Part shown: positions 1-64,000 of the stretch, piece after piece | Layout: every line of letters starts with the position of its first letter | Position numbering within the stretch: position 1 is the first letter of the stretch | From: Verrucomicrobiia bacterium | GTDB taxonomy: Bacteria; Omnitrophota; Omnitrophia; Omnitrophales; Aquincolibacteriaceae | Length of the DNA stretch: 64,000 nucleotides | Direction: 5' to 3' | NCBI GenBank assembly: GCA_035495615.1 | Contig: DATJFP010000047.1 | Location: 4,106-68,105 of the forward strand | Position numbers and translations under genes: made by a program | Notes under the pieces: model-generated | The model's input: the letters and a program-made list of their open reading frames with translations, nothing else | Databases searched by the model: none | What the model was told of the DNA's origin: nothing

Positions 1-3000
1 AAGATCGAGTATTCGAAAGACAGCGGGGTCACTTATCCGGACGTAATCGCGTCTTCGACGGCCAACGACGGCACGCATCCGTGGCTCATTCCGGACGACA
101 TCCAGACCATCAAGAACATGCGCATCAAGATCTCTTCTCTCCCGACGACAGACGTCTGGGCCGTCGCGGCGTTTTCCCAGGGGTTTTTCCAGATCATCGG
201 CGCGCTGCAGATGGTGACGCCGAACGACTCGACGGGCGTCAAATGGCGCGTCGGCACGGCGCAGGACATCAAGTGGAACGCGACCGGCTCGATCGCCAAC
301 GTAAAACTCGAGTATTCTTCCTCCGGGTCCGGAGGCCCGTGGACGACGCTCGTCGCTTCCGCGCCTTCCGGAGCGGGGACGAATAAGTCTTACACCTGGA
401 CAATCCCGATCAATATTCCGTTCGTCAAAGATAATTTCCGGATCCGCGTCCTTGACGCGTTGAACACGAACGTGTTCGACGTGGCGGACGCCAGCAGCTC
501 GATTCTGGGCGACTTTACGATCACTGCTCCCGTCGCGGGGAATGTCTGGCAGGCGGAAAATACGCACACGATCACCTGGGCCACGCCTCAGGCGGGCGTG
601 CCGGCGACCGTCAAAATCGAATATGACCTCAATGACGGAAACGGCTACCTGCCCATCGCGGAGACCTTCGGCACGGCCAATGACGGCGTCGTTTCCAACA
701 GCGGCAGCCAGAACTGGACGCTGCCCGTGGGGCTTTCGGCCGCGGCCCGCATCCGCGTCTCGGATCCCGCCGACATCGATAGCGCGCGCACGAGCGATCC
801 GTTCAAGATCCGCGGCCGCCTGACCTTGACGGCGCCCAATGGCCTCGAGTCCTGGGAAATCGATACGCTGCATGACATCACGTGGACCAAGAAAGGTAAC
901 ATCGCGGCCGTGAAACTCGAGATTTCGACCGCGGGGGATGATCCGGCGCAGTACGAGGCGCTTGTCGACGCGGACGGCAAGGACACGCAGAACATCGATA
1001 CGACAGGCGCGGGTCCGTACACTTTCAACTGGAAAATCCCGAACCAGGCCGGTATTACGACGATCAACGGCAGGATCCGGATCGTGGATGCCACGGACTC
1101 GACGGTGCTCGATCAGTCCAACGGTGATTTCACGATCAAGGGCCGCGTGCAGGTCCTCACTCCGAACGGCGGCAATTCTCTGACCGTCGGCGTGCCTTAC
1201 GCGGTCACGGGCTCGGTCTTCGGCCCCATCGCGAACGTCAATCTCTATTATTCGACCAACGGCGGCGCCACCTATGACTACCCGGTGGAAGGCTGCGCCA
1301 CGGTTGCCGTGAGCCAGGCGGCTTTCAGCTGCAACTGGAATGTTCCGGACATCGTCGGCCTGCCGCTGCGCATCAAGGCTGTCGACGCGAATAACCCGGT
1401 CGTGTTCGACACCTCCGACAGCAATTTTGCGGTCAAAGGCGGCGCGACGCTGACCTCGCCGACTTCTTCCAGCGTCTGGATCGCGGGCGAAGCCAACAAC
1501 ATCACCTGGGACAGGACCGGAAACATCGGCAATGTCGATCTGTATTACAGCGTCAATGACGGCCCATTCAACACGATCACGACGAGCGTGCCGTCGCCTC
1601 TGGCCACCGGCAACAGCTTCTCGTGGGTGCTTCCGACGACGGCCATCGTATCGAATAATGTGAAGGTCAAGATCGACGGCGCGAATCTCGTCGGGCCGAA
1701 TGTCACGCAGGCGTTTGCGGTCAAAGGCAAGCTGACGCTCACCTATCCTGATGCCGCCGGCATCGAAACCGTCCTTGGCAATGTCATGAACGTCACCTGG
1801 ACCGTGGCCGGCGATATCGGAAACGTCAAAGTCGAATACTTTGACGGCACGTCCTGGACGACGGCAACCACCACGGCGCCGGAAGCAGGCCCTTATGCCA
1901 TGACGCTCAATGCGCCGCTCACGACGGTCGCGACCATGGGCGCCCGCGTCCGCATTTCCGACGCGGACGACGGCACGGTCTCCGATACTTCCTCGAACGA
2001 TTTTGTGGTCAGGCCGCACCTTCTTGTTCTTACTCCGGGCGGCAGCGAAGCCTGGGAAGTCGGAAGCACGCACAACATCACGTGGGAGGCGATCGGCTCG
2101 AATACGGCGAACGTCAAGATCGAATATTCGACCGACAACGGAGCCACTTATCCGAACGTGATCGCGGGTTCCACGCCGAACGACGGATCGTTCGGCTGGC
2201 TGATTCCCGACAATATTCAAAGCGTCCAAAACATGAAGGTGCGCATGCAGACCCTGCCGGCGACGGACCCGTGGTCGGTCACGGCGGCATCGAACGGCCT
2301 TTTCCAGATCATCGGCAAGCTTCAGTTGACGCAGCCCGGTGACACGACGGGCGTCAAATGGCGCATCAACAGTTCCGGCAATGAAATCAAGTGGAACGCC
2401 ACGGGTTCGATCGTGAACGTCAAGCTCGAATATTCGACGAACGGACTGACCGGGCCCTGGAGCACGATTGTCTCCTCCACGCCTTCCGGTTCGGGCAATG
2501 ACAAGAGCTATTCGTGGACGATTCCCTCCAATTTCCCGATCGTGAAGGATAATTTCCGGGTCCGGGTGCTGGATGCCGCGAACACGAACGTGTACGACAC
2601 GGCGGATGCCGCCAGCTCCACCCTCGCCAACTTCACGTTCGTTGCGCCGGTGTCCGGAAATGTGTGGGTCGCGGAAAGTTCTCAGACGATCACGTGGACG
2701 ACGCCGGTCAACGGCCTGCCCGCCAACGTCAAGATCGAGTACAACCTGAATGACGGCTCGGGCTGGCAATTGCTTCCCGAATCCGACGGCACGCCGAACG
2801 ACGGCATCGTGACTAACAGCGGAAGCCGGAGCTGGACCCTGGGCACGGGACTGTCGGCGGTGGCCCGCGTGCGCATTTCAGATGCCCTTGATTCGGACAG
2901 CCTGATCACCAGCGATGCGTTCAAGATCCGCGGCTCGCTCACCATGACCGCGCCGAACACGGGCATCGAATCCTGGGAAATCAATACCTTCAATAACATC

Positions 3001-6000
3001 AACTGGACGAAAAAAGGAAACATCACCGCGGTCCGCCTGGAATTCTCCAACAACGGCGACGATCCCGCGAGCTATGAGCCTCTGGTCGACGCGGACGGCA
3101 AAGACACGCAGAATATCGATACCACAGGTCCCGGCCCCTATACCTTTAACTGGAGAATTCCGGACCAGCCGGGCATCACCACGACTTCGGCGCGCGTGCG
3201 GGTCCTGGACGCCTCGGATCCGACGGTCTACGATCCCGCCAATTTCAATTTCACGATCAAGGGCCGCGTGTCGCTCACGACCCCGAACGGCGGGGAGACG
3301 CTGGGAGTCGGAACGCCTTATGCCGTAAGCGGCTCAGTCTTTGGCCCGATTACGAGCGTGAAGCTCTATTATTCCACTAACGGCGGCCTGACCTATGACT
3401 ATGCCATGGAAGGCTGCTCGGTGGTGGCCGTGGCGGGCGGCGCGTTCAGCTGCAACTGGAGCGTGCCCGACAAAATCGGCTCGAACCTCCGCGTGAAGGT
3501 TGAAGACGCGAACAACCCGCTTGTCTTCGACGTTTCGGATGCGAATTTCTCGATCAAAGGCAGCGCGGTCATCACGGCCCCGATCTCGACCTCGGTCTGG
3601 GGCGCCGGCGAAAGCCGCAACATTATCTGGAACGCGAACGGCACGATCGGCAACGTCGATCTTTTCTATTCCAACGACGGCGGCACGAACTGGACCACGA
3701 TCGCTTCCGGCGTCGCGACCACACTGGCGGTCGGGAATACGTTCAACTGGACGCTTCCCACGGACAACATCGTTTCCCTGAACGTCAAAGTCAAATTGCA
3801 GGGCAACGGCCTGATTGCGCCTGCGATTTCGGACGCGTTCACGGTCAAAGGAAAAATTACGCTGACCTATCCGGATGCGGCCGGCATCGAAACCACGCTG
3901 GGCGGTACGCTGAATGTCACCTGGACACGCGCAGGCGACATCGGGCCCGTGAAGGTCGAATATTACGACGGGACGAGCTGGTCCCTGATTACCATGAGCG
4001 CGCCCCAGGACGGCCCGTACGCCATGCTCCTCGACGCGCCGAACACGACCCTGGCGACGGCGGGCGCTTTGATCCGCGTTTCAGATCCGGACGACGCGAC
4101 GGTTTCCGACACCTCCTCCAATGCCTTCAAGGTGCTTCCGCTCCTGCAGGTCACGGCGCCGGCCGGCGGCGAATCGTGGAAGGTGAGCGACACGCATAAC
4201 ATTACCTGGAACTTCAAAGGAACGAACGTGGCGACCGTCAAAATCGACTACTCGAAAGACGGCGGCGTCACCTACAACGACGTGATCGCGGCATCGACGG
4301 CAAACGACGGCGACTTTGCATGGCTGATTCCGGACAGCATCACGGCGGCCCCGAGCGTGAAGGTGCGCATTTCGAGCCTTCCCGAAGCCGATCTGTTTGC
4401 CGTGCGCGCGGTGTCGAACGGCCTTTTCAAAATCATCGGCGGCCTGCTGCTTTCTTCGCCGACAGGCACGGACAAATGGGGCGTGGGCACGGCCCATGAC
4501 ATCAAATGGACGCGCACGGGATCGGTGGCGAACGTCCGTCTCGATTATTCCACCGACAACGGCACCACCTGGAACCAGATCGCGGGTTCGGTTCCGGGCG
4601 GCCAGGGCGACACCGGATACACCTGGACCGTCCCGAACGCCGCGGGCATTGTATCGACGACGGTGAAGGCACGCGTTTCCGATGTCACGGACGCGAGTGT
4701 GTTCAACGTTTCGCCGACGTTCTCGATCACGCCTTCCTTTATTATTACGGCGCCCGCGCTCGGGCAGAACGTGCCGGTCAACAAGAACTTCACGATCGCG
4801 TGGACGCGCCAGGGCCAGAACCCGACCGTGAACCTCTATTATTCCAAGGACGGATTCTCGGGCCCCGGCATTCCGATTGCGCTCGGCGCTTCGAACAACG
4901 GTTCCTATGCCTGGGCCGTTCCCGATTTTGCCGAGCTGAGCACCGGCCCGCTGCCTTTGCAGGTCCGCGTGGCCTATCCCGCTGACGAGACCGCTTATGA
5001 CGATTCGGATGTGTTCCATGCCGTTGCAGGCTTCACGGTCGTGTCGCCGAACGCGGCGAGCGACAAATGGGATGTGGGCAGCGCGCAGACGATCCGCTGG
5101 AAATCCACCAGCGCGAATTCGCCGCAGGCCAAAATCCGGTATTCCGTGGACGGCGGCGCGACGTTTCCTTTCACCCTCACTTCCACGGCGGGCAACAGCG
5201 GCGCGCCCGATGCGGAACGCACCTGGAGCTGGCCGTCGGTTCCGGATACGATCACGTCTCAGTTCAAAGTGCGTGTCGAAGATGCGAATGATGCGACCGC
5301 CTTTGATGATTCCGATGCCAACGCCAAGATCAAGGCTTATTTCGAGGTCCTGACGCCGTCGGCCGTGAACATTACCGCCACCGTAGGATCGACCTACAAC
5401 ATCACGTGGGGATGGGAAGGTACGGTCACAGACGTCCTGTTGTCCTACTCCAAAGACAATTTCGCCACTTCGTCGACGATCAACGGCGGCCTTCCCACGG
5501 CCAATGACGGCGTCTACGAATGGACCGTCCCTGACGACATCACGTCTTCGCCGCTGGTGAAAGTGCGCGTCCGCAGCAGCCTTGATTCGGATGCGGTCGA
5601 CATTTCCGACAACGCGTTCAAAATCCGCGGCAATTTCACGATCACCAAGCCGAACGGCACGGACCGCTTCAAAATCGGGTTGAGTGATACGATCCAGTGG
5701 ACGACGGTCGGCAATATTCCGAACGTGCGCGTGGTCGCTTACTCCACGCTGCCCGGAGACACCGGGTTCCCGTACACCGCGGCCGCACCGCTCGTCATCG
5801 CCAACAGCGTGGCGAACGTCCCCAACGGCAATAAAACCTACACCTGGTCGCCGATCCCGAACATGCCTTCGGCGAACCTGCGCGTGCGCGTCCTCGACGT
5901 CAACGATACAACCGTCTACGACGATTCGGATGCCGATTTCCGCATCCAGGGCCAGTTCACGGCCACCAATCCCATGTTCACCGCCGTGCCGGTGGGCTCG

Positions 6001-6540
6001 ACGCAGACGATCACCTGGACGTGGGGCGGCAGCATGCCGAACGCGGTCATCGAATACTCCGTGGACGGGGGAGCCTACGTTCCCATCCAGGAAAACGAGG
6101 GCACGCCCAATGACGGCATTGTCACCAACGACGGGTCCTTTGACTGGGTTGTGCCGGACACGATTTCCGCAGACGTGAGAATCCGCATCCGCGATCCGTT
6201 TGACAACGAAGTCCAGTCTGTCACCAATCCCTTCAAGATCCACGGCTTCCTGGACTGGACGTTTGCGCAGCCCGCGCAAAAATGGGTCGTCAATGAGAAC
6301 CATGCGCTGACCTGGACTTCAACGGGGAGCATTCCCAACGTCCTGATTGAAGTTTCCACCAACAACGGCATGAACTGGTCTCCCATCAAGGAAAACGAGG
6401 GAACAGCCAATGACGGCATCGTTCCCAATACCGGCACTTACACCTGGAACATTCCCGACACGCCGTCGCCGACCGTCAAGCTGCGCATCTCCGATCCCAA
6501 CGATCCGACGACGGTCAAAGACGTGACCGGTTTCACGTTC
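1..6540. repeat. Intragenic tandem repeat array: ~265-bp domain repeats organised in a ~2.1-kb (about 705-aa) higher-order unit present about 3 times (approximately 118-2232, 2233-4356, 4357-6540), plus the tail of a further copy at 1-117
   Basis: Protein blocks MRIKISSLPTTDVWAVAAFSQGFFQIIGALQ (nt 118), MKVRMQTLPATDPWSVTAASNGLFQIIGKLQ (nt 2233) and VKVRISSLPEADLFAVRAVSNGLFKIIGGLL (nt 4357) head colinear ~700-aa segments. DNA identity between copies is visibly about 70%, so the duplication is not recent. Confidence 0.8.
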
Positions 6541-8169
6541 ACCATCGACTATTACTACATTACGTGGCAGGTGCGCGACCTCCTGACCAACAACAGTCTG
6601 GACCAGTTGACCGTCTCTTCGAGCGACGGCTGGAACGCGTCGGCGCTTAACTCGCCGGTCGTCCACGGCCATCCGGCCGGCACTTACGTCGCCACCTGGA
6701 CGCGCGTCGAATACGGCGACCAGCAGGTCAACTTTGTGGCCGACAGCGACCAGACCGTGACGATCTTCATGGAAACTCAGGTCGTCCACCTTTGGGAATC
6801 CGTGACGGAACTGGCTTATAACGCGGCCGCGGATACCGTCTCCATCGCTTCGACGCTGCGCCGCGATGGCAGCACGGTTTCGGGCGTGGTCAGCTGCACC
6901 ATTCAATTCTATGACGCGGGCACGCTCATCAAGCAGTTCGACAACAACGGCGCCCCCGATGCCCAGGGCTTTTATAATTTCAACTGGGCCGCTCCCACCG
7001 GCCTGCAGTCCGGCAAGGTTTATAACGTCGTCACCACCATGAGCATCGCTTCCGGCGGCGTGTTCAAGACGCCGCGCACGTTCAACATCACCGACACCAA
7101 AAAACTGGAGGAGGTGTCTTCCGAAGTCGCGTCGAAGATCGACGTGCCTCTGTCCCAGGTCCGCGACAGCATTTCGAATACCGTGACGAACCAGCTCAGC
7201 GCGCAATCGGTCGTGATCCAGGGCCAGCTTGACGCGCAGACGACGGCTCTCAGCTCGCAGTTGAACAACCAGACCTCGCTCGTCTCGAACAAGCTGGACC
7301 AGCAAACCACCATTATCCAGACGCAGATGAACACCCTGACCGGTTCTCTCGTCAGCCTCGAGAACGCGACCACCGAGGTCCAGAACGCGACCGACGACGT
7401 CAAGTCAGCGACGTCTGACCTCGAAGAAACAAACATGAAATTTGCCGGACGCCTCCTTATTCCCACGTCCGTCCTGCTCGGCGACGACTTCGTCATCCGT
7501 TACCGCGGCGGCAAGACGGGCCTGATCCCGTTCCTGCGCGTCCTGAGTAACGAGGGTGAGCCCATCCTGCAGCAGCAGCCCATGAAGCCGGTGCCGGACG
7601 TCGAAGGCCTGTACGAATACGTCTTCCCGAGGATCAGCACCGCGGAATTCACGGCGGGCAAGGCTGTCACCGTCATGGTCGAAGAAAACGAGACGGGCAA
7701 TTTCGAAGCCGGATCGGTCTTCATCGAATCCACGACGCTCAGCGAAGTGCAGGGCCTTGTGGCCGCGGGCATGGGTAAGAGCAAGGAACTGCAGGAAATC
7801 AGCGAGCAGATAAAAGGCGTTTCGAACGTGGTTTCCGAAAAAGGCTACATCGGCCAGATGCTGGAAGCGCTCAAGAAGCAGGTCACCGAGATTCCCGAAG
7901 TTCTGCGCAAGGACAGGTCGAACAAGAAAATGCAGAACCAGATCCAGGAAGTCGCCGAACAGATCAGTACGCTGGCCGGAGACAAGGGCCTGAATCTGGG
8001 CGAGCTCATGGACGTCAGCGTCCAGGAAGGCCTGGAACAGTCCCCGAGCCTGCGCGAAATCCGCAAGCGCTCCGATAAGATGCAGGGCGCCATCGAAGTT
8101 GTCCAGCAAACCATTGAACGCGAACTCGTAAACGATGAAACGCCGATCGTGGAAGTCGTTTACTCATAA
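1..8169 (+). CDS. Giant cell-surface/adhesin-like protein, 5' partial (frame continues to window base 1). About 25 tandem ~90-aa Ig-like beta-sandwich repeats plus a distinct ~540-aa C-terminal module with a Q/T/S-rich heptad segment.
   Basis: Uninterrupted 8.2-kb ORF. Window bases 1-117 are already in frame and encode KIEYSKDSGVTYPDVIASSTANDG, the tail of a repeat unit. Each unit has the recurring motif ..ITW.. G.I.NVK(I/L)EYS.DGG.T(W/Y) ... NDG.(F/Y).W.IPD ... VKVRI.D. I recall this motif resembling the Kre9/KNH-like 'GPI-anchored' Ig-fold repeat of bacterial surface proteins, but that is from memory, not a search. Stop TAA at 8167-8169. Confidence 0.85.
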   Translation, partial: KIEYSKDSGVTYPDVIASSTANDGTHPWLIPDDIQTIKNMRIKISSLPTTDVWAVAAFSQGFFQIIGALQMVTPNDSTGVKWRVGTAQDIKWNATGSIANVKLEYSSSGSGGPWTTLVASAPSGAGTNKSYTWTIPINIPFVKDNFRIRVLDALNTNVFDVADASSSILGDFTITAPVAGNVWQAENTHTITWATPQAGVPATVKIEYDLNDGNGYLPIAETFGTANDGVVSNSGSQNWTLPVGLSAAARIRVSDPADIDSARTSDPFKIRGRLTLTAPNGLESWEIDTLHDITWTKKGNIAAVKLEISTAGDDPAQYEALVDADGKDTQNIDTTGAGPYTFNWKIPNQAGITTINGRIRIVDATDSTVLDQSNGDFTIKGRVQVLTPNGGNSLTVGVPYAVTGSVFGPIANVNLYYSTNGGATYDYPVEGCATVAVSQAAFSCNWNVPDIVGLPLRIKAVDANNPVVFDTSDSNFAVKGGATLTSPTSSSVWIAGEANNITWDRTGNIGNVDLYYSVNDGPFNTITTSVPSPLATGNSFSWVLPTTAIVSNNVKVKIDGANLVGPNVTQAFAVKGKLTLTYPDAAGIETVLGNVMNVTWTVAGDIGNVKVEYFDGTSWTTATTTAPEAGPYAMTLNAPLTTVATMGARVRISDADDGTVSDTSSNDFVVRPHLLVLTPGGSEAWEVGSTHNITWEAIGSNTANVKIEYSTDNGATYPNVIAGSTPNDGSFGWLIPDNIQSVQNMKVRMQTLPATDPWSVTAASNGLFQIIGKLQLTQPGDTTGVKWRINSSGNEIKWNATGSIVNVKLEYSTNGLTGPWSTIVSSTPSGSGNDKSYSWTIPSNFPIVKDNFRVRVLDAANTNVYDTADAASSTLANFTFVAPVSGNVWVAESSQTITWTTPVNGLPANVKIEYNLNDGSGWQLLPESDGTPNDGIVTNSGSRSWTLGTGLSAVARVRISDALDSDSLITSDAFKIRGSLTMTAPNTGIESWEINTFNNINWTKKGNITAVRLEFSNNGDDPASYEPLVDADGKDTQNIDTTGPGPYTFNWRIPDQPGITTTSARVRVLDASDPTVYDPANFNFTIKGRVSLTTPNGGETLGVGTPYAVSGSVFGPITSVKLYYSTNGGLTYDYAMEGCSVVAVAGGAFSCNWSVPDKIGSNLRVKVEDANNPLVFDVSDANFSIKGSAVITAPISTSVWGAGESRNIIWNANGTIGNVDLFYSNDGGTNWTTIASGVATTLAVGNTFNWTLPTDNIVSLNVKVKLQGNGLIAPAISDAFTVKGKITLTYPDAAGIETTLGGTLNVTWTRAGDIGPVKVEYYDGTSWSLITMSAPQDGPYAMLLDAPNTTLATAGALIRVSDPDDATVSDTSSNAFKVLPLLQVTAPAGGESWKVSDTHNITWNFKGTNVATVKIDYSKDGGVTYNDVIAASTANDGDFAWLIPDSITAAPSVKVRISSLPEADLFAVRAVSNGLFKIIGGLLLSSPTGTDKWGVGTAHDIKWTRTGSVANVRLDYSTDNGTTWNQIAGSVPGGQGDTGYTWTVPNAAGIVSTTVKARVSDVTDASVFNVSPTFSITPSFIITAPALGQNVPVNKNFTIAWTRQGQNPTVNLYYSKDGFSGPGIPIALGASNNGSYAWAVPDFAELSTGPLPLQVRVAYPADETAYDDSDVFHAVAGFTVVSPNAASDKWDVGSAQTIRWKSTSANSPQAKIRYSVDGGATFPFTLTSTAGNSGAPDAERTWSWPSVPDTITSQFKVRVEDANDATAFDDSDANAKIKAYFEVLTPSAVNITATVGSTYNITWGWEGTVTDVLLSYSKDNFATSSTINGGLPTANDGVYEWTVPDDITSSPLVKVRVRSSLDSDAVDISDNAFKIRGNFTITKPNGTDRFKIGLSDTIQWTTVGNIPNVRVVAYSTLPGDTGFPYTAAAPLVIANSVANVPNGNKTYTWSPIPNMPSANLRVRVLDVNDTTVYDDSDADFRIQGQFTATNPMFTAVPVGSTQTITWTWGGSMPNAVIEYSVDGGAYVPIQENEGTPNDGIVTNDGSFDWVVPDTISADVRIRIRDPFDNEVQSVTNPFKIHGFLDWTFAQPAQKWVVNENHALTWTSTGSIPNVLIEVSTNNGMNWSPIKENEGTANDGIVPNTGTYTWNIPDTPSPTVKLRISDPNDPTTVKDVTGFTFTIDYYYITWQVRDLLTNNSLDQLTVSSSDGWNASALNSPVVHGHPAGTYVATWTRVEYGDQQVNFVADSDQTVTIFMETQVVHLWESVTELAYNAAADTVSIASTLRRDGSTVSGVVSCTIQFYDAGTLIKQFDNNGAPDAQGFYNFNWAAPTGLQSGKVYNVVTTMSIASGGVFKTPRTFNITDTKKLEEVSSEVASKIDVPLSQVRDSISNTVTNQLSAQSVVIQGQLDAQTTALSSQLNNQTSLVSNKLDQQTTIIQTQMNTLTGSLVSLENATTEVQNATDDVKSATSDLEETNMKFAGRLLIPTSVLLGDDFVIRYRGGKTGLIPFLRVLSNEGEPILQQQPMKPVPDVEGLYEYVFPRISTAEFTAGKAVTVMVEENETGNFEAGSVFIESTTLSEVQGLVAAGMGKSKELQEISEQIKGVSNVVSEKGYIGQMLEALKKQVTEIPEVLRKDRSNKKMQNQIQEVAEQISTLAGDKGLNLGELMDVSVQEGLEQSPSLREIRKRSDKMQGAIEVVQQTIERELVNDETPIVEVVYS

Positions 8170-8197
8170 ACGGGCCTCGCGCCCCGGAGAAGCAACG

Positions 8198-9052
8198 ATG
8201 AAGACCGTCCCGTCCGCCGCCCCGCAAAAGAAGAGTTCCCCGCGCTTTCTCATGGCCGGCCTCGCGCTTCTCGGGCTGGCGTGCGCGTCCATGGCCACAG
8301 CCCCGGACCTGCGTGCGCAGGAAGCCGAACGCGAGCCGGTCACGATCAGCGTGGTCGTCTCCAATCCGTCCAAGGAAAAGACGCAGACCATCCCGGTCAA
8401 GATCGACCTGCCGAAGGAAATCACGCCCTCGGAAATCGTCGAAAACGAAGGCCTTCAGGTTCAATACGACGACCAGCGATCCATTTATTTCCTGTACAAC
8501 TCCAAGGTGGAACTCAAACCCAAACAGACGCGCGTTTTCAACGTCCAGGTCAAAGACGTCTGGTTTATCCCGAAGTCGGCGCTCGCGGAGGTAGGATCCG
8601 AAGCGCAGCGGCTGCTCGCCCGCCTGAAGGGGACGGAGTATTACGATTCCGGCAAACGCCTCTATGATCTCATCGGCGAAAAGGTTGCCGGCATCGAGGC
8701 CAAGCAGAATGACGAGACGCTCGGGCAAAAGCAGCGCATCGGCGCCTACCGCCTCAATCTCCTTGCCATGGAAGAGATCAAACAGCTGCTCGAGAAGATG
8801 GAAAAGATCCTGACGGTGACCGGCGGCGTGCCGACTCCGAACATTCCCGAAAAGCTGAAGTCCGACGCGCCGTCGGCGAAGACGACCTGGATGATTATTT
8901 TCGCGATCCTGATTTTCGTGGGATCGGTCGGATTGGTTTTTTTTGTCACCTGGTACCGGAAAGCCGCGGCCGAAAAAACGGTCCGCGACGAATCTCAGGG
9001 CGCTATGCCCGGCGATTTGCCGGGAGAGGACGTGAGAAACCGGGTGGCCTGA
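8198..9052 (+). CDS. Hypothetical bitopic protein with N-terminal signal peptide and C-terminal TM helix; first gene of the ATPase/T2SS-like gene string
   Basis: ATG 8198 sits 8 nt after GGAGA (8186-8190). N-terminus MKTVPSAAPQKKSSPRFLMAGLALLGLACASMA is signal-peptide-like with a possible lipobox-like LAC. The C-terminal hydrophobic stretch TTWMIIFAILIFVGSVGLVFFVTWY is followed by a charged tail. I recognise no family. Confidence 0.6.
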   Translation: MKTVPSAAPQKKSSPRFLMAGLALLGLACASMATAPDLRAQEAEREPVTISVVVSNPSKEKTQTIPVKIDLPKEITPSEIVENEGLQVQYDDQRSIYFLYNSKVELKPKQTRVFNVQVKDVWFIPKSALAEVGSEAQRLLARLKGTEYYDSGKRLYDLIGEKVAGIEAKQNDETLGQKQRIGAYRLNLLAMEEIKQLLEKMEKILTVTGGVPTPNIPEKLKSDAPSAKTTWMIIFAILIFVGSVGLVFFVTWYRKAAAEKTVRDESQGAMPGDLPGEDVRNRVA

Positions 9053-9097
9053 TAAACCCTTCAACCGCGCGGCCGCGCCGCGCCGGAGGTAGGAGAA

Positions 9098-9337
9098 GTG
9101 CTGAAGGTAGTGTTGTTCAGTTCGAAGCAGATGATTTACGAAGGGCAGGCGCGAAGTGTGACCCTGCCCGGGGAACAGGGATGGTTTGAAGTGCACCCCT
9201 TCCACAAGCCTCTGCTTACCCGGCTCAAGGCCGGCTCCCTTCTCATCGATAAAACCCCTTTCGCCATCCGGCATGGCGCCGTCAAAGTCAAAAACAACGA
9301 AGTCGTCATCATGGCAAGGCCGGTGGGCGCCCTATGA
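9098..9337 (+). CDS. atpC: F-type ATPase epsilon-like subunit, N-terminal beta-sandwich domain only (79 aa; C-terminal helical hairpin absent)
   Basis: GTG 9098 follows GGAGGTAGGAGA. Sequence VTLPGEQGWFEVHPFHKPLLTRLKAGSLLI matches the epsilon signature (..PG..GefGiLp.H.Pllt.L.pG.). Its stop overlaps the next start (ATGA at 9334-9337). Confidence 0.6.
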   Translation: MLKVVLFSSKQMIYEGQARSVTLPGEQGWFEVHPFHKPLLTRLKAGSLLIDKTPFAIRHGAVKVKNNEVVIMARPVGAL

Positions 9338-9552
9338 GCCGGAACATCGCGCTGACCATCATTTTCATCATTTGCATCCTTGGGCCCTCGGGCGTATTCG
9401 CGGCGACCGGTTTTTCGAGCATCCAGGCCCTGGGCAGAAATCCGTCGGCGGCGCCGAAGATCATGAGCGCCATGACGCTTTGCCTGCTGTTTACCGAAAG
9501 CGTGGCGATCGTCGCCTTTCTGATCGCCTGGCAGTTGTTCGCGCCTAATTAA
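9334..9552 (+). CDS. atpE: F-type ATPase c subunit (72 aa, two TM helices)
   Basis: Two hydrophobic helices separated by a polar loop (QALGRNPSAAPKI). Conserved carboxylate in helix 2 (LLFTESVAIVAF). Confidence 0.7.
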   Translation: MSRNIALTIIFIICILGPSGVFAATGFSSIQALGRNPSAAPKIMSAMTLCLLFTESVAIVAFLIAWQLFAPN

Positions 9553-9595
9553 GGAATAACGACCGGGCCCGGGTGACGGGGCCCAAGGAGAAAAA

Positions 9596-10315
9596 ATGCC
9601 TTTCGTCGGAACGTTTTTGTTTCTGCTCATTTTTTGCGGGGGACTGCTTTTCATTATGAACCGTGTCCTGAACACCCAGGCGCACCAGGTCACGCGCCAG
9701 CTCATGACCATTTCTGAAGAGCAGGACAAGAAAATCACGGAGCTGCAGAAACAGGCCAAGGACAACGAGCTCAAAGCCGCCCAGCTCATCAATGAGGCTC
9801 GCCAGGAAGCCGAGCGTGTCAAAAAAGAGGCGCGCGAAAAGGCGGACATGATCCTCGATCAAATGCAGCAGCAGGGCCGGACCGAGGCCGAGCACATCGT
9901 CAGCGAGGCCGTGAAAACGCGCGACGCCATGCGGCAGGAAATGGTCCAGCAGATGGAAAAAAAAGTGGTGGTGCGGGCCTGCCAGGTCGTACTGGAGATC
10001 CTGTCCGCCGAAGCCCGGAAAAGCGCGCATGAGCAGATGCTCTGCCAGCTCATGGAAGGCGGACTGCAGACGCTCGAGAAGATGGACTCGAGAGAGAAGA
10101 TCGCCCGCGTCCGGATCGTCAGTGCCTTTCCCCTAGAGAGCGGGCTGCGCGCCAAGATCGAAGAAACCGTGCAGAAAAAACTGGGGCACCTGCCCGAAAT
10201 CGCTGAGGTCGTCGATGAGAAACTCGTCGCGGGGCTGCGCATCGAATTGGGCCATCTGGTTCTGGAGGGTTCCCTGGCCTCACGCGTGAAGGAGTATCTG
10301 AAAAATGCCGCTTAA
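9596..10315 (+). CDS. atpF: F-type ATPase peripheral-stalk protein, apparent b/delta fusion (N-terminal TM, long coiled coil, delta/OSCP-like C-terminus)
   Basis: AAGGAG RBS at 9583-9588. N-terminal TM FVGTFLFLLIFCGGLLFIM, then a charged heptad region. The C-terminus LVAGLRIELGHLVLEGSLASRVKEYL resembles the delta C-terminus. Position is immediately 5' of alpha. Confidence 0.55.
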   Translation: MPFVGTFLFLLIFCGGLLFIMNRVLNTQAHQVTRQLMTISEEQDKKITELQKQAKDNELKAAQLINEARQEAERVKKEAREKADMILDQMQQQGRTEAEHIVSEAVKTRDAMRQEMVQQMEKKVVVRACQVVLEILSAEARKSAHEQMLCQLMEGGLQTLEKMDSREKIARVRIVSAFPLESGLRAKIEETVQKKLGHLPEIAEVVDEKLVAGLRIELGHLVLEGSLASRVKEYLKNAA

Positions 10316-11785
10316 TCCGGCCCGTTCTGCCCAACCGGGAAACGTTTTTGACGTGAGAGAAGTAGGTCGCGTCACGACCGTCAAGGAATTCATCGTCGAG
10401 GCCGAAGGCCTGCCTTCCTGCCTGAACGGCCAGAAGGTCGAATTCGAGAACGGCGACGTCGGCATGGTCATGGGCTTCAGCGAAAGCAAGGTGAAGATCC
10501 TGGGATTCGGCAATAAATCCGAACTGCACGCGGGCGACCAGGTGTATTCCAGGGGAGAGCCCTTTCACACGCCCGTGGGTGACGCATTTTTGGGGAGAAT
10601 CATAACGAGCCTCGGAAAGCCGTTTGACGAACGCGAGGCGCCTCAGGCCGACAATTCTTTTCCCATCTTCAAGGACGCGCCCGGCGTCATGGACCGCAAG
10701 CCGCTTTCCGACCCGCTCGAGACGGGGCTGCGTATCATCGACGCCGCGTTTCCTCTTGCCAAGGGACAGCGGCAGCTCATCATCGGCGACCAGATGACGG
10801 GAAAGACCTCGATCATCACGGATACGATCCTGAACCAGAAGGGCAAAAACGTGATCTGCATTTACTGCGCGATCGGACAAAGCCGGTCGTCGTTCCTCAA
10901 GGTGCTGCGGCTTCTGCGGGAAAAAGGCGCCATGGATTATACGGTCGTCTATGCGGGCATCGCTTCCGTGCCTTTGGGCGAACAGTACCTCGCCCCGTAT
11001 TCGGCCTGCGCGCTCGCGGAATATTTCGCGTCCAAGGGCCGCGATGTCTTCGTGGCCTTCGACGACCTGGGAAAGCACGCCTGGGCCTACCGCCAGCTTT
11101 CGCTGCTCTTGCAGCGTTCTCCCGGCCGCGAGGCGTATCCGGGCGACATCTTCTACATCCATTCGCAGCTCCTCGAACGGGCGGGGAAATTCGTGAGTGA
11201 CCTGGGCGGCGGCACGATCAGTTTCTTTCCGGTCGTGGCGACGATCCAGGGCGACATCACCGGCTATATCCAGACGAACCTGATTTCGATCACCGACGGC
11301 CAAATTTATCTGAACACGAACCTTTTTCAAAAAGGCTTCCGGCCGGCCATCGACTTCGGACTCTCGGTTTCCCGTATCGGCAACCGCGCGCAGACCGAAG
11401 CGCTCCGGGAGATGAGCGGGAAACTCAGGCTGGAGTACCTTCAGTTCCAGGAATTGCAGCGGATGACCACGATGAAGGCGGATCTTTCCGACTCCGCCGA
11501 ACAAAGGCTGCGGCGCGGCGAACTCATGAACCAGCTTTTCGTGCAGCCGAACACCAAGCCGTCGCCGCTTGCCGAGCAGCTCCTCTTTCTCTATGGGCTG
11601 CGTTCGGGCATTCTCGAGCAAAAGCCGCAGGACTGGCTCCGTTTCCGGGACAACGTGTTTGCGTGGATGCGCCAGCATTATCCGGGCATTCTCGAGGAGA
11701 TCGGGGCCAAGAAAAAATGGGACGACGCGCTGAAGCAGAACGTGGATGAGGCGTTTAAGCGGTTTTTTTCACCCGGAGGCGCGGC

Positions 11786-11789
<4 letters not shown>
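10305..11789 (+). CDS. atpA: F1 ATPase alpha subunit (494 aa)
   Basis: Non-catalytic Walker A GDQMTGKTS. Long colinear similarity to F1 alpha (IDAAFPLAKGQRQLIIGD, YVAFDDLGKHAWAYRQLSLLLQRSPGREAYPGDIFYIHSQLLERA). Start overlaps the b/delta stop. Confidence 0.85.
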
Positions 11790-14540
<2,751 letters not shown>

Positions 14541-14582
14541 GATGAGAAACGCCGCGCATGACAGCTTAAAGGGCCAAAGATC

Positions 14583-16247
14583 ATGAAAAGCAGAATGAAG
14601 ATCGGCCAGCACCTGGTGGAAAAAGGGCTGATCACCGAAGACCAGCTGAAGCAGGCGCTCGACGCCCAGGCGAAGAAAGACCGATTCCTCGGCGAGATTT
14701 TCGTGGAAAACGGATGGGTCACCGAAGAGCAGCTCATGGAATCCCTGGCCGAGCAGTTCAAAATGCAGCTGGTCCGTCTTGCGGAAACGGCTGTCGACCC
14801 GAAGCTCAAGGAAGTCTTTCCCCTGAAGGTGGCGCTGCATTACAAGGTCATGCCGCTCGAGCTCAAAGGCACGCAGTTGACGATCGCGATTGCCGCGCCG
14901 CAGGACATCCTGCTTCTCGACCATGTCAGCCTTGCGCTCCGGCAAAAGTACGTGTTGAACGCCGTCCTTGCTACCGGGCATGAAATCGACAAGGCCATTT
15001 CCCGTTTTTATGGTCTCGGCGCGGAAACCGTGGACAGAATTCTGCTCCGGGAAGGACAGCCCCAGGCCCAGGCCTCGGCCGAGCCCGCGGTTCAGGACAT
15101 TCAGAAAAGCGAAGAAGCGTCCGTCGTGAAGCTGGTGAATCAGTTTCTGCTGGAAGCCTACCAGCGGAGGGCGACGGACATTCATCTCGAGCCGTTCCGG
15201 GACAAGATCCGGCTCCGGTACCGCGTGGACGGTGTGCTCGAAACCGCCGATCTTCCCGACACGATGCGCCGTTTTTTTCCCGCGATCATTTCGCGCATCA
15301 AGGTGCTTTCCGGGCTCAACCTCGTGGAAAAACGCGCGCCCCAGGACGGCCGCGGCAGCGTCACCGTGGGCAGCCAGAAGCTGGACCTCAGAGTGTCTGT
15401 CCTGCCCAGCTCCGCGGGGGAGGGCGTCGTCATCCGCATTCTGCCCAACGCCATGCTCTATAACCTTTCCGAACTCGGCCTCGAGAGGCGTAACCTCGAG
15501 ATCATGCAAAAAATGCTGGCCAAGCCTTACGGGCTGATGTTCGTCACGGGGCCGACCGGGAGCGGCAAAACCACGACTCTGTACTCGGCGCTCAAGCAGA
15601 TCAACACCGAAGAGAGGAAAATCATCACGATCGAGGACCCGGTCGAATACGAGCTTCCGGGCATCATGCAGGTTCCCGTGAATCCCCAGGTCGGCATGGG
15701 GTTTGCGCAGGGGCTCCGAAGCATGCTGCGCCATGACCCGGACGTCATGATGGTCGGCGAAGTCCGCGACGTCGAGACCGCGGAACTGGCCATCCGCATT
15801 GCCTTGACCGGCCACCTGGTGCTCTCCACGCTGCACACCAACGACGCCGCCTCGGGTTTCGCGCGCCTGACGGACATGGGCATTCCGCCTTACCTGCTTG
15901 CGTCTTCGGTGAGCTGCCTCGTGGCGCAGCGCCTGATCCGGAAAATCTGTGACAAATGCAGACAGGAAGTCCCCGGCGTTGTCCCGCGCTCTTTCCACGG
16001 GGAGGGCTGCAATGCCTGCCACCGGACCGGCTATAACGGACGCATGGCGATTTACGAAGTCCTTCCTGTCACGGCCGAGATCAAAAAACTCGTGCTTCAG
16101 AAAGCCTCGGTCGACGAGATCCGCCAGCTTGCCGTCGATCAAGGCATGACGAGTCTTCAGACCGAAGGCTGGGCGAAAGTCAAGGAAGGGCTGACCTCGC
16201 CCGAAGAGGTGCTTCGGATCACAAGCAACGAAACCATGGAGATCTGA
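14583..16247 (+). CDS. gspE: Type II secretion / type IV pilus assembly ATPase (GspE/PilB family) with N-terminal MshEN-type domain
   Basis: N-terminal KIGQHLVEKGLITEDQLKQALDAQ and FLGEIFVENGWVTEEQLMESLAEQ motifs. Walker A GPTGSGKTTTL. Asp/His boxes. C-terminal tetracysteine CDKC...CNAC. Confidence 0.9.
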   Translation: MKSRMKIGQHLVEKGLITEDQLKQALDAQAKKDRFLGEIFVENGWVTEEQLMESLAEQFKMQLVRLAETAVDPKLKEVFPLKVALHYKVMPLELKGTQLTIAIAAPQDILLLDHVSLALRQKYVLNAVLATGHEIDKAISRFYGLGAETVDRILLREGQPQAQASAEPAVQDIQKSEEASVVKLVNQFLLEAYQRRATDIHLEPFRDKIRLRYRVDGVLETADLPDTMRRFFPAIISRIKVLSGLNLVEKRAPQDGRGSVTVGSQKLDLRVSVLPSSAGEGVVIRILPNAMLYNLSELGLERRNLEIMQKMLAKPYGLMFVTGPTGSGKTTTLYSALKQINTEERKIITIEDPVEYELPGIMQVPVNPQVGMGFAQGLRSMLRHDPDVMMVGEVRDVETAELAIRIALTGHLVLSTLHTNDAASGFARLTDMGIPPYLLASSVSCLVAQRLIRKICDKCRQEVPGVVPRSFHGEGCNACHRTGYNGRMAIYEVLPVTAEIKKLVLQKASVDEIRQLAVDQGMTSLQTEGWAKVKEGLTSPEEVLRITSNETMEI

Positions 16248-17458
16248 TGCCTCAGTTTCGATTCCTCGCCAAAGTGAACCCGACGCAGACCGTTGAAGAT
16301 GTCTTGGAAATGGAAAGCAGAGAGGCTGTGCTGCAGTATCTTTCCAAGATGGGATACACGCCGCTGAAGGTCATCCAGATTCAATCTGCGGCGCCCGCCG
16401 CGGGCAAGATCAGCGGCCGCGCGGTTTCTTTCCATCATCTCCAGTCCTTTACGCGTCAATTTGCGAGTCTCATCCGGTCGCAGACGCCGGTCTTGAGAGC
16501 GCTCCGCGTCCTGGAAGAGCAGGCGGAAAGCCCGCGCCTGAAAGCGATCCTCAACGCCGTGCTCGATAACATGGAGCGCAACGGCGCGACGCTGTCCGAA
16601 GCCTTGCGCTGTTTCCCGGAAACCTTTCCGGCCGATTACGTGAACCTCATCAATGCCGGAGAGCTGGGCGGCGCCATAGAAGAGATCCTGGACAAGCTGG
16701 CCGAGAAAATGGACCGCGAAGCCGCGCTGCGTTCGAAGCTGCAGAGCGCTGTCGTTTACCCCGCGTTTGTCGGCGTGATGGGCGCCGTCACGGTGGTCGT
16801 CCTTCTTGTTTTTGTGATGCCGCGCATCCTCGTCATGCTGAAACGGCTGCACGTCGAATTGCCCTGGCCCACGAGGGCGCTCATAGCGCTGACGCATATT
16901 TTGACGCATCCCTTTTTCTGGGCCGGAGCCGCGGCACTTGCCATCCTCGGGATCATCGTCTGGAAGGGCCTGTCCTCGCAGGCCGGCGAGCTCTTCGACA
17001 AACTCTTGCTGCGCGTGCCGGTGGCGGGCCGAGTGGCTCTCTATACGGAAATGGTGAGATTCTGCCGTTCACTGGGACTGCTCATGGACCACGGCGTCCT
17101 GATCATCCAGGCGCTGGAGGCCAGCATCGCGGTGGTGGGGAATCGCTGGATCCGCAGCCAGCTGGAGACGCTGCCGAAAATGGTCAGGGAAGGGCATCTG
17201 CTGACGGAAGGGATGAAAAAACTCCCTCTGGCTTCGCCGTATCTGCTCCAGACCCTGAAGGTCGGGGAAGAGGGCGGGCGGATGCCGGAAGGATTGCTGG
17301 AGGCCGCGAATTTTTTGGAAAGGGAGGCGGTAAGCCGCATGCAGGTGCTGGCGTCGCTTCTGGAACCGGTCATGATTCTCGCGGTGGGAGCGGTCGTCGG
17401 ATTCATCGTCATGGCCACGATGCTTCCGATCTTCGAAATCAGCAGCTCGATCCGGTGA
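16247..17458 (+). CDS. gspF: Inner-membrane platform protein GspF/PilC family (403 aa)
   Basis: TGATG overlap with gspE. Duplicated GspF-type domains, each followed by TM segments. N-terminal FRFLAKVNP...LSKMGYTPLKV motif. Confidence 0.85.
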   Translation: MPQFRFLAKVNPTQTVEDVLEMESREAVLQYLSKMGYTPLKVIQIQSAAPAAGKISGRAVSFHHLQSFTRQFASLIRSQTPVLRALRVLEEQAESPRLKAILNAVLDNMERNGATLSEALRCFPETFPADYVNLINAGELGGAIEEILDKLAEKMDREAALRSKLQSAVVYPAFVGVMGAVTVVVLLVFVMPRILVMLKRLHVELPWPTRALIALTHILTHPFFWAGAAALAILGIIVWKGLSSQAGELFDKLLLRVPVAGRVALYTEMVRFCRSLGLLMDHGVLIIQALEASIAVVGNRWIRSQLETLPKMVREGHLLTEGMKKLPLASPYLLQTLKVGEEGGRMPEGLLEAANFLEREAVSRMQVLASLLEPVMILAVGAVVGFIVMATMLPIFEISSSIR

Positions 17459-17510
17459 TGGAGACAGAAAAGAACCAGGGTAAAGTCGAAGGTAAGCAGA
17501 AAGGAATATT

Positions 17511-17975
17511 ATGGAACCGCGAAAAAAAACGGCCGCATTTTTTGAAAGCCAAAGAGGTTTTACGCTCATCGAACTCATGATCGTGATCATCATCATCGGA
17601 GCTCTCGCGGCCCTTGCCGTGCCCAGGCTGGCGGGACGGACCGAGGCGGCAAGGCAAACGGCGGCCGAGGCGGACATTAAGGGAAATATTGCGCTCGCCC
17701 TCCGGCTGTATGAAGTCGACAACGGCCGGTATCCGAGCACCGAGCAGGGGCTCCATGCGCTGCTGGAAAAGCCCTCCTCTTCTCCGGTGCCGGCGAATTG
17801 GAAAGGCCCTTATCTTGAAGAGCTGCCGATGGACCCCTGGGGCAAACCTTACGATTATAAATATCCCAGCACGCATCCCCCGCGGGATTTTGACCTGGCT
17901 TCGCTAGGGCCGGACGGGGTCGCGAGCGATGATGACATCGCAAACTGGCGTCAGGCCGAGGCGTCGAAAACGTGA
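17511..17975 (+). CDS. gspG: Major pseudopilin/pilin, GspG-like (prepilin-type N-terminal signal)
   Basis: Leader then G|FTLIELMIVIIIIGALAALAVP (class III signal, Glu+5). 154 aa. Conserved GspG-like globular part (YEVDNGRYPSTEQGLHAL, DPWGKPY). Confidence 0.8.
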   Translation: MEPRKKTAAFFESQRGFTLIELMIVIIIIGALAALAVPRLAGRTEAARQTAAEADIKGNIALALRLYEVDNGRYPSTEQGLHALLEKPSSSPVPANWKGPYLEELPMDPWGKPYDYKYPSTHPPRDFDLASLGPDGVASDDDIANWRQAEASKT

Positions 17976-18421
17976 TGCCCCGGGCGGGCCGGAAAAAAGG
18001 ATGGCTGAACTGCCGGGGGATGACGCTCATCGAAGTTCTGGTCAGCCTCGTCATTCTTTCCACGGCCACGGTTTTCGTGCTCGGAGCCCTTGTCAAGGCC
18101 GCCGAAGTCCAGAGGGTGCAGGAGTGCCGGAGCAAAGCCCAGTTCTTCGCACTCTCGAAATTCGCGGCCCTCGAAATGCGCGTCTTGCCCCCCCAAAAAA
18201 TCGATGAAAAGCAAAAAGGCCGCTTCCAGGACGGCAAGGATGCGTTCGAGTGGGACGTCCAGAACTCGGTCGAAGCCGGGGAAACCCAGGACGAAAACGG
18301 CGAAGCGCTTCAAACCCCGCTTATTCTGAAAAGGGAATTGCATGTTTCTTGGAACCAGGGAGAAGAAAAAAACAGCATGTCGTTTCAGACGCTGTCATGG
18401 TACCGCCCGCCCGCGGAATGA
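17972..18421 (+). CDS. Minor pseudopilin (GspI/GspH-like), 149 aa
   Basis: ATGA overlap with the previous gene. Prepilin signal ..CRG|MTLIEVLVSLVILSTATVFVLG with Glu+5. Confidence 0.6.
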   Translation: MMPRAGRKKGWLNCRGMTLIEVLVSLVILSTATVFVLGALVKAAEVQRVQECRSKAQFFALSKFAALEMRVLPPQKIDEKQKGRFQDGKDAFEWDVQNSVEAGETQDENGEALQTPLILKRELHVSWNQGEEKNSMSFQTLSWYRPPAE

Positions 18422-19025
18422 TGTCCGCCGCGGCGACGCGGGCTTCACGCTCTTCGAGCTTCTGATCGCCATGTCGCTGATGACCTTGGCCCTCATGGCC
18501 GTGGGCAGCGTGCTCATGGGCGGCTCGCGCATCTGGCAGCGCCTCGAATGCGGCGGCTCGCAGGAACAGATGCTGCTCATCGGATTTCAGGAAATGAAGC
18601 GCGACTTGCAGTCTTATCATGCTTTTGTGCCGGTGCCGTTTGACGGGCAATATGAGCGTGTCACGTTCCCGGCGCTCGTGCGAGCCGAAACGGAAGAAGA
18701 AAGTGAACTCCGGGAGCCCGGCCGTCTGGCCTATTTTTTCGACAAGCGGAAAGGGCTGTTGTGCAAATCTTCCACGCCGTACCGCACCCTGCGGCAGACC
18801 CGGCCCGAAGATCAATGCGTCGTCCTGGCGGAGAATGTCGACAAGGTCAGTCTGAAGTATTACCACTATGACGCGGAACAGAAGTCGTTCGGCTGGTCGG
18901 GCACCTGGCGCGATCAAGAACCTCCGCTGTCGGTAGCGGTTGAGGTTGTTTACCATGATTCCTGCACGCTCGAAAAAAGAAAAAAAGGCGTCGAGATCGC
19001 GATTCCTACGGGACCAATCGGGTAG
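18342..19025 (+). CDS. Minor pseudopilin (GspJ-like). Start uncertain: no ATG close to the prepilin motif, and the longest ORF start overlaps the previous gene by 80 nt.
   Basis: Class III signal RRGDAG|FTLFELLIAMSLMTLALMAV. Downstream globular domain. Overlaps the following GspK-like gene. Confidence 0.5.
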   Translation: MFLGTREKKKTACRFRRCHGTARPRNDVRRGDAGFTLFELLIAMSLMTLALMAVGSVLMGGSRIWQRLECGGSQEQMLLIGFQEMKRDLQSYHAFVPVPFDGQYERVTFPALVRAETEEESELREPGRLAYFFDKRKGLLCKSSTPYRTLRQTRPEDQCVVLAENVDKVSLKYYHYDAEQKSFGWSGTWRDQEPPLSVAVEVVYHDSCTLEKRKKGVEIAIPTGPIG

Positions 19026-20004
19026 CGTTCTCATTCTCACCGTATGGGTGACGGCGCTCCTCGGCCTTATGGCCATAGGCTTCGGCGCGGTCTCGCTTTT
19101 TTCCATCAACGCCACGGAGACGCTTCGTTACAGCCTCGAATCGTACGGGGCTGCACGCGCCGGGCTTCCGTACGTCCTTTATCAGCTCGAAAACGACAAG
19201 TCCCCTAAATATGACGGAAGCGCCGACGGCTGGAGCGATAATGAATCGCTTTTCCGCGACCATCCTCTCCAAGGCGGTGTTTTCAGCGTCTATCATGAAG
19301 TCTTGAACGAATATTCCGGACAAACCGAGCGCAAATACGGTATTCTGGATGAAGAAAGCAAGTTAAATGTGAACCGGGCAAAGACCGATATACTTAAAAA
19401 TTTGCTCGTGCTGGCCGCCGGGCTCAAAGAAGAGGACGCGGCCGTTCTCGCGAACAGGATTACCGACTGGCGCGATGACGACACCGAACCCACTTTGCCG
19501 GGAGGCGCCGAGAAATACGACTATCTTTCCATGCGCGGCGCATACGAACCTAAGGACGGAGATTTGCAAAGCATCGAAGAGCTCCTGCTTGTCAAAGGCA
19601 TGACCCCTGAAATTTTTTCCTCCATCCGCCCCTATGTCACCGTTTACGGCGACGGCACCGTCAACGTCAACACCGCGGGCAGCAAGGTGCTTCTCTCGCT
19701 CGGCCTCAGTGAAGCCGCCGTGAACGGCGTGCGTCTTTTCCGCCTCGGGGGAGACGGCGAGGCAGGGACTCAGGACGACGGCATCGTCACGTCCAAGTCC
19801 GCGATCTCCGGCGAATTGGGGACCTACATTCCCATGGAAGACATGAACCGCCTCAACGAGTTGCTTCAGGGAGATCTGCTCGGTGTCAGCTCTTCCACCT
19901 TTTCCTTCACGAGCGAAGGCCGTCTCGAGCACGAGGCCGCGCCCGTGATTATCGATTGCGTCCTCGAGCGGACGGGGGAAATCGTGTCATGGTCGCAAAG
20001 ATAA
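18940..20004 (+). CDS. gspK: Minor pseudopilin GspK-like (354 aa)
   Basis: N-terminal hydrophobic segment GSVLILTVWVTALLGLMAIGFGAV lacks the Glu+5, as in GspK. Size and position (after I/J-like genes) are typical. LNVNRAKTDILKNLL and VNVNTAGSKVLLSLGL repeats resemble GspK helix-hairpin-helix-like motifs. Confidence 0.6.
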   Translation: MRLFTMIPARSKKEKKASRSRFLRDQSGSVLILTVWVTALLGLMAIGFGAVSLFSINATETLRYSLESYGAARAGLPYVLYQLENDKSPKYDGSADGWSDNESLFRDHPLQGGVFSVYHEVLNEYSGQTERKYGILDEESKLNVNRAKTDILKNLLVLAAGLKEEDAAVLANRITDWRDDDTEPTLPGGAEKYDYLSMRGAYEPKDGDLQSIEELLLVKGMTPEIFSSIRPYVTVYGDGTVNVNTAGSKVLLSLGLSEAAVNGVRLFRLGGDGEAGTQDDGIVTSKSAISGELGTYIPMEDMNRLNELLQGDLLGVSSSTFSFTSEGRLEHEAAPVIIDCVLERTGEIVSWSQR

Positions 20005-21494
20005 AAGCGCCTGCGGTTCCGGGTTCGCCGCGCTTCGGCGCGTGGTTCCGCCGTCCGTTAAAGACTTCCCGGTCGCCGCTTGTCGTGCTTTCGATGCACG
20101 GAACTTCCGTCAAGGTCTTGGCGGCCGCCGGGACCCCGGAAAAGCCGCGGATTGCGCTCGCCAAAATTCCTATGCCAAGCGACGGTTCGGAAGAAGAAGC
20201 CGTCACGCAGCTGCGGCAATTTCTTTCCGCTCACGGCATCAAAGAGCCCCGCATCATAATTTCCTGCGCGTCGTCGTTCGTGCGCGCGGCGCAGCTCAAG
20301 CTGCCTTCCACCGACATGAAAGAGCTTCGGACCATGGTGGATCTGGAAGTCGAGAAAAGCAGTCCGGAGGCGAAGGACGAGACCTTGAGTTATTTCTCGC
20401 TTCTGGCTTCGCGCCCCGACGGTTATTCCCAGGTCTTCGTGGTCACCTGCCATGCGGACATCGCGAGAAAAGGCGTGAGCCTTGTCGAACGGCTCGGGGG
20501 CCGGCTGACGCATGTCACGTGCGATCTCGACGGCTTTCTCATCTGGCTCCGGGAAATCAAAAAAGGAAAAAAAGACGCCGACGCGTGGATCATTCTCGTG
20601 GACGTGGACAATGACTGCACGACACTCACGGTCCTGCATAAAAAAAAAGTGATCCTCCACCGATGCCTTTCTTTTGGGGCGCAGGATCCCGCTTGCGAGG
20701 ACAAGCTTTCGCAGGAATTCGAGCGGTCGGTGGCCCTCCTGAAAGAAGAAGAAGGCGAGGTTTCCATTTCGGAGGTTCTTCTGTCCGGCATGGTCCCCGA
20801 ATCCTGCGTTTTTCTTGCCGACAAGACGGGAACACCGCTGCCGGTCCGCGTCGTCCCGGCCTTTCCGGGCGCCGAACTTTCGCAGGAATCTTCTCAGGCC
20901 TTGACGAGCGGTTCCTTCACCGCGCTCGCGGGCTTCATGTCCGGCGTTCCGCAGGGCGATTTGACGCCGCCGGCTTTGCGGATCCGGCGCCGGTTCGAGC
21001 AAAGAATCCGGGCGGGGACGATCCTCATGGGCCAGCTTCTTTTTGCGGCGGTCATTCTCGGGGGCGTCTTCCTCAAGGGGCTTCATGAAAAGACGGGCCA
21101 TGAAAAAGCACTGTTTGCCAAGGTCAAAGCCACCGAAAAAGACGCTAAGGATGTGGAAACTTCGCTTATGATCCTCAAGGAAATCAAAAAGCGGATGAAC
21201 GACCGCGGGAATCTGCTGCAATCCATTCTGGACATGAGCAAGGCGACACCGGCGCCCGTTCAGTGGGAAGCGCTGACCTACACCAAGGGCGAGGGCGTCG
21301 AATTGAAGGGCTTCTCGCAGGAAATGCCCGAAGTCTTCAAGATGGTGACCGAGCTCGAAAAGTCCGGCCTTTTTTTGCAGGCCAAGCCCCAGCACGTGGC
21401 AAAACGCAAAACGGAAAACCAAAGCGACGTCACCGCATTCGAAATCAACGCTCCTTTTTTCCAGGCCGCGGAGGACCATGCGTCTCATTCCTGA
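19956..21494 (+). CDS. GspL-like assembly protein: cytoplasmic PilM/actin-like domain fused to a TM and PilN-like periplasmic domain. True start probably an internal Met near 20095.
   Basis: PilM-like N-terminal pattern (VVLSMHGTSVKVLAAAG ... ELRTMVDLEVEKSSP). TM TILMGQLLFAAVILGGVFL near residue 350. C-terminal PilN-like segment. Confidence 0.6.
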   Translation: MRPRADGGNRVMVAKIKAPAVPGSPRFGAWFRRPLKTSRSPLVVLSMHGTSVKVLAAAGTPEKPRIALAKIPMPSDGSEEEAVTQLRQFLSAHGIKEPRIIISCASSFVRAAQLKLPSTDMKELRTMVDLEVEKSSPEAKDETLSYFSLLASRPDGYSQVFVVTCHADIARKGVSLVERLGGRLTHVTCDLDGFLIWLREIKKGKKDADAWIILVDVDNDCTTLTVLHKKKVILHRCLSFGAQDPACEDKLSQEFERSVALLKEEEGEVSISEVLLSGMVPESCVFLADKTGTPLPVRVVPAFPGAELSQESSQALTSGSFTALAGFMSGVPQGDLTPPALRIRRRFEQRIRAGTILMGQLLFAAVILGGVFLKGLHEKTGHEKALFAKVKATEKDAKDVETSLMILKEIKKRMNDRGNLLQSILDMSKATPAPVQWEALTYTKGEGVELKGFSQEMPEVFKMVTELEKSGLFLQAKPQHVAKRKTENQSDVTAFEINAPFFQAAEDHASHS

Positions 21495-22053
21495 TTTCTC
21501 GAATATCCAGCTCTCGCGGCGCGAGAAAATAATGATCCTGGCGGGAGCCCTTGTGGTGAGCCTCGTGGCCGCGGACAGGCTCGTGTGGTCGCCATGGCGT
21601 CAGTACGGCCGGAAACTCGACAAGAGCCTCTCGGAGCTCTCGATGCAGGCCCAAGGCCAGGAGATGCTGCTTTCGAGGCAGGCGAGCGTGCGCGCGGAGG
21701 TCGCGGCCTATAAAGATTTCATCCATCCGAGCCGTTCTCCTGAGCTGGAAATGGCGGAGTTCTTGAGGGAAATCGAAGAGCTCGGCCGCCAGAGCAATGT
21801 CAGTCTTCCGGAAATTAAGCCTCTTCCCACGAATGCGTCTCAATATTTTACCGAGTTCGGTCTGGAAGTGCGTTTCGAGGCGGGGCTTTTGGACTGGATG
21901 AAATTCGTTTATCAGACGGAATCGTCCCATTCCCTTTTCGTCATCGATAAAGCGTCCGCCGCCCGCGCGGATGCGAACTCGGAAATGCTGAAAGGCTCCA
22001 TGCAGATACGGAAAATGGTCCTCAACGACGATTCGATCGAGGCCTTGAAATGA
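21478..22053 (+). CDS. GspM/PilO-like bitopic protein (191 aa)
   Basis: N-terminal TM IMILAGALVVSLVAADRLVW, then a periplasmic coiled-coil plus alpha/beta region. Overlaps both neighbours. Confidence 0.5.
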   Translation: MRLIPDFSNIQLSRREKIMILAGALVVSLVAADRLVWSPWRQYGRKLDKSLSELSMQAQGQEMLLSRQASVRAEVAAYKDFIHPSRSPELEMAEFLREIEELGRQSNVSLPEIKPLPTNASQYFTEFGLEVRFEAGLLDWMKFVYQTESSHSLFVIDKASAARADANSEMLKGSMQIRKMVLNDDSIEALK

Positions 22054-22409
22054 CGGCGCGCGCGCTTGGCGTCCTGGCCGTGGCGGCGGCTTTTCTGTGT
22101 TCGCCGCGGGCCCTCTCCGCGGAGGAAAAAAGCCCTCACGATTACGTGACGGTCAAATCGCAGGAAGGCCTTACCTTCAACGTGCCGGAAGACTGGCCGG
22201 TCGAAAAAAGAGGCAGCACCGTCGGACCTGTGCCGGTCGAGGAATATCTGGCCATGAAGTTTGCGAAGGTGAACGAGAGAATCGACGCGCTTGAAAAGCG
22301 GGTATCCCAACTTGAGTCCGAAGAAGAGAAACGCAAACATGCGGCGCGGCAAAAAATGCTCGGCAGCGAACCTGCCGTAGAAAAATCATCCGAGGAAGAA
22401 AAATCATGA
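22050..22409 (+). CDS. Small secreted protein (119 aa), possibly PilP-like accessory
   Basis: Signal peptide MTARALGVLAVAAAFLCSPRALSA. ATGA overlaps on both sides. Confidence 0.45.
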   Translation: MTARALGVLAVAAAFLCSPRALSAEEKSPHDYVTVKSQEGLTFNVPEDWPVEKRGSTVGPVPVEEYLAMKFAKVNERIDALEKRVSQLESEEEKRKHAARQKMLGSEPAVEKSSEEEKS

Positions 22410-23470
22410 GCCGAAAACTCTTTCCTGAAGCGGCGGGAGCCGTCTGTCTTGCTCTCCTTGTTTTCCTGGGCCCGGCCTGTTCGCGCCGGAAACCTCCCGC
22501 GGATACAGGCGCGGGGAAAAGCGCTGCGGAAAGCCAGCGCAGCGCGGCCGCGCCGGACGCCGACAAGGAAATCGCCGGCGAAATTTTCGGGGTCCCCGTT
22601 CCCGCCGGAAATTACTATTTTGCCAAGCAGGTGCACAGCACTTTCCAGGGGCCCGGGGAGAAGGAAATGACCCCGGAGCAGAAAGAAAAATTTATCTGGC
22701 ACAACCTCATTCTTCATTATGAGGCAACCCGGCGCGGCATCGCGCCCACAGCCGATGAAATGAAGCAGTGGATCGACAGCGTTTTCCAGGCGCTCGACCT
22801 GAAAATAAAACCTTCCGAAAATTCGGCCGCGTATAAAAGCTGGGTTGAAACGACGTTGAAATCGAACGTCGAATTTTTTGAAAACCAAATGCGTTATCTG
22901 GCGACGATCGAGAAGCTGCGGCGGGAAGTCGTTCCGGACATGACCGTGCAAGTCAGCGACGAAGAGATCCGGAAAGAATTCTCGAACGTGGAAAACCACG
23001 TCGGAGGGGAATACCTCCTCTTCGATAAGAAGGAAGAGGCGCAGGCTTTTTACGAAGCGCACCAGTCTGAAAAGGAATGGGAAGCCTATAAGAAAGATCA
23101 TGCGGACGCGATCCGGCCTTTTGCCCTCATCACCGAGCAGGCCATCATCGATTTGTGGGGCGTGCCTCAGGAGCAGATCGACGCTTTCCACGCATTGCCG
23201 CTGGGAACGGTCGGGGAACCGCTGCCTTTCGGGCAAAAGTGGGGTGTTTTCCGTCTTTTGCAAAAACGCGAGGCCGACCCGTCCAAGCTCGACGACAAAC
23301 TGAAGGAAGATTACCGCAAGCGCGTTGAAATGAAAAAGAAGTTTGCGGCGCGCGACGAATGGCTCGAGCACATCGACGAACGCGCGAATCTGAAAGTTTA
23401 TCTGAAACCCCAGGCCGCTGAGGCGGCGCAAAACTCCGCTGCCGCACCTTCCGCGGGAACCGCCTCCTGA
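22406..23470 (+). CDS. Putative lipoprotein, possibly chaperone-like (354 aa)
   Basis: Signal plus lipobox LVFLGPAC|S. Charged helical protein. Last gene of the string before a 58-75-nt gap. Confidence 0.5.
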   Translation: MSRKLFPEAAGAVCLALLVFLGPACSRRKPPADTGAGKSAAESQRSAAAPDADKEIAGEIFGVPVPAGNYYFAKQVHSTFQGPGEKEMTPEQKEKFIWHNLILHYEATRRGIAPTADEMKQWIDSVFQALDLKIKPSENSAAYKSWVETTLKSNVEFFENQMRYLATIEKLRREVVPDMTVQVSDEEIRKEFSNVENHVGGEYLLFDKKEEAQAFYEAHQSEKEWEAYKKDHADAIRPFALITEQAIIDLWGVPQEQIDAFHALPLGTVGEPLPFGQKWGVFRLLQKREADPSKLDDKLKEDYRKRVEMKKKFAARDEWLEHIDERANLKVYLKPQAAEAAQNSAAAPSAGTAS

Positions 23471-23545
23471 TCCCGCACGGCGGCAGAGATCCCGGCGAAG
23501 TAACGTCCTTGTTTCCCGAGGGCGATTTTGCTACAATTCCGCGCT

Positions 23546-24469
23546 ATGCCTTCTAAACCGCTGACATTCCAAGAGTTAATTCAAAAGCTGAACGAATTCT
23601 GGGGCAAAAAAGGCTGCCTTATTGCCCAGCCCTACGACCTGGAAGTGGGCGCCGGCACGTTTTCTCCGCATACCTTTTTGAGGGCGCTCGGCCCCGAGCC
23701 CTGGAATGCCGCTTACGTCGAGCCTTCGCGCCGCCCGACCGACGGCCGTTACGGCGAGAACCCTCACCGCACGCAGCACTACTATCAATATCAGGTCATC
23801 CTGAAACCCGCGCCGCAGAATTCTCAGGAGCTGTATCTCGAAAGCCTGAAGGCCGTGGGCATTGACCCGCTTTCCAACGACATCCGTTTTGTGGAAGACG
23901 ACTGGGAATCACCGACGCTCGGCGCCTGGGGCCTGGGCTGGGAAGTGTGGCTGAACAGCCAGGAAATCACGCAGTTCACGTATTTCCAGCAATGCGGCTC
24001 GATCGACCTCGACGTCATTTCCACCGAAATCACGTACGGCCTCGAACGCATCGCCATGTTCCTGCAGAAAAAACATTCCATGTTCGACATCGAATGGGTG
24101 GAAGGCGTGACCTACGGCGACGTGCATCACCAGGGCGAGCGCGAATTTTCCAAATTCAATTTCGAGGCGTCGAACCCCGAGATGCTGAAGCGCCACTTCG
24201 AAGATTACGAAGCGCAGGCCAAACGCCTCATCGAGGAGAAGCTCGTGCTGCCGGCCTACGACGCCTGCCTCAAGACCTCGCATTATTTTAATATGCTCGA
24301 TGCCCGAGGCGCCGTGAGCGTGAACGAACGCCCGCGCTACATCGGCCGCGTCCGCGCGATCGCACGCGCCTGCGCCCAGGGATTTTTGGAAAGCCGCGAA
24401 GCGCTCGGATTTCCGATGGTGAAAAAAGCCAAGTCCAAGGCCGCCAAAAGCGCCAAGAAAAAGAAATAA
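23546..24469 (+). CDS. glyQ: Glycine--tRNA ligase alpha subunit
   Basis: Colinear with E. coli GlyQ ([52 protein letters not shown]). An alternative TTG start at 23528 is possible. Confidence 0.9.
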
Positions 24470-24470
24470 C

Positions 24471-26579
24471 ATGGCCAACCTTCTCGTAGAACTCGGAACT
24501 GAAGAACTGCCGTCCGGCGTGCTGGACGTTGTGTATGCCGAGCTTCCGGTGAAAGCCGCGGAAGCGCTGAAGACGGCGCGCCTTTCCTATGAAGACCTCA
24601 AGGTCGAAGCCACGCCGCGCCGCATCGCGCTTTTCGTGAGCGGCCTCGCCGTACGCCAGGCGGACGAGAAAGTCGAAATCTCAGGGCCCTCGCTGGAGAA
24701 GGCCTATGCCGCGGACGGGAAACCCACGCCGGCCCTCGAAGGATTTTTAAAAAGCAAAGGAGCGGCGGTGAATGATCTCACCGTGAAAGAAACGCCGCGC
24801 GGCAAATTCGTGGTGCTCCTGCGCGAAAATAAAGGCCGCGCCGCGGACAAAGTCCTGCCGGAACTCCTGCAGGCGCTTTTCGGCTCGGTTACGTTTCCGA
24901 AGAACATGCGCTGGGAACCCACGGGCTTCCGTTTTCCGCGTCCGGCCCGCTGGCTTGTCACACTCCTGGATAAAAAGCCGCTCGCCTTTACCTTCGCCGG
25001 GCTCAAAGCATCGAACCAATCCTATGGGCATCGTTTCCTGGCGCCCAAGGCTTTCCGCATTCCCTCGGCCGATTGGGATATCTATAAGAAGCTGCTCAAA
25101 AAGGCGCATGTCGCCCTGGATCTGGCGGAACGCAAGGCCATCATCGCCAAAGGCCTGAAGACCAAGTTCCAACAGGCTTCGTTCGACGAAGAGCTTTTGC
25201 ACACGACGGCGCAGCTCGTGGAAGAACCCGAGCTTCTGCAGGGCAGTTTCTCGAAAGATTATCTCCAGCTTCCCAAAGAAGTGCTGGCCAGCTGCATGAA
25301 AAAGAACCAGAAGATTTTCGCCTGTTACGATTCCAAAGGCGCGCTCACCGGAAAATTCGTCGCGGTGCTGAACGGCCGCAAGAGCAACGTCACGGGCATC
25401 CGCGCGGGTTATGAGAATGTCCTGGAATCCCGGTTGAAGGACGCGAAATATTTTTATACCGCGGACACGAAAGAAAAGCTGGAAGCGAAGCTTCCGAAGC
25501 TCGAGCAGGTGACGTATCTCGGCAAGCTGGGTAACATGCGCCAGAAAACCGAACGCATGGAGAAGCTCGCGGAAAAAATTGCGGCGCTCGCGCATAAGCC
25601 CGAGCTGACCGAATCGGTGCGCCGCGCGGCCCGGCTTTCCAAAGTCGATCTCATGACGCATCTTGTTTACGAATTCCCGGACCTCCAGGGCACCGTGGGC
25701 CGCGAATACGCGCTGGCGTCCGGCGAATCTCAGGACGTTGCGAAGGCCATCGCTTCGCATTATCTTCCCAAAAGCCTGACGCAGGACTACGCGGCGCTCG
25801 GCAAAGAAGGCGATCTCGTCGGCGGTCTTGTCGGCATCATCGACCGTATCGATCTTCTCGTCGGCGCGTTCGGTACCGGCCTCCAGCCGACCGGCAGCCA
25901 GGACCCGTTTGCTCTTCGCCGCGCGGGCGGCGCGGTCGTAAAGACGATCCGTGCATGGAACATTTCCTTTTCGGTGGCGGACCTCATGCGCGAAGCCGCC
26001 GCGCTGTACGGCAATGCGCTGACGGTGCCGGCCGCGGAGCTCGCCGACAAGCTCATGAAGTTCTTCGAGGAACGCGTGATTTTCGAATTACAGCTGAAGC
26101 CGGGGACACGGCCGCATGAAATTTTCAGCGCGGTGTGGCAGTCGCGTCACGACAATTTCGCGGATGTTCTGGAACGGTTCCAGCAGCTAAGCGCGCTGTT
26201 CGAGCGCGAGCCGGAGAATTTTATCAGGGCCGGCAAGGTCGTCGAACGCACGAGCAACATCGTGAAAGGCATGAAGGGCGCGGGGGAGAAGAGCATCAAT
26301 CCGGAGCTTTTGAAGGAACCCCTGGAGAAGAAGCTGTTCGAGCTGCTGGAGAAGGAATCCGGTGAGATCGATAAACGCCTGGACCAGCGGCATTTCGAGG
26401 ACGCCACCCGCCTTTTCGGAAAGGTTTTTTATGGGCCCATCCATGACTTTTTTGAACAAGTCATGGTGAACGTTGAAGATACGAATATCCGCGAAAACCG
26501 CCAGGCTTTGATGAAGCGCATCAACCACCTCTACACGAAGAAACTGGCCGATCTTTCCATGCTGTCCCGGCTGGACTGA
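24471..26579 (+). CDS. glyS: Glycine--tRNA ligase beta subunit
   Basis: Starts 2 nt after the glyQ stop. 702-aa GlyS architecture. Confidence 0.9.
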   Translation: MANLLVELGTEELPSGVLDVVYAELPVKAAEALKTARLSYEDLKVEATPRRIALFVSGLAVRQADEKVEISGPSLEKAYAADGKPTPALEGFLKSKGAAVNDLTVKETPRGKFVVLLRENKGRAADKVLPELLQALFGSVTFPKNMRWEPTGFRFPRPARWLVTLLDKKPLAFTFAGLKASNQSYGHRFLAPKAFRIPSADWDIYKKLLKKAHVALDLAERKAIIAKGLKTKFQQASFDEELLHTTAQLVEEPELLQGSFSKDYLQLPKEVLASCMKKNQKIFACYDSKGALTGKFVAVLNGRKSNVTGIRAGYENVLESRLKDAKYFYTADTKEKLEAKLPKLEQVTYLGKLGNMRQKTERMEKLAEKIAALAHKPELTESVRRAARLSKVDLMTHLVYEFPDLQGTVGREYALASGESQDVAKAIASHYLPKSLTQDYAALGKEGDLVGGLVGIIDRIDLLVGAFGTGLQPTGSQDPFALRRAGGAVVKTIRAWNISFSVADLMREAAALYGNALTVPAAELADKLMKFFEERVIFELQLKPGTRPHEIFSAVWQSRHDNFADVLERFQQLSALFEREPENFIRAGKVVERTSNIVKGMKGAGEKSINPELLKEPLEKKLFELLEKESGEIDKRLDQRHFEDATRLFGKVFYGPIHDFFEQVMVNVEDTNIRENRQALMKRINHLYTKKLADLSMLSRLD

Positions 26580-26581
26580 TA

Positions 26582-26590
26582 TGCTATAAT
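26582..26590 (+). promoter_or_regulatory. Extended -10 promoter element TGcTATAAT upstream of ppdK (weak -35)
   Basis: TGCTATAAT at 26582-26590, directly after the glyS stop. About 130-nt leader with AAGGAG/TAAGGA RBS before ATG 26718. Confidence 0.45.
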
Positions 26591-26717
26591 CCCGAATCCC
26601 TGAAGCGAGTGTCCCCGGGCATAAGCCCTCCTGGCCGAGTTTCAGCTCCCTGAACGATCAAATCGAACTTATGCAGGTTCTTTTTTTGTACAAACTAACT
26701 AAGGAGAAACTAAGGAA

Positions 26718-29402
26718 ATGAAGACCATGACGAAAAGCAAAGGGAAGAAGAGTTCCGGTAAGAAGACGAAATTCGTGTATTTCTTCGGCAACGGAAAGGC
26801 CGAAGGCGACGCGAAAATGAAGAACCTTCTCGGCGGCAAGGGCGCGAACCTGGCCGAGATGACCAACATCGGAATTCCCGTTCCCGCCGGCTTCACGATC
26901 ACGACCGAAAGCTGCGCGATGTACTACGAGAACAACAAGAAGTGGCCCGCCGGTCTCGAAGAGCAGATCAAGGCCAACATCACGCGGCTCGAGCAGACGA
27001 TGGGCGCGAAGTTCGGCGACCGCAACAATCCGCTGCTCGTTTCCGTGCGCTCCGGCGCCGCGGCCTCCATGCCGGGCATGATGGACACGGTCCTCAACCT
27101 CGGCATCAACCCTGAAGTCGTTCAGGGCCTCATCATCAAGACCGAGAATGAACGCTTCGCGTGGGACGCTTACCGCCGCTTCATGCAGATGTTCGGCAAC
27201 GTCGTCATGGGCGTCGAACATCACCTCTTCGAGCACGTGCTCGAAGAAATCAAGAGCCAGCGCGGCGTCAAGCACGACACCGACCTCACGGCCAATGACC
27301 TCAAGGAAGTCGTGAAGGATTACCAGGAAGTTTACCGCAAGGTGACGGGCGAAGATTTCCCGGTCGATCCGTACGATCAGCTGAAGAAGTCGATCAACGC
27401 CGTGTTCCAGTCGTGGAACAACCCGCGCGCGGTGCGTTACCGCCAGCTCAACGAAATCTTCGGGCTTCTCGGCACGGGCGTGAACGTCCAGTCGATGGTG
27501 TTCGGCAACATGGGAAACACTTCCGGCACGGGCGTGTGCTTCACGCGCAACCCGTCGACGGGCGAGAACAAGTTCTACGGCGAATTCCTCGTGAACGCGC
27601 AGGGCGAAGACGTCGTGGCCGGTATCCGCACCCCGGAACCTCTCGACCAGATGGCCAAGACGTGGCCCAACATTTACAAGCAGCTCGTGGCGGTTCGCGC
27701 GAAGCTGGAAAATCATTACCGGGATATGCAGGACATCGAATTCACGATTCAGGAAGGCAAGCTGTTCCTCCTGCAGACGCGTAACGGTAAAAGGACTGCC
27801 GCCGCTGCCGTTCGCACCGCGGTGGAAATGGTGAAGGAAGGCCATATCACGGAAGACCAGGCCATCCTGCGCGTCGATCCGAAGGTGCTCGACCAGCTCC
27901 TGCACCCGATGTTCGATCCCAAGCAGTCCCGCAAGAAAATCGTGAAGGGCCTCCCGGCTTCCCCGGGCGCGGCCACGGGCCGTGTCGTCTTCAATGCGGA
28001 AGACGCCGAAGCCTGGGCGGCAAAGGGTGACAAGGTCATTCTCGTCCGCATCGAAACCTCGCCGGAAGACATCGGCGGCATGCACGCCTCCAAGGGCATT
28101 CTGACGGCCCGCGGCGGTATGACGTCCCACGCGGCCGTTGTCGCGCGCGGGATGGGCAAGTGCTGCGTTGCCGGCGCCGGTGACATGCAGATCGATTACA
28201 AAGCGAAGCAGTTCCATGTCGGTTCCGTTACGGTGAAGGAAGGCGACTGGATTTCGTTGGACGGCAGCCTCGGCGAAGTTTATACCGGCAAGCTCGACAC
28301 GGTCGAAGCCGAGCTCTCCGGCGATTTCGCGAAGCTCATGAAGTGGGCCGATTCGGCGCGCCGTCTGAAAGTGCGCACGAACGCGGACACACCGCTTGAC
28401 GCGAAGGTGGCCATCAAGTTCGGCGCCCAGGGCATCGGCCTTTGCCGCACCGAGCACATGTTCTTCGAAGGCGACAGGATCATCGCGGTCCGTGAGATGA
28501 TTCTCTCGGACACGACCGAAGGCCGTGAGAAGGCGCTCGCGAAGCTCCTTCCCATGCAGCGCCAGGACTTCGAAGGCATCTTCAAGGCCATGGACGGCCT
28601 TGCGGTGACGATCCGCCTCCTGGATCCGCCGCTCCATGAGTTCCTCCCGCACGAAGACGAAAACCAGAAGGAAATGGCGAAGGTCATGAACATTTCCCTG
28701 GAAACCGTGAAGCGCAAAGTCGCCGCCCTGCATGAATTCAATCCCATGCTCGGCCACCGCGGCTGCCGCCTCGCGATCAGCTATCCGGAAATCGGCAAGA
28801 TGCAGGCGCGCGCCATCATGGAAGCGGCTTGCAACGTGAAGAAGCAGGGGGTCAAGGTGCTTCCCGAGATCATGATCCCGCTCGTCGGCTTCCAGAAGGA
28901 ATTCGATATCCAGAAGAAGGACATCGAGGAAGTCGTGCAGAATGTCTTCGCGGAAAAGAAGATGAAACTCCCGTACATGATCGGCACCATGATCGAAATT
29001 CCCCGTGCCGCCGTCACTGCGGATAAAATCGCGTCGACCGCCCAGTTCTTCTCCTTCGGGACGAACGACCTCACTCAGATGTCCCTGGGCTTTTCGCGCG
29101 ACGACTCCGGCTCGTTCCTGGGCACCTACCTCGAGAAGGGCGTCTTTGAAAAAGATCCCTTCCAGAGCCTCGACCAGGAAGGCGTTGGATATTTAGTTCA
29201 ACTTGGAGTCGAGAAAGGCCGTAAAACTAGGGCTGATCTGAAAGTCGGTATCTGCGGCGAACATGGCGGCGACCCCGCTTCGGTGGAATTTTGCCACCGT
29301 GTGGGCATGGATTATGTCAGCTGCTCGCCGTATCGCGTTCCGATCGCCCGCCTGGCTGCTGCTCAGGCTGCGGTCCGCGACAAGCAGAAAAAGAAAAAGT
29401 AA
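26718..29402 (+). CDS. ppdK: Pyruvate, phosphate dikinase
   Basis: 894 aa. PEP-utilising enzyme blocks, catalytic His region [16 protein letters not shown], and C-terminal PEP-binding domain ([19 protein letters not shown]). Confidence 0.9.
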
Positions 29403-29404
29403 GG

Positions 29405-29461
29405 CGGGTTTTTTCTTCCCGTTTTTTCTAACCTCCCGCCCCGGCCCAAAACCGGGGCGGG
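29405..29461 (+). terminator. Possible terminator/attenuator after ppdK: short hairpin plus T6 (29405-29427) followed by a perfect 10-bp GC stem-loop (29435-29461)
   Basis: CGGG-ttttttctt-CCCG followed by TTTTTT. Then CCCGCCCCGG-cccaaaa-CCGGGGCGGG. Confidence 0.4.
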
Positions 29462-29483
29462 GTCTTACCGCAATGTTGGTGTT

Positions 29484-30641
29484 ATGAAGGGAAAGAAAAA
29501 GAAAAAAAGGCTGGCCCGGGCTCCTCACCGCAAAACCGTGAAAGAGCCCCGAAAAAAGGGCCGGCCCGCGGCCGCGGTCAAACCGCCCAAGCCGCTCAAA
29601 GTGCCTGCCCCCGTTGCCCAAAAACCCGAGAAAAAACCCCACGACAAAAAAGAAAAGCACGAAGGGCCGCTGACCAGGGAAACACGCGACCTTTTGAAGA
29701 ACGAGGCCTCGCTCGAGGCCCCCATGGACCGCCGCCGGCGCGGGGACAGAGATGAAGAAGGGGGCGAAACGCGCTCCGAAGATGCCTCCGAGCAAACGCT
29801 CGACCGCACGGCCATGAAGATCTATCTTTCCCAGATCGAGAACATCCCGCTGCTGACGCCCGAACAGGAAATCTCCCTCGCGGAAAAGATCCAGGCGAGC
29901 GGCAGCGAATCCAGCGCCGCGCGCGAGAACATGATCCGTTCGAACCTGCGTCTGGTCATCTCCATTGCCAAGCGTTACAGCAACATGGGGCTTTCGTTCT
30001 CGGACCTTGTGGAAGAAGGCAACATCGGCCTCATGCGCGCGGTCGAAAAATTCAATCCGGCGCGCGGCTACCGTTTCTCGACTTACGCATCGTGGTGGAT
30101 CAAGCAGGCCATCATGCGTGCCTTGTCCAACCAGGGCAAGACGATCCGCATTCCCGTTTACATGTACGATATCATTTCCAAGTGGCGGCGCGTGCGCGAT
30201 GGCCTCATGCAGAAGCTTTCACGCGTTCCGACGCGCAAGGAAATCGCGAAGATCATGCAGGTGCCGGTGCAGAAGATCAAAGAGATCGAGAATATCGCCG
30301 GCCGCCCGAGTTCCTTGAACGCGCCCGTCAGCCTGGACGGCACCGCAGAGCTGATCGACCTCATCGAAGACGACGTGGCCCATTCCCCGGATGCGCGCAT
30401 GGGCGAACTTTTGAAGAGCGAGAGAATCAAGGACCTGCTCCAGCGCCTGGACGAACGCGAGCGCCGCATCCTGGTTCTGCGCTTCGGACTGGAAAGCGAC
30501 GATCCGAAGACCCTCGAAGAAGTGGCGCAGGTGTTCGGCATCACGCGCGAGCGCGTCCGCCAGATCGAGGCCGCAGCCCTGAAAAAAATCCGCGCTTTCC
30601 TCGTAACCGAGCAAGACCGCCTCGAAGACTACCTGAGCTGA
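29484..30641 (+). CDS. RNA polymerase sigma-70 family factor (regions 1.2, 2, 3, 4) with a Lys/Pro-rich N-terminal extension
   Basis: [19 protein letters not shown] (region 1.2). [37 protein letters not shown] (region 2). C-terminal region 4 HTH ([19 protein letters not shown]). Confidence 0.8.
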
Positions 30642-30644
30642 TCC

Positions 30645-31181
30645 ATGGACCGTCCGTCCGTTGATCTGAGCGTCCTCAAAGAAACCATTCGCGACGTCCC
30701 TGACTTTCCCCAAAAAGGCATCGTCTTCAAAGACATCACGCCGCTTTTGCAGCGTCCGGACACCTTCGCTTTCGTGATCGATTCCCTTGCGGGGGCCCTG
30801 TTGGGCCTGGACATCGACGTGATCATGGGGATCGAGTCCCGCGGTTTTATTTTGAGTCCTGCGCTTTCCTACAAGATCAACGCCGGATTCGTGCCGGTCC
30901 GGAAAAAAGGAAAGCTGCCCTGGCGCACCCATCAGATGTCGTACACCCTGGAATACGGCGAAGGCATTCTGGAAATGCACCAGGACGCGATCAAGCCCGG
31001 CATGCGGGTCGCGTTGGTCGACGATCTCCTCGCGACAGGGGGGACCGGCGAAGCCGCCGCGAAGCTGGCTGAAAAAATGGGCGCGCGCATCGAGAAAATC
31101 CTTTTTCTCGTCGAGCTCGGCTTTCTCAAAGGCCGTGAGCGACTTTCCCGCTATGACGTTTTTTCCCTCATTCAATACTGA
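30645..31181 (+). CDS. apt: Adenine phosphoribosyltransferase
   Basis: 178 aa. PRPP motif VALVDDLLATGGT. N-terminal FPQKGIVFKDITPLL. Confidence 0.85.
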   Translation: MDRPSVDLSVLKETIRDVPDFPQKGIVFKDITPLLQRPDTFAFVIDSLAGALLGLDIDVIMGIESRGFILSPALSYKINAGFVPVRKKGKLPWRTHQMSYTLEYGEGILEMHQDAIKPGMRVALVDDLLATGGTGEAAAKLAEKMGARIEKILFLVELGFLKGRERLSRYDVFSLIQY

Positions 31182-31197
31182 TTTTAGAAGGAGGCCC

Positions 31198-31206
31198 TGT
31201 TATAAT
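31198..31206 (+). promoter_or_regulatory. Candidate extended -10 (TGtTATAAT) for tRNA-Arg transcription
   Basis: TGTTATAAT at 31198-31206, 23 nt upstream of the mature tRNA 5' end. Weak -35 (CTGATT). Confidence 0.4.
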
Positions 31207-31228
31207 GGCCCGCCTTCATCACTCTTAT

Positions 31229-31302
31229 GCCCCGATAGCTCAATTGGATAGAGCGGCGCCGTCCTAAGGCGAAGGTTGCATGTTCGATTCATGCTCGGGG
31301 CA
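31229..31302 (+). tRNA. tRNA-Arg (anticodon CCT), CCA not encoded
   Basis: Folded manually. Acceptor GCCCCGA/TCGGGGC. D arm GCTC-AATTGGATA-GAGC. Anticodon stem GCGCC/GGCGA with loop GTCCTAA (U33 then CCT). Variable loop AGGTT. T arm GCATG-TTCGATT-CATGC. Discriminator A. Confidence 0.85.
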
Positions 31303-31315
31303 TAAAATTTTTACC

Positions 31316-31331
31316 GCTCCGAGCATGAATC
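31316..31331. repeat. Inverted copy (15/16 nt) of the tRNA-Arg 3' end (T-arm/acceptor, 31286-31301) located 14 nt downstream of the tRNA
   Basis: gctccgagcatgaatc is the reverse complement of gattcatgctcggggc with one mismatch. Together they can form a long hairpin with an AT-rich loop. Confidence 0.6.
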
Positions 31332-31492
31332 AATCGCCGCGCGACGAAGAAGTCGCGCATGCTTGGCGATGGGCGCGAGACGGTGAGCGCCCTTAATTCA
31401 GATGCTTTTAACAATGCGCGACGTCTAGGAGCGCCGAGCTCCTTGCCGAGGACGGGCGGTCACCGGAGGCGAGCGAAGCGAGCCGCAGGGAC

Positions 31493-31502
31493 CGATTCAT
31501 GC
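31493..31502. repeat. Direct 10-nt copy (cgattcatgc) of the tRNA-Arg T-arm segment 31285-31294, about 200 nt downstream
   Basis: Exact 10-mer match inside a low-GC non-coding spacer. An att-like direct repeat is possible, but no integrase is present. Confidence 0.4.
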
Positions 31503-31733
31503 GGTGGTGAAGCTCGCAGAAATTTCTAGCATAGATTGTTTGTGGGTGTAACGCTATTTGCAGTAATGACTTGCGACCATAACGTCCACTTCAACCATTC
31601 CCACCTCACCCAAAATTCCTACTTAAGATATCCCCGGAGATGCCGTTTTTCAGGATACGGCGTGTCTGCCGCAGGCCTCTGTTGGGCCAAAGCTCACATT
31701 CATAACGTCACGGTAAAACCGAAGGCCATACGC

Positions 31734-31762
31734 TTGACTCATTTCGGGCAAAATGTTAATTT
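31734..31762 (+). promoter_or_regulatory. Sigma-70-like promoter for the giant coiled-coil gene: -35 TTGACT, 17-bp spacer (31740-31756) containing the upstream TG, -10 TAATTT (31757-31762)
   Basis: TTGACT at 31734-31739. TGtTAATTT at 31754-31762. AGGGAG RBS at 31779-31784 before GTG 31793. Confidence 0.5.
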
Positions 31763-31792
31763 AACGAGTCTCACGTCCAGGGAGACCTCCCG

Positions 31793-34700
31793 GTGAAGCG
31801 CCCTAAGCGTTCATCAAATCTACCGGTCTTCTGGCGACCTTCTTCTCCTTCAATGAGAAAAAAGTCTTCGGCCCTTTTTCTAGCCACTCTTGTTACGCTC
31901 CAAGCGACCGTGCCTTCGTATGTCTACGCGCAGAACGTCTCTCCCAAAATGGACGTGGTGCGCGACATCAACGATTTCGAAGAAGCCCGCCGCGAATGGG
32001 AACGCCAGCGCGATGCCCAGCTCGAAGAGCTGCGCGAAAAGCAGGCGCGCATCGAAGAAATTAAACAGGCTCTCCTCGCCAAGATCGTCGAACTCAAGCA
32101 GGAAAAAAAGCAATGGGAAGGCGAGAAGCAGCGCATCGCCCAGCAGCCCGCCGCTTCCGGCGATAATCAGAAAGCCCTCCAGGAAATCCAGGCCCAGCGC
32201 CAGCAGATCGAGCATGAAAAGCTGATTCTCGAAAAAGCCAAAAAGAGCCTTGCCGACGAACGCCGCAGATTCGAAGAACAGTCTGCGCAAAAAGAAATGG
32301 CCGCGCAATCCGGTGTTTCCGAGCGCTCGCAGGAATTCGAAAGCAAAATCAGCCAGCTCTCCCGTTCGCTCGAAGAAAAGCAGGACGCGCTTCTCAAGGC
32401 CAAACAGGAACAGGTGGACCTGCAGCGGCGTCTCACGGAAAAAGAATCCGAACGCAGCGAAAAGGTCAAGAATTGGACGGACGAGCTTTCCAAGAAAGAA
32501 GCCGCGCTGCGTCAGCAGGCTCAGGAAATCCTGACCGAGCGTCAGGCCCTCGACAGCGAAAAGACGGAATTGATGAAGCAGAAGGTCGCGCTTGAAAAGC
32601 AGGCGCAGGTTACCTTGGGCGCTCCCGGCAAGTCCGCGGATTTGGAGACGCGCGAAAAAGAGCTCGATCAGCAGTTCGCGGAGCTCAACCGGCAAAAGCA
32701 AAAAATCGAGCAGGAACAGGAAGTCGTAAGGGCCACACTGCAGGAACGCCAGGCCGATCAGGAACAATCGCTCAAAGAACTCCAGCGCCGGGAACAGATT
32801 GTGGCCACTCAGATCAAGACTCTGGAAGCCAAGAGCGCGGAACTGGACAAGCGCGAACAAGCGCTGCTTTCGCGGGAAGCCCAGGCCCCCAAGGCCGGCA
32901 CCGTGAACCAGACGGCCGCGGTGCAGAAGATGGTGGCCGAACTCGTCGGGACCAAAGAAGACGTCGAACGCCAGAAGCAGGAATTCCTGCGTGAAAAGGC
33001 GCTTTGGGAAGCCAACAAAAAAAGAGAGCAGGACAAGCTCGCCTTTGCCGCGCAGCAGGCGAACGAACAATCTCTGGCCGATCAGGAAAGACAGCGCGCC
33101 GAAGTGAGCCGCAAGGCCGCGGAGCTCGAAGCCAAGATCCGCCAGTACGAAGACAAGACCGTCGAGCTGGAGCAAAGCGAGACCGATCTCAAGCAGAAAT
33201 GGCAGGATTTCCAGAACCGTCAAGCCGAGATCGAAAGCAAGGGTATCCAGGTCACTTCGAAAGAAAGCGCCATGCAGCAGACGCTCTCGCAGCTGGTCAC
33301 CTCGAAGGAAAAACTGGCCGAGGAGCAGCAAGCCTTCGAAAAAGACCGCGCGGCCTGGGAAGACAAGCGCAAGCAGGTCCAGGCTGAGCTGGCCAACCAG
33401 ATTGCCGCCTATAAAAAGGAACGCACGGACGCCGAGGCCGATCTCGACCGCCGGCAGAAAGAACTGGAACAGAACGTCGCGGCCTTCGACACCAAAGCGC
33501 AGGCTCTTCGCGACGAGGAAGCCAAGCTGACGGCTTCGAAGACCGAGCTGGACCAAAAGACGACGGCCCTGGAAACGGACAAGGCCAAGCTGAAGGAAAC
33601 CGAAGACAAGGTCCAGCAGAAGATCGTGCAGCTGATCGAGACCAAGCAGAAGCTCGATGCGGACGCCGCCAACCTCGCGTCCGAAAAAACGAAGCTGGAC
33701 TCAGCACAGCAGGCGCTGGCTGCGGAAAAACAGAGCTGGGAAACTGAACAAAGCCAAAAATCGGCGGCGCTCGATAAGCTCAAACTGGATTTCGACAAGC
33801 GCGACGCCGAACTCCGCACGGGCAAAGAAAAACTCACCCAGGTCGTCACCGTCCTCAAGCAGAAAGAAGCCGACCTCTCGGCCCGCCAACAGGACTTCGC
33901 GGCCCAGAAAGTGGAATACGAAAAGGCCAAGATCGCCTGGGAAACCGAAAAGCAAAAAGTGCTCCAGAACCTGGACCTGCAAAAGCAGAACCTGGCCTCC
34001 GAAGCGCAGCAGAAAAATCTTGCGATCGAAACGCAGCGTGAAGGCCTGGAACGCATGTCCAAAGAACTGGCCGATCAGAAGACGAAGCTCGAGAGCTATC
34101 AGAAAGAACTCGACTCGCGCAAAGCGGCTCTGGCGCAAAGCCAGACCGATCTTGCGGCCAAGGAAGACGTGCTCAAGCAGAAGATCGGTGACTTCGGCAA
34201 GATCAAGGTCGAGTTCACTGACGAAAAAACCAAGTGGGAAACCGAGCGCGCGGCCAAGGATCAGGAACTGGCAAACCGCGCCCAGGACCTGGATGCCGCT
34301 GCGCGCGAGAAGGCCGACCAGCTCGAACGCGAACGCGCGGACATGACGGCCAAGATGGACCAGGAAAAAGCCGCGATGCAACAGGGCTTGCAGCAGGAAA
34401 AGGCGACGATGGCCCAGAACCTTCAGAAGGAAAAGGCCGGGATCGCCAAGGACCTCGCGGAGCTCGACAAGCGCAAGGGCATTCTGCTCGAGCTGGACAA
34501 GCAGCTTCAGACGCGCAAGCTCGACCTGGACAAGCGCGAGCAGGCTATCGCCGATGAGCGCAAGCAGCTCGAGGCCGAAAAGAATGCCCAGCAGCAGAAG
34601 ACTGCGGAATCGACTCAGCGAGAACAGGATCTGCAGGATGAAGCCGCGCGGCTCGCGGACCAGCAGAAAGCGCTCGATGCGGAAAAGGAAAAGCTGAACG

Positions 34701-37700
34701 CCGACAAGGCCGCGCTCGAAAAGACCTCGCAGGAGCTGCGCGACAAAGACGCGGATGTCAGTGACAAGCTCCAGCAGCTCGAAAAGCGCAAGGACATCCT
34801 GATCGAGCTCGAGGCGCAGGTGGAAGACGGCAATCGCAAGCTCGAAGCCGCTAAAAAAAGCAATTCCGCCGAAGAATCTGCTCTCGCCGAAGAAAAACGC
34901 AAGATTCAAAGCGAACAGGACAGTTTGCGCCAGGACAAGCAGGCGTGGGAAGAACAGCGCGCCACGGCCGAAGGTGTGCTTTCCGAACGCGAGTCCAAAG
35001 TCGAGCGTGTCCGCGAGTCCCTTACCGCCCAGATCGCGAGCCTCAAAGAGGAGCGCGCCCGCTGGGAAGCCGAACGCCAGAAATCTACGGACGAGATCGC
35101 CGCCCGTGAAAGCGAACTTGACCGCATGAAGCTCGATCTCGAAAATAGGACCCGAGAGCTGCAGCAGATGAGCGATTCGTCCGATGCGGCCGCCCAGCAG
35201 GCCAAGGCCGATTATGAACGTCAAAACGCCGCGCTGGAACAAAAGAGAATCGACTTCGAGAAAGATTTCAAGGCCCGCCAGGATGCGCTGAACGCGGAAA
35301 CGGAAAAAGCGCGGGCCGCGCTGGAAAACCAGAAACAGAGCACCGCCGCCGAAATCCAGAGACAGCGGGAAGCCCTGGAGGCGGAAAGCCAGACGACACG
35401 GCTCCAGCTCCAGCAGGAACGGACCGAGACTTCCGAAGGCATCCGCAGAGACCAGGAAGCCGCGCAAAAGGAACTCGCGGACGCCCGCGAGCGCCAGCAG
35501 CAGGAGCTGAACGCCAAATCTGCCGCGGTCATGAATGAGCTGGCTCAGGCGCGGCTCAATCAGGAAGCGGCCTTGAAACAGCGTTCAGCGGATATGGAAA
35601 AGCAGCTGGCATCTCTCCGTGCCGTGACCGATGCGGAAATTAAAAGGAAGACCGAAGCGCTCGACGCGGAAGTCGAACGCGTCAATGCCGATCTTGAACG
35701 CAAGAGGCAGGCCTTTGCGGCGCAGCAGGCAGAACTCGACAAGGCCAATGCCGACCTCGCGCAAAAACAGGTCGAACTGCACGATGCGCAGGCCAAACTC
35801 GCCGAAGGCGAAGAAAATCTCAAGGCGGGCCAAGCTTCTCTCGAACAAGAGAAAAAGCGCCTGGCCGACCTGCAGGAAGCGATTCGCGCTAGCCAGGAGA
35901 AGATCCTGATCGACACAGCGCAGGTCAAAAAGAAGGAAGACGCCTTCCGCGAAAAACAGGCGGAATACGACAGGCTCACCAAGGACAGCACGACGCTTCA
36001 GAGCGAAGCCGTCCAGATCCGCCGGGATCTGGATGCGGAAAAGGCCGAGCTCGAAAACCAGAAGGCCGTCCTTGCCGGGCAGCAAACGGCGCTGCAGGAT
36101 AAAGAAGCCGCTCTTGCCAAACAGAGCGAACAGGTTTCACAGCGCGAGGCCGCTCTCCAGAAGCAGACCGCGGATCTTCGCTCTGAGTACGAGTTGAAAC
36201 AGACCGCCCTTAAAGCGACTTCGCAGCAGGTGGATGAAGAAAAGGCGCGCATCGATCAGTCCTGGAACGAGCTGCACGAAGCCGAAGGCGTGCTCCAGCA
36301 GAAGGTCCAGGAAGTGAAAGTCGAAGAGGCCAAGCTGCACAGCGACCGGGAGCATTACGAAGACCTGCAGCGCTCATTCGAAACGGAAAAGAAAGCGGCC
36401 GAACTGGAATGGGAAAGACAGAAGAGCCAGCAGTCGGTGGATTTGGAAGCGGAAAAAGCGCGCCTCGACAAGATGCGGTCCGTTCTCGACACGGAAACCG
36501 CCAAGCTGCAGGACGAAAAGACCAAGCTGAAGCAGTGGATGGACCAGGTGGAAGAACGCCGGACCACGCTCGCGCAGCGCGAAGCGGAATTTAAAAACAT
36601 GGATGGGGAAATCTTCAAGACTTCGGCGGATCTCAAAGCCGAGAAAACACAGCTCGCCGACGAGCATGCACGGATCGAGGAAGAACGCAACAAGCTTGCG
36701 GAAGACCGCAGCGTTCTCGAAGACGAACGAAAGGCCTACGAACTCGCCCGCAATGCCCAGATGAATTGGCAGACCGAGCATGATAAACGCGAGCAGGCCC
36801 TTGCTGCCGAGGGCAAGGACATTGAACAGCGCAAGCTTGTCCTCGAGGAGAAGGAAAAGGCGTTTAAGGATTTCCAGGCTCAGACCAATGCCCAGGAACT
36901 CAAGCTCCAGGAGCGCGAGCAGGCCGTCAAAATTAAAGAAGACGAGATCCAGCAGCAGGTGGCCGTCATCAGCGAAAAGAACCGCAAGCTCGTCGATGAC
37001 GAGGAAAAATTCGGACTTGTGAAATCGGAATACGAAGCATGGCAGCGCGAGAAGGACGTCGCCGAACATGAGCTCGTGCTCCAGAAACAGAAATATAACG
37101 CCTGGGAAAAGAAGCTGATCGAAAGTGAACGCGCGATTCAGGAGGCGAACAAGCTTATCGCCGACAAGCAGGCAGACCTCGACAGGCGCGCGGGGCTTTT
37201 GGACGAGCGGGAAAGCGCTTTCCAGACCTACCGGGATGAAGTTGCCAGAGCTTCCGAAAAGGTGGAAGCCGCCAAGCAGGACGTCACCTTCCGCCAGCGC
37301 AAAGTCGCCATGCAGTCCGACTCTTTGAAGGAAGAGCTTGCCGAAGTCGAGAAGCTCAAAGCCGCGTATCATTCCGCAAAAAACGTGTCCAAAGGCGAGT
37401 ACATCGAGCCTAAAACTGCGGTGAAAAGTCCTTTCGACGCGTCACGCATCAACGTGAGGCGCGATCTTTTCCGTCAAAAGGACCTGGGATCCGGTGAGGC
37501 GGCCGATACGGTGGTCGCACGCGAATCTGCCGGCGATGATCAGAGCGCGTTGGCATTGTGGGAAGAAAAGCTTAAAAAACGCAATGGAGACCTGCAAAAG
37601 CAGAAGGAAGTCCTGCTCTCGGACCCGGCAGGCACCTTTGACCGGAATAAAAGCTGGTCTTCTTCGCCGTCGTCCAAAACGGACGAGCTGAAAAAGAACG

Positions 37701-37771
37701 CTTCCGACGAGTCTTCTCTCGATGAAGTTCCCTCTCTCTTCAAAGGCCGGGCCTCGGCCTCTCCGACCTGA
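31793..37771 (+). CDS. Giant secreted coiled-coil protein (1,992 aa; E/K/Q/A/L-rich heptads over about 1,850 aa; Ser-rich C-terminal tail). Alternative start ATG 31853.
   Basis: Signal peptide MRKKSSALFLATLVTLQATVPSYVYA|QN (after a 20-aa extension if GTG 31793 is used). The rest is nearly continuous charged heptads (REKQARIEEIKQALLAKIVELKQEKKQWEGEKQ...). No SMC head/hinge or other globular domain is evident. Confidence 0.8.
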   Translation: MKRPKRSSNLPVFWRPSSPSMRKKSSALFLATLVTLQATVPSYVYAQNVSPKMDVVRDINDFEEARREWERQRDAQLEELREKQARIEEIKQALLAKIVELKQEKKQWEGEKQRIAQQPAASGDNQKALQEIQAQRQQIEHEKLILEKAKKSLADERRRFEEQSAQKEMAAQSGVSERSQEFESKISQLSRSLEEKQDALLKAKQEQVDLQRRLTEKESERSEKVKNWTDELSKKEAALRQQAQEILTERQALDSEKTELMKQKVALEKQAQVTLGAPGKSADLETREKELDQQFAELNRQKQKIEQEQEVVRATLQERQADQEQSLKELQRREQIVATQIKTLEAKSAELDKREQALLSREAQAPKAGTVNQTAAVQKMVAELVGTKEDVERQKQEFLREKALWEANKKREQDKLAFAAQQANEQSLADQERQRAEVSRKAAELEAKIRQYEDKTVELEQSETDLKQKWQDFQNRQAEIESKGIQVTSKESAMQQTLSQLVTSKEKLAEEQQAFEKDRAAWEDKRKQVQAELANQIAAYKKERTDAEADLDRRQKELEQNVAAFDTKAQALRDEEAKLTASKTELDQKTTALETDKAKLKETEDKVQQKIVQLIETKQKLDADAANLASEKTKLDSAQQALAAEKQSWETEQSQKSAALDKLKLDFDKRDAELRTGKEKLTQVVTVLKQKEADLSARQQDFAAQKVEYEKAKIAWETEKQKVLQNLDLQKQNLASEAQQKNLAIETQREGLERMSKELADQKTKLESYQKELDSRKAALAQSQTDLAAKEDVLKQKIGDFGKIKVEFTDEKTKWETERAAKDQELANRAQDLDAAAREKADQLERERADMTAKMDQEKAAMQQGLQQEKATMAQNLQKEKAGIAKDLAELDKRKGILLELDKQLQTRKLDLDKREQAIADERKQLEAEKNAQQQKTAESTQREQDLQDEAARLADQQKALDAEKEKLNADKAALEKTSQELRDKDADVSDKLQQLEKRKDILIELEAQVEDGNRKLEAAKKSNSAEESALAEEKRKIQSEQDSLRQDKQAWEEQRATAEGVLSERESKVERVRESLTAQIASLKEERARWEAERQKSTDEIAARESELDRMKLDLENRTRELQQMSDSSDAAAQQAKADYERQNAALEQKRIDFEKDFKARQDALNAETEKARAALENQKQSTAAEIQRQREALEAESQTTRLQLQQERTETSEGIRRDQEAAQKELADARERQQQELNAKSAAVMNELAQARLNQEAALKQRSADMEKQLASLRAVTDAEIKRKTEALDAEVERVNADLERKRQAFAAQQAELDKANADLAQKQVELHDAQAKLAEGEENLKAGQASLEQEKKRLADLQEAIRASQEKILIDTAQVKKKEDAFREKQAEYDRLTKDSTTLQSEAVQIRRDLDAEKAELENQKAVLAGQQTALQDKEAALAKQSEQVSQREAALQKQTADLRSEYELKQTALKATSQQVDEEKARIDQSWNELHEAEGVLQQKVQEVKVEEAKLHSDREHYEDLQRSFETEKKAAELEWERQKSQQSVDLEAEKARLDKMRSVLDTETAKLQDEKTKLKQWMDQVEERRTTLAQREAEFKNMDGEIFKTSADLKAEKTQLADEHARIEEERNKLAEDRSVLEDERKAYELARNAQMNWQTEHDKREQALAAEGKDIEQRKLVLEEKEKAFKDFQAQTNAQELKLQEREQAVKIKEDEIQQQVAVISEKNRKLVDDEEKFGLVKSEYEAWQREKDVAEHELVLQKQKYNAWEKKLIESERAIQEANKLIADKQADLDRRAGLLDERESAFQTYRDEVARASEKVEAAKQDVTFRQRKVAMQSDSLKEELAEVEKLKAAYHSAKNVSKGEYIEPKTAVKSPFDASRINVRRDLFRQKDLGSGEAADTVVARESAGDDQSALALWEEKLKKRNGDLQKQKEVLLSDPAGTFDRNKSWSSSPSSKTDELKKNASDESSLDEVPSLFKGRASASPT

Positions 37772-37846
37772 TTCCGCCGTCCCGGTAAGGGCAGGTGTTT
37801 TTTAGGATAGCCGTGCCTTCCGTCTTTCGCTAAAATACTTCAATCC

Positions 37847-38416
37847 ATGAGCCCTGCCAAAATCCATGAAAAAAAGACCCTCTTGAGAAAGCAATTACGC
37901 TCCCTTGTCCAAAGTCTCAAGAAAAGGGATCTCCGGCGGAAAAGCAAAAAAATCACCGCGCTGCTTCTTCAAAGCCGGTGTTATCAAAAGGCCGAAAACC
38001 TGCTCGTGTATGTCCCAGTGGCCGGGGAAGTCGATACATGGCCTGTGCTCCGGCGCAGCCTGGCACTTGGCAAAAAAGTCTTCGTGCCGCGTGTCAGCGC
38101 GAAAAACGGGTCCATGAGTATTTACAGAATCGACGATCCCGAAAGGGGCTGGATCGCGGGCTGTTACGGGGTCCTGGAACCGCGGGCTGTGGCGGCAAGG
38201 CGCGGCAATCCTTCGCGGCTGGACATGGCGGTGGTGCCCGGCCTGGGGTTCAGCCGTTCCGGCGCGCGCCTGGGGCGCGGCAAAGGGCATTTTGACAAGT
38301 TTTTGAAAAAGGCCGGCAAGGCAGTGAAGATTGGCCTGGCGTTCCGGGAACAAATCGTGGCGAAGATTCCCATGGCCGGGCATGATGTGCGCATGGATAA
38401 GGTGATCACGGATTAG
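37847..38416 (+). CDS. 5-formyltetrahydrofolate cyclo-ligase family protein
   Basis: 189 aa. Motifs VPGLGFSRSGARLGRGKGHFDKFL and C-terminal AGHDVRMDKVIT match the MTHFS family. Confidence 0.75.
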   Translation: MSPAKIHEKKTLLRKQLRSLVQSLKKRDLRRKSKKITALLLQSRCYQKAENLLVYVPVAGEVDTWPVLRRSLALGKKVFVPRVSAKNGSMSIYRIDDPERGWIAGCYGVLEPRAVAARRGNPSRLDMAVVPGLGFSRSGARLGRGKGHFDKFLKKAGKAVKIGLAFREQIVAKIPMAGHDVRMDKVITD

Positions 38417-38419
38417 CCC

Positions 38420-39676
38420 ATGGAAGAAGACATCCTCTACGAGTTTTCGGAAACGATAGCGGCGGGCGGACGGAAGGTTTATACGGTCTCCGACCTGAAC
38501 CGCGAAATCCGCTCGGTACTGGAAAATCAGTACGCCTCGATTTGGGTCGAGGCCGAGATTTCCAATTTTAAATGGCATACGTCCGGGCACATGTACCTCT
38601 GCCTCAAGGACGATAAGGCCAGCATCAGCGCGGTCTTTTTCAGCCGGCTCAACCAGCATCTGAAATTCCGTCTGGAAGATGGCCAGAAGGTCCTGGTTTT
38701 CGGACGGCTTTCGCTTTATGAGCCGCGGGGGCAATATCAATTCTACATCGAGGCCGTCGAGCCCAAGGGCGTCGGAGGCCTGCAGCTGGCGTTTAACCAG
38801 CTGAAAGAGAAGCTTCAGAAGGAAGGCCTGTTCGCGGCCGAGCGCAAAAGAAAGATCCCGGCATTTCCGCGCGTGGTCGGCGTGATCACGTCGCCGACCG
38901 GAGCCGCGGTCCGCGACATTTTGAACGTCATGAACCGGCGCTTTTCCGGGACCCAGGTTTTGATTTCGCCCGTGCGCGTGCAGGGCGAAGGCGCGGCGCG
39001 AGAAATCGCCAAGGCCTTGGAGGAAATGAACCGTTCGTGTCCCGAGGTGGAAGTCATCATCTTGGGCCGCGGCGGCGGAAGCATCGAAGACCTCTGGCCT
39101 TTTAACGAAGAGATCGTGGCGCGGGCCGTGCACGCCTCGCGCATTCCCGTGATTTCGGCGGTGGGTCATGAAACCGACTGGACGATCTGCGACTGGGTCG
39201 CGGATCTTCGGGCACCCACGCCGTCGGCCGCGGCGGAGCTCGTAGTGCAGTCGCGTGAGGAAATCCAGGTCCTGTTTGAAAGCCTGGGCAAAAGGATGAA
39301 GAGCGCCCTGCTGTACCGGCTGGAAAACGCGAGAAGCCGCCTGGAAGGCCTGGAACAAAGCTACGCGCTGAAGCAGCCGGTCTATCTCGTGCAGCAGGCA
39401 GGCCAGCGCTTTGACGAATTGCTGAAGCGCCTGCATGGCGGCATGAAATCGGTCATCGCGGAAAGCGGTGCGCAGTTCCGGGAAGAGGCCGCGAAGTTGC
39501 ACAGCCTGAGCCCGCTGGCCGTCCTCGACCGCGGCTATTCGATTACTCAGAACGAGAAGGGCGGGCTTTTGAAAGACGTCCGCGGCTTGAAAGCGGGGGA
39601 CACGATCACGACCCGCCTGGCGCGGGGAAGCGTCAAATCCAAAGTCGTCGAAGCAACGCCTCTCAAAGGAGAATAA
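38420..39676 (+). CDS. xseA: Exodeoxyribonuclease VII large subunit
   Basis: N-terminal OB-fold (VWVEAEISNFKWHTSGHMYLCLKDD) and catalytic core. 418 aa. Confidence 0.85.
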   Translation: MEEDILYEFSETIAAGGRKVYTVSDLNREIRSVLENQYASIWVEAEISNFKWHTSGHMYLCLKDDKASISAVFFSRLNQHLKFRLEDGQKVLVFGRLSLYEPRGQYQFYIEAVEPKGVGGLQLAFNQLKEKLQKEGLFAAERKRKIPAFPRVVGVITSPTGAAVRDILNVMNRRFSGTQVLISPVRVQGEGAAREIAKALEEMNRSCPEVEVIILGRGGGSIEDLWPFNEEIVARAVHASRIPVISAVGHETDWTICDWVADLRAPTPSAAAELVVQSREEIQVLFESLGKRMKSALLYRLENARSRLEGLEQSYALKQPVYLVQQAGQRFDELLKRLHGGMKSVIAESGAQFREEAAKLHSLSPLAVLDRGYSITQNEKGGLLKDVRGLKAGDTITTRLARGSVKSKVVEATPLKGE

Positions 39677-39677
39677 A

Positions 39678-40001
39678 ATGGGATCCGAAGACATCCAGTT
39701 CGAAAAAGCCATCGAGAAGCTCGAGAGAATCGTCGAAGAACTTGAATCCGGGGAAGTCGCCCTGGAGCAGGCGCTCGCGAAATACGAAGAAGGCGTGAAG
39801 CTTTCCCGGCTTTGCCAGGGCAAGCTCGCGGAAGCGGAAAAGAAAGTCGAGATCCTGACGCGCACGCTTTCCGGGGAATTGTCACGGCAGCCTTTTGATC
39901 CGGAAAATGAAAGCGCCGGAGAAACCAAAAAAACAGCCTCGCGCAAGTCTCCGAAGGGAAAAAGCGCGGCCTCAAACGGGGAAGACGACATCCTTCTATG
40001 A
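39678..40001 (+). CDS. xseB: Exodeoxyribonuclease VII small subunit
   Basis: FEKAIEKLERIVEELESGEVALEQALAKYEEGVKL, the typical XseB helix. Directly after xseA. Confidence 0.8.
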   Translation: MGSEDIQFEKAIEKLERIVEELESGEVALEQALAKYEEGVKLSRLCQGKLAEAEKKVEILTRTLSGELSRQPFDPENESAGETKKTASRKSPKGKSAASNGEDDILL

Positions 40002-40849
40002 GCTACGAAAAAGACTTCAAAAAATACATCGACCTGGTCGAACGCAAGTTAAAAGAAGTCCTGCCGCCGCCGGGGCAGCATCCCAGCGCGCTGCAGGAAC
40101 CTTTGACCTATGCGGTCCTGTCCGGTGGCAAGCGGTTCCGTCCGGTCATTACCCTGGCGGCCTGTGAGGCCTGCGGGGGCAAGATCGAAGACGCCCTGAT
40201 CCCGGCGGTTTCGATCGAGCTGATCCATTCCTATTCCCTGGTCCACGACGACCTTCCGGCCCTGGATAACGACGAGCTCCGGCGGGGGCAGCCCACGGTG
40301 CACAAGCGTTTCGGTGAGGCCATTGCCATCCTGACCGGGGATGGGCTATTGACCCTGGCTTTCCAGGTCCTGGCCGGCATCAAGCCCGCCAAAAAGGCGG
40401 TGGACATACTTACGGAAATATCGACGGCAGCAGGAACTTATGGTATGATCGGCGGTCAAGTGGCCGACCTTACGACCGATAAGGCGGATCTGGACCTGCC
40501 GACGCTTGATTTCATTAATGTCCATAAAACCGGGAAGTTGATTCGCGCGAGTGCCGTGGCCGGGGCTTTGGCTGCGGAAGCGGATAAGAACGACCGGGAA
40601 CGGATGCTGAAATACGGCGAGTTTCTCGGGCTCGCGTTCCAGTCCGTGGACGATCTGATGGACGGGGACGGCTACTTAAAGATCATGAAAGCCCGGGAAG
40701 TCCGCATGAAAGTCCGCGACTTGATCGCCAAGGCCAAAAAGGAAATCCGGGCCCTGGGAGTTAAAGCGGAAAATCTTATCCGGCTGGCCGACGTGCTGCT
40801 GGACCGGGTGCCAAAGGAGACCGACGTTCATGCCCCGATGGATTCATAA
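39998..40849 (+). CDS. ispA: Polyprenyl (farnesyl/geranylgeranyl) diphosphate synthase
   Basis: First and second Asp-rich motifs: LVHDDLPALDNDELRRG and the region around FQSVDDLMD. Confidence 0.8.
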   Translation: MSYEKDFKKYIDLVERKLKEVLPPPGQHPSALQEPLTYAVLSGGKRFRPVITLAACEACGGKIEDALIPAVSIELIHSYSLVHDDLPALDNDELRRGQPTVHKRFGEAIAILTGDGLLTLAFQVLAGIKPAKKAVDILTEISTAAGTYGMIGGQVADLTTDKADLDLPTLDFINVHKTGKLIRASAVAGALAAEADKNDRERMLKYGEFLGLAFQSVDDLMDGDGYLKIMKAREVRMKVRDLIAKAKKEIRALGVKAENLIRLADVLLDRVPKETDVHAPMDS

Positions 40850-42737
40850 AATCAATTCGCCGCGCGATCTGAAAAAGATCCCGCTCGAAAAGCTCCCCGA
40901 AGTCGCGGACGAATACCGTCAATACCTCATCGAATGCGTTTCCAAGACCGGCGGCCATCTGGGCGCCAGCCTGGGTGCGCTGGAGCTGAACATCGCGCTC
41001 CATTACGTCCTGGAATCGCCCAAAGACAAGATCTGCTGGGACGTGGGCCACCAGGCTTACGTGCACAAGATGATCACGGGCCGGCGCGACCGCATGCTGA
41101 CCCTGCGCCAGCCGCACGGCATCAGCGGTTTTCCTTCTCCTTTCGAAAGCGAGCACGATCCCTTCATCGTCGGCCATGCCAGCACGGCCATTTCCCAGGC
41201 GCTCGGCCTTGCCGCGGCGCGCGACCTGAACAAGACCGACGAAAAAGTGGTCGCAGTGGTGGGCGACGGTTCAATCACGGCCGGACTCGCGTACGAAGCG
41301 TTGAACAATGCCGGGCATCTCAAAAAGGACATGCTGATCATCCTGAACGACAACAAGATGTCGATCGCCAAGAACGTCGGCGCCATCAGCAACTGCCTGA
41401 ATCGCGTCATCACCAATCCCATTTACAACCGCATCCGCCTGGAAGTTGAACACCAGCTCGACAAGTTTCCGCGCCTGCGCAAGTTCACGACGAAAAATCT
41501 CGAAGGCCTTAAAAGCATCCTGGTCCCGGGCATTCTTTTCGAAGAACTCGGCTTCCGTTATTTCGGCCCCATAGATGGGCATGACGTGGTGGCTCTCGTC
41601 CACACGCTGCGTAAAATCCTTTCGCTGAAAGACTGCAGCTTCCTCCACATCGTGACCGAAAAAGGCAAAGGCTATCCGTTTGCCGAAAAGGACGCGGAAA
41701 AGCTGCACGGCGTCACGCCGTTTAACGTGGCGACGGGCGAGAAAATCCAGGGCGAGGTCAAGAAGGAAGGCGCGCCTTATACGAAGGTGTTTGCCAAGGC
41801 GCTTACCAAAATCGCGCGCGAGAATCCGAAAGTCGTGGCCATTACCGCGGCCATGCCCACCGGCACGGGCCTCTTGGAATTTCAGAAGGAATTTCCGGAC
41901 CGGTTTTTCGACGTGGGTATCGCGGAACAGCATGCCGTCACGTTCGCGGGCGCGCTGGCCAAGGGCGGCATCAAGCCCGTCTGCGCCATTTATTCCACGT
42001 TCCTGCAGCGCTCGCAGGACAGCCTGCTGCATGACGTCGCGCTGCAGCGCCTGCCCACGGTGCTTTGTCTGGACCGCGCGGGCCTTGTCGGCGCGGACGG
42101 CGCCACGCACAACGGCGTCTTCGACATCAGCTACCTCGGCCATATCCCGCATGTCGTGATTGCCGCGCCGAAAGACGAGTTCGAAATGGAACAGATGCTC
42201 CGGCTTGGTATCGATTACCCGCACATCTTTGCCATTCGATACCCGCGCGGCAACGTGCCCCTGGAAGCCGCCAATCTTCCCCAAAATGCTTTCGGCATCG
42301 GGGAAGGAGAAGTGCTCCGCGAAGGCCAGGATGGGACGATCCTTGCGTTCGGCACGATGGTCTTCACCGCGCTGAAGGCGGCTGAACTTCTCAAGGAAGA
42401 AGGCTTTGAAGTGCGTGTCGTGAACATGCGCTTTGCCAAGCCTCTTGACGAAGTCCTGATCCTGCAGTCGCTGGAAAAAAGCCCGTTTCTCTTTACGGTC
42501 GAAGAGCACGTCCTGACGGGCGGTTTCGGCTCCAAGGTCCTCGAATTCCTGGAATCGCGCGGTGTCACGGGCGCCGCGTTGAAACGGTTCGCGCTGCCGG
42601 ACGAATTCATCGAGCACGGCGCGCAGGATGCGCTCCTTGACCAGTTCGGCCTTTCCGCGGAGAAGATCGCGGCTCAGGTCCTGAACGAGATCAAATTCCG
42701 GAAGCAAGACGTCGTTTCGGACCCGAACATCGCCTGA
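40830..42737 (+). CDS. dxs: 1-deoxy-D-xylulose-5-phosphate synthase
   Basis: 635 aa. ThDP motif GDGSITAGLAYEALNNAG. Transketolase-like pyrimidine and C-terminal domains. Confidence 0.9.
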   Translation: MPRWIHKINSPRDLKKIPLEKLPEVADEYRQYLIECVSKTGGHLGASLGALELNIALHYVLESPKDKICWDVGHQAYVHKMITGRRDRMLTLRQPHGISGFPSPFESEHDPFIVGHASTAISQALGLAAARDLNKTDEKVVAVVGDGSITAGLAYEALNNAGHLKKDMLIILNDNKMSIAKNVGAISNCLNRVITNPIYNRIRLEVEHQLDKFPRLRKFTTKNLEGLKSILVPGILFEELGFRYFGPIDGHDVVALVHTLRKILSLKDCSFLHIVTEKGKGYPFAEKDAEKLHGVTPFNVATGEKIQGEVKKEGAPYTKVFAKALTKIARENPKVVAITAAMPTGTGLLEFQKEFPDRFFDVGIAEQHAVTFAGALAKGGIKPVCAIYSTFLQRSQDSLLHDVALQRLPTVLCLDRAGLVGADGATHNGVFDISYLGHIPHVVIAAPKDEFEMEQMLRLGIDYPHIFAIRYPRGNVPLEAANLPQNAFGIGEGEVLREGQDGTILAFGTMVFTALKAAELLKEEGFEVRVVNMRFAKPLDEVLILQSLEKSPFLFTVEEHVLTGGFGSKVLEFLESRGVTGAALKRFALPDEFIEHGAQDALLDQFGLSAEKIAAQVLNEIKFRKQDVVSDPNIA

Positions 42738-42743
42738 TCTCCG

Positions 42744-43631
42744 GTGGATTCCATGAGAAAAAAGAAAACACCCCCCGCCGCACCGCGGAAAAAATCCCGT
42801 CCCATGACCGCGGGAATTTTCGTCAACCCGGACAAGTCCGCAGCCCTGACTCTCCTGAAAGAACTCCGCCGTTGGTTTGCCGCGAAAGGCATCCTCGTGG
42901 AAGATTCGCGCTCGCGGCCGATCCAGGAGTGGATCAAAAACTGCGCTTTCGTGGTCTGCCTGGGAGGCGACGGGACGCTGCTTTCGCTGGCAAGGCAAAT
43001 GCACGAAACGTCGGCCCCGGTCCTCGGCGTGCATCTCGGGAATCTGGGCTTTCTCACCGAGGTGAAGAAACACGAAGTTTTTTCGGAGCTCGAAAATTTT
43101 CTATCGGGCAAGTCTGAGATCGAGGAGCGCCTGATGATCCGCTGCTCGGCCGTAAGCAAGGGGCGCAGGACCCCGCGCGATTTCCTGGCGCTGAACGACG
43201 TCGTGATCGGCCGCGAAGGCCTAACACGGCTTTTGAAGCTGCGCGTGCAGGTGGGCGGGGAAGTGCTGACCAATTTTTCCGGCGACGGGGTCATCGTGGC
43301 CACGCCGACCGGATCGACCGCCTACTCGCTTTCCGCGGGCGGCGCGGTCGTGCACCCGACCCTGCAGGTCATGATGATCACGCCGATCTGTCCGCACGCG
43401 TCGTCGCTGCGGCCCATCGTCGTGTCGAGCAATGAGAAGATCCGGATCGCGCTGGAAAATCACGGGTCCGGTGCCAAGGCGCTGCTCACCGCCGATGGCC
43501 AGGACACGCTGGAGATCGACGCGAGTTACACGGTGGAAGTCACGCGGTCCAAACTGCCGCTGCGGCTGATCAAGAGTTCGAAACGCGGTTACTATGAAAC
43601 CCTGCGCGAAAATTTTAAATTTCCTTCGTAA
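42744..43631 (+). CDS. nadK: NAD kinase
   Basis: GGDGTLL motif. NE/D short motif region. DGVIVATPTGSTAYSLSAGG. Confidence 0.85.
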   Translation: MDSMRKKKTPPAAPRKKSRPMTAGIFVNPDKSAALTLLKELRRWFAAKGILVEDSRSRPIQEWIKNCAFVVCLGGDGTLLSLARQMHETSAPVLGVHLGNLGFLTEVKKHEVFSELENFLSGKSEIEERLMIRCSAVSKGRRTPRDFLALNDVVIGREGLTRLLKLRVQVGGEVLTNFSGDGVIVATPTGSTAYSLSAGGAVVHPTLQVMMITPICPHASSLRPIVVSSNEKIRIALENHGSGAKALLTADGQDTLEIDASYTVEVTRSKLPLRLIKSSKRGYYETLRENFKFPS

Positions 43632-43640
43632 GGAGAAGTT

Positions 43641-43994
43641 ATGGCCAAAGTACTGGTAGTGGACGACGAAAAATTCATCTGCGAGGAATTCCGTGATCTC
43701 ATGGCTGAGGACGGCCATGACGTGGACATTGCCTTCAACGGCCAGGAAGCTCTCAAGAAGGTCGCGGAAAGGGATTACCACGTGATTTTTCTCGACGTGC
43801 TGCTGCCGCGGATGGAAGGCCGACAGATTTTCGAAGAAATCAAAAAAATCAAAAAGGTCCCGGTGGTGTTCATGTCCGGCTATCTTCCTCCGAACAAAGA
43901 GAAAGAGGCCCTGAGCCTGGGCGCCCTGGCCTGCCTCAAGAAACCTCTCGACCTCGAACAGGTCAAAAAGATCATCGATGACGCCTCCCGATAA
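43641..43994 (+). CDS. Stand-alone CheY-like response-regulator receiver domain (117 aa)
   Basis: KVLVVDDE ... FLDVLLPRMEG ... VVFMSGY ... LKKP. All REC signature positions are present. Confidence 0.8.
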   Translation: MAKVLVVDDEKFICEEFRDLMAEDGHDVDIAFNGQEALKKVAERDYHVIFLDVLLPRMEGRQIFEEIKKIKKVPVVFMSGYLPPNKEKEALSLGALACLKKPLDLEQVKKIIDDASR

Positions 43995-45318
43995 GAACTC
44001 GCCGGAAACCCGCGCTGTCCGTGTCCGTTTTGCCCCGTCGCCTACGGGATACCTCCACATCGGCGGCGTGCGCACCGCGCTGTTCAATTATCTTTACGCG
44101 CGCAACCAGGGCGGGAAATTCCTGCTCCGCATCGAAGACACGGACCAGCAGCGCTCGAAAAAGGAATTCGAGGACGAAATCGTCAGCTCGATGAAATGGC
44201 TGGGGCTTACCTGGGACGAAGAGCTCGTTTACCAGAGCAAGCGTCTCGACCGCTATCACGAAATCGCGGACAAATTGATCGCCGAAGGAAAGGCCTACGA
44301 AAAGACCGAGGACGGCAAGAAGGCCGTCTGGTTTAAAATCCCTCACCGCGAAGTCATTTTCACCGATCTGGTGCATGGTCCGACGAAATTCGACACGTCG
44401 CTGTTCGAAGACCTCGTCATCATCAAATCCGACGGTTTTCCCACGTATCATTTTGCCTGCGTCATCGACGACCACGACATGGAAATCAGCCACGTGATCC
44501 GCGGCGATGACCACATCTCGAATACGCCGCGCCACATCCTGCTGTATGAAGCCCTGGGCTGGAAGCCGACCAAATACGCGCACCTGCCGCTCATCGTGGG
44601 CGACGACAATGCGCCGCTCTCCAAACGGCACGGCACCGTGGCCGCGGGCCATTACCGCGACCAGGGCTTTTTGCCGCAGGCGCTCGTCAATTTCCTGGCT
44701 TTGCTGGGATGGGGTGCGGCCTCGAACGAGGAGATCTTCACGCTTCAGGAGCTTTGTCAGAAATTCAGCCTGAAAAAAGTGAACAAGGCCAATGCCCGGT
44801 TCAATCTCGAAAAGCTGCTGTGGATCAATGCCCAGCACCTGAAAAATTTGCCGAAGGCGGATTACGTGAATGCCATTTCCGCTTTTTATCCCGAAGAGTC
44901 GCGCGCCATGGCGCCCGAGGTGTGGGAAAAGATCGTGCTCCTTTTTCAAACCCGCATCAAGACGTTTCGCGATCTGAAAACCGAAGCCTCGTACGTTTTC
45001 GAAGAGCCCGCGGCCTATGATGAGTCTCAGGCAGCCGCGTATCTTTCCCGTCCGGAAGCTGCGGCGGCTTTCGAAGCCTGGGTCCAGAAGGCCGGGGCCC
45101 TTCCCGATTTCAATGACGACAAGGCGCTCGAAGCCCTCACGCGCGACGTGGCCAAGGAGAACGGGCTGGAAGCCAAAGACATGATCCATCCGCTGCGTTT
45201 TTTTCTTACGGGAAAGACCGTGAGCCCGGGCCTCTTCGAGCTGATGAACGTCCTGGGAAAAGAAAAGTGCCTGCGCCGCATTACCCGCTTTACGGGAAAG
45301 AAATCCCTGGCGCCCTGA
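43978..45318 (+). CDS. gltX: Glutamate--tRNA ligase
   Basis: RFAPSPTGYLHIGGVRTAL (HIGH). LRIEDTD. KLSKRHG (KMSKS-type). Colinear with E. coli GluRS. Confidence 0.85.
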   Translation: MTPPDKNSPETRAVRVRFAPSPTGYLHIGGVRTALFNYLYARNQGGKFLLRIEDTDQQRSKKEFEDEIVSSMKWLGLTWDEELVYQSKRLDRYHEIADKLIAEGKAYEKTEDGKKAVWFKIPHREVIFTDLVHGPTKFDTSLFEDLVIIKSDGFPTYHFACVIDDHDMEISHVIRGDDHISNTPRHILLYEALGWKPTKYAHLPLIVGDDNAPLSKRHGTVAAGHYRDQGFLPQALVNFLALLGWGAASNEEIFTLQELCQKFSLKKVNKANARFNLEKLLWINAQHLKNLPKADYVNAISAFYPEESRAMAPEVWEKIVLLFQTRIKTFRDLKTEASYVFEEPAAYDESQAAAYLSRPEAAAAFEAWVQKAGALPDFNDDKALEALTRDVAKENGLEAKDMIHPLRFFLTGKTVSPGLFELMNVLGKEKCLRRITRFTGKKSLAP

Positions 45319-45324
45319 GGCCCT

Positions 45325-45663
45325 ATGTCCGACTGTTTGTTTTGCAAAATCGTGAAGGGCGAAATTCCGTCGCGCGTCGCCTATCAAGACGAACGCGTCT
45401 TTGCCTTTCACGACATCAACCCCCAAGCCCCCGTCCACGTGCTGGTGATCCCCAAGAAACATATCCCGCGTATCGCCGAGATGGGGGAAGGCGACGCCGC
45501 TCTCATGGGGGAAGTCCTCGAATCGGCGCGGAAGATCGCTTCGCAAAACAAATGGAAGGACTACCGGCTGGTCATCAATGACGGACCCGAAGCCGCGCAA
45601 ACGGTCTTCCATGTCCACCTGCACCTCTTGAGCGGGCGCCGCATGACATGGCCTCCGGGCTGA
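45325..45663 (+). CDS. HIT-family (histidine triad) hydrolase
   Basis: CLFCKIVKGEIP ... HVHLHLL triad motif. Confidence 0.85.
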   Translation: MSDCLFCKIVKGEIPSRVAYQDERVFAFHDINPQAPVHVLVIPKKHIPRIAEMGEGDAALMGEVLESARKIASQNKWKDYRLVINDGPEAAQTVFHVHLHLLSGRRMTWPPG

Positions 45664-45746
45664 ACCCTCCGATTCACACCGCCGCAATCCCTTTCTCCTG
45701 CTTGTTTTAACGCACTTTGCTTCTTCGCAAACCGGAGGTTATTCTT

Positions 45747-46394
45747 TTGAGAAGAGCCCTTATGCCCGACGACGCGCTTATTATGAAAGAAGTCTATAGT
45801 CCTGCCGACATCGCCCTCCTCTGCAAAAAGGACGTTGCGGAGGTCCGGAGCTGGATGGAGCAGGGGCTTTTGCGCTGCTTCCAGGTCACGGGCGGGCATT
45901 TGCGCGTGACGCATGAAAGCCTGTCCGATTTCATGGAGGCCGGTAAGATCGAGAAGCCGGGCGAATGGAATGCGGCGCCCCAAAAACTGCGCGTGCTCGT
46001 TGTCGAGGATGATCCGGACTTACTTGAAATCATTTCCGAACTATTGAAAGAAGAACCGCGCATCGAAGTCCGCGCGGAAAACAACGGCTTCACCGCGGGG
46101 CTGCAGATTGCGGGCTGGTATCCCGACCTGGTGCTTCTCGATTTTCTGATGCCGGGCATCAGCGGCTTTGAACTTTGCGCGCGGCTGCGCGAGAACGAAA
46201 AAACTTCGGACCTGCCCGTCCTGGCCATGACCTCGCTGACTTCCATCGACAAGAAACGGGAAATCTACGAATCGGGGGTTTCCGATTTCCTGGGCAAGCC
46301 TTTCCGGAGTCAGGATCTCCTGCACAAGGTCCGGCTCCTTCTCGGCCTGGACCCGGCTTACCGCACCGCTTCCACAGGGGCGAAGAAAGCCTGA
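45747..46394 (+). CDS. DNA-binding response regulator with N-terminal excisionase/MerR-type HTH and C-terminal receiver domain. Start TTG 45747 inferred from the GGAGG RBS; ATG 45762 is the alternative.
   Basis: HTH-like segment VYSPADIALLCKKDVAEVRSWMEQGLLRCFQVTGGHLRV. REC domain LRVLVVEDDPDLL...LLDFLMPGISG...LAMTSL...LGKP. Confidence 0.65.
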   Translation: MRRALMPDDALIMKEVYSPADIALLCKKDVAEVRSWMEQGLLRCFQVTGGHLRVTHESLSDFMEAGKIEKPGEWNAAPQKLRVLVVEDDPDLLEIISELLKEEPRIEVRAENNGFTAGLQIAGWYPDLVLLDFLMPGISGFELCARLRENEKTSDLPVLAMTSLTSIDKKREIYESGVSDFLGKPFRSQDLLHKVRLLLGLDPAYRTASTGAKKA

Positions 46395-46445
46395 TTTGCA
46401 AATTTCCCTGCCATTTTCCTCCGGAGTCATTCTAAAACTGTCCTC

Positions 46446-46474
46446 TTGTGCGCCGCATGAGGAATGCTTATAAT
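46446..46474 (+). promoter_or_regulatory. Sigma-70-like promoter upstream of tRNA-Gln: -35 TTGTGC, 17-bp spacer, -10 TATAAT
   Basis: TTGTGC at 46446-46451. TATAAT at 46469-46474. tRNA 5' end at 46506. Confidence 0.5.
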
Positions 46475-46505
46475 AGCGGCTTCCGATGCCGGCCATTTTA
46501 CTTTT

Positions 46506-46576
46506 TGGGGGATGGTGTAACGGTAGCACGACAGACTCTGGATCTGTCTGTCTAGGTTCGAATCCTAGTCCCCCAG
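46506..46576 (+). tRNA. tRNA-Gln (anticodon CTG), CCA not encoded
   Basis: Acceptor TGGGGGA/TCCCCCA (the U1-A72 pair typical of bacterial tRNA-Gln). D arm GTGT-AACGGTA-GCAC. Anticodon stem ACAGA/TCTGT with loop CTCTGGA. T arm CTAGG-TTCGAAT-CCTAG. Discriminator G. Confidence 0.85.
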
Positions 46577-46624
46577 AACTTTCGGCTGGGAACCTGGATT
46601 CGGAAACCAGGAAGTGAGGGACGT

Positions 46625-46966
46625 ATGGATAAAAAAACGCTTTATGAAAAAGCCGAGCATGCGTTTAATCAGGCTTTTGAGGCCGCGAAACAGTCAGTCA
46701 AAGTAGTTTCGGAAAAGGCTGGGGAAGCCGCCCAGGTCACCAAACTGCTCATCGAAAAGGCGGCCCTGGAGCATCGCGTCACCAAGAAGTTTGCCCAGAT
46801 CGGAAGCAGCGTTTACGAACAGTCGACCCGCGAAGGCCGCATTGACGCCGGCAACGAACGGGTCAAGGCCCTCATCGAGGAGACGAAAAAACTCGACGCC
46901 GAGCTTGCGCGCGTCGAGGCCGCCCTCGAGCAAGAAAAGATTTTTAAGAAGGAAAACCGAGTTTAG
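46625..46966 (+). CDS. Hypothetical small helical/coiled-coil protein (113 aa) between two tRNA genes
   Basis: ORF with upstream GAGGGA RBS. No recognisable family. Confidence 0.5.
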   Translation: MDKKTLYEKAEHAFNQAFEAAKQSVKVVSEKAGEAAQVTKLLIEKAALEHRVTKKFAQIGSSVYEQSTREGRIDAGNERVKALIEETKKLDAELARVEAALEQEKIFKKENRV

Positions 46967-46997
46967 AAGTTTTGGGAAGCTTCGCGCTTCCTCACGT

Positions 46998-47082
46998 GCG
47001 ATCGTGGTGGAATTGGCAGACACACTAGCTTGAGGGGCTAGCGCCGCAAGGCATACAGGTTCAAGTCCTGTCGGTCGCACCA
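46998..47082 (+). tRNA. tRNA-Leu (anticodon GAG), type II with long variable arm, CCA encoded
   Basis: Acceptor GCGATCG/CGGTCGC. 3-bp D stem with GAATTGGCAGA loop. Anticodon stem CTAGC/GCTAG with loop TTGAGGG. Variable arm GCC-GCAA-GGC. T arm ACAGG-TTCAAGT-CCTGT. ACCA 3' end. Very similar in layout to E. coli tRNA-Leu. Confidence 0.9.
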
Positions 47083-47107
47083 TTTGCTCTTTTTATAATT
47101 TATAAAA

Positions 47108-47125
47108 CGACCGACAGGACTTGAA
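47108..47125. repeat. Perfect 18-nt inverted copy of the tRNA-Leu 3' end (47060-47077), 30 nt downstream of the tRNA
   Basis: cgaccgacaggacttgaa is the reverse complement of ttcaagtcctgtcggtcg. The AT-rich 30-nt spacer would form the loop. Confidence 0.6.
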
Positions 47126-47283
47126 GGCCGAAGCCAGGTGGCTTCGGCACGCTCGGCAGACCTTGACGGTCTGCTCTTCGCAGGGAGCACCTGTTTTGAA
47201 ACGGGACCTACGTCACGTTTCAAGGTGCGGGCGGTTACCGGGGCCACAGGCCACGGAACCAAGTCCCCAAACAAGGTCGCACC

Positions 47284-47311
47284 ATCGGCCGAAGGCCGAT
47301 AAGATTTTTTT
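47284..47311 (+). terminator. Rho-independent terminator (ATCGGCC-gaa-GGCCGAT followed by aaga-TTTTTTT)
   Basis: 7-bp GC-rich stem, GAA loop, 7-T run at 47305-47311, 34 nt before the next ATG. Confidence 0.7.
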
Positions 47312-47344
47312 CTTAACGCATCCACATCTCGAAAGGCCCTCCCC

Positions 47345-48715
47345 ATGCAAGGACAGCAGATGATCCCTTCTCATGTTTTTCGTGAATATGACATCCGCGG
47401 CATCGCCGATAAAGAATTCTCCGACGAGCTCGTCACGTCCATCGGCCGCGCGTTTGCCACGCTTCTTGCCAGGGAAAATAAAAACCACATCGCGGTCGCT
47501 CATGACATGCGTCCCAGCTCGGACCGTCTTCACGCCGCGCTGATCAAGGGGCTCATGTCCGCGGGCGCCCACGTCGTGGACCTGGGCCTCGTTCCCACGC
47601 CCGTCCTTTATTTTTCCGTCTCTCATCTGAAACTGCAGGCCGGCATTTCCATCACGGGCTCGCATAATCCGGTGGAATACAACGGCTTCAAGCTGCACCT
47701 CGCGGACCGCCCCTTTTTCGGCGCGGAAATCCAGGAGCTGCGCAAGCTCATCGAGTCCGGCAAGTTCCTTCAGGCTCCCGGCAAAGTGGAGAAGGGGACG
47801 ATCCTCTCAGAATACAAAAACTACGTCCGCGGCCTTTTTAAATTCAAAAGGAAGATCAAGGTGGTCGTGGATTCCGGGCACGGTATGGGCGCGCTTGTCG
47901 CTCCCGATCTCATCAAGAGCCTGGGCCATGACGTCATCGAACTCTATTCGAATCTTGACCCGGCCTTTCCGGACCATCACCCCGACCCGTCCGAACCCAA
48001 AAACCTCGTGGATGCGCAGAAAAAGGTCCTCGAGAAAAAGGCGGACTGCGGCATTGCCTTTGACGGCGATGCGGACCGCATCGGGCTCGTGGATGAAAAA
48101 GGGGAAGTCATTCCGGGCGACAAGATCCTGCTGCTCGCCGCGCGCGCGATCCTGAAGAAAAAACCCGGTTCCACCATCATTGGCGACGTGAAATGCTCGC
48201 AGGCCGTGTACGACGACATCACGAAAAGAGGCGGGAAGGCCGTCATGTGGAAGACCGGCCACTCGCTCATCAAGGCGAAGATGAAGGAAACGCACGCGGA
48301 GCTCGCGGGCGAAATGAGCGGGCACATGTTTTTCGTGGACCGCTGGTTCGGCTTTGACGACGCGATTTACGCGGCGTGCCGCGTGCTGGAAATCCTGGAC
48401 GAAGATCCGCGCCCCTTGTCGCAGCACCTGGCGGACCTGCCGCCGCTTTTTTCCACGCCGGAACTCCGCGTGGACTGTCCGGACGACGTGAAATTCGATC
48501 TCGTCAAAAAAGCCGTGGCCGAATTCAAAAAAGAATACAAGGTGATCGACACCGACGGCGCGCGCATCCTTTTCAACGACGGATGGGGCCTTGTCCGTGC
48601 CTCGAACACCCAGCCCGTTCTCGTCCTGCGCTTCGAGGCCACGAGCCAGAAGCGGCTTCTCGAAATCCAGAGCCTCGTCGAATCCAAACTCAAACAGCTG
48701 GGCGGAAAGGCCTGA
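47345..48715 (+). CDS. Phosphohexomutase (phosphoglucosamine mutase / phosphomannomutase family)
   Basis: Active-site TGSHNP. Mg-binding GIAFDGDADR. 456 aa with four-domain alpha-D-phosphohexomutase layout. Confidence 0.85.
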   Translation: MQGQQMIPSHVFREYDIRGIADKEFSDELVTSIGRAFATLLARENKNHIAVAHDMRPSSDRLHAALIKGLMSAGAHVVDLGLVPTPVLYFSVSHLKLQAGISITGSHNPVEYNGFKLHLADRPFFGAEIQELRKLIESGKFLQAPGKVEKGTILSEYKNYVRGLFKFKRKIKVVVDSGHGMGALVAPDLIKSLGHDVIELYSNLDPAFPDHHPDPSEPKNLVDAQKKVLEKKADCGIAFDGDADRIGLVDEKGEVIPGDKILLLAARAILKKKPGSTIIGDVKCSQAVYDDITKRGGKAVMWKTGHSLIKAKMKETHAELAGEMSGHMFFVDRWFGFDDAIYAACRVLEILDEDPRPLSQHLADLPPLFSTPELRVDCPDDVKFDLVKKAVAEFKKEYKVIDTDGARILFNDGWGLVRASNTQPVLVLRFEATSQKRLLEIQSLVESKLKQLGGKA

Positions 48716-48719
48716 TCCC

Positions 48720-49793
48720 ATGCCCCCGGCCGGCCGGTGGGCCGTAATCATGGCGGGCGGGCGCGGCACGCGTTTCTGGCCCGAGAGCCGCAACGCCATG
48801 CCCAAGCAATTCCTGGCCATGTTCGGCAGGAAGACCCTTCTCGAAGAAACTGTGGACCGTCTGGCCCCGGTTGTTTCCAAATCTCACATCTTCGTCGTCA
48901 CTCAAAAAGACAAGACCGGCCTCGTCCGGAAAAAAATCCATGCACCAGCCTCGCGCGTTCTCGGCGAGCCCGTGGGGCGGAACACGGCGCCGTGCATGAT
49001 TTACGCTGCGGCGCTCATCGCGCGTAAAGACCCCAAGGCCGTCCTGGCCATGCTTCCCGCGGACAACCGCATTGAAAACGTGCCTGTGTTTCGCAGGGCG
49101 CTGAAAGCCGCCTATGCTGCGGCCTCAAAAGAAGGGCTTCCGGTAACTTTTGGCATTCGGCCCGGATACCCGCATACGGGCTACGGCTACCTGGAAATGG
49201 GGAAAGAGGCCTGCCGCGCCGGAGGCTTCAAAATTTACCGGCTCAAGCGCTTTCATGAAAAGCCGAACCTTCCCCGCGCCAAGGCCTTTTTTAATTCCGG
49301 AAAATTTTTATGGAACAGCGGCATGTTCGTATGGCGCGCGGACCGGCTGCTGGAAACGGCGCGGAAATTCCTGCCCGAGGCGTACGAACTCGCGCGGTTC
49401 ATGACGGAAAAAGATGCGGCGCGGCGGCTGGAAAAATATTTCCACAAAATGCCGAACATCTCTATCGATTACGGCCTGATGGAAAAACTCGGCAGCGGTA
49501 TTTTGACGCTTCCAGTCGACATCGGCTGGAGCGACGTGGGCGGATGGAAGACTCTCGCCGAGCTGCTCGGCAAGCCCGGCGCGGACAATGTTCTGGTAGG
49601 CGATGTCGTGCCCGTGCGCAGCCGCGGCAACTTCGTGAAAATGAACGGCCGCATGGCCGCGCTGGTCGGCGTGCAAAATCTTGTCGTCATCGACACGCCG
49701 GACGCGCTCCTTGTCTGCGCCAAAGACCAGACCGAAGCCATCCGCGAGGTCGTGGACGAAATCAAAAGGCGCGACTGGAACCACTACCTCTAG
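48720..49793 (+). CDS. manC: Mannose-1-phosphate guanylyltransferase (nucleotidyltransferase family)
   Basis: WAVIMAGGRGTRFWP N-terminal signature. Starts 5 nt after the mutase stop (the ORF-track start at 48591 is an upstream extension overlapping the mutase). Confidence 0.8.
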   Translation: MPPAGRWAVIMAGGRGTRFWPESRNAMPKQFLAMFGRKTLLEETVDRLAPVVSKSHIFVVTQKDKTGLVRKKIHAPASRVLGEPVGRNTAPCMIYAAALIARKDPKAVLAMLPADNRIENVPVFRRALKAAYAAASKEGLPVTFGIRPGYPHTGYGYLEMGKEACRAGGFKIYRLKRFHEKPNLPRAKAFFNSGKFLWNSGMFVWRADRLLETARKFLPEAYELARFMTEKDAARRLEKYFHKMPNISIDYGLMEKLGSGILTLPVDIGWSDVGGWKTLAELLGKPGADNVLVGDVVPVRSRGNFVKMNGRMAALVGVQNLVVIDTPDALLVCAKDQTEAIREVVDEIKRRDWNHYL

Positions 49794-49807
49794 CTTTCCG
49801 GACTGAC

Positions 49808-50989
49808 GTGAAGACCTTCAAGTGCATCCTCAAAAAAGGAAAAGAGAAACCGCTGCAGGGCCGTCATCCCTGGGTGTTCTCCGGCGCCATTGACCAGATC
49901 GAAGAAGGGCTCGAAGCCGGTGATCTGGTAAGCCTCTTTTCCGCGGGCGGCGACTTCCTGGGAACGGGCTACATCAATCCCGCGTCGCAGATTGCGGTGC
50001 GCGTCCTGGAATTCGGTAAGGAGCCCGTGGGCGAGGCGCTTTTCGAAAAGAAATTGCGCGCTGCGGCGGCGCTGCGCGAAACCTTTGGCATCCTGAACGA
50101 AAAGACAACGGCCTGCCGTCTCGTGCATTCGGAAGGGGACTTTCTGCCCGGACTGATCGTGGACAAGTACGGCGATACTCTTGTCGCGCAGTTTTTGACC
50201 GCGGGCATGGAGCGGTGGAAGGAAACGCTCGCGGGCCTGCTGGAAAAAGTCTTCAAGCCCGAGGGCATTTTCGAGCGCAGCGATTCGGACATGCGCGAGA
50301 AAGAAGGCCTGGAAAAGCGTTCCGGTTTATTGGCGGGCAAGGAGCCTCCGGCGGAAATCGAGATCTTGGAAAACGGCCATGTGTTTCTGATTGACGTCCG
50401 CGCGGGACAGAAAACGGGTTTCTTCCTGGACCAGCGGGAAAACCGGGCCTCGATCGGAGCCCTTTCCCAGGGCCGCAAAGTCCTGAACTGTTTTTCTTAT
50501 ACGGGCGGATTTTCGGTATATGCGGCCAAGGCCGGGGCTTCCCGGGTCGTGTCCGTCGAACTTTCCCAGCCGGCCCAGGACACAGCGCGAAAAGCGTTCG
50601 AGCGGAACGGGCTAAAAGGCGATTTCGAATTCGTGCGCGAAGACGTGTTCGACTATCTCCGGAAAACGAAAGAGACTTTCGATCTGATCGTCCTCGACCC
50701 GCCGGCCTTCTGCAAAACCAAGGGCCAGGTGCCCCAGGCCTGCCGCGGTTACAAGGATATCAACCTCTGCGCCCTCAAGAAACTTGCCCCGGGCGGACTG
50801 CTTTTCACGGCCTCGTGTTCGACCTACATGACGCCGGACCTTTTCCAGAAAGTCGTGTTCGGCGCCGCCAAAGACGCGGGCCGGGACCTCCGCATCGTCC
50901 GCAAAACCTCCCATGCCCCCGACCATCCGGTCAGCATTTTCCACCCCGAGGGCGAATACCTGAAGGGCCTCCTTTGCCAGGTGCTTTAA
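49808..50989 (+). CDS. rlmI: RlmI-like class I SAM-dependent rRNA (m5C) methyltransferase with N-terminal PUA-like domain. GTG start inferred; the ORF-track start at 49310 overlaps manC.
   Basis: N-terminus [28 protein letters not shown] is colinear with E. coli RlmI [27 protein letters not shown]. SAM motif [16 protein letters not shown]. DPPAF active-site motif. Confidence 0.75.
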   Translation: [393 protein letters not shown]

Positions 50990-51089
50990 GCAACACGTTA
51001 AGGAAACCCGGCAAAATTACGATCTATCAAGTATACTAATGACAGTTTAGTTCTGGACCCTCTCAACCCGCATTCGAAAGGGAACCTCC

Positions 51090-52958
51090 ATGGACATTCT
51101 TGAAGACAAGAGCCTTAGCGAAGGTAAACGCAAGGCGCTCGAGCTGGCCGAAGATTCGCGCGAGCAAGAGTGGAAACACCCCAGTTTCGCCGCCGAACTA
51201 TTTAAAGGAAGAGTCCGCTGGGACCTCATCCTCCCTTATCCCGAACAGAATGCGGAAGACAGGAAAATCGGGGACGAATTCCTCAAAAAACTCGAGGCCG
51301 TGCTCCGCGAGCACATCGACCCGGACAAGGTCGACCAGACCGGCGAAGTCCCGGCCGAGGCGCTGAAGGCGCTGGCCGAGATCGGCTGCTTTGCCATCAA
51401 GATTCCCAAAGAATACGGCGGCCTGGGCATGAGCCAGGTCAATTATAACCGCGCCATCCACCTGGTGGCGAGCTACTGCTCTTCGACTGCGGTTTGGCTT
51501 TCCGCGCATCAGTCCATCGGCGTTCCGCAGCCTTTGAAACTCTTCGGAACCGACGAGCAAAAGAAAAAGTACCTTCCGCGTTTTGCCAAGGGCGCGATCT
51601 CGGCTTTTGCGCTCACCGAACCCGACGTCGGCAGCGATCCGGCGAAAATGACGACAACCGCGGTGCCGGTCGATGACGGCAAGAACTTCATTATCAACGG
51701 CGACAAGCTCTGGTGCACGAACGGACCCAAGGCTGACATCCTGATCGTGATGGCGCAGACACCGCCCAAAGTCGTCAACGGCAAGGAAAAGAAGCAGATC
51801 ACGGCCTTTATCGTGGAGCGTGCCTCTGGCGGAATCGAAGTCTTGCACCGCTGCCGGTTCATGGGCCTCAACGGAATTCAGAACGGACTCTTGCGCTTCA
51901 AGAACGTGAAGGTGCCGCGGGAAAACATCGTGGGCGGGGAAGGTCAGGGGCTGAAGATCGCGCTGACTACCTTGAACACGGGAAGATTGACGATGCCCGC
52001 CGCCGTGACGGGCGGCTCCAAGTGGTGCCTGAAGGTGGCGCGGCTCTGGTCCAAGGAACGCGTCCAGTGGGGCCATGAGATCGGCCAGCATGAAGCCGTG
52101 GCGCACAAGATCGCGACCATGGCCGCCACGATTTTTACGATGGATGCCGTGACCTACATCGCCTCGGAAATGGCGGACCGGCATCTTTTCGACATCCGCC
52201 TGGAAGCGGCCATGGCCAAACTCTGCTGCACGGAAGCGAGCTGGAAAGTCGTTGACGGGACTCTCCAGATCCGCGGCGGACGTGGTTACGAAACCGGGCC
52301 TTCGCTGAAGGCCAGGGGCGAAAAAGGCTATGCGGTCGAGCGCATGATGCGCGACGCCCGTATCAACACCATCATCGAAGGCACCAGCCAGATCATGCGT
52401 CTTTTCATCGCGCGCGAAGCCATGGACACACACGTGCGCAAGATCATGCCCATCATGTCGCGTAAGACGAAACCTGGCGAAAAGCTGGCGCTCGCGGGCA
52501 AGGCCTTCAAGTTTTACAGCACGTGGTATCCGAAGCAGTTCATCCCCGCGTCGCAGCTTCCGAAAGACGTCGCGATTCCCGGCGCGCTCAAACCGCACAT
52601 GAAATACATCGGCGGCGCGGCGCGGCGCCTGGCCCGGAACCTGTTCCATGCCATGGCCATCAACCAGCAGAAGCTCGAATCCAAGCAGCAGCTCATGTCG
52701 CGCCTCGTCAATATCGGTACCGACCTTTTTGCCATGGCCTCGGCCTGTTCCAAGGCGATCCGGCTGAAGGAAAAGGGCACGGCCGACGCCAATTCCGTGG
52801 CGCTTGCTGACTTGTTCTGCCGTCAGGCCAAGGGCCGCATCGAAAAGCAGTTCCGCGGCCTGTTCTCCAATAGCGATGCCTTTGCGTACAACCTCGCCCA
52901 GGATGTCCTGGAAGGCAAGTACGCCTGGCTGGAGAACGACATTATCTTCCCGGCCTAA
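51090..52958 (+). CDS. Acyl-CoA dehydrogenase, long form (622 aa)
   Basis: ACAD N-terminal, middle and C-terminal domains (GLNGIQNGLLRFKNVKVPREN, catalytic region ...IRGGRGYETG..., ARINTIIEGTSQIMRLFIAREA) plus a C-terminal extension. Confidence 0.85.
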   Translation: MDILEDKSLSEGKRKALELAEDSREQEWKHPSFAAELFKGRVRWDLILPYPEQNAEDRKIGDEFLKKLEAVLREHIDPDKVDQTGEVPAEALKALAEIGCFAIKIPKEYGGLGMSQVNYNRAIHLVASYCSSTAVWLSAHQSIGVPQPLKLFGTDEQKKKYLPRFAKGAISAFALTEPDVGSDPAKMTTTAVPVDDGKNFIINGDKLWCTNGPKADILIVMAQTPPKVVNGKEKKQITAFIVERASGGIEVLHRCRFMGLNGIQNGLLRFKNVKVPRENIVGGEGQGLKIALTTLNTGRLTMPAAVTGGSKWCLKVARLWSKERVQWGHEIGQHEAVAHKIATMAATIFTMDAVTYIASEMADRHLFDIRLEAAMAKLCCTEASWKVVDGTLQIRGGRGYETGPSLKARGEKGYAVERMMRDARINTIIEGTSQIMRLFIAREAMDTHVRKIMPIMSRKTKPGEKLALAGKAFKFYSTWYPKQFIPASQLPKDVAIPGALKPHMKYIGGAARRLARNLFHAMAINQQKLESKQQLMSRLVNIGTDLFAMASACSKAIRLKEKGTADANSVALADLFCRQAKGRIEKQFRGLFSNSDAFAYNLAQDVLEGKYAWLENDIIFPA

Positions 52959-53085
52959 GTCAGGAAGCCCCTTTCCTAAAGCCGTCAAAGTTGGTACAAT
53001 ACCTGCTTTAACCCCAGCGTCTTGACGATCCAACCTCCGGTTTATCTTCAGACAGTCTATTTAAGGGGAGAGGTTTCTCTTATTT

Positions 53086-54801
53086 ATGGAAGACAAGAAA
53101 ACAGCCGCGGAAAAAAACAAGGAAAACAGCGCTTACCTGAAGGGCACGGTTCCTGACGCCGTCCTCTCGGACAGCTCGCACTTCACGAGTGACGAAAGCG
53201 CCCTGCTCAAATTTCACGGCACCTATCAGCAGGACGACCGCGACGTCCGCGGCGCACGCGTGAAGGAAAAGAAAGAGCCTCTCTACGGAATGATGGTCCG
53301 CTCCAAGATTCCGGGAGGACGCCTGACCGCCGCGCAATATCTCAACCACGACGACCTCGCCGGCCTGTACGGCAACGGCACGCTCCGGATCACCACGCGC
53401 CAGGGCTTTCAGTTCCACGGCGTCCTGAAAAAGAACCTCAAAGCCGTCATTCGCAGCATCAACGAAAAGCTCGGCACGACCAGCGGCGCCTGCGGCGACA
53501 TCGTCCGCAACGTCATGGCCTGCCCGGCGCCGGCCTCGGACCGCTCGCGCATGAAAGTGTTCGAGCTGGCTAAGAGCTTGTCGGACCAGTTCCTCTCCAA
53601 GAGCGGCACTTACCAGGAAATCTGGCTGGACGGAAAAAAGACCGAAACCGAAAGGCCTCCGGAAGAGGCGGAGCCCATCTACGGCAAGGCTTACCTGCCG
53701 CGCAAATTCAAGATCGGCATGGCCTGCCCGGATGACAACTGCATCGACGTGTACACGCATGACCTGGGCATCGTGCCCGAGTTGGATGCCAGCGGCGGCG
53801 TGGCGGGATTCACGCTGCTCGTGGGCGGCGGGCTCGGCATGACGCATGGCATCGAAAAGACGTATCCGCGGCTGGCAACGCCGCTTTGCTTTGTGACGCC
53901 CGAGGACCTGGCCGAAACCTGCAAAGCCATCGTGCTCGTCCAGCGTGACAACGGCAACCGCCAGGACCGTAAAAGGGCCCGCCTCAAGTACCTTCTGGAT
54001 GAGCGGGGAGTGCCCTGGTTCCGCTCGGAAGTGGAGAAGCGGCTGGGAAAAAAAACCCAGGATCCGCACCCGATCCGCTTGAAAGAGGTTGAAAACCACC
54101 TGGGCTGGCACCCGAATGCCCAAGGCGCCTGGTACCTGGGCGTTTTCATCGAGAACGGCAGGATCAAAGACGAAGGTTCCCTGAAGCTGAGGACCGGCCT
54201 GCGCGCGCTCGTGGAAAAATACAAGCCGGACGTTTATCTCACGGCCCAGCAGGACATCCTTTTCAGCGGGTTCCAGGAGAACCAGAAAAAGGAAGTCGAG
54301 GACTTGCTGCGTTCCCACGGCATCAAACTGCCTTGGGAGCTCGCCAAGGCGCGGCTTGATTCCATCGCCTGCCCGGCCCTGCCCACCTGCGGCCTGGCCA
54401 TCTCGGAATCCGAGCGGGTCATGCCCGGCCTCATGGACGAATGGGAGAAAGAAGTCGCGGCCCAGGGGCTCGAAGACCAGAAATTCATCATCCGCATGAC
54501 CGGCTGCCCGAACGGCTGCGCGCGGCCGTACAATGCCGAGATCGCCCTGGTCGGGCGCAATCCCGGCATTTACAACGTCTACGTCGGCGGCAGCCTGATC
54601 GGCGACCGCATGGCCTGGAGCCTGGCTGACAAAGTGCCGCTTGCCGACATCGTCAAAACGCTGCGTCCCGTGCTTTCACTTTACCGCAAAGAGCGCGAAA
54701 AAGGCGAAGGATTCGGTGATTTTTGCTTCCGTTCCGGAGCGGCCAAATTAAAAAATTTGATCTCCGCCTCGGCCGCTTCCCAAGTGCCTCATTCCTCGTA
54801 G
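53086..54801 (+). CDS. Sulfite/nitrite reductase hemoprotein (ferredoxin- or NADPH-dependent assimilatory type; siroheme-[4Fe-4S])
   Basis: Two nitrite/sulfite reductase ferredoxin-like half domains. Cys cluster CPALPTCGLA ... TGCPNGCARP. Confidence 0.85.
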   Translation: MEDKKTAAEKNKENSAYLKGTVPDAVLSDSSHFTSDESALLKFHGTYQQDDRDVRGARVKEKKEPLYGMMVRSKIPGGRLTAAQYLNHDDLAGLYGNGTLRITTRQGFQFHGVLKKNLKAVIRSINEKLGTTSGACGDIVRNVMACPAPASDRSRMKVFELAKSLSDQFLSKSGTYQEIWLDGKKTETERPPEEAEPIYGKAYLPRKFKIGMACPDDNCIDVYTHDLGIVPELDASGGVAGFTLLVGGGLGMTHGIEKTYPRLATPLCFVTPEDLAETCKAIVLVQRDNGNRQDRKRARLKYLLDERGVPWFRSEVEKRLGKKTQDPHPIRLKEVENHLGWHPNAQGAWYLGVFIENGRIKDEGSLKLRTGLRALVEKYKPDVYLTAQQDILFSGFQENQKKEVEDLLRSHGIKLPWELAKARLDSIACPALPTCGLAISESERVMPGLMDEWEKEVAAQGLEDQKFIIRMTGCPNGCARPYNAEIALVGRNPGIYNVYVGGSLIGDRMAWSLADKVPLADIVKTLRPVLSLYRKEREKGEGFGDFCFRSGAAKLKNLISASAASQVPHSS

Positions 54802-54891
54802 GTTACCCGAGCCTTTGTCCCGAGCCCTACTCTTGCAAGGCTTGCGTCCTGCGGGTATTCTTTAGGTAGCTTTTTGAAAGGAATATGAGGA

Positions 54892-55461
54892 ATGAAACGG
54901 CGCGGCGAATGGATCATCCCTGGCGTGACTCTGCTCTGCATTCCTCTGCTTTTTTCGGGGCCTGTCGTGGCCGCGGAAAGCAGCTCTGACGGAGCTTTCC
55001 CTGCGCTGGAAAACACCACCGCTTTCGAACAATACCGCCGCCGTCCGTTTACCGAAGAATCCAAAATCCTCTGCCTGATCGACCGTTTTGCCGTCCCGTC
55101 CGCCGAGATCCTCTACGAAGGCCATTATTTCAAGGCCTCTTTCGCGGCTCGTGTCGTGCGCCTGTACCTGGCCGCCAATTACAAGGGCGAAAGCGCCCGC
55201 AGCTGGATCCTGAAGAAATGCTACCGCTCCCATCAGGCCGGGGTTATTATCTGGGCGAAATTGCCGGGCAGCGATAATTTCCGCATGGCCAAAGACGTCC
55301 TTCTGGAGGAGCTCGACAAGCTGGACCTCCTTACCGAAGACTTAAGGCGTATCAAGGCCACGACCGCCGAGATCGAAAGCCTTCCGCCCCCGGCTACCGA
55401 GGCCGCGAAAAACCAGGACGTGGAGCCCATCCTGGCGCCTGTCGTGCCTGTCGCGTCTTAA
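54892..55461 (+). CDS. Hypothetical secreted protein (189 aa)
   Basis: Signal peptide WIIPGVTLLCIPLLFSGPVVAAES. RBS GAGG upstream. Confidence 0.5.
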   Translation: MKRRGEWIIPGVTLLCIPLLFSGPVVAAESSSDGAFPALENTTAFEQYRRRPFTEESKILCLIDRFAVPSAEILYEGHYFKASFAARVVRLYLAANYKGESARSWILKKCYRSHQAGVIIWAKLPGSDNFRMAKDVLLEELDKLDLLTEDLRRIKATTAEIESLPPPATEAAKNQDVEPILAPVVPVAS

Positions 55462-55554
55462 TTTTCTTCCCCGCCGGACCGTTCATCCCCGTCCGTTTTA
55501 AGCCGATAAAAGAACGTCTTTTCCTAACCCCCTGTCTCAAACGAGGAGAGAAAA

Positions 55555-55755
55555 ATGGCGACCAAGACCCTAAGGCCCCTGCCGTCAGGCAAAGTCACGA
55601 TTTTCAAGATCTCCAACCGCCGCGGATTTGCCGCGGTCTGCATGCGCAATCTCACCGAAGGCCGCAGCGCGGACCAGGCGTTCCAGCGCATGGCCAAAGC
55701 CGTCCGCCGCGCCGGCTACGAACTGCGGGGCAAGGTTCCGAAAGCCAAGGCCTGA
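55555..55755 (+). CDS. Hypothetical small basic protein (66 aa)
   Basis: Strong RBS AGGAGAG 6 nt upstream. No family recognised. Confidence 0.45.
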   Translation: MATKTLRPLPSGKVTIFKISNRRGFAAVCMRNLTEGRSADQAFQRMAKAVRRAGYELRGKVPKAKA

Positions 55756-55775
55756 TCAAAAGTTTTTCCGTTTGA

Positions 55776-55804
55776 TTGACAGGATGGAGTGCCCGCTTTA
55801 AAAT
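55776..55804 (+). promoter_or_regulatory. Canonical sigma-70 promoter for trpS: -35 TTGACA, 17-bp spacer, -10 TAAAAT
   Basis: TTGACA at 55776-55781. TAAAAT at 55799-55804. ATG at 55834 preceded by GAGG. Confidence 0.7.
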
Positions 55805-55833
55805 ACGAAAAATCCTGAGGTTACGATTACACC

Positions 55834-56814
55834 ATGACACGTGTTTTAAGCGGGACCCGGCCGACGGGAAAGCTCCATCTCGGCAATTTCCTTGGCGCGA
55901 TCGAAAATTTCACCAAGCTGCAGAACCTGGACGCGTATTTCATGATCGCGGACTGGCATGCGCTGACCACCGAATACGAGTCCCACACGCAAATCGCCCA
56001 GAACGTGGGCGAAGTCATGGTGGATTACCTGGCCAGCGGTCTCGATCCGGAGAAGTGCACCATCTTCATCCAGAGCGAGGTGCCGGAACACGTGGAACTG
56101 GCCCTGATCTTCTCCATGATCACTCCTCTGGGATGGCTGGAAAGAAACCCGACCTACAAAGACCAGCTCAAGGAAATGAAAGGCAAGGATCTCGCCACGC
56201 ACGGCTTTCTCGGTTATCCCGTGCTGCAGGCCGCGGACATCCTGCTTTATAAAGCGGTCAAAGTGCCGGTGGGCGAGGATCAGCTCCCGCACTTGGAACT
56301 CACGCGGGAAATCCTGCGGCGGTTTCATCATCTGTATAAGGTCCAGATTTTTCCGGAACCCGAAGCCATCCTGACGCAGGCGCCGCGCATTCCCGGGACC
56401 GACGGCCGCAAGATGAGCAAGAGCTACAACAATTGCATTTATCTCGCGGACACGAAGGAAGAGACAACGGCCAAGGTCAAGACCATGGTGACGGACCCGG
56501 CCCGCGTCCGCCGCACGGATCCGGGAAACCCGGAAGTCTGTCCGGTTTTTTACATGCACAAGATTTTTAATCAAGGCAATGTTCCCACGGTGGACAAGGA
56601 ATGCCGCACCGCGGCGCGCGGCTGCACCGAATGCAAGATGGAAATGGCCGGCAAGATGAATGAATCTTTAGATCCCATACGCGAAAGGCGCAAGGAATGG
56701 ACAACGAAACCGAAAGAAGTCAGGAAAATCCTGGACAAGGGGCGGGACAAGGCCCGGTCGACGGCTCAAGCGACGCTCAGCGAAGCGATGAAGGCCGTGG
56801 GGCTCCGCAGCTAG
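55834..56814 (+). CDS. trpS: Tryptophan--tRNA ligase
   Basis: SGTRPTGKLHLGNFLG (HIGH-type). KMSKS. 326 aa. Confidence 0.9.
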   Translation: MTRVLSGTRPTGKLHLGNFLGAIENFTKLQNLDAYFMIADWHALTTEYESHTQIAQNVGEVMVDYLASGLDPEKCTIFIQSEVPEHVELALIFSMITPLGWLERNPTYKDQLKEMKGKDLATHGFLGYPVLQAADILLYKAVKVPVGEDQLPHLELTREILRRFHHLYKVQIFPEPEAILTQAPRIPGTDGRKMSKSYNNCIYLADTKEETTAKVKTMVTDPARVRRTDPGNPEVCPVFYMHKIFNQGNVPTVDKECRTAARGCTECKMEMAGKMNESLDPIRERRKEWTTKPKEVRKILDKGRDKARSTAQATLSEAMKAVGLRS

Positions 56815-56888
56815 AAGCCGGCGTTCCCGAAGCGGCCTCCGCGAATGCCCCGGAAGCCGTCCCGGAAAGCGGCTCGGCGCTGCCTCTT

Positions 56889-57665
56889 TTGCAAAAGGCC
56901 GAACGCAGCCCGCTTCACGTGAAATTATCGATCTACGATGGGCCGCTCGACCTCCTTCTCGACCTGATCAAGAAGAACGAGATGGACATCCTGAACATCC
57001 AGGTTTCGGAGATCACGCGCCAGTACCTGGAGTACCTGGCGGAGATGAAGCGCCTGGACCTGGAAGTCGCGGGCGAGTTTCTCGTGATGGCCGCGACGCT
57101 CGTCTACATCAAGTCGCGGATGATCCTCCCTCAGACCGAAGACGACGAAGACGAAGAGGGCGGCGATCCGCGCGCGGAACTCGTGCGCAAGCTGCTCGAA
57201 TACCAGGCGTTCAAGGAAGCGGCCAAAGAACTCGGCATGCTCGAGACCGAGCGCGGCAAGGCGTTCACGCGCCAGATCGCGGATTATTACCTCGCGGATC
57301 TCAGCGCCGAAGATGCGGGCATCGACACGTTCAGCGCGAATTTGTACGACCTGCTGTCCGCGTTCCAGAAAGTCCTGACCTTGAAGGGCCGAGAGGCCAT
57401 GCACGAGGTCTATGAGGAAGTCATCTCTATTGACCAGAAGATCAGCGACCTCAAGGCGGCGCTGGCACAGAGAAAACGGGTTCTTTTTACGGAAATGTTT
57501 CCCGCGCGCTGGACGCGCAACGAGCTTATCGCGACTTTCCTGGCGCTCCTGGAAGTGGTGAAGGGGAAATTCGCGCGCTTCGTCCAGGAAAAACAGTTTG
57601 GTGAAATTGTGATCGAAAAAATCGAAGAACCGCAACCTTCAACGTCTCAACCGGAGGCCCAGTGA
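56889..57665 (+). CDS. scpA: Segregation and condensation protein A (kleisin). Start uncertain (TTG 56889 or GTG 56919).
   Basis: LHVKLSIYDGPLDLLLDLIKKNEMDILNIQVSEITRQYLEYL N-terminal ScpA signature. The in-frame ORF upstream overlaps the trpS end. Confidence 0.75.
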   Translation: MQKAERSPLHVKLSIYDGPLDLLLDLIKKNEMDILNIQVSEITRQYLEYLAEMKRLDLEVAGEFLVMAATLVYIKSRMILPQTEDDEDEEGGDPRAELVRKLLEYQAFKEAAKELGMLETERGKAFTRQIADYYLADLSAEDAGIDTFSANLYDLLSAFQKVLTLKGREAMHEVYEEVISIDQKISDLKAALAQRKRVLFTEMFPARWTRNELIATFLALLEVVKGKFARFVQEKQFGEIVIEKIEEPQPSTSQPEAQ

Positions 57666-58618
57666 ACGCAAAAACCGCTGCCAAGGAAAAGGAACGCGAG
57701 CAGAAATTGAAAGCCATGCGCAAGGACCTGGAAGAAAAGCTCGAGGAGCAGCTTCCGCCCGAAATGCTTGACCAGAAAATCCGTGTGGAAGTCGAGAAAG
57801 TCGACGTCAACGCGCCGCTCGAACCCTCGCAGGCCAAGTCCGTCATCGAAGCGCTCCTTTTTGCCTCTTCCAAGCCCATGACTGTTTCGGAAATCCGCAA
57901 GGTGATGCGCGCGGTGATGCCCAAGGAAATCGAAGGCTACATCCAGGAGCTCAAACAGGAATACACGGACACGAAAAAGAGCTTCGAGATCGTGGAGATC
58001 GCGGGCGGTTACGAGCTCGCGACACGCAAGGAGTTCGCGCCGTGGATCTGCCGCGTGGAAATGCAGAAAAAGGTCCGGCAGGCCACGCAGTCCGCGCTCG
58101 AAACGCTGGCCATCATGGCCTACAAGCAGCCGCTCACGCGCGCCGAGATCGAAGAGCTGCGCGGCGTCGACTGCAGCGGCGTCGTGACGAACCTCACGGA
58201 ACGCGGCTTCATCAAGATTACAGGCAAAAAAGAAATCCCGGGCCGCCCGTTCCTGTATTCGACCACGGAAAAATTCCTGGAGCACTTCGGCCTGAATTCT
58301 CTGGCCGACCTGCCCAGCATCGACGAGATCAAGGTCATGGTCGAGCAGTCCGTGAAAAAAGAAGACCTGCTCGGCACGCAGAAAATTGTGGAAGTGCCGC
58401 AGGAAGGCGCCCCCGCGGAAGGCGCGCCGTCTGAGCAGGATCTGGAATCCGCGGAAGCCGCCGTGGACGCGGGCGTGGAAACGCCGGCCCCGGCCGAGCC
58501 CGTGGACACGCGTAAGGAACTGATGGACAATCTGTCCGAAATTTCCGCGGAGATCGACAACATCCCGGACATCCGCATCGAAACCCGCGAGGAAAAGAAT
58601 GAGCCAGGAAAAAACTGA
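57662..58618 (+). CDS. scpB: Segregation and condensation protein B with an acidic C-terminal extension
   Basis: GTGA overlap with scpA. AKSVIEALLFASSKPMTVSEIRKVM winged-helix signature. Tandem wHTH domains. Confidence 0.75.
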   Translation: MNAKTAAKEKEREQKLKAMRKDLEEKLEEQLPPEMLDQKIRVEVEKVDVNAPLEPSQAKSVIEALLFASSKPMTVSEIRKVMRAVMPKEIEGYIQELKQEYTDTKKSFEIVEIAGGYELATRKEFAPWICRVEMQKKVRQATQSALETLAIMAYKQPLTRAEIEELRGVDCSGVVTNLTERGFIKITGKKEIPGRPFLYSTTEKFLEHFGLNSLADLPSIDEIKVMVEQSVKKEDLLGTQKIVEVPQEGAPAEGAPSEQDLESAEAAVDAGVETPAPAEPVDTRKELMDNLSEISAEIDNIPDIRIETREEKNEPGKN

Positions 58619-59693
58619 TTCGCTGGGCGACTTGCGCCAGAAGATCGACGGGCTGGACAAGCAGATCGTCGGCCTTTTGAACCAGCGTACGAACCTCGCG
58701 CTCGAAGTGGGGCGGACCAAGCAGAAGCTGGGCAAGGAGATTTACGCGCCGGAACGCGAAAGCCAGATCTACCAGATGCTCGACATGGAAGCGGAAAAAG
58801 GCGTGCTGCCCAAAGAAGCGCTGAAGTCCATTTACCGCGAGATCATGTCCGCGGCCTTGTCGCTGGAAAAGCCGCTTACGATCGCCTACCTCGGGCCTGA
58901 AGCCACGTTCACGCACCTGGCGTCGCTTTCGAAATTCGGCTCGAGCGTGAAGTATTTTCCCGCGGTCAGCATTTCCGAAGTGTTCCGCGAAGTCGAACGC
59001 GGCCGCGCCGACTACGGCGTGATCCCGATCGAGAATTCGACCGAAGGCGCGGTGAACCACACACTCGACATGTTTATCGATTCGGACCTGAAAATCTGCT
59101 CGGAAATCCTTTCCAAGATCGACCACTATTTGATGTCGACGTCGTCGCTGGACCAGGTGAAGCGCGTGTACTCGAAGCCGGAAGCGTTCGGCCAGTGCCG
59201 GCAGTGGCTCGAAACGCACCTGCCGAAGGCCGAATACATCGAGACGGGCAGCACGACGCACGCGGCCCAGCGCGCTCAGAAGGAAAACGGCGCCGCGGCC
59301 ATCGCCTCGAAACTCGCCGCGACGCTGTACAACCTCACGGTGCTGGCCGACGGCATCCAGGATTTTTCGCGTAACGTCACGCGCTTTCTCGTGATCGCGC
59401 GCCAGAACGCCCGGCCCACGAAGCGTGACAAGACGTCGCTGCTCGTCTCGGCGAAAGACAAGGTCGGCGCGCTCTACGACATCCTGCTGCCGTTCAAGAA
59501 GCACAAAGTCAATTTGACGAAGATCGAGTCCCGGCCGTCCAAAAAGAAGGCCTGGGAATATTATTTTTTCATCGATCTGGAAGGGCACGTGGAAGATCCC
59601 AAGATCAAACGCGTGCTGGATGCCGTGGAAACGAAAGTCCGCTTCATGAAAGTCCTCGGTTCGTATCCCGCTTCCGCGGCCAAGGAAGTCTAA
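58599..59693 (+). CDS. pheA: Bifunctional chorismate mutase / prephenate dehydratase (CM-PDT-ACT)
   Basis: CM helix LRQKIDGLDKQIVGLLNQRTNLALEVGRTK. PDT domain with TRF/ESRP motifs (NVTRFLVI, LTKIESRPSKK). C-terminal ACT. Confidence 0.85.
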   Translation: MSQEKTDSLGDLRQKIDGLDKQIVGLLNQRTNLALEVGRTKQKLGKEIYAPERESQIYQMLDMEAEKGVLPKEALKSIYREIMSAALSLEKPLTIAYLGPEATFTHLASLSKFGSSVKYFPAVSISEVFREVERGRADYGVIPIENSTEGAVNHTLDMFIDSDLKICSEILSKIDHYLMSTSSLDQVKRVYSKPEAFGQCRQWLETHLPKAEYIETGSTTHAAQRAQKENGAAAIASKLAATLYNLTVLADGIQDFSRNVTRFLVIARQNARPTKRDKTSLLVSAKDKVGALYDILLPFKKHKVNLTKIESRPSKKKAWEYYFFIDLEGHVEDPKIKRVLDAVETKVRFMKVLGSYPASAAKEV

Positions 59694-59706
59694 CCTTCAC
59701 CTTATT

Positions 59707-60819
59707 ATGGAAACCCTGATGAATCCCGCTTACAAAAGTTACGTCGAAGACATCCACCCGTACAAGCCGGGCAAGCCCATCAAAGAAGTAGAACGCGAGC
59801 TGGGCCTGCGCAACGTGATCAAGCTGGCCTCGAACGAGAATCCGCTCGGGCCGTCCCGCAAAGCGCTCTGGGCGATGCGGCGCGCGATCCGCGAGGCGCA
59901 CCTGTATCCGGAAGGCTCCGGCTTTTATCTCGTGAAGCGGCTGGAACAGGAGCTGGGGATTCCGACGAGCCAGATCCTGATCGGCAACGGCTCCAACGAA
60001 ATCCTCGAGCTTTTGTCCCGCGGCTTTTTGTCGCCGGGCGACCAGATCATTTCGTCCCAGACGTCGTTTCTCGTGTACCCGATCCTGGCCAAAGCCTGCG
60101 GCGCGGATTTCGTCGAAGTGCCCATGAAGGATTTCCGCTACGACCTGGAAGGTATCCTGAAGGCGGTGACCGACAAAACGAAAATCATTTTCATCGCCAA
60201 TCCTAACAATCCGACCGGCACGTACGTGACCGACAAGGAAGTCGCAGCGTTTCTGGCCAAGGTGCCGCCGCATGTGATCGTATGTTTCGACGAAGCGTAC
60301 GTTGATTTCGTGGACGCGCATGATTTCCCGCGCGTCATCGAATACGTTCAGGAGCGCCGGCCGAACGTCATCGTCATGCGCACTTTTTCCAAGTCGTACG
60401 GCCTTGCGGGCCTGCGCATCGGCTATGCGGCGGGGGACCCGAAGATGATCGGCTACCTGCACAAGGTGCGCCAGCCGTTTAACGTAAATTCCATTGCCCA
60501 GGCCGCGGCTACGGCAGCGCTGGACGACCGGTTTTTCCTCTGGCGGACGAAACACTGCGTGACCGCGGGCCGCCGCTTCTTTTATAGAAGGTTCGACCTG
60601 ATGGGGCTCAAGTACCTGCCCAGCCAGGCGAATTTCGTGCTCGTGGATACAGGATGCGACGGCGACGAAGTATTTCAGGCGCTGCTCAAGCAGGGCATGA
60701 TCATCCGTTCCATGAAAGAATACGGGCTGCAGACCTGGATCCGCGTTTCGATCGGGCGTCGCAGCCAGAACGCTCAGTTCATCCGGCTTTTGAAATCTTA
60801 TCTCAGAAAAGGAATTTAA
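59707..60819 (+). CDS. hisC: Histidinol-phosphate / aromatic aminotransferase (class II PLP)
   Basis: [23 protein letters not shown]-Lys region [15 protein letters not shown]. Confidence 0.85.
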
Positions 60820-60820
60820 T

Positions 60821-61837
60821 ATGATCATCGTGATGCGGGAAACCGCGACCCCGGAAGAAATCAATCACATTTGCGAAAAGGTGAAAGAGCTCGGCCTCAC
60901 GCCGCAGGTCTCGCGCGGCGTTGCGCGCACCATTATCGGCGTGATCGGCGAAGAAGAAAAAATCATGGTCAAGCCCCTGGAGGCTTTCCCGGGCGTGGAT
61001 TCGGTCATGCCCATCCAGAAGCCGTACAAATTGGCGAGCCGGCATTTCAAAAACGAGCCCAGCGAATTCGACATGGGCAACGGCGTGATCGTGGGCGGCA
61101 AGCAGATCCACGTGATGGCCGGGCCGTGCTCCGTGGAAGGCCGCGAGATGCTCATGCAGACCGCGGCTGCCGTAAAAAAGGCGGGCGCCACCTTCCTTCG
61201 CGGCGGCGCGTTCAAGCCGCGCACGTCTCCGTACTCGTTCCAGGGCCTCGGAGAAGAGGGCCTGAAATACCTGCGCGAGGCCGCGGATGAACACGGACTG
61301 CTGGTCGTGACCGAAGTCATGGATACCCGCAGTGTGGAGCTCGTGTGCCAGTATGCGGACATGCTGCAGATCGGCGCGCGCAACATGCAGAACTTTGACC
61401 TCCTGAAAGAATGCGGTTCCGCGAAGAAGCCTGTGCTGCTCAAGCGCGGGCTTTCCGCCACGATCCAGGAACTGCTGCTTTCGGCGGAATACCTTTTGTC
61501 CAAAGGCAATTTCAAGGTGCTGCTCGGCGAGCGGGGCATCCGGACTTTCGAAACCGCGACGCGCAACACCATCGACATCAACGCCATTCCCGTGGTGAAG
61601 GAAGAAACGCATCTGCCCATCCTGGTGGATCCTTCGCACGGCACGGGCAAGCGCACGTACGTCCTGCCCATCGCGCGCGCGGCCATTGCGGCGGGATGCG
61701 ACGCGATCATGGTGGAAGTGCATCCCAAGCCGGAAGAGGCGCGTTCGGACGGCCCGCAGTCCCAGCGCTTCGACCAATTCGAAGCCATGATGAAGGACCT
61801 CCGCGTGATCGCCCAGGCGGTCGGCCGTACGCTCTAA
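60821..61837 (+). CDS. aroF: 3-deoxy-7-phosphoheptulonate (DAHP) synthase, class I-beta with N-terminal ACT/ferredoxin-like regulatory domain
   Basis: Core [14 protein letters not shown] ... LLKRG ... ILVDPSHG. About 70-aa N-terminal extension as in Thermotoga-type enzymes. Confidence 0.85.
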
Positions 61838-61844
61838 TCTGAAT

Positions 61845-62672
61845 ATGAACCCTAAAAAGATAACGATTGTCGGTCTTGGCCTCATGGGCGGCTCCCTTGC
61901 CGCCGCGTGCCGGAAGAAATTTCCCCGCGCGCGCGTGACCGGCGTGAGCCGCAGCCGGGAAGCGCTCCGCTCGGCCCTGAAGAAGAAATGGATTCATGCC
62001 GCGAGCCGCGATCTGGCCGGGGGCGTCAGGGGCGCGGACCTCGTGATCCTCTGCACGCCCGTCGATACCTTTCCCCGTATCCTCAAAGAGATCGACCGCC
62101 ATGCCCGTCCGGGCACGCTGGTGACCGATGTCGGCAGCATCAAGGGAGCGGTGCTTCGCGGACGGCGGAAGAATATCACCTTTGTCGGCGCGCATCCCAT
62201 GGTGGGTTCGCATGAGCGGGGCCTTGCCGCGGCGAATCCGAGACTTTATGAGGGCGGCCTGATCTTCGTGATCAAGCCGGAAAAGCGGGCGGAGCTCGGC
62301 GCTTTCCGCAAAATCCGCGGGTTCTGGAATAAAATATCGCACCGGATCGTCGAAGTTTCAGCGGGGCGCCACGACAAAGTGGTGGGGGAGATCAGCCATT
62401 TGCCGCATGCCGCTGCGGCCTGTCTTTTAATGAGTGTCGATCCCGGTTCCGTGCCTTTTGCGGCTTCGGGATTCCGGGATACGACACGGATCGCGGCCTC
62501 AGATCCTTCGATTTGGAGGCCGATTTTCATGGGTAATGCACGCGCTGTAGCCCTTGCGCTGCAACGGTTCGAAAAGGAACTGGCCCATTTTCGCACCCGG
62601 CTCGTACGGGGCGATGGCAAGGCCGTCGGACGGTTCCTTCAAAAAGCCAGCCGGCGCCGACAGCAAATTTAG
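61845..62672 (+). CDS. tyrA: Prephenate (or arogenate) dehydrogenase
   Basis: Rossmann ITIVGLGLMGGSLA. Catalytic region GAHPMVGSHERG. 275 aa. Confidence 0.8.
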   Translation: MNPKKITIVGLGLMGGSLAAACRKKFPRARVTGVSRSREALRSALKKKWIHAASRDLAGGVRGADLVILCTPVDTFPRILKEIDRHARPGTLVTDVGSIKGAVLRGRRKNITFVGAHPMVGSHERGLAAANPRLYEGGLIFVIKPEKRAELGAFRKIRGFWNKISHRIVEVSAGRHDKVVGEISHLPHAAAACLLMSVDPGSVPFAASGFRDTTRIAASDPSIWRPIFMGNARAVALALQRFEKELAHFRTRLVRGDGKAVGRFLQKASRRRQQI

Positions 62673-62674
62673 CT

Positions 62675-62701
62675 TTGAAATTAAAGGGTTTATGCTACAA
62701 T
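62675..62701 (+). promoter_or_regulatory. Candidate rpsA promoter: -35 TTGAAA (62675-62680), extended -10 TGcTACAAT (62693-62701)
   Basis: Motifs as stated. GGAGG RBS at 62727-62731 before ATG 62742. Confidence 0.45.
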
Positions 62702-62741
62702 ACCACGCTAAAATTCAAATGATTCGGAGGCTTTCTCATTT

Positions 62742-64000
62742 ATGACTTCCCAGTTCGCTGAACTTTTCGAAAAAAGCATGCAGGCCCTCAAGGAAGGGGA
62801 GCTTGCGAAAGGTACGATCGTCGCGGTACGCCCGAAAGAAGTGGTCATCGATATCGGTTATAAGGCCGAAGGCATTATCAGCCTTGATGAATTCAGCAAG
62901 CCGGAGGAACTCAAGGTCGGGCAGCAGCTCGAAGTCCTTTTCGAATCGTTCGACGACGAAGCCGGCCATGCCGTGCTGTCGAAACGCAAGGCCGACCGCC
63001 AGCGCACCTGGAACAACATCATCGACCATGCCAACGAAGGCAGCGTCGTGGAAGGCAAGATCTTCAAGAAGGTCCGCGGCGGTTTCATGGTGGACATCGG
63101 CATGGAAGCGTTCCTCCCGGCGTCCCTCGTCGACCTCAAGCCGACCCGCAATCTCGACCAGTATCTCGGCCTCGAATGCAAGTTCGTGATCGCCAAGATC
63201 AACCACAAGCGCAAGAACATCGTGGTTTCCCGCAAGGATTACCTCGGCATCGAAAAGCAGGAAGCCCGCCTCAAGAAGCTGGGCACGCTGACCGAAGGCG
63301 CGGTGGTCAAGGGGCGTGTGAAGAACATCACGGACTTCGGCGTTTTCGTGGACCTCGGCGACCTCGACGGTCTCCTCCATATCACCGATATGAGCTGGGG
63401 CCGCATTTCGCATCCTTCCGAACTCGTGAAGCTCGGCGATGAGATCGAAGTCGTCGTGATCGCGATCGACCAGACGAACAAGAAAGTCTCCCTCGGCATG
63501 AAGCAGAAGAGCCAGAACCCGTGGGTCGGCATTGAAAACCGCTACACGTCCGGCGGCCAGGTTCGCGGCAAAGTCGTGAACATCCTGCCGTACGGCGCGT
63601 TCGTGGAACTCGAGCCCGGCGTCGAAGGTCTCGTCCACATCAGCGAGCTTTCGTGGACCAAGCGCGTCAGCCATCCGTCCGAACTCCTCAAGATCGGCGA
63701 CCAGGTCGAAGTGGTCGTTCTGAATCTCGATAAAGACGGCAAGAAAATTTCTCTCGGCATCAAGCAGGCCCAGGAAAATCCGTGGGTCAAGGTGCAGGAC
63801 AAGTACCAGGTGGGCGATCGCGTGAAGGGCACGGTGCGCAATCTCACCGATTACGGCGCGTTCGTGGAACTGGAGCCGGGCATCGACGGCCTCGTCCACA
63901 TTTCCGATCTTTCCTGGACGCACAAAGTCACGCGTCCCAGCGAAATCCTGAAGAAAGGCGACGCGGTCGAGGTCATGATCCTCTCGATCGATCCCGACGC
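62742..64000 (+). CDS. rpsA: 30S ribosomal protein S1, 3' partial (runs off window)
   Basis: N-terminal domain plus successive S1 repeats (GTIVAVRPKEVVIDIGYKAEGII; GKIFKKVRGGFMVDIGMEAFLP; GAVVKGRVKNITDFGVFVDLG...). No stop before 64000. Confidence 0.9.
   Translation, partial: MTSQFAELFEKSMQALKEGELAKGTIVAVRPKEVVIDIGYKAEGIISLDEFSKPEELKVGQQLEVLFESFDDEAGHAVLSKRKADRQRTWNNIIDHANEGSVVEGKIFKKVRGGFMVDIGMEAFLPASLVDLKPTRNLDQYLGLECKFVIAKINHKRKNIVVSRKDYLGIEKQEARLKKLGTLTEGAVVKGRVKNITDFGVFVDLGDLDGLLHITDMSWGRISHPSELVKLGDEIEVVVIAIDQTNKKVSLGMKQKSQNPWVGIENRYTSGGQVRGKVVNILPYGAFVELEPGVEGLVHISELSWTKRVSHPSELLKIGDQVEVVVLNLDKDGKKISLGIKQAQENPWVKVQDKYQVGDRVKGTVRNLTDYGAFVELEPGIDGLVHISDLSWTHKVTRPSEILKKGDAVEVMILSIDPD

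Follow-up and report, generated by a model that had tools for sequence, protein, structure and literature searches.

The window analysed here, a stretch of 64,000 nucleotides (64 kb), opens inside a very large gene on the + strand. Frame 1 runs uninterrupted from base 1 to a stop codon at 8167–8169, a total of 2,722 codons; an earlier note on this DNA had rightly described the ORF as open at base 1, and its figure of at least 2,723 aa comes down to 2,722 codons before the stop. The ATG at 118, where an ORF finder starts the gene, is merely the first ATG inside the window and not the gene start, since residues 1–66 of the giant protein, which include the part upstream of it, can be aligned with domains D07 and D14 (61% identity). 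At the nucleotide level, bases 1–120 match 2116–2235 and 4240–4359 with 72–74% identity. The tail of an upstream repeat unit, previously assigned to bases 1–117, spans 1–198 instead. Positions 1–8169 thus hold the C-terminal end, 2,722 residues, of a protein several thousand residues long whose N-terminus lies beyond the window edge. Antisense ORFs of some length are seen across the giant gene, e.g. 4081–6303 on the − strand, and were rejected as genes, being shadow ORFs of a gene with 60% GC. The NCBI annotation holds no protein record for the giant gene and does not contain its exact 2,722-aa translation, while both flanking genes have a record; given the missing record, the deposited contig may carry the gene as a partial gene or pseudogene. 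A promoter and terminator scan over 7900–14700 gave signals no better than chance, which neither split nor join the genes. Features are listed in Table 1.

Table 1. Features of the giant gene and its downstream neighbours, in window coordinates.
Feature	Position	Strand	Evidence
D00, g-type, last domain of the upstream super-repeat, N-terminally cut by the window edge	1..198	+	61% to D07/D14
Super-repeat copy 1, seven Kre9/KNH-like Ig domains D01–D07, aa 67–771	199..2313	+	
Super-repeat copy 2, seven Ig domains D08–D14, aa 772–1479	2314..4437	+	
Seven unique Ig-like domains D15–D21, aa 1480–2183	4438..6549	+	match M095–M101 of mat ortholog
Conserved non-repeat C-terminal module (C-module), 539 aa + stop codon	6550..8169	+	sequence relatives, alignment
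C-module: two predicted beta domains	6550–7086	+	low-confidence model
C-module: predicted ~95-residue helix	about 7105–7428	+	low-confidence model
C-module: third predicted beta domain	7468–7731	+	low-confidence model
C-module: predicted helical region	7765–8124	+	low-confidence model
284-aa putative membrane-anchor partner, HTL47647.1, locus tag VL688_06235	8198..9052	+	hydropathy, homology to fused tails
F-type ATPase genes: epsilon (79 aa), c (72 aa), b/delta fusion, alpha, gamma, beta	9098..14091	+	
T2SS-like gene string as a whole	14088..22053	+	
Stand-alone MshEN c-di-GMP-binding protein	14088–14540	+	
gspE	14583–16247	+	
gspF	16247–17458	+	
gspG	17511–17975	+	
Pseudopilins	17972–19025	+	
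gspK	18940–20004	+	
gspL, PilM/PilN-like	19956–21494	+	
gspM	21478–22053	+	
Rotamase_2 PPIase	22406–23470		

An own-protein HMM divides aa 1–2183 (nt 1–6549) into 22 contiguous domains of ~98 aa, with linkers of 0–1 residues and per-domain E values of 1e-16 to 1e-32. With the three beta domains predicted in the C-module, this agrees with the roughly 25 beta-sandwich domains of the earlier note. The higher-order period, 705–708 aa or 2115–2124 nt, likewise matches the ~705 aa and 2.1 kb proposed there, with two corrections: each unit contains 7 domains rather than 8, and two full copies rather than three are present, preceded by the last domain of another unit. In a domain-by-domain comparison, in-register domains are 53–71% identical, against a background of 20–35%. 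The block D15–D21 is not a third copy, because its in-register identities with D01–D07 are only 41, 33, 23, 27, 26, 26 and 29%. Copy 2 is orthologous to domains M088–M094 of an 11,198-aa ortholog from a microbial mat (70–85% identity). Units were defined by offset identity plus HMM segmentation; BLASTP of the protein against itself gave only the trivial match. Tandem Repeats Finder reported no repeats in 1–8169, which reflects a period beyond its limit and an identity of only ~73% between the copies; its silence does not mean that repeats are absent.

The super-repeat copies are old: copies 1 and 2 share ~73% nucleotide and 64.5% amino acid identity over 704 codons, with a dS of ~1.1 and a dN/dS of 0.26. 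The longest exact repeat within 1–8169 is 23 nt, so that collapse or mis-joining on repeat grounds is impossible there. The earlier concern that assemblers may have collapsed kilobase-scale near-repeats therefore does not hold for the visible part; for the unseen upstream part it stands, as the mat ortholog gene contains an exact 3,131-nt duplicate.

The giant is a tandem Ig-like (beta-sandwich) protein of an extracytoplasmic domain family. Pfam Kre9_KNH (PF10342) scores 46.3 bits on the whole protein (gathering cut-off 24.6, E 7e-12, 4 stretches), and the family is also found on relatives P0125, P0137 and P0201 in precomputed Pfam lists; the suggestion that a domain search might place the repeats in a cytoplasmic family was not borne out. 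An AlphaFold single-domain model of D15 is all-beta with 8 strands (pLDDT 96.2), and the PDB folds closest to it are generic Ig, Fn3 and carbohydrate-binding modules, with weak E values (≥1.6e-3) and no specific structural relative. The single-domain alignment was used for this prediction after a three-domain alignment was dropped, MAFFT having slid it out of register. Reelin_subrepeat-B (PF21471) also exceeds its cut-off on the whole protein (48.1 versus 27), with its best stretch at positions 58–76 of a 127-position profile, and in a profile search against PDB sequences Reelin chains match only query positions 32–66 of the Ig domain, a weak motif. Membership of PF21471 was rejected: a conserved core of ~20 residues is held in common and the full profile is not covered. 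Both PF10342 and PF21471 are, like the window domains, extracellular beta-sandwich families; in fungi and animals such domains occur singly or in small numbers per protein, whereas 22 to 101 stand in tandem here. Judged from sequence, the likeness to both is at the domain level only and is uninformative on function. Relatives in other phyla found by a scan of GTDB representatives, among which the source genome is not included, are also similar at the domain level only (~36% identity).

In 1.84 billion representatives, 289 relatives of the C-module that follows the Ig array were found at E≤1e-3; the module sits at or near the C-terminus in relatives of up to 6,941 aa. The mean pLDDT of its model was 51.9, and only the secondary-structure layout was used; against the PDB this model retrieved generic tandem beta-sandwiches with TM-scores of 0.13–0.17, a SiiE tandem-domain structure among them, and a profile search of the module against PDB sequences returned nothing useful. 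The giant protein ends in ETPIVEVVYS, of which PIVEVVYS is a conserved strand with no hydrophobic tail. Neither domain searches nor the sequence end revealed an LPXTG/sortase, PEP-CTERM or T9SS-CTD sorting signal at the C-terminus, and by hydropathy the 2,722 visible residues are free of hydrophobic segments. There are only 5 cysteines, 4 of which form one CX11C pair per d-type domain; the pair is kept in all 12 d-type domains of the mat ortholog.

Immediately downstream lies a gene whose 284-aa product looks like the giant's membrane anchor. Its layout comprises a signal peptide at residues 17–35, an extracytoplasmic beta and helical part, a TM helix at residues 232–250 and a short basic tail, with hydropathy peaks of 1.93 and 2.93. 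The assignment derives from fusions: homologous sequence forms the C-terminus of the giant itself in 36 of 149 family representatives (36–38 fused and 57 unfused in the fusion tally), where the anchor tail starts 3–6 residues after the C-module. The 284-aa protein is 36–40% identical to the tails of giants P0137 and P0202 (E 1e-42 to 1e-44). A separate anchor gene lies directly 3′ of the giant gene in 5 loci, including the mat contig, L028, L029 and L030, and often overlaps it in relatives. We infer that the split anchor docks to the giant non-covalently.

Full-length relatives provide a view of the missing portion. The mat ortholog, on a 295-kb contig (ENA ORBV01000018), is 11,198 aa long with 101 Ig domains, about 11 heptads and 12 g-type markers. 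It begins with a signal-anchor, its only hydrophobic segment, followed by a 360-aa head, and no gap between its 101 domains exceeds 15 aa. The window protein is collinear with it, at 71% amino acid identity over 2,713 codons with no stop and a dN/dS of 0.12; the giant gene is a real gene under purifying selection. This closest full-length ortholog has 8,476 extra residues ahead of the aligned part, which bears out the expected upstream extension of the gene and suggests that the earlier estimate of several kb is probably too low. A second relative has 6,910 aa, 58 domains, 5 heptads and 6 g-type markers. Complete relatives begin with signal peptides; no Pfam family matches the 360-aa head of the close relatives, and distant family members carry Laminin_G_3 heads. 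A head and signal peptide are assumed for the window gene from relatives at 54–71% identity. Independent assemblies of at least 6 samples contain this architecture, and the named homologs of the anchor and of glyS belong to Candidatus Omnitrophica/Omnitrophota.

Between the giant gene and the secretion gene string there are 6.4 kb occupied by the anchor gene and six ATP-synthase genes, so the earlier statement that the giant lies directly upstream of that string does not hold. The ATPase set contains no a-subunit gene, and has a truncated epsilon and very divergent gamma, c and b/delta subunits. No secretin gene and no T1SS genes (ABC/MFP/TolC) were found in the 64-kb window. Another secreted giant, a coiled-coil protein of 1,992 aa, has its gene 23 kb downstream. 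The order giant (with or without anchor), atp, gspE/F recurs in six loci, in which the giants are 30–71% identical; the atp block separates the giant or anchor genes from gspE in L028, L029, L030, L031 and L033, and in L030 and L032 the giant gene is closely preceded by a secretin gene. Synteny thus supports a probable link of the giant gene to the secretion genes, though the two are not directly adjacent. That the giant is a partner of the T2SS-like machine is a live, synteny-supported hypothesis, and the earlier proposal of a cargo or partner adhesin fares better in its second half: the partner role gains from the six loci and the two secretins, and a cargo role loses from the coupling to a TM anchor. 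The gene order, housekeeping-looking atp genes included, could also be lineage-wide synteny rather than functional coupling.

Based on these observations, we consider it reasonably probable that the giant is a Sec-exported, anchor-tethered, fibre-like surface protein, an adhesin or spacer, of an Omnitrophota-like bacterium. The full protein would start with a signal peptide or signal-anchor and a ~360-aa head (Laminin-G-like in distant members), and continue through about 16 unique Ig-like domains, n copies of the 7-domain (~706-aa) super-repeat and 7 further unique Ig domains to the conserved 539-aa C-module. Its stalk would be a chain of ~98-aa Kre9/KNH-like beta-sandwiches joined by linkers of 0–1 residues, and its length would depend on how many super-repeats it holds (at least 2 here, 5 and about 11 in relatives). 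The C-module would form the membrane-proximal end and be coupled to the protein encoded immediately downstream, a predicted type I membrane protein with one TM helix. In roughly one in four family representatives this protein is covalently joined to the giant as its C-terminal continuation. With the C-module at the membrane, we infer that the N-terminal head is the distal and probably ligand-binding end; Pfam identified no binding domain in the visible part of the giant. Such a long tethered adhesin or spacer could reach towards a host or prey cell. An inner-membrane-tethered protein in a diderm would need a route through the outer membrane, and the putative secretin/T2SS, whose genes are co-conserved with the giant though no secretin gene lies in the window, may be what lets the stalk cross it.

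A role within the envelope seems rather unlikely. The Ig chain would then follow or encircle the cell, which is very small, and form a belt in the periplasm or on the surface, or a 'veil' similar to an S-layer, that sets envelope spacing or shape. This would suit a tether that is a cytoplasmic-membrane anchor, the lack of a recognisable ligand-binding domain in the visible part or in the 360-aa head, the long predicted helices of the C-module and anchor, which could oligomerise, and the presence of the coiled-coil giant downstream. Variation in stalk length among relatives (5 versus about 11 heptads) together with a very recent 3.1-kb duplication is, however, more adhesin-like than structural-ruler-like, and distant members bear Laminin-G lectin-type heads.

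We also regard as unlikely that the giant is a released T2SS substrate, exported by Sec, folded in the periplasm and passed through a secretin by the neighbouring T2SS-like machine to end up free or loosely bound. The conserved order with gspE/F and pseudopilins in six loci and the upstream secretin in two are consistent with this, as is a visible protein without a TM segment or known cell-wall sorting signal, and giant genes have been tied to T2SS genes in the accessible text of two reports (10.1101/2023.11.21.568195; 10.64898/2026.06.07.730766). Against release, a TM-anchored tail ends the protein in the fused representatives, and where the two are separate the anchor gene follows at once, often with an overlap, which favours retention. 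To our knowledge, a rod of 0.5–1.1 MDa is also far outside the range of T2SS substrates, a group without a known sequence signature. Plain soluble cargo is less likely, since the C-terminus appears to be coupled to a TM anchor.

A more elaborate possibility, in our view quite improbable, joins the secretin, giant, TM anchor, F-type ATPase set and T2SS-like pseudopilus machine in one integrated apparatus, which would deploy a tethered fibre of 100–400 nm, perhaps powered or retracted by the dedicated ATPases, for attachment to host or prey cells. Mycoplasmas have recruited F1-like ATPases to surface machinery, and an apparatus of this kind would resemble that.

It is very improbable that the kilobase repeats were made or mis-joined by the assembler or that the ORF is a decaying, non-functional pseudogene. 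In favour of such a reading, the window begins inside the gene, breaks occur at window positions ~6749 and ~7990 in short-read assemblies from this organism, the ortholog contig holds the exact 3,131-nt repeat and the protein record is missing. Set against this, the visible gene has no exact repeat longer than 23 nt, its copies differ at ~27% of bases with a dN/dS of 0.26, the comparison with the ortholog gives a dN/dS of 0.12 over 2,713 codons without a stop, and the same architecture came from at least 6 independently assembled samples; for the visible part this explanation is already largely refuted. An RTX-type giant adhesin of the LapA/SiiE/MpIBP kind, exported C-terminus first by type I secretion and retained by an N-terminal plug, is hardly credible: the overall look of about 100 tandem ~100-aa Ig-like domains is similar and SiiE is among the generic matches of the low-confidence C-module model, but the C-terminus has no RTX/HemolysinCabind repeats or T1SS signal and is coupled to a TM anchor, no ABC/MFP/TolC genes lie nearby (64 kb), and relatives have N-terminal Sec signal peptides.

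Among known proteins, a parallel to the super-repeat is the A-band of titin, in which Ig/Fn3 super-repeats of 7 and 11 domains match the lattice of a partner. The giant is titin-like in that an Ig-like block of fixed domain number recurs and same-position domains across blocks are more alike than neighbours; it shares no homology or cellular context with titin, and no periodic partner is known here. Unequal recombination that duplicated whole blocks may be all that lies behind the 7-domain pattern.

The Omnitrophota are very small bacteria, for the most part uncultured, that depend on a host or live as predators; their giant genes are known and functionally opaque. As far as the accessible text of two reports goes, their giant proteins are statistically flanked by T2SS/pilus genes and a Rotamase_2 PPIase (West-Roberts 2023, 10.1101/2023.11.21.568195; Nielsen & Lui 2026, 10.64898/2026.06.07.730766). 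The window giant resembles the proteins described there, in particular the 'tandem-repeat scaffolds' (class 2 of Nielsen & Lui 2026), in that one repeated domain dominates a multi-thousand-residue secreted protein, in its flanking T2SS-like genes and Rotamase_2 PPIase, and in having repeats that are old at the nucleotide level. Two kinds of giant outlined in the same accessible text were rejected: Archaeovorin, with numerous TM helices, a divergent SecA_DEAD and usually over 30,000 aa, as no TM segments are visible, SecA is absent and the ortholog has 11,198 aa; and the Dockerin-type giants, as Pfam gave no dockerin or TSP3 match. In that text, Kre9/KNH-like Ig is not among the high-copy Pfams listed, and the 7-domain super-repeat, C-module, split or fused TM anchor and intervening atp block go unmentioned.

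With its head-stalk-module-anchor architecture defined, this family is a tractable, well-delimited case among such giants. The anchor acts as a Rosetta-stone partner that would fix the membrane orientation of the giant, stalk length differs between relatives in 7-domain (~706-aa) steps, and the link between giant proteins and a T2SS-like machine takes a testable form, as a tethered fibre rather than free cargo. The repeats that are visible can be trusted; long reads are needed for the number of copies upstream and in the 11,198-aa ortholog.

Fibrillar adhesins with Ig-like stalks, such as Salmonella SiiE, Pseudomonas LapA, Marinomonas MpIBP and Staphylococcus Ebh, are rods of tens to about 100 tandem ~100-aa beta-sandwiches with very short linkers and variable repeat number. 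The giant shares with them a tandem-domain stalk (22 domains here, 101 in the ortholog) and a cell-anchoring element (the predicted TM anchor next door, fused in 36/149), so that one end would be held at the cell while the other presumably binds a target. We know of no 7-domain higher-order periodicity described for adhesins of this type. Unlike SiiE, LapA, MpIBP and Ebh, the giant would combine an N-terminal Sec signal peptide with a C-terminal type I TM anchor in place of T1SS/RTX, LPXTG or beta-barrel elements, and its stalk is built from Kre9/KNH-like rather than BIg/Big_1-3 domains.

The giant gene occupies frame 1 of the + strand, which stays open from base 1 until a stop codon at 8167–8169 (2,722 codons); the start at position 118 proposed by an ORF finder is merely the first ATG within the window. 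Homology among its internal repeats reaches base 1, so the gene is truncated by the window edge; this, together with far longer complete relatives, bears out the expectation of the earlier note that it extends upstream. An HMM trained in successive rounds on the protein's own sequence divided residues 1–2183 (nt 1–6549) into 22 contiguous Ig-like domains (D00–D21) of 95–110 aa each, with linkers of 0–1 residue and E values of 1e-16 to 1e-32 per domain. The remaining 539 aa (nt 6550–8166) are non-repetitive. Pfam assigned the domains to Kre9_KNH (PF10342; 46.3 bits, cut-off 24.6) and gave a short match, at motif level only, to Reelin subrepeat B. An AlphaFold model of a single domain, made from a 25-row alignment of the domains, has eight strands and a pLDDT of 96.2; its nearest PDB structures, of Fn3, Ig and carbohydrate-binding type, are no more than generic folds. 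The array, in which no TM segment was found, is of extracytoplasmic type. Four of the 5 cysteines in the 2,722 visible residues make CX11C pairs, one per heptad (the repeating block of seven domains), and the pair is kept in 12 of 12 corresponding domains of an 11,198-aa ortholog from a microbial mat. It is probably a disulfide, and as such a marker of extracytoplasmic location.

Offset-identity analysis of the protein gave a super-repeat period of 705–708 aa, and DNA repeat families are spaced at 2115–2124 nt. An all-against-all domain matrix resolved the pattern D00 / D01–D07 / D08–D14, with in-register pairs 53–71% identical against a background of 20–35%; the super-repeat unit therefore consists of seven domains. 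The 2.1-kb higher-order repeat described in the earlier note thus stands as to its period, with seven domains per unit instead of 8, and its three copies reduce to two full units and the closing domain of the unit before them. That domain, D00, occupies more than the 1–117 formerly allotted to the upstream unit's tail. D15–D21, also seven domains, were ruled out as a further copy (in-register identities 41, 33, 23, 27, 26, 26 and 29%). The two full copies are 64.5% identical at the residue level (dS about 1.1, dN/dS 0.26), and the longest exact word occurring twice within 1–8169 is 23 nt. Sequence comparison thus indicates an ancient duplication with purifying selection on both copies. Because the copies are so diverged and exact repeats so short, the heptads could not have caused the assembly collapse or mis-joining suspected earlier in these visible repeats. 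Period and divergence also explain why Tandem Repeats Finder reported no repeat in the giant gene.

Coordinates of features in the window and in relatives' loci (window positions unless a locus is named)
Feature	Position	Strand	Details
Last domain of preceding heptad	1–198	+	D00
Full heptad copy 1	199–2313	+	D01–D07
Full heptad copy 2	2314–4437	+	D08–D14
CX11C pair, heptad copy 1	1294–1332		aa 432/444, fourth domain
CX11C pair, heptad copy 2	3415–3453		aa 1139/1151, fourth domain
Anchor gene (HTL47647.1)	8198–9052	+	284 aa, 28 bases past giant's stop
F-type ATPase genes	9098–14091	+	epsilon, c, b/delta, alpha, gamma, beta
Stand-alone MshEN-type c-di-GMP-binding protein	14088–14540	+	150 aa, immediately before gspE
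T2SS-like string and PPIase	14583–23470		gspE, gspF, gspG, pseudopilins, gspK, gspL-like, gspM, Rotamase_2 PPIase
IS200-like Y1 transposase-domain gene	L009 (mat contig) 415–1833
IS200-like Y1 transposase-domain gene	L028 8245–9510
Secretin gene just upstream of giant	L030 385–2112
Secretin gene just upstream of giant	L032 7315–8925

When residues 1–170 served as query in a metagenome scan, a 294,708-bp mat contig (ENA ORBV01000018) was hit twice, at sites 19 kb apart, and stitching the two loci gave a single ORF of 11,217 codons. The product, the mat ortholog, likely starts at MSQSEVERPDKKVRKPRGAAERLCLHALIYFMSLTIAITGV, in which charged residues precede a hydrophobic stretch. It comprises a head of ~360 aa with no Pfam match, 101 contiguous Ig-like domains (15–16 unique, about 11 heptads, then 7 unique) and a C-terminal module shared with the window protein. 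The latter is collinear with its last 2,715 residues (71% identity, dN/dS 0.12), and the window's two heptads are orthologous to its final two. A second complete relative is P0128, a 6,910-aa protein of 54% identity whose 58 domains include five heptads, with no exact repeat longer than 86 nt in its gene. The first domain of the 'g-type', which closes a heptad, lies at about residue 2,100–2,200 in each of these two complete proteins; if this architecture holds, the window's giant would measure ~4,800 aa or more and could exceed double this length. Within the mat gene, 3,131 nt are exactly repeated in direct orientation (positions 8553–11683 and 12783–15913), the copies being offset by 4,230 nt, i.e. 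two heptads. The repeat is a loop introduced by the assembler or else a block duplication of very recent date, and because of it the count of ~11 heptads may be off by about two; the real copy-number uncertainty lies in the upstream, younger heptads. In two different relatives an IS200-like Y1 transposase-domain gene (421–473 aa) closely precedes the giant gene; this suggests a conserved, possibly domesticated neighbour and not a random insertion.

The C-terminal module defines the family. A word-indexed search returned only four relatives; a profile search run exhaustively over 1.84 billion representatives returned 289 at E<=1e-3, 95 of them at E<=1e-30. Giants of 3,000–6,941 aa are numerous among these relatives, and in them the module sits at the C-terminus or close to it. 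Complete members begin with signal peptides, and their heads are of either the 360-aa type (mat ortholog, P0128, P0125) or the Laminin_G_3 type (P0201). A low-confidence model of the module (pLDDT 51.9), which serves for layout only, tentatively places two beta domains ahead of a ~95-residue helix, with a third beta domain and then a helical region behind it; matches to the PDB were uninformative.

The anchor encoded next door combines a signal peptide with a strong TM helix in its C-terminal part (hydropathy 2.93), behind which comes a short basic tail, and it matches no Pfam or NCBIfam family. In its mature form it shares 36–40% identity (E 1e-42 to 1e-44) with the final ~240 residues of two giants of the family, P0137 and P0202, where this tail starts within a few residues of the module. 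The tail is fused in 36 of 149 family representatives, and 57 of the 149 stop exactly at the module. Unfused giants have a homologous anchor gene directly 3′, often overlapping the giant's end, on the mat contig (55% identity) and in the relatives' loci L028 (47%), L029 (45%) and L030 (E 8e-90). Judged from these alignments, module and anchor stand in a classic Rosetta-stone relationship, which would place the module near the membrane and the N-terminal head distally.

The secretion genes begin 6.4 kb from the giant gene, with the anchor and atp genes between, and not directly downstream of it as first described. In the atp block, epsilon is 79 aa (N-domain only), b/delta is a fusion and the gene order is unusual. 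Alpha and beta score above the NCBIfam equivalog cut-offs (atpA/atpD), gamma, epsilon, c and b/delta far below, and the 64-kb window holds no a-subunit gene or other multi-TM ORF; the enzyme could be either a housekeeping or a dedicated one. In six divergent loci, those of the window, L028, L029, L030, L031 and L033, the block invariably separates gspE from the giant/anchor genes. The last five, whose giants are only 30–54% identical to the window's, retain the order giant(±anchor)-atp-gspE/F. The gspE gene carries an MshEN domain of its own, and in L031 the same place is taken by a GspE fused to PilZ, together with three small PilZ genes; from the MshEN and PilZ genes, c-di-GMP control of the T2SS-like machine seems conserved. 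No secretin gene was found in the 64-kb window, nor GspC in its T2SS-like string; given the secretin genes in L030 and L032, the window organism's own may sit in the DNA upstream. Consensus promoter and terminator scans gave chance-level results. A second very large gene (31793–37771, +) encodes 1,992 aa with a signal peptide and ~1,850 residues of uninterrupted coiled coil, rich in E/A/K/Q/L and with no TM segment. It accounts for the pronounced AT skew of 0.3–0.47 at 32–38 kb, and multi-'TM' ORFs opposite it were rejected as shadow ORFs. West-Roberts 2023 (bioRxiv 10.1101/2023.11.21.568195) describes Omnitrophota giant genes close to a T2SS-like locus that is conserved and includes a Rotamase_2 PPIase, and Nielsen & Lui 2026 (bioRxiv 10.64898/2026.06.07.730766) report secretion or pilus flanks for 13 of 14 giants.

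Taking anatomy and synteny as observed, the giant's head and signal peptide from its relatives, and inferring all function beyond these, we consider it fairly probable that the protein is a tethered-stalk adhesin. Sec would export it, and its C-terminus would be tethered to the cytoplasmic membrane via the anchor. Ig-like stalks measure roughly 3.5–4 nm per domain, and the array would form a rod of at least ~80 nm in its visible part and 350–400 nm in the mat ortholog. The distal head would bind a partner cell, gain or loss of 7-domain blocks would set stalk length, and the stalk might pass through a secretin. We regard an envelope scaffold or coat as an unlikely use of the protein, and its release as a T2SS cargo as unlikely too, the latter being weakened by the anchor.

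The window's GlyS (24471–26576) is 100% identical to HTL47666.1, which comes from a 72,278-bp contig of an NCBI TPA MAG and is labelled 'Verrucomicrobiae bacterium', as is the anchor's record; the other named close homologs of both, at 53–57% identity for GlyS, are Candidatus Omnitrophica/Omnitrophota. We read the genome as of Omnitrophota lineage, and the label is probably wrong or outdated. NCBI holds protein records for both flanking genes and none for the giant gene, whose annotation in the deposited record may be that of a partial gene or a pseudogene. Short-read contigs of the same organism (JGI 3300045391, Logan SRR9009773) begin at ~6749 and ~7990, within the giant's 3′ part; these starts and the absent record could reflect low coverage, upstream repeats or a pseudogene flag. 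That the giant itself is an artefact or pseudogene is very improbable.

An RTX adhesin can practically be dismissed, its defining features being absent from the giant, as are those of Archaeovorins and Dockerin-type giants. The Kre9/KNH-type stalk with its 7-domain super-repeat, the family-defining module, the split or fused anchor and the invariant atp block between giant and T2SS genes appear to be new; a limited literature search, covering parts of West-Roberts 2023 and Nielsen & Lui 2026, found none of them there. The tethered-stalk adhesin would work in a mode like that of fibrillar adhesins, and the window's giant belongs to a known phenomenon, the giant secreted proteins that Omnitrophota encode near T2SS genes.

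Follow-up and report, generated by a model that had tools for sequence, protein, structure and literature searches.

Loci that pair an F-type ATPase with a type IVa pilus (T4aP) have been known in the Omnitrophota since 2023, when Seymour et al. (Nat Microbiol; PMC10066038) reported them as "symbiotic" and nonrespiratory; the loci occur in every Omnitrophota class, the two gene sets lie within 10 kb of each other on 57 of 66 contigs, and 56 of 111 Velamenicoccia species carry them. A second study (West-Roberts et al. 2023, bioRxiv 10.1101/2023.11.21.568195) found that giant genes of Omnitrophota adjoin a T2SS-like system of more than 10 genes, among them gspE, gspF, and one for a Rotamase_2 PPIase. 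Outside this phylum, the type 2 (G1, gliding motor) and type 3 (F1-like X0, MIB-MIP) ATPases of Mycoplasma have counterparts of alpha, beta, gamma, and epsilon but no subunit a, and they are described as hydrolyzing ATP to drive surface proteins, without ATP synthesis (PMC12994834; PMC11864180). A large protein that carries a signal peptide and, at its C terminus, transmembrane segments is also encoded in the Mycoplasma clusters, and the type 3 enzyme is required for a surface system (PMC12994834).

The locus characterized here, on a 64,000-nucleotide stretch of DNA (the window), is an instance of the Omnitrophota linkage, and the impression in a preliminary description that no such system had been described is wrong in view of PMC10066038. 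Pfam and NCBIfam models bear out its placement of an ATPase set and a filament set in one same-strand string at 8198-23470 (+) whose genes overlap or lie no more than 52 nt apart, although the string holds 18 genes rather than 19. The genes, with the giant open reading frame (ORF) before them and the hairpin behind them, are as follows.

1..8169 (+), giant repeat-rich surface-protein gene, 3' part, at least 2722 aa (frame 1; Pfam repeats)
8198..9052 (+), unk1, without a Pfam or NCBIfam family match
9098..9337 (+), epsilon, 79 aa (PF02823, 50.8 bits)
9334..9552 (+), divergent c subunit, 72 aa (PF00137, 23.7 bits, slightly below the 24-bit cutoff)
9596..10315 (+), b/delta fusion, 239 aa (PF00213, 41.6 bits, residues 116-234)
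10305..11789 (+), F1 alpha (TIGR00962, 526.1 bits, above the 484.45 cutoff)
11786..12679 (+), highly divergent gamma, 297 aa (PF00231, 101 bits)
12688..14091 (+), F1 beta (TIGR01039, 568.3 bits, above the 462.85 cutoff)
14088..14540 (+), stand-alone MshEN protein (PF05157, 53.9 bits)
14583..16247 (+), GspE/PilB-family assembly ATPase (PF00437, 428 bits)
16247..17458 (+), GspF/PilC platform protein (PF00482, two stretches)
17511..17975 (+), major pseudopilin GspG (PF08334, PF07963; prepilin motif G|FTLIE)
17972..18421 (+), GspI/XpsI-like minor pseudopilin (N_methyl motif; top NCBIfam match XpsI/GspI, below cutoff)
18342..19025 (+), GspJ-like minor pseudopilin (N_methyl motif; top NCBIfam match GspJ, below cutoff)
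18955..20004 (+), GspK-like minor pseudopilin (PF21687, 68.8 bits; NF037980, 97.7 bits, below the 130 cutoff)
19989..21494 (+), PilM-PilN fusion with GspL architecture (PF11104, PF05137)
21478..22053 (+), GspM/PilO-like protein (PF10741 and PF04612, weak; NF040576, 39.8 bits, below the 60 cutoff)
22050..22409 (+), p7, exported, 119 aa, with signal peptide and coiled coil (Pfam/NCBIfam scans)
22406..23470 (+), exported lipoprotein with a weak PPIase (Rotamase_2) match (Pfam/NCBIfam scans)
23504..23524 (+), putative terminator (hairpin and T run) between the last string gene and glyQ

The giant ORF ends 28 nt before unk1, and the junctions that follow (in nucleotides, negative values for overlaps) are unk1/epsilon +45, epsilon/c -4, c/b-delta +43, b-delta/alpha -11, alpha/gamma -4, and gamma/beta +8. 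The ATPase and filament sets meet at the beta/MshEN junction (-4), where, as first described, the beta stop overlaps the GTG start of the MshEN gene in the sequence GTGA at 14088-14091. Beyond it lie MshEN/GspE +42, GspE/GspF -1, GspF/GspG +52, GspG/GspI-like -4 (17972-17975, previously given as ATGA, reads GTGA), GspI-like/GspJ-like -80, GspJ-like/GspK -71, GspK/GspL-like -16, GspL-like/GspM -17, GspM/p7 -4, and p7/lipoprotein -4. The lipoprotein gene is separated from glyQ by 75 nt; the hairpin in this gap is only suggestive as a terminator because such sites are no more numerous overall than in shuffled controls.

The arrangement recurs widely in related genomes. We compared 80 GTDB species loci (the best 80 of 280 gamma matches), and in all 69 informative ones beta is followed within 1 kb by GspE or MshEN, with a gap to the next gene of at most 60 nt in 55; GspF was found in 60 of 60. 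Because it recurs in 69 of 69 informative loci of other species, the adjacency of ATPase and filament genes is more than chance, and the neighborhood comparison that had been proposed as a check thus upholds the linkage. Almost all of the closest source-named relatives of the window's beta (63 to 77% identity) are Omnitrophica/Omnitrophota MAGs, and four independent relatives in this range share the order giant ORF, unk1, epsilon, c, b/delta, alpha, gamma, beta, MshEN, GspE, and GspF onwards. The module is also present in Lentisphaerota and Kiritimatiellia MAGs, two groups that the accessible parts of PMC10066038 do not name; the stand-alone MshEN protein is encoded in 33 of 50 Omnitrophota-type loci and in 0 of 19 Lentisphaerota-type loci. 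Histidine kinase genes are inserted between gamma and beta in two loci (L005 and L028), where the linkage is still kept, and it also holds where gaps reach several hundred nucleotides. The giant protein/unk1, ATPase, and filament parts are adjacent and co-directional, forming one conserved unit across three phylum-level lineages.

This conservation bears directly on the suggestion, made in the preliminary description, that the tight packing is mere operon compaction in a streamlined genome. The many 4-nt overlaps in the string and the small genomes of Omnitrophota (PMC10066038) are what such compaction would produce, but the same order is found in 69 of 69 loci, those of Lentisphaerota and Kiritimatiellia MAGs included, and persists despite inserted genes and gaps of up to several hundred nucleotides. 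We reject compaction, given that three phylum-level lineages keep the arrangement and that inserted genes have not broken it, and we give this reading almost no credence.

The catalytic part of the ATPase is conventional. Alpha retains the P-loop (GDQMTGKT) and the Arg finger and scores 452 to 490 bits against its two best solved counterparts (9nvl and 2qe7), while beta, its catalytic motifs intact by sequence, scores about 470 bits against solved betas (472 to 475 for the two best) and 332 bits against the Mycoplasma G1 beta. The 78 homologues of beta all keep the Walker A Lys, the catalytic Glu and Arg, and, within DELSxxD, the D, E, L, S, and final D, save for one D-to-E exchange at the first Asp. 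A canonical alpha3beta3 head, held under strict selection, is predicted. Alpha and beta exceed the equivalog cutoffs for canonical atpA and atpD and fail the MMOB1660/1670 and MSC_0619/0618 models of Mycoplasma (403 bits against a cutoff of 600, 415 against 850, 301 against 520, and 387 against 570), which differs from the grouping of the Omnitrophota alpha with Mycoplasma type 2/3 enzymes given in PMC10066038. The window further differs from the Mycoplasma sets in having a c subunit, a b/delta stalk, and type IV filament genes, all absent from those clusters. N-ATPases (alternate F1F0, atpDCQRBEFAG) are likewise a second, nonhousekeeping F-type operon in some bacteria, and on the alt_F1F0 models the window's alpha and beta reach 490 bits (cutoff, 750.5) and 494.5 bits (cutoff, 752). 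The N-ATPase operon has a subunit a, AtpQ, and AtpR and follows another gene order.

As in the canonical synthase (atpIBEFHAGDC), c, b, delta, gamma, and epsilon each have a homologue here, but these predicted parts are highly divergent and all lie far under their family cutoffs. Gamma scores 66 bits on TIGR01146 (cutoff, 194.45), and only 213 of 1.84 billion cluster representatives match it with an E value of 1e-10 or less. Epsilon, which comes first in the order of the ATPase genes, consists of the N-terminal beta-sandwich only, matching profile positions 1-78 of 130 in TIGR01216 (54.4 bits; cutoff, 67.25), and its homologues are mostly 75 to 82 aa long. In canonical bacterial F-ATPases the C-terminal domain of epsilon, whose inhibitory helices are missing here, inhibits ATP hydrolysis. 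The b and delta subunits are fused and shortened into an N-terminal transmembrane helix, a b-like helix, and the C-terminal part of delta/OSCP; the fusion falls below cutoff on every NCBIfam b and delta model, and its orthologues match PF00430 and PF00213. The c subunit scores 22 bits on its NCBIfam model (cutoff, 85 bits). Its invariant loop, GRNPS in the window, reads GRNP in 72 of 72 aligned c sequences, and the window's protein keeps the Glu of the second transmembrane helix (FTESV). Across the 72-sequence family alignment, the carboxylate position holds E in 44, Q in 26, S in 1, and M in 1, so that the ion-binding Glu is replaced in 28 of 72 (∼39%), with the replacements scattered across the beta tree, i.e., through several independent changes.

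Subunit a and atpI, both part of the canonical operon, are missing from the locus. In line with the preliminary description, no multi-transmembrane ORF resembling subunit a was recovered by a hydropathy screen of all window ORFs of 150 to 400 aa; none was recovered in any of the 80 related loci by a crude hydropathy filter with Pfam on a few candidates, and there is no PF00119 annotation in the loci of four close relatives. At the level of the locus, the predicted set is a complete F-type ATPase except for subunit a.

The canonical head and the Glu kept in the window's c subunit, together with the NCBI and JGI annotation of these genes as F0F1 ATP synthase, would suit the cell's ordinary F1Fo ATP synthase, its subunit a encoded elsewhere and its place beside the pilus genes an inherited gene order without shared function. 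This explanation has to contend with the replaced carboxylate, the lack of an a-like ORF across the 80 loci, the divergence of gamma, epsilon, c, and b/delta, and a GspE linkage that holds in 69 of 69 loci from three phylum-level groups and survives insertions. Moreover, Seymour et al. put alpha outside the respiratory clade (PMC10066038), and V/A-type ATPases are reported as the common ion-coupled enzyme in these lineages, occurring in 70 to 99% of Gorgyraeia outside Pluralincolimonadales (bioRxiv 10.64898/2026.06.07.730766); the enzyme of Kiritimatiella is of the V type (PMC5148204). We consider an ordinary synthase very unlikely.

A dedicated ion-translocating module is also improbable, though somewhat less so. 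In it, a noncanonical stator (e.g., GspF or unk1) would replace subunit a, and the enzyme would supply or consume a local ion gradient for the filament machine; of 72 c subunits, 44 retain the Glu, the window's among them, and the T2SS platform protein PulF is reported to form an ion channel (PMC10790770). The module is countered by the Gln, Ser, or Met that stands in place of Glu in 28 of 72 c subunits that otherwise vary very little, and by the lack of an a-like membrane protein in any locus by the screens above. The ion-supply reading of the preliminary description is disfavored because subunit a is missing and the c carboxylate is dispensable; 61% of lineages, including that of the window, keep the Glu and may retain some ion-related role.

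The giant gene upstream had been recognized as adjoining the string, but its membership, and that of unk1, in the conserved module had been missed. Its frame is open from base 1, so the ORF is cut by the window start and the length of 2722 aa is a minimum; it carries Ig-like Kre9_KNH and Reelin-subrepeat-B-like repeats (Pfam) and has a coiled-coil C-terminal region. The architecture of unk1 is that of a type I membrane protein, with a signal peptide, a beta-sandwich, a three-helix bundle, a C-terminal transmembrane helix, and a short cytoplasmic tail. Its 70 homologues are all annotated as hypothetical, and its AF2 model (pLDDT 85) has no fold match in the PDB. In ∼24 relatives unk1 is the C-terminal ∼270 aa of the giant protein itself, and in most nonfused loci the giant ORF ends right before it; unk1 lies upstream in 52 of 53 informative loci, with the giant ORF directly 5' of or fused to it in nearly all related loci. 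The giant gene and unk1, a predicted membrane-anchor domain, belong to the same conserved module as the ATPase and filament genes.

With a giant ORF and anchor domain directly upstream in nearly all loci, the F1 part might instead power the export or unfolding of the giant protein or the pseudopilins, like FliI/FliJ/FliH in type III secretion, with no torque on the c-ring. F1-like ATPases do serve secretion in T3SSs, and b/delta weakly matches the T3SS stator SctL (20.5 bits). However, gamma, epsilon, c, and b/delta, a full rotor and stator set, are all still encoded and strongly conserved, down to the c loop in contact with gamma and epsilon, and the locus already has a dedicated ATPase in GspE; we regard an export role as unlikely.

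The filament set contains GspE, F, G, I-like, J-like, K, L-like, and M in T2SS-like order, with prepilin cleavage motifs, and its parts match T2SS models best, although PMC10066038 calls the corresponding set T4aP. GspG exceeds its equivalog cutoff (153 bits on TIGR01710, above 88.85), and GspE, F, I, J, K, and M fall below theirs. GspE, which has an N-terminal MshEN domain and a CxxC...CxxC motif, is below both the PilB model (546.7 bits; cutoff, 675.65) and the GspE model (526.1 bits; cutoff, 630.25), and the top NCBIfam match of GspF is TIGR02120 (292 bits, below the 424 cutoff). The PilM-PilN fusion is kept in relatives, and homologues of p7 and the lipoprotein occupy the same place in L002, L009, and L033 (L007 has p7 only). 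Unlike known T2SS/T4P machines, the locus has a hard-wired F-type ATPase and an extra stand-alone MshEN protein, which scores 67.7 bits on the c-di-GMP motif model NF053729 (above the 38 cutoff) and is a predicted c-di-GMP receptor. The earlier statement that secretin, GspC, and prepilin peptidase are lacking stands: none was found among the string genes and other Pfam-scanned window ORFs, and the gene families that recur downstream in the 80 related loci include none. The loci of West-Roberts et al. (10.1101/2023.11.21.568195) differ in that the secretion genes precede the giant gene and include gspD and rcpC, whereas here the giant gene comes first and no secretin is seen; that study does not mention an F-type ATPase.

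The missing subunit a, the c-ring Glu replacements, the unk1 domain with its fusion to the giant ORF, and the occurrence in Lentisphaerota and Kiritimatiellia go unmentioned in the accessible text and supplements of PMC10066038. The locus is one case of a three-part module conserved in Omnitrophota, Lentisphaerota, and Kiritimatiellia: a giant exported protein ending in, or followed by, the unk1 anchor domain; an F-type ATPase with all but subunit a; and a type IV filament machine that resembles a T2SS but has no secretin. We consider a hydrolytic rotary device without ion coupling moderately probable because the loci show no subunit a, 28 of 72 sequences have another residue in place of the c Glu, and the catalytic residues of beta do not vary, and the "repurposed rotary motor" of the preliminary description fits the same evidence; the counterpoint is the Glu kept in most lineages. 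Rotation, ATP hydrolysis, and contact of the ATPase with the T2SS-like parts or unk1 are what we infer from these sequences. The enzyme would neither synthesize ATP nor move ions but would consume ATP to make gamma, epsilon, and the c-ring rotate against a b/delta stator that another membrane component anchors, by analogy with the Mycoplasma F1-like ATPases that power surface proteins. The torque may go to the apparatus of the filament or the giant protein, for instance to deploy, move, or tension a giant surface protein or endopilus, and the system is probably gated by c-di-GMP, which would act on the MshEN protein and on the MshEN domain of GspE.

The ATPase and filament genes of the window belong to a single string at positions 8198-23470, made up of 18 co-directional genes identified by Pfam and NCBIfam that run unbroken on the plus strand in the following order:

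8198-9052, plus strand: unk1, first in the string, a membrane-anchor protein without a family match in Pfam or NCBIfam
Plus strand: epsilon, 79 aa, N-terminal beta-sandwich only
Plus strand: c subunit, divergent
Plus strand: b and delta, fused into one protein
Plus strand: alpha
Plus strand: gamma
Plus strand: beta
Plus strand: MshEN-only protein, 150 aa, its start overlapping the beta stop codon
Plus strand: GspE/PilB, starting 492 nt past the beta stop codon
Plus strand: GspF
Plus strand: GspG
Plus strand: two minor pseudopilins, with best matches to GspI/XpsI and then GspJ
Plus strand: GspK
Plus strand: PilM-PilN fusion, with the architecture of GspL
Plus strand: GspM
22050-22409, plus strand: p7, a small exported protein of 119 aa
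Plus strand: last gene, a lipoprotein with a weak Rotamase_2 match

Overlaps of 4 nt occur at the epsilon/c, alpha/gamma, beta/MshEN (GTGA, 14088-14091), GspG/GspI-like, GspM/p7, and p7/Rotamase-like junctions; b-delta and alpha overlap by 11 nt, GspE and GspF by 1 nt, and the largest gap in the string is at most 52 nt. The start/stop overlaps and short gaps noted in the preliminary description were recovered at these junctions, with two corrections: that description had counted 19 genes, and the overlap at 17972 reads GTGA instead of ATGA. A promoter and terminator scan of 7900-23900 returned counts not above shuffled controls and therefore says nothing about a transcript boundary at 14088; the only convincing terminator-like site on the plus strand (23504-23524) lies just 3' of the last gene. 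Upstream of unk1 is a giant ORF composed of Ig-like repeats, at least 2722 aa long, whose frame is open from base 1 of the window and which is therefore cut by the window start. Downstream, genes assigned from their translations as glyQ, glyS, pyruvate phosphate dikinase, and an rpoD-like sigma factor directly follow the module (23528-30641), and mobile-element genes were not noticed nearby. A second very large exported protein is encoded ∼8 kb downstream of the module by a 1992-aa ORF (31793-37771, plus strand) with a signal-peptide-like N terminus, almost all E/A/K/Q-rich coiled coil and without a Pfam match; the AT skew of 0.31 to 0.47 at 32-38 kb is due to this ORF.

The same order (giant ORF, unk1, epsilon, c, b/delta, alpha, gamma, beta, MshEN, GspE, GspF, pseudopilins, GspK, PilMN, GspM) is present on four unrelated contigs whose beta homologs share 63-77% identity with that of the window. 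We also used an alignment of the divergent gamma subunit, a query that carries no information on pilus genes, to scan the species genomes of GTDB. This gave 280 confirmed loci, and the best 80 of them were retained and annotated with HMMs built from the first five loci (two of the 80 lie on the same contigs as earlier ones). Among these best 80 of 280 loci, GspE or MshEN starts less than 1 kb from the beta stop codon in all 69 with enough downstream sequence, and within 60 nt of it in 55 of those 69; GspF was found in 60 of 60 loci, and unk1 lies upstream in 52 of 53. The initial proposal that the ATPase and filament sets belong together is therefore borne out by the gene neighborhoods of relatives, both on the four contigs and in the 69 informative loci. 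Two loci (L005, 8130-9998, and L028, 10998-12866) carry a PAS histidine kinase gene of ∼622 aa inserted between gamma and beta, with the rest of the module unbroken. We give almost no credence to extreme operon compaction, the alternative raised in the preliminary description, because the order is conserved across phyla and through such gene insertions.

Of the 80 loci, 20 have a variant order (unk1, alpha1, alpha2, epsilon, c, b/delta, gamma, beta, GspE, GspF onward) without a stand-alone MshEN gene; they derive from MAGs of Lentisphaerota, Victivallales, or Kiritimatiellia, or from MAGs that share this architecture and are labeled only Verrucomicrobiota or "bacterium." Two tandem alpha paralogs occur in L014, L038, L058, L077, L080, and other loci of the Lentisphaerota/Kiritimatiellia type; the first has the catalytic arginine finger (17 of 17 aligned) and the second has isoleucine at that position (17 of 18), a pattern that suggests a hetero-oligomeric head with dead interfaces. 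Forty Omnitrophota-type loci, including L003 (15354-16298), have a Peptidase_MA_2 (zinc metallopeptidase-like) gene between GspF and GspG, which is absent from the window. Near-identical module copies were found on two contigs of MAG STD1_64 (L047 and L072; JAQURC010000009 and JAQURC010000010) with coverages of 14.6x versus 49x, and this MAG either has two module copies per genome or is a mixed bin. One candidate for a cultured host, L077, is labeled Victivallis vadensis; this locus is MAG-derived, and its gamma has no relative above 67% identity and no type-strain match, so we do not claim the module for a cultured organism.

The named beta relatives at 63-77% identity are all Omnitrophica/Omnitrophota MAGs except for the record of the source MAG and one "bacterium"; the loci closest in gamma are likewise Omnitrophota MAGs, as are almost all named close relatives of unk1. 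The source MAG carries the NCBI label "Verrucomicrobiae bacterium," and several related MAGs are labeled Planctomycetia, Planctomycetales, or Nitrospiraceae, all of which are probably taxonomic mislabels. Seymour et al. 2023 (PMC10066038) report F-type ATPase and type IV filament genes within 10 kb of each other on 57 of 66 contigs, with such loci detected in every Omnitrophota class and read as a symbiosis or attachment device. Both the <10-kb linkage and the Omnitrophota origin of the window agree with this F-type ATPase/T4aP locus; the association itself was thus published in 2023, the window is a further instance of it, and the earlier impression that no such system had been described does not stand. 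T2SS-like loci with a Rotamase_2 PPIase have also been reported beside Omnitrophota giant genes (West-Roberts et al. 2023, bioRxiv 10.1101/2023.11.21.568195), with no mention of an F-type ATPase. For the Lentisphaerota and Kiritimatiellia modules, a literature search gave no earlier report, and "Lentisphaer" occurs 0 times in the Seymour et al. supplements that were searched.

The alpha and beta subunits pass the NCBIfam equivalog cutoffs (526.1 bits against 484.45 for atpA and 568.3 against 462.85 for atpD), and against the two best solved F1 matches they score 452-490 and 472-475 bits, respectively. Across 78 beta sequences the Walker A lysine, the catalytic glutamate and arginine (GERxREG), the Walker B aspartate, and the D, E, L, S, and final D of DELSxxD are invariant, with a single D-to-E exchange at the first aspartate of DELSxxD as the sole exception. 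By these residues and scores, the catalytic head is canonical and its hydrolytic machinery intact. Membership in the Mycoplasma type 2/3 families (models MMOB1660/1670 and MSC_0619/0618) was rejected, as alpha and beta fall below the model cutoffs (402.9 against 600, 414.6 against 850, 300.7 against 520, and 386.6 against 570), and the Mycoplasma G1 beta chain 9io5_A aligns at 332 bits versus ∼470 for canonical betas. The window set further differs from those ATPases in keeping c and b/delta and in having no 12-TM protein. Seymour et al. 2023 (PMC10066038) place alpha outside the respiratory clade and with Mycoplasma-type ATPases; by these tests, which are model scores and not a rooted tree, the set instead appears to lie outside the Mycoplasma families. 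The N-ATPase (alternate F1F0) assignment was also discarded, with alt_F1F0 scores of 490.1 (cutoff 750.5) and 494.5 bits (cutoff 752), a gene order that differs from atpDCQRBEFAG, and no subunit a in the window by Pfam or hydropathy.

The rotor and stalk have diverged together, and each of their subunits falls below its NCBIfam equivalog cutoff: gamma scores 66 (cutoff 194.45), epsilon 54.4 (67.25), c 22 (85), b 32.7 (65.5), and delta 29.4 (57.5). Gamma has matches at an E value of ≤1e-10 in 213 of 1.84 billion cluster representatives. In canonical bacterial enzymes, hydrolysis is inhibited by the C-terminal helices of epsilon. Epsilon was found in 67 loci, and in most of these it consists of the N-terminal domain only (typically 75-82 aa) and therefore lacks these helices, the inhibitory domain having been lost. 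Hydropathy and motif screens, followed by Pfam searches of candidates, recovered no a-like ORF in the string, among window ORFs 150-400 aa long, or in any of the 80 related loci, and PF00119 is absent from the precomputed annotations of the four relatives' contigs; the lack of subunit a first noted from the sequence thus held under both Pfam and hydropathy. Three candidates were set aside in these screens: L077 14126-14902 encodes a TauE/SafE exporter, L064 2462-3316 matched no family, and window 36374-37372, on the minus strand, falls within the 1992-aa ORF of the plus strand and was judged spurious from its position.

To our knowledge, the TM2 carboxylate of c is invariant in ion-translocating F-ATPases. 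The most telling evidence comes from this position: among 72 c subunits of the module, 44 (including that of the window) have Glu there, 26 have Gln, one has Ser, and one has Met, in proteins that are otherwise extremely conserved and share an invariant GRNP loop (72 of 72). Residues other than Glu are scattered over a rough neighbor-joining beta tree, indicating several independent changes, and to judge from this alignment the c-ring carboxylate is dispensable in the module family. The window set shares its alpha and beta scores and catalytic residues with canonical F1Fo ATP synthase, but the module departs from that enzyme in the absence of subunit a from every cluster examined, in a carboxylate that is not invariant across the family, and in a divergent rotor and stalk. 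These features, together with the universal filament linkage and the literature on V/A-ATPases, make it very unlikely that the set is a housekeeping synthase with atpB located elsewhere. In that literature, a survey of 176 complete genomes found alpha and beta in 125, gamma above strict thresholds in 30, and V/A-type ATPase subunits in 70-99% of Gorgyraeia outside one order (2026 preprint, 10.64898/2026.06.07.730766). An ion-supply module with a noncanonical stator would be in keeping with the Glu retained in 61% of lineages and with the reported formation of an ion channel by PulF (PMC10790770), but it is weakened by the carboxylate substitutions and seems to us distinctly improbable.

The unk1 protein is conserved across related loci and has 70 homologs, all annotated as hypothetical. 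In its AlphaFold model (pLDDT 85), a signal-peptide helix leads into a beta-sandwich and then a bundle of three helices, followed by a C-terminal TM helix, several of whose residues are near-invariant, and a short cytoplasmic tail; a Foldseek search of the PDB returned nothing at an E value of ≤0.001 and no solved structure like the whole protein, so the fold gives no functional lead beyond topology. In ∼24 loci the unk1 domain forms the last ∼270 residues of the giant ORF (these giant ORFs run off the 10-kb flank), and in most of the remaining loci the giant ORF ends just before unk1, as it does in the window and in most Lentisphaerota/Kiritimatiellia loci with enough upstream sequence. The unit is therefore a giant exported protein with its anchor, followed by the ATPase and then the filament machine, and this three-part module is strictly conserved. 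There was no obvious correlation between the E/Q state of the c subunit and the fused or unfused state of the giant ORF when the lists were compared by eye. A giant substrate encoded next door would suit an export or unfoldase role like that of FliI/FliJ; this role is nonetheless unlikely, as it leaves the retention of c, b/delta, and epsilon unexplained.

In the filament part, GspE, F, G, I, J, K, L, and M are all present by Pfam. GspG exceeds the TIGR01710 equivalog cutoff, and the other parts, among them K, M, and the I-like and J-like genes, match T2SS models best but below their cutoffs; GspE is intermediate between the models for PilB and GspE, reaching neither cutoff (546.7 bits for PilB, cutoff 675.65). 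The major pilin scores 153 bits as GspG versus 37.7 bits as PilA. By these best matches the machine is T2SS-like, and it differs from a type IVa pilus in the PilB score, in having neither PilT nor PilQ, in the fusion of PilM and PilN, and in its GspG-type major pilin. Relative to a type II secretion system, the platform and pseudopilus set is present in the window, but the GspD secretin, GspC, and the prepilin peptidase GspO were not seen in the string, in other Pfam-scanned ORFs of the window, or among recurrent downstream families of related loci, consistent with the gaps noted in the preliminary description. The stand-alone MshEN protein (67.7 bits) and the GspE N terminus (70.6 bits) both exceed the cutoff of 38 for the c-di-GMP motif NF053729, the tandem motif of MshEN c-di-GMP receptors, which suggests control by c-di-GMP. 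In some relatives, such as L003 (11863-14082), GspE carries not only MshEN but also a PilZ domain at its C terminus, so that a single protein has two predicted c-di-GMP receptors.

On balance we favor the view that the module encodes an ATP-consuming rotary device not coupled to ion flow, although we hold the descriptive half of this view, a conserved module distinct from a housekeeping synthase, with much greater confidence than the mechanical half. The F-type ATPase would burn ATP and rotate without ion flow, and the resulting torque, or at least an ATP-driven conformational cycle, would serve the giant-protein and endopilus apparatus; the conserved TM helix of unk1 and the platform formed by GspF, GspL, and GspM are candidates for the roles of load and stator anchor. 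The nearest functional analogy is the Mycoplasma F1-like ATPases, of which type 2 is proposed to drive gliding via giant surface proteins and type 3 is required for the MIB-MIP surface system, and whose clusters likewise include a gene for a large protein that has a signal peptide and C-terminal TM segments (PMC12994834). The likeness of unk1 to that large protein is confined to topology, a signal peptide and a C-terminal TM helix. A bolder version, which we regard as speculative and unlikely to be correct as a whole, is a new kind of ATP-driven rotary machine spanning the envelope. Single-pass proteins sit inside V-ATPase c-rings; in a similar arrangement here, the a-less c-ring would be a pure rotor carrying or engaging the unk1 domain, through the conserved TM helix at the C terminus of the giant surface protein, and the T2SS-like platform would hold the b/delta stator. 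Hydrolysis of ATP in the cytoplasm would then rotate or winch a giant extracellular protein, or an endopilus, with which other cells are attacked or held.

Beyond the published association, several points appear to be new: subunit a is missing from the loci of 80 species, the carboxylate of the c-ring has been lost repeatedly, unk1 is an anchor domain that can be fused to the giant ORF, the module extends to Lentisphaerota and Kiritimatiellia, and the tests of Mycoplasma-type membership failed. With no subunit a in 80 loci, a carboxylate that appears dispensable, a canonical head on a remodeled rotor and stalk, and an obligatory giant protein with a fused or adjacent anchor, the module offers a sharp, testable case that an F-type ATPase has become an ion-independent motor serving an apparatus of the cell surface in no fewer than three lineages of phylum level (Omnitrophota, Lentisphaerota, and Kiritimatiellia), a system that would surprise specialists in rotary ATPases or secretion. 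Should this be confirmed, the module would be a counterpart, in diderms, of the Mycoplasma F1-like motors and would provide a handle on how giant proteins are deployed in predatory or episymbiotic ultra-small bacteria.

Follow-up and report, generated by a model that had tools for sequence, protein, structure and literature searches.

The open reading frame that follows a tRNA-Arg(CCT) gene in an uncultured Omnitrophota nanobacterium is, judged by its sequence, a real gene, and both sequence periodicity and structural models indicate that its product is a real and very long protein that is coiled coil almost throughout. The sequence family is new, although the general kind is known. We give roughly even chances to the proposal that the protein, with its conserved end modules, is exported by Sec and serves as a structural rod of the envelope specific to this lineage. 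Comparison with related loci further indicates that the gene is an old, vertically inherited resident of the slot beside the tRNA.

The gene and its slot after tRNA-Arg(CCT)

The stretch of DNA analysed, here called the window, is 64,000 nucleotides long. Locus comparison indicates that the gene order ppdK, sigma70, PRTase, tRNA-Arg, the slot, 5-FTHF ligase and xseAB is kept across Omnitrophota. In nearly all Omnitrophota loci examined, including those of genomes without the coiled-coil gene, the PRTase and 5-FTHF-ligase genes have a tRNA-Arg(CCT) gene between them, which is best read as the ancestral neighbour of the slot and not as an insertion scar of the coiled-coil gene. Pfam annotation over 118-52958 yields housekeeping, secretion or ATPase genes. 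A locus of the pilus, T2SS and big-ORF kind occupies 118-23470; the T2SS/T4P-like locus lies 8-17 kb upstream of the coiled-coil gene. A 2,683-aa Ig-like protein is encoded 23 kb upstream of the same gene; no functional link between the two found support. The features between the tRNA and the end of the gene are as follows.

31228-31303, + strand: tRNA-Arg(CCT) (ARAGORN; Rfam tRNA, 60.7 bits)
31316-31331, no strand assigned: inverted copy of the tRNA 3' end, pairing with 31286-31301 (repeat search; 16 nt, 94% complementary)
31493-31502, no strand assigned: direct repeat (10 nt) of CGATTCATGC, a T-arm segment of the tRNA at 31285-31294 (repeat search)
31734-31762, + strand: candidate promoter, TTGACT (31734-31739), 17 nt, TGT-TAATTT (TAATTT at 31757-31762), read from the sequence
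31780-31785, + strand: Shine-Dalgarno-like GGGAGA, 7-8 nt 5' of GTG 31793, read from the sequence
31793-37771, + strand: coding sequence of the predicted exported coiled-coil protein, 1,992 codons from GTG (open reading frame list, translation)

An earlier note on this DNA had described a tRNA-Arg(CCT) just 5' of a spacer of about 490 nt, repeats of the tRNA end in that spacer and a 1,992-aa reading frame. ARAGORN, Rfam, the repeat search and translation bear out all of these, with 489 nt separating the tRNA from GTG 31793. The low GC ascribed to the spacer holds for 31503-31792 (0.486) but not for 31304-31502, where it is 0.603 and exceeds the mean for the window (0.584). The low values fall in line with the GC of other short spacers between genes of the window (0.457-0.58), and the dips are no more than the usual composition of intergenic DNA. 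The "strong promoter" of the earlier note fares worse: the TTGACT/TAATTT candidate is a 5/6 + 3/6 match that falls below threshold and was not reported in a promoter scan of the region, and as a promoter it is at most plausible. Initiation at an in-frame ATG (31853) instead of GTG would yield 1,972 aa; the 20 residues from GTG to ATG can be aligned to the N-terminal extension of the orthologue P0003/L004 (SPSDKVK versus SPSMRKK).

Coiled-coil rod, end modules and signal peptide

Signal-peptide and coiled-coil assignments were made with rule-based scripts, conservation across orthologues and AlphaFold2, and gave the following parts of the protein.

31793-31930, + strand: signal peptide, residues 1-46 (GTG numbering), predicted site VYA|Q (n-, h- and c-regions read; conservation)
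31958-32146, + strand: conserved N-terminal module, aa 56-118 (GTG numbering), 63 aa (alignments A1, A2 and A4)
32891-37408, + strand: proline-free heptad rod, 1,506 aa (proline positions, periodicity, register runs)
34847-34870, + strand: AAKKSNSA, 999-1006 (ATG numbering), the only predicted helix break in modelled aa 761-1220 (AlphaFold2 DSSP, pLDDT < 50)
34913-35092, + strand: second, internal copy of the N-terminal module, aa 1041-1100 (GTG numbering) (A4-derived HMM)
37397-37768, + strand: C-terminal module and tail, LFRQK ... LWEEKLKKR ... SW ... EVPSLFKGRASASPT (alignment A3, seven orthologues)

The hydrophobic spectrum of the window protein peaks at 3.51 aa (z=46), with further peaks at 7.0 and 2.33, and heptad periodicity recurs in the long orthologues (z=17-60) and, at z=5-6, in two short ones (P0007 and P0010). 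Register runs extend up to 319 aa with position a rich in L/I/V. Position d is hydrophobic in only about half of the heptads, so that the coiled coil may be weak in parts of the rod or give way to a single alpha-helix. AlphaFold2 models are all-helical (pLDDT 77-78), with rod helices predicted at 763-998 and 1007-1219 (ATG numbering). By its 3.5-residue periodicity and helix-competent sequence the protein falls in the heptad coiled-coil class, a class of structure and not of homology, and the claim that nearly all of it beyond the signal is heptad coiled coil is borne out by periodicity, register runs and models alike. The rod together with the segmented helices that precede it comprises ~1,816 aa, which we estimate at ~270 nm if extended.

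The end modules are conserved while rod identity is only 24-34%. The N-terminal module, with consensus I..FE.....WE..R......L..KEA.LE.IKQ.LL.KI..F...KE.W., scores 77 bits with its HMM and is the best-predicted single helix in the AlphaFold2 models (pLDDT 86-89). Its internal copy scores 34 bits (iE 2e-11), whereas shuffled sequences reach 3.4 bits at most, and L001 and L002 carry the copy at matching positions. In the C-terminal module the invariant columns of A3 include R153 and W182 (A3 segment numbering); the tail that follows it is probably disordered, and its motif EVPSLFKGRASASPT is common to the window protein, L002, L006 and L007.

The N-terminus has the layout of a type I signal, with a basic, K/R-rich n-region (RKK) of 26 residues counted from GTG, the h-region ALFLATLVTL within the expected 10-15 residues, and small residues at -3 and -1 (V-Y-A|Q). 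In the AlphaFold2 model residues 3-19 (ATG numbering) are helical, and the linker after them is of low confidence. An equivalent signal with an A|Q or A|E site is present in every orthologue. Signal and cleavage motif are conserved in ~25 family members, and in nearly all members a small-x-small|Q/E site lies at a conserved distance after the h-region; both the layout and its conservation uphold the signal peptide of the earlier note. By the positive-inside rule the K/R n-region places the rod outside the cytoplasm, with the signal either cleaved or left on.

A Kyte-Doolittle scan finds no second hydrophobic segment in the 1,992-aa protein, including its C-terminus, and there is no Cys in the whole protein. 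A lipoprotein or Lpp-like periplasmic tether is ruled out, as there is no Cys for lipobox +1. The sequence contains no LPXTG motif, a Pfam search of the protein returns no YadA anchor and no SLH domain, and no membrane anchor, beta-barrel, enzymatic domain or ATPase domain was found in it. We rejected an M-protein type, a trimeric autotransporter and an OmpM/Omp-alpha type, since the protein is without LPXTG, YadA barrel, SLH or C-terminal anchor.

Distribution and inheritance of the family

Homologues are very rare. An exhaustive search defined by the N-terminal module gave 10 matches among 1.84 billion representative proteins, one of which (P0008) is a false positive while all true matches belong to the same family, and searches of Pfam, NCBIfam, PHROG and PDB returned no homologue. 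Orthologues at 24-39% identity occupy the same tRNA-Arg/5-FTHF-ligase slot throughout one Omnitrophota clade and share the signal peptide and the N-terminal and C-terminal modules. In a ppdK+sigma tree the gene is restricted to this clade; it is absent from L010, L018 and L029, which are nested within it, and the gene is therefore dispensable. The shortest orthologue has ~217 aa and the longest at least 2,906 aa, with a cluster near 1,850-2,300 aa. Despite 24-34% identity, the window protein and seven complete orthologues all measure ~1,850-2,300 aa, which suggests that length is constrained in this subclade. For L001 and L002, the one closely related pair available, dN is 0.13 with synonymous sites saturated, and by this sequence comparison the pair is under purifying selection.

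The earlier note took the region for horizontally acquired DNA, and a tRNA-Arg-integrated element carrying the gene as cargo would account for several of its features. The spacer holds tRNA-end repeats, the content of the slot after tRNA-Arg differs among relatives, some of which have the tRNA directly followed by the 5-FTHF-ligase gene, and one relative (L081/L082) has an integrase beside the tRNA. The repeats, however, enclose only ~190 bp of spacer and leave the gene outside, and the single direct repeat (10 nt, 31493-31502) is 190 nt away from the tRNA and still upstream of the gene. The inverted copy and 31286-31301 form a 16-bp hairpin in the RNA fold, ~160 nt of GC-rich spacer (0.603; fold z = -4.2) is bracketed by 31316-31331 and 31493-31502, and partial tRNA copies also adjoin tRNA-Arg in L002, L007, L012, L023, L026, L029, L031 and L035. 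In L081/L082 the integrase island is across the tRNA from the coiled-coil gene, which stays core-side, adjoining the 5-FTHF-ligase gene. As the earlier note had said, no integrase is present among the genes annotated within ~20 kb on the upstream and 21 kb on the downstream side, and none was found among the Pfam-annotated window genes (118-52958). The comparison of composition that the note had proposed gives native values: gene GC is 0.576 versus 0.584 for the window, GC3 is 0.71 within a window range of 0.63-0.80, and the synonymous codon distance of 0.086 is among the lowest in the window. Across the clade the GC of the gene varies with that of its host genome (0.43-0.58), and the neighbourhood comparison, in which orthologues with colinear but highly diverged rods share the conserved slot, opposes insertion. 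Vertical residence is indicated by this synteny, by confinement to one clade in the ppdK+sigma tree, by GC that tracks the host and by native codon usage. The horizontal-element reading of the gene is largely refuted, and we give it very little probability.

Proposed envelope role and known systems

As a structural rod of the envelope, the protein would be exported via the Sec pathway with its signal peptide cleaved and would assemble into a homo-oligomeric coiled-coil rod ~270 nm long. Such a rod would be comparable to the diameter of Omnitrophota nanobacteria, ~0.2-0.3 um (PMC10066038). As a structural fibre or scaffold it would remain part of the envelope, and since it bears no further sorting signal, the periplasm would be its default location. 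The conserved end modules may serve as docking or end-to-end assembly sites, and the rod sequence would drift freely, growing and shrinking through internal duplication and deletion. Family members of 217-624 aa exist, so the function cannot strictly need a 270-nm rod. In two genomes only, L005 and L013, an AlgE-like outer-membrane barrel gene directly follows the coiled-coil gene, and in the sister clade the slot is occupied by AlgE-like or FadL outer-membrane barrel genes.

The rod might instead cross the outer membrane, for example via the T2SS/T4P-like machinery, to form a ~270-nm extracellular fibre or tether contacting host, prey or surfaces. This is possible but doubtful. Its length far exceeds the width of any periplasm, and it is fast-evolving and variable in length like surface fibrils, of which the streptococcal M proteins, with their fast evolution and varying length, are an example. 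Omnitrophota have been proposed to live as host-dependent epibionts or as predators and to have conserved pilus, T2SS and big-ORF loci (PMC10066038; 10.1101/2023.11.21.568195), and such a locus lies in the same window. Housekeeping genes, however, separate the T2SS locus, 8-17 kb away, from the coiled-coil gene, and secretion-system loci of this kind are reported as conserved across the phylum (West-Roberts et al., 10.1101/2023.11.21.568195). No outer-membrane anchor, LPXTG, autotransporter barrel or further signal for secretion was identified, and the protein has no adhesive or enzymatic tip domain. It is unlikely that the N-terminal segment remains uncleaved as a signal anchor, leaving the rod tethered to the inner membrane and reaching into the periplasm: the long n-region and several orthologue h-regions averaging above 1.6 (Kyte-Doolittle, 19 residues) would suit an anchor, but the h-region of the window protein is short and averages below that transmembrane threshold, and the cleavage motif is kept at a conserved distance in nearly all members. 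Very improbable in our estimation is a cytoplasmic SMC-like or cytoskeletal coiled coil whose N-terminal hydrophobic stretch is incidental. Weak matches to the coiled-coil arms of SMC, Rad50 and JetC speak for it, yet they involve arms only and fall far under cutoffs (NCBIfam SMC_prok_B, 51 bits versus a cutoff of 567, over arm positions 677-981 only), and every member retains the signal peptide. An SMC/MukB/Rad50 type was rejected: the Walker head halves, hinge and zinc-hook Cys are absent, a Pfam search of the protein returned no SMC_N, AAA or hinge domain, and a test for symmetry of the register breaks, as an arm folded back on itself would show, was not significant (P=0.75). The earlier note had likewise set SMC aside for want of ATPase heads and hinge.

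The structural rod of the envelope that we favour can be set beside several known systems. Very long heptad segments are shared with the arms of SMC, MukB, Rad50 and JetC, which is why SMC and JetC arms are the best NCBIfam and PADLOC matches, whereas the Omnitrophota protein is without heads or hinge, scores less than a tenth of the cutoffs and has an N-terminus predicted to be exported. A phage tape-measure protein was rejected; PHROGs gave no matches and the neighbours are housekeeping genes. The giant proteins described from the same phylum, most of which also have a signal peptide, are multidomain and of 10-147 kaa (West-Roberts et al., 10.1101/2023.11.21.568195; 2026 complete-genome preprint), whereas the protein described here is 2 kaa and coiled coil only. 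Coiled coil is unmentioned in the 2023 and 2026 preprints on these giants, and a locus of the giant-protein class is present in the same window.

M proteins, Staphylothermus tetrabrachion and Thermotoga Omp-alpha are likewise exported, fast-evolving rods whose length varies by internal repeats, but the Omnitrophota protein is without their LPXTG, SLH, C-terminal anchor or protease arms, and its estimated ~270-nm rod is several times longer; a weak PDB profile match to M6 protein reflects coiled-coil character only. Vibrio cholerae CrvA and CrvB are likewise Sec-exported, coiled-coil-containing, non-enzymatic and structural, and are periplasmic in a diderm. CrvA is several-fold smaller than the 1,992-aa protein and includes a domain that is not coiled coil. 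Searches of the Omnitrophota protein against Pfam, NCBIfam and PDB brought up no sequence relationship to CrvA or CrvB. CrvA and CrvB polymerise, forming periskeletal polymers (PMC8938487), whereas assembly of the Omnitrophota protein is a proposal, and curvature of the cell is not known to play a part. Finally, crescentin, FilP, Scy and Ccrp are cytoplasmic and have no signal peptide, in contrast to the conserved and predicted cleavable signal of the Omnitrophota family, which is up to twice the length of Scy. They are likewise long, lineage-specific heptad rods with stutters and no enzymatic domains, and in them, as in the Omnitrophota family, the rod drifts while the end segments are better conserved.

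A long coiled-coil gene beside tRNA-Arg(CCT)

ARAGORN and Rfam agree in finding tRNA-Arg(CCT) at 31228-31303 (forward strand), as the earlier note had read it, and the long open reading frame described beyond its spacer is likewise present: after 489 nt, a GTG at 31793 opens a frame that closes with the stop codon at 37771 and encodes 1,992 aa. Starting instead at the in-frame ATG 31853 would shorten the protein to 1,972 aa. We prefer the GTG start because GGGAGA lies 7-8 nt 5' of it and because the 20 residues that it adds (…SSPSMRKK…) match in alignment the N-terminal extension of the orthologues (…LSPSDKVK…). E and A each account for 14% of the protein's residues, followed by K at 12%, Q at 11% and L at 10%; the protein lacks Cys entirely, and lacks Pro between residues 346 and 1853 (ATG numbering, that is, counted from the alternative start).

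Two reverse-strand ORFs lie within the gene, at 31880-33556 and 33701-35467 (558 and 588 aa); they are most likely by-products of a reading frame rich in GAA, CAG, AAG and GCC and not genes. All 19 of the 19 terminator-like matches in the region also fall on the reverse strand, probably for the same compositional cause. The stop codon is separated from the 5-formyl-THF (5-FTHF) cyclo-ligase gene by 75 bp (37772-37846) in which no forward-strand terminator-like site was found, so the coiled-coil gene possibly shares a transcript with fthf-xseAB-ispA-dxs downstream.

The spacer carries the two copies of the tRNA 3' end that had been reported, a 16-nt inverted copy at 31316-31331 and a 10-nt direct copy at 31493-31502. 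Its supposedly low GC is confined to the distal part (31503-31792, 0.486), the proximal 199 nt being at 0.603, and the low value matches other short intergenic regions of the window (0.457 to 0.58). The strong promoter proposed there (TTGACT, 17 nt, TGT-TAATTT) went unreported by the promoter scan. The segment between the inverted and direct copies (31304-31502, GC 0.60) folds much better than its shuffles (-108 kcal/mol, z=-4.2). Rfam returned only the tRNA for the spacer, with no match for 31304-31502, and no nucleotide conservation of this segment was found in relatives.

Among relatives' loci at the junction of the PRTase and 5-FTHF-ligase genes (L numbers), the strand of tRNA-Arg(CCT) varies while the flanking genes are unmoved.

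Strand of tRNA-Arg(CCT) in the window and in relatives' loci
Forward strand: window, L009, L010, L016, L018, L081
Reverse strand: L001, L002, L005, L006, L007, L012, L013, L015, L083, L084

Partial tRNA copies accompany the tRNA in at least nine genomes, and a tyrosine integrase adjoins it in L081 and L082, where the coiled-coil gene lies on the 5-FTHF-ligase side, outside the integrase island. The tRNA locus is thus a recombination-prone slot, and the strand changes, partial copies and integrases suggest repeated site-specific recombination or inversion at tRNA-Arg(CCT).

Synteny and vertical descent

The gene stands in a run of housekeeping genes, all on the forward strand, in the order glyQ, glyS, ppdK, sigma-70, PRTase, tRNA, coiled-coil gene, 5-formyl-THF cyclo-ligase, xseA, xseB, ispA, dxs and NAD kinase; in a search of 185,579 species genomes, the sigma factor's best matches come from Candidatus Omnitrophota MAGs (63-79% identity). 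The order ppdK-sigma-PRTase-tRNA-Arg(CCT)-slot-5-FTHF ligase-xseA is kept across the Omnitrophota loci fetched. The slot holds the tRNA alone, in a gap of 119-571 bp, in L010, L018, L029, L030, L032, L035, L038, L040, L041 and L044. In 14 loci (L001, L002, L004, L005, L006, L007, L009, L012, L013, L015, L016, L028, L083 and L084) it holds a forward-strand ORF rich in E, K, Q, R, D, A and L, with 24-39% identity to the window protein, reaching 31% over about 2,130 columns (E=0) for L002 and L084.

In a neighbour-joining tree of ppdK and sigma, which is crude and carries no support values, the coiled-coil genes are confined to one clade; three members nested within it have no such gene, most simply through loss. 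Gene GC follows host GC (0.43/0.47, 0.46/0.46, 0.51/0.52 and 0.55/0.54 in relatives, 0.576/0.584 in the window). For L001 and L002, the one pair of closely related orthologues (80% amino acid identity), a dN of 0.13 with saturated synonymous sites indicates purifying selection.

The earlier note had taken this to be horizontally acquired DNA. Its codon usage is native: GC3 is 0.71, within the 0.63-0.80 of other window genes, and the synonymous codon distance to pooled neighbours, 0.086, is among the lowest of 26 genes. Adjacency to a tRNA and dips in GC on either side are what would favour cargo of an island at tRNA-Arg, and they are not by themselves proof of one. Same-slot orthologues within one clade, host-tracking GC and native codon usage make island cargo unlikely, and we conclude that the island interpretation is wrong; the gene is inherited vertically and is core to its clade.

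A heptad rod with conserved ends

The anatomy given to the protein in the earlier note largely stands, and the feature is real: a heptad rod of the exported type, without anchor or domains, whose ends are conserved and whose descent is vertical. In the spectrum of hydrophobic residues, which makes its coiled-coil character evident, the peak lies at 3.51 residues (z=46 vs shuffles) and has companions at 7.0 and 2.33. Tracking the register by script gave 23 segments, the longest run being 319 residues; heptad position a is rich in L, I and V, position d is about half hydrophobic, and all 19 Trp residues (19/19) occupy a or d. AlphaFold2 models residues 1-420 (10-sequence alignment, pLDDT 78) as a signal-peptide helix and, after it, five long helices split by Pro/Gly linkers, and residues 761-1220 (single sequence, pLDDT 77.5) as a pair of helices, about 235 and 213 residues long, with a single break at 999-1006 (ATG numbering). 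Foldseek with both models gave no match at E<=1e-3.

Within the heptad rod, a short hendecad stretch of four successive 11-residue repeats (MDQEKAAMQQG, LQQEKATMAQN, LQKEKAGIAKD and LAELDKRKGIL) spans window positions 34355-34486, or aa 835-878 (ATG numbering). An SMC-like folded-back hairpin was considered and rejected, the mid-point symmetry of register breaks being not significant (P=0.75).

Every family member shares one layout, in which a signal peptide ending in small-x-small|Q/E is followed, 10-25 residues past the cleavage motif, by a module of ~63 residues (I..FE.....WE..R......L..KEA.LE.IKQ.LL.KI..F...KE.W) and then the coiled coil. Conservation extends to the C-terminal 130 residues, where one Arg and one Trp are invariant (…LWE.KL… and …SW…); the tail motif EVPSLFKGRASAS is common to the window protein, L002, L006 and L007.

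A second full copy of the module was found mid-rod with the module HMM at aa 1041-1100 (GTG numbering, counted from 31793), window positions 34913-35092, scoring 34 bits against a shuffled maximum of 3.4 bits. In L001 and L002 the same HMM finds a copy at the corresponding place, and in L005 and L013 a copy ends, C-terminally, an extra upstream coiled-coil gene. Taken together, these copies hint at an origin of the ~2,000-aa form from two ~1,000-aa units, through fusion or duplication. The internal copy sits just after the sole predicted helix break of the modelled aa 761-1220. It was revealed by the module HMM alone; composition-corrected blastp self-comparison gave no match for internal repeats, and Tandem Repeats Finder found no DNA-level tandem repeats in the gene.

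Searches of reference collections with the window protein gave no match above cutoff in Pfam, none in PHROGs and none, for the whole protein, among PDB sequences; profiles of the N- and C-terminal modules drew chance or generic coiled-coil matches only from the PDB. Neither the GTG-start nor the ATG-start version has an identical protein on record. A full-length word-indexed protein search returned 8,000 candidates, none at E<=1e-3, the list probably being swamped by unrelated EK-rich proteins; the same search yielded two fragments with the N-terminal 132 aa and no match with the C-terminal 156 aa. An exhaustive HMMER search of 1.84 billion representative proteins with the N-terminal profile gave 10 matches at E<=1e-3: one is a false positive, and the other nine have the family layout. 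A metagenome scan with the alignment of the N-terminal module (A1) added one more locus of the same architecture.

In every orthologue the only hydrophobic segment is at the N-terminus. The long orthologues have, in addition, very long stretches free of Pro and a 3.5-residue periodicity (z=17-60); the periodicity is weak (z=5-6) in two short orthologues from the exhaustive search, P0007 and P0010. Lengths run from 217-253 aa (L019, L020 and L023) through 530 aa (P0010), 624 aa (P0007) and 1,311 aa (L013) to at least 2,906 aa (L012), a 13-fold spread, with eight lineages clustering at about 1,850-2,300 aa. P0006, a 419-aa fragment from the same search, contains near-identical tandem repeats of ~57 residues (…EKMLAVNPWEGKEKDLARREAELQNQT…), indicating that the rod can grow by duplication, and recently so. 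The length spread, together with the conserved terminal modules, makes the family a natural case for coiled-coil length evolution.

Envelope context, function and comparison with known systems

Genes for AlgE-like or FadL outer-membrane barrels occupy the slot in the sister clade, and barrel genes also adjoin some coiled-coil genes, a modest link to the envelope. The L023 slot contains RhuM/Fic and RmuC genes instead of a barrel.

Outer-membrane barrel genes in relatives' slots
L005 18295-19905: AlgE-like barrel (PF13372), directly 3' of coiled-coil genes
L013 19097-20632: AlgE-like barrel (PF13372), directly 3' of coiled-coil genes
L022 8247-9740: AlgE-like barrel (PF13372), standing alone in the slot
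L025 11612-13006: FadL/TodX barrel
L026 2312-3718: FadL/TodX barrel
L065 12528-13949: FadL/TodX barrel

Upstream in the window, positions 118-23470 correspond to a conserved Omnitrophota 'symbiosis/giant-gene' neighbourhood (PMC10066038; 10.1101/2023.11.21.568195).

Contents of the upstream locus, 118-23470
Start of locus: 2,683-aa Ig-like protein with Kre9/KNH and Reelin-subrepeat matches
9596-14091: F-type ATPase operon
14583-22053: T2SS/T4P-like genes (gspE, gspF, gspG, pseudopilins, gspK, PilM/N, gspM-like)
22406-23470: Rotamase_2 PPIase gene

The function of the coiled-coil protein is one that we infer. Sec would export it, with cleavage predicted at A46|Q47 (GTG numbering), and, with no sorting signal beyond Sec, the periplasm is its default location. 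Conservation of the ends on a drifting rod suggests, by analogy with the rod ends of intermediate filaments, that they are sites of docking or end-to-end assembly. With the textbook rise of 0.1485 nm per residue, a homo-oligomeric rod would measure roughly 270 nm (1,816 x 0.1485 nm). This is close to the Omnitrophota cell diameter of 0.2-0.3 um (PMC10066038), and a periplasmic rod would run along the envelope, not across it.

Several readings of this rod can be weighed. One, which we advance tentatively and hold to be improbable, is that it serves these nanobacteria as a periplasmic or surface 'ruler' or periskeleton that sets or stabilises cell size and envelope geometry, or else the stand-off distance from a host, its terminal modules joining rods end to end or docking to outer-membrane partners. 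The basis for it is that a length of ~270 nm is kept, at about 1,850-2,300 residues, across lineages with 24-34% identity, and matches the cell diameter; if this is true, the protein would be an exported giant resembling a cytoskeletal element, with no described precedent. The main rival, an extracellular contact fibre that crosses the outer membrane, is plausible: the lifestyle of the Omnitrophota and the T2SS/T4P-like locus 8-17 kb upstream speak for it, whereas an anchor, a tip domain and a secretion signal are all absent. Retention in the inner membrane by an uncleaved signal anchor is unlikely, given the shared small-x-small|Q/E motif. A cytoplasmic SMC-like protein is also unlikely; NCBIfam and PADLOC gave sub-threshold matches only, to SMC and JetC arms, the PADLOC JetC match being weak, and ATPase heads and hinge are absent, as are the other family-defining features tested (lipobox, LPXTG, SLH, autotransporter barrel and PHROG tape-measure membership).

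The Omnitrophota are uncultured, ultra-small and probably host-dependent, with an envelope biology about which essentially nothing is known. A rod that is conserved, under selection, predicted to be exported by Sec and about equal in length to the width of the cell is a concrete candidate for an envelope scaffold or a contact fibre. The Omnitrophota literature searched does not mention such a coiled-coil protein, and the word 'coiled' is absent from two Omnitrophota 'giant protein' preprints, so the family is apparently undescribed in them.

In mode of action the protein comes closest to bacterial non-enzymatic coiled-coil structural proteins, among them the cytoplasmic intermediate-filament-like Ccrp proteins and the periplasmic CrvA and CrvB of Vibrio, which form 'periskeletal' polymers (PMC8938487). 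M protein, tetrabrachion and Omp-alpha are comparable as exported fibrillar coiled coils. The protein is a member of none of these families. The general kind is known, the phylum-restricted sequence family is new, and its combination of Sec export, lack of an anchor, ~2,000 residues and extremely variable length is unusual.
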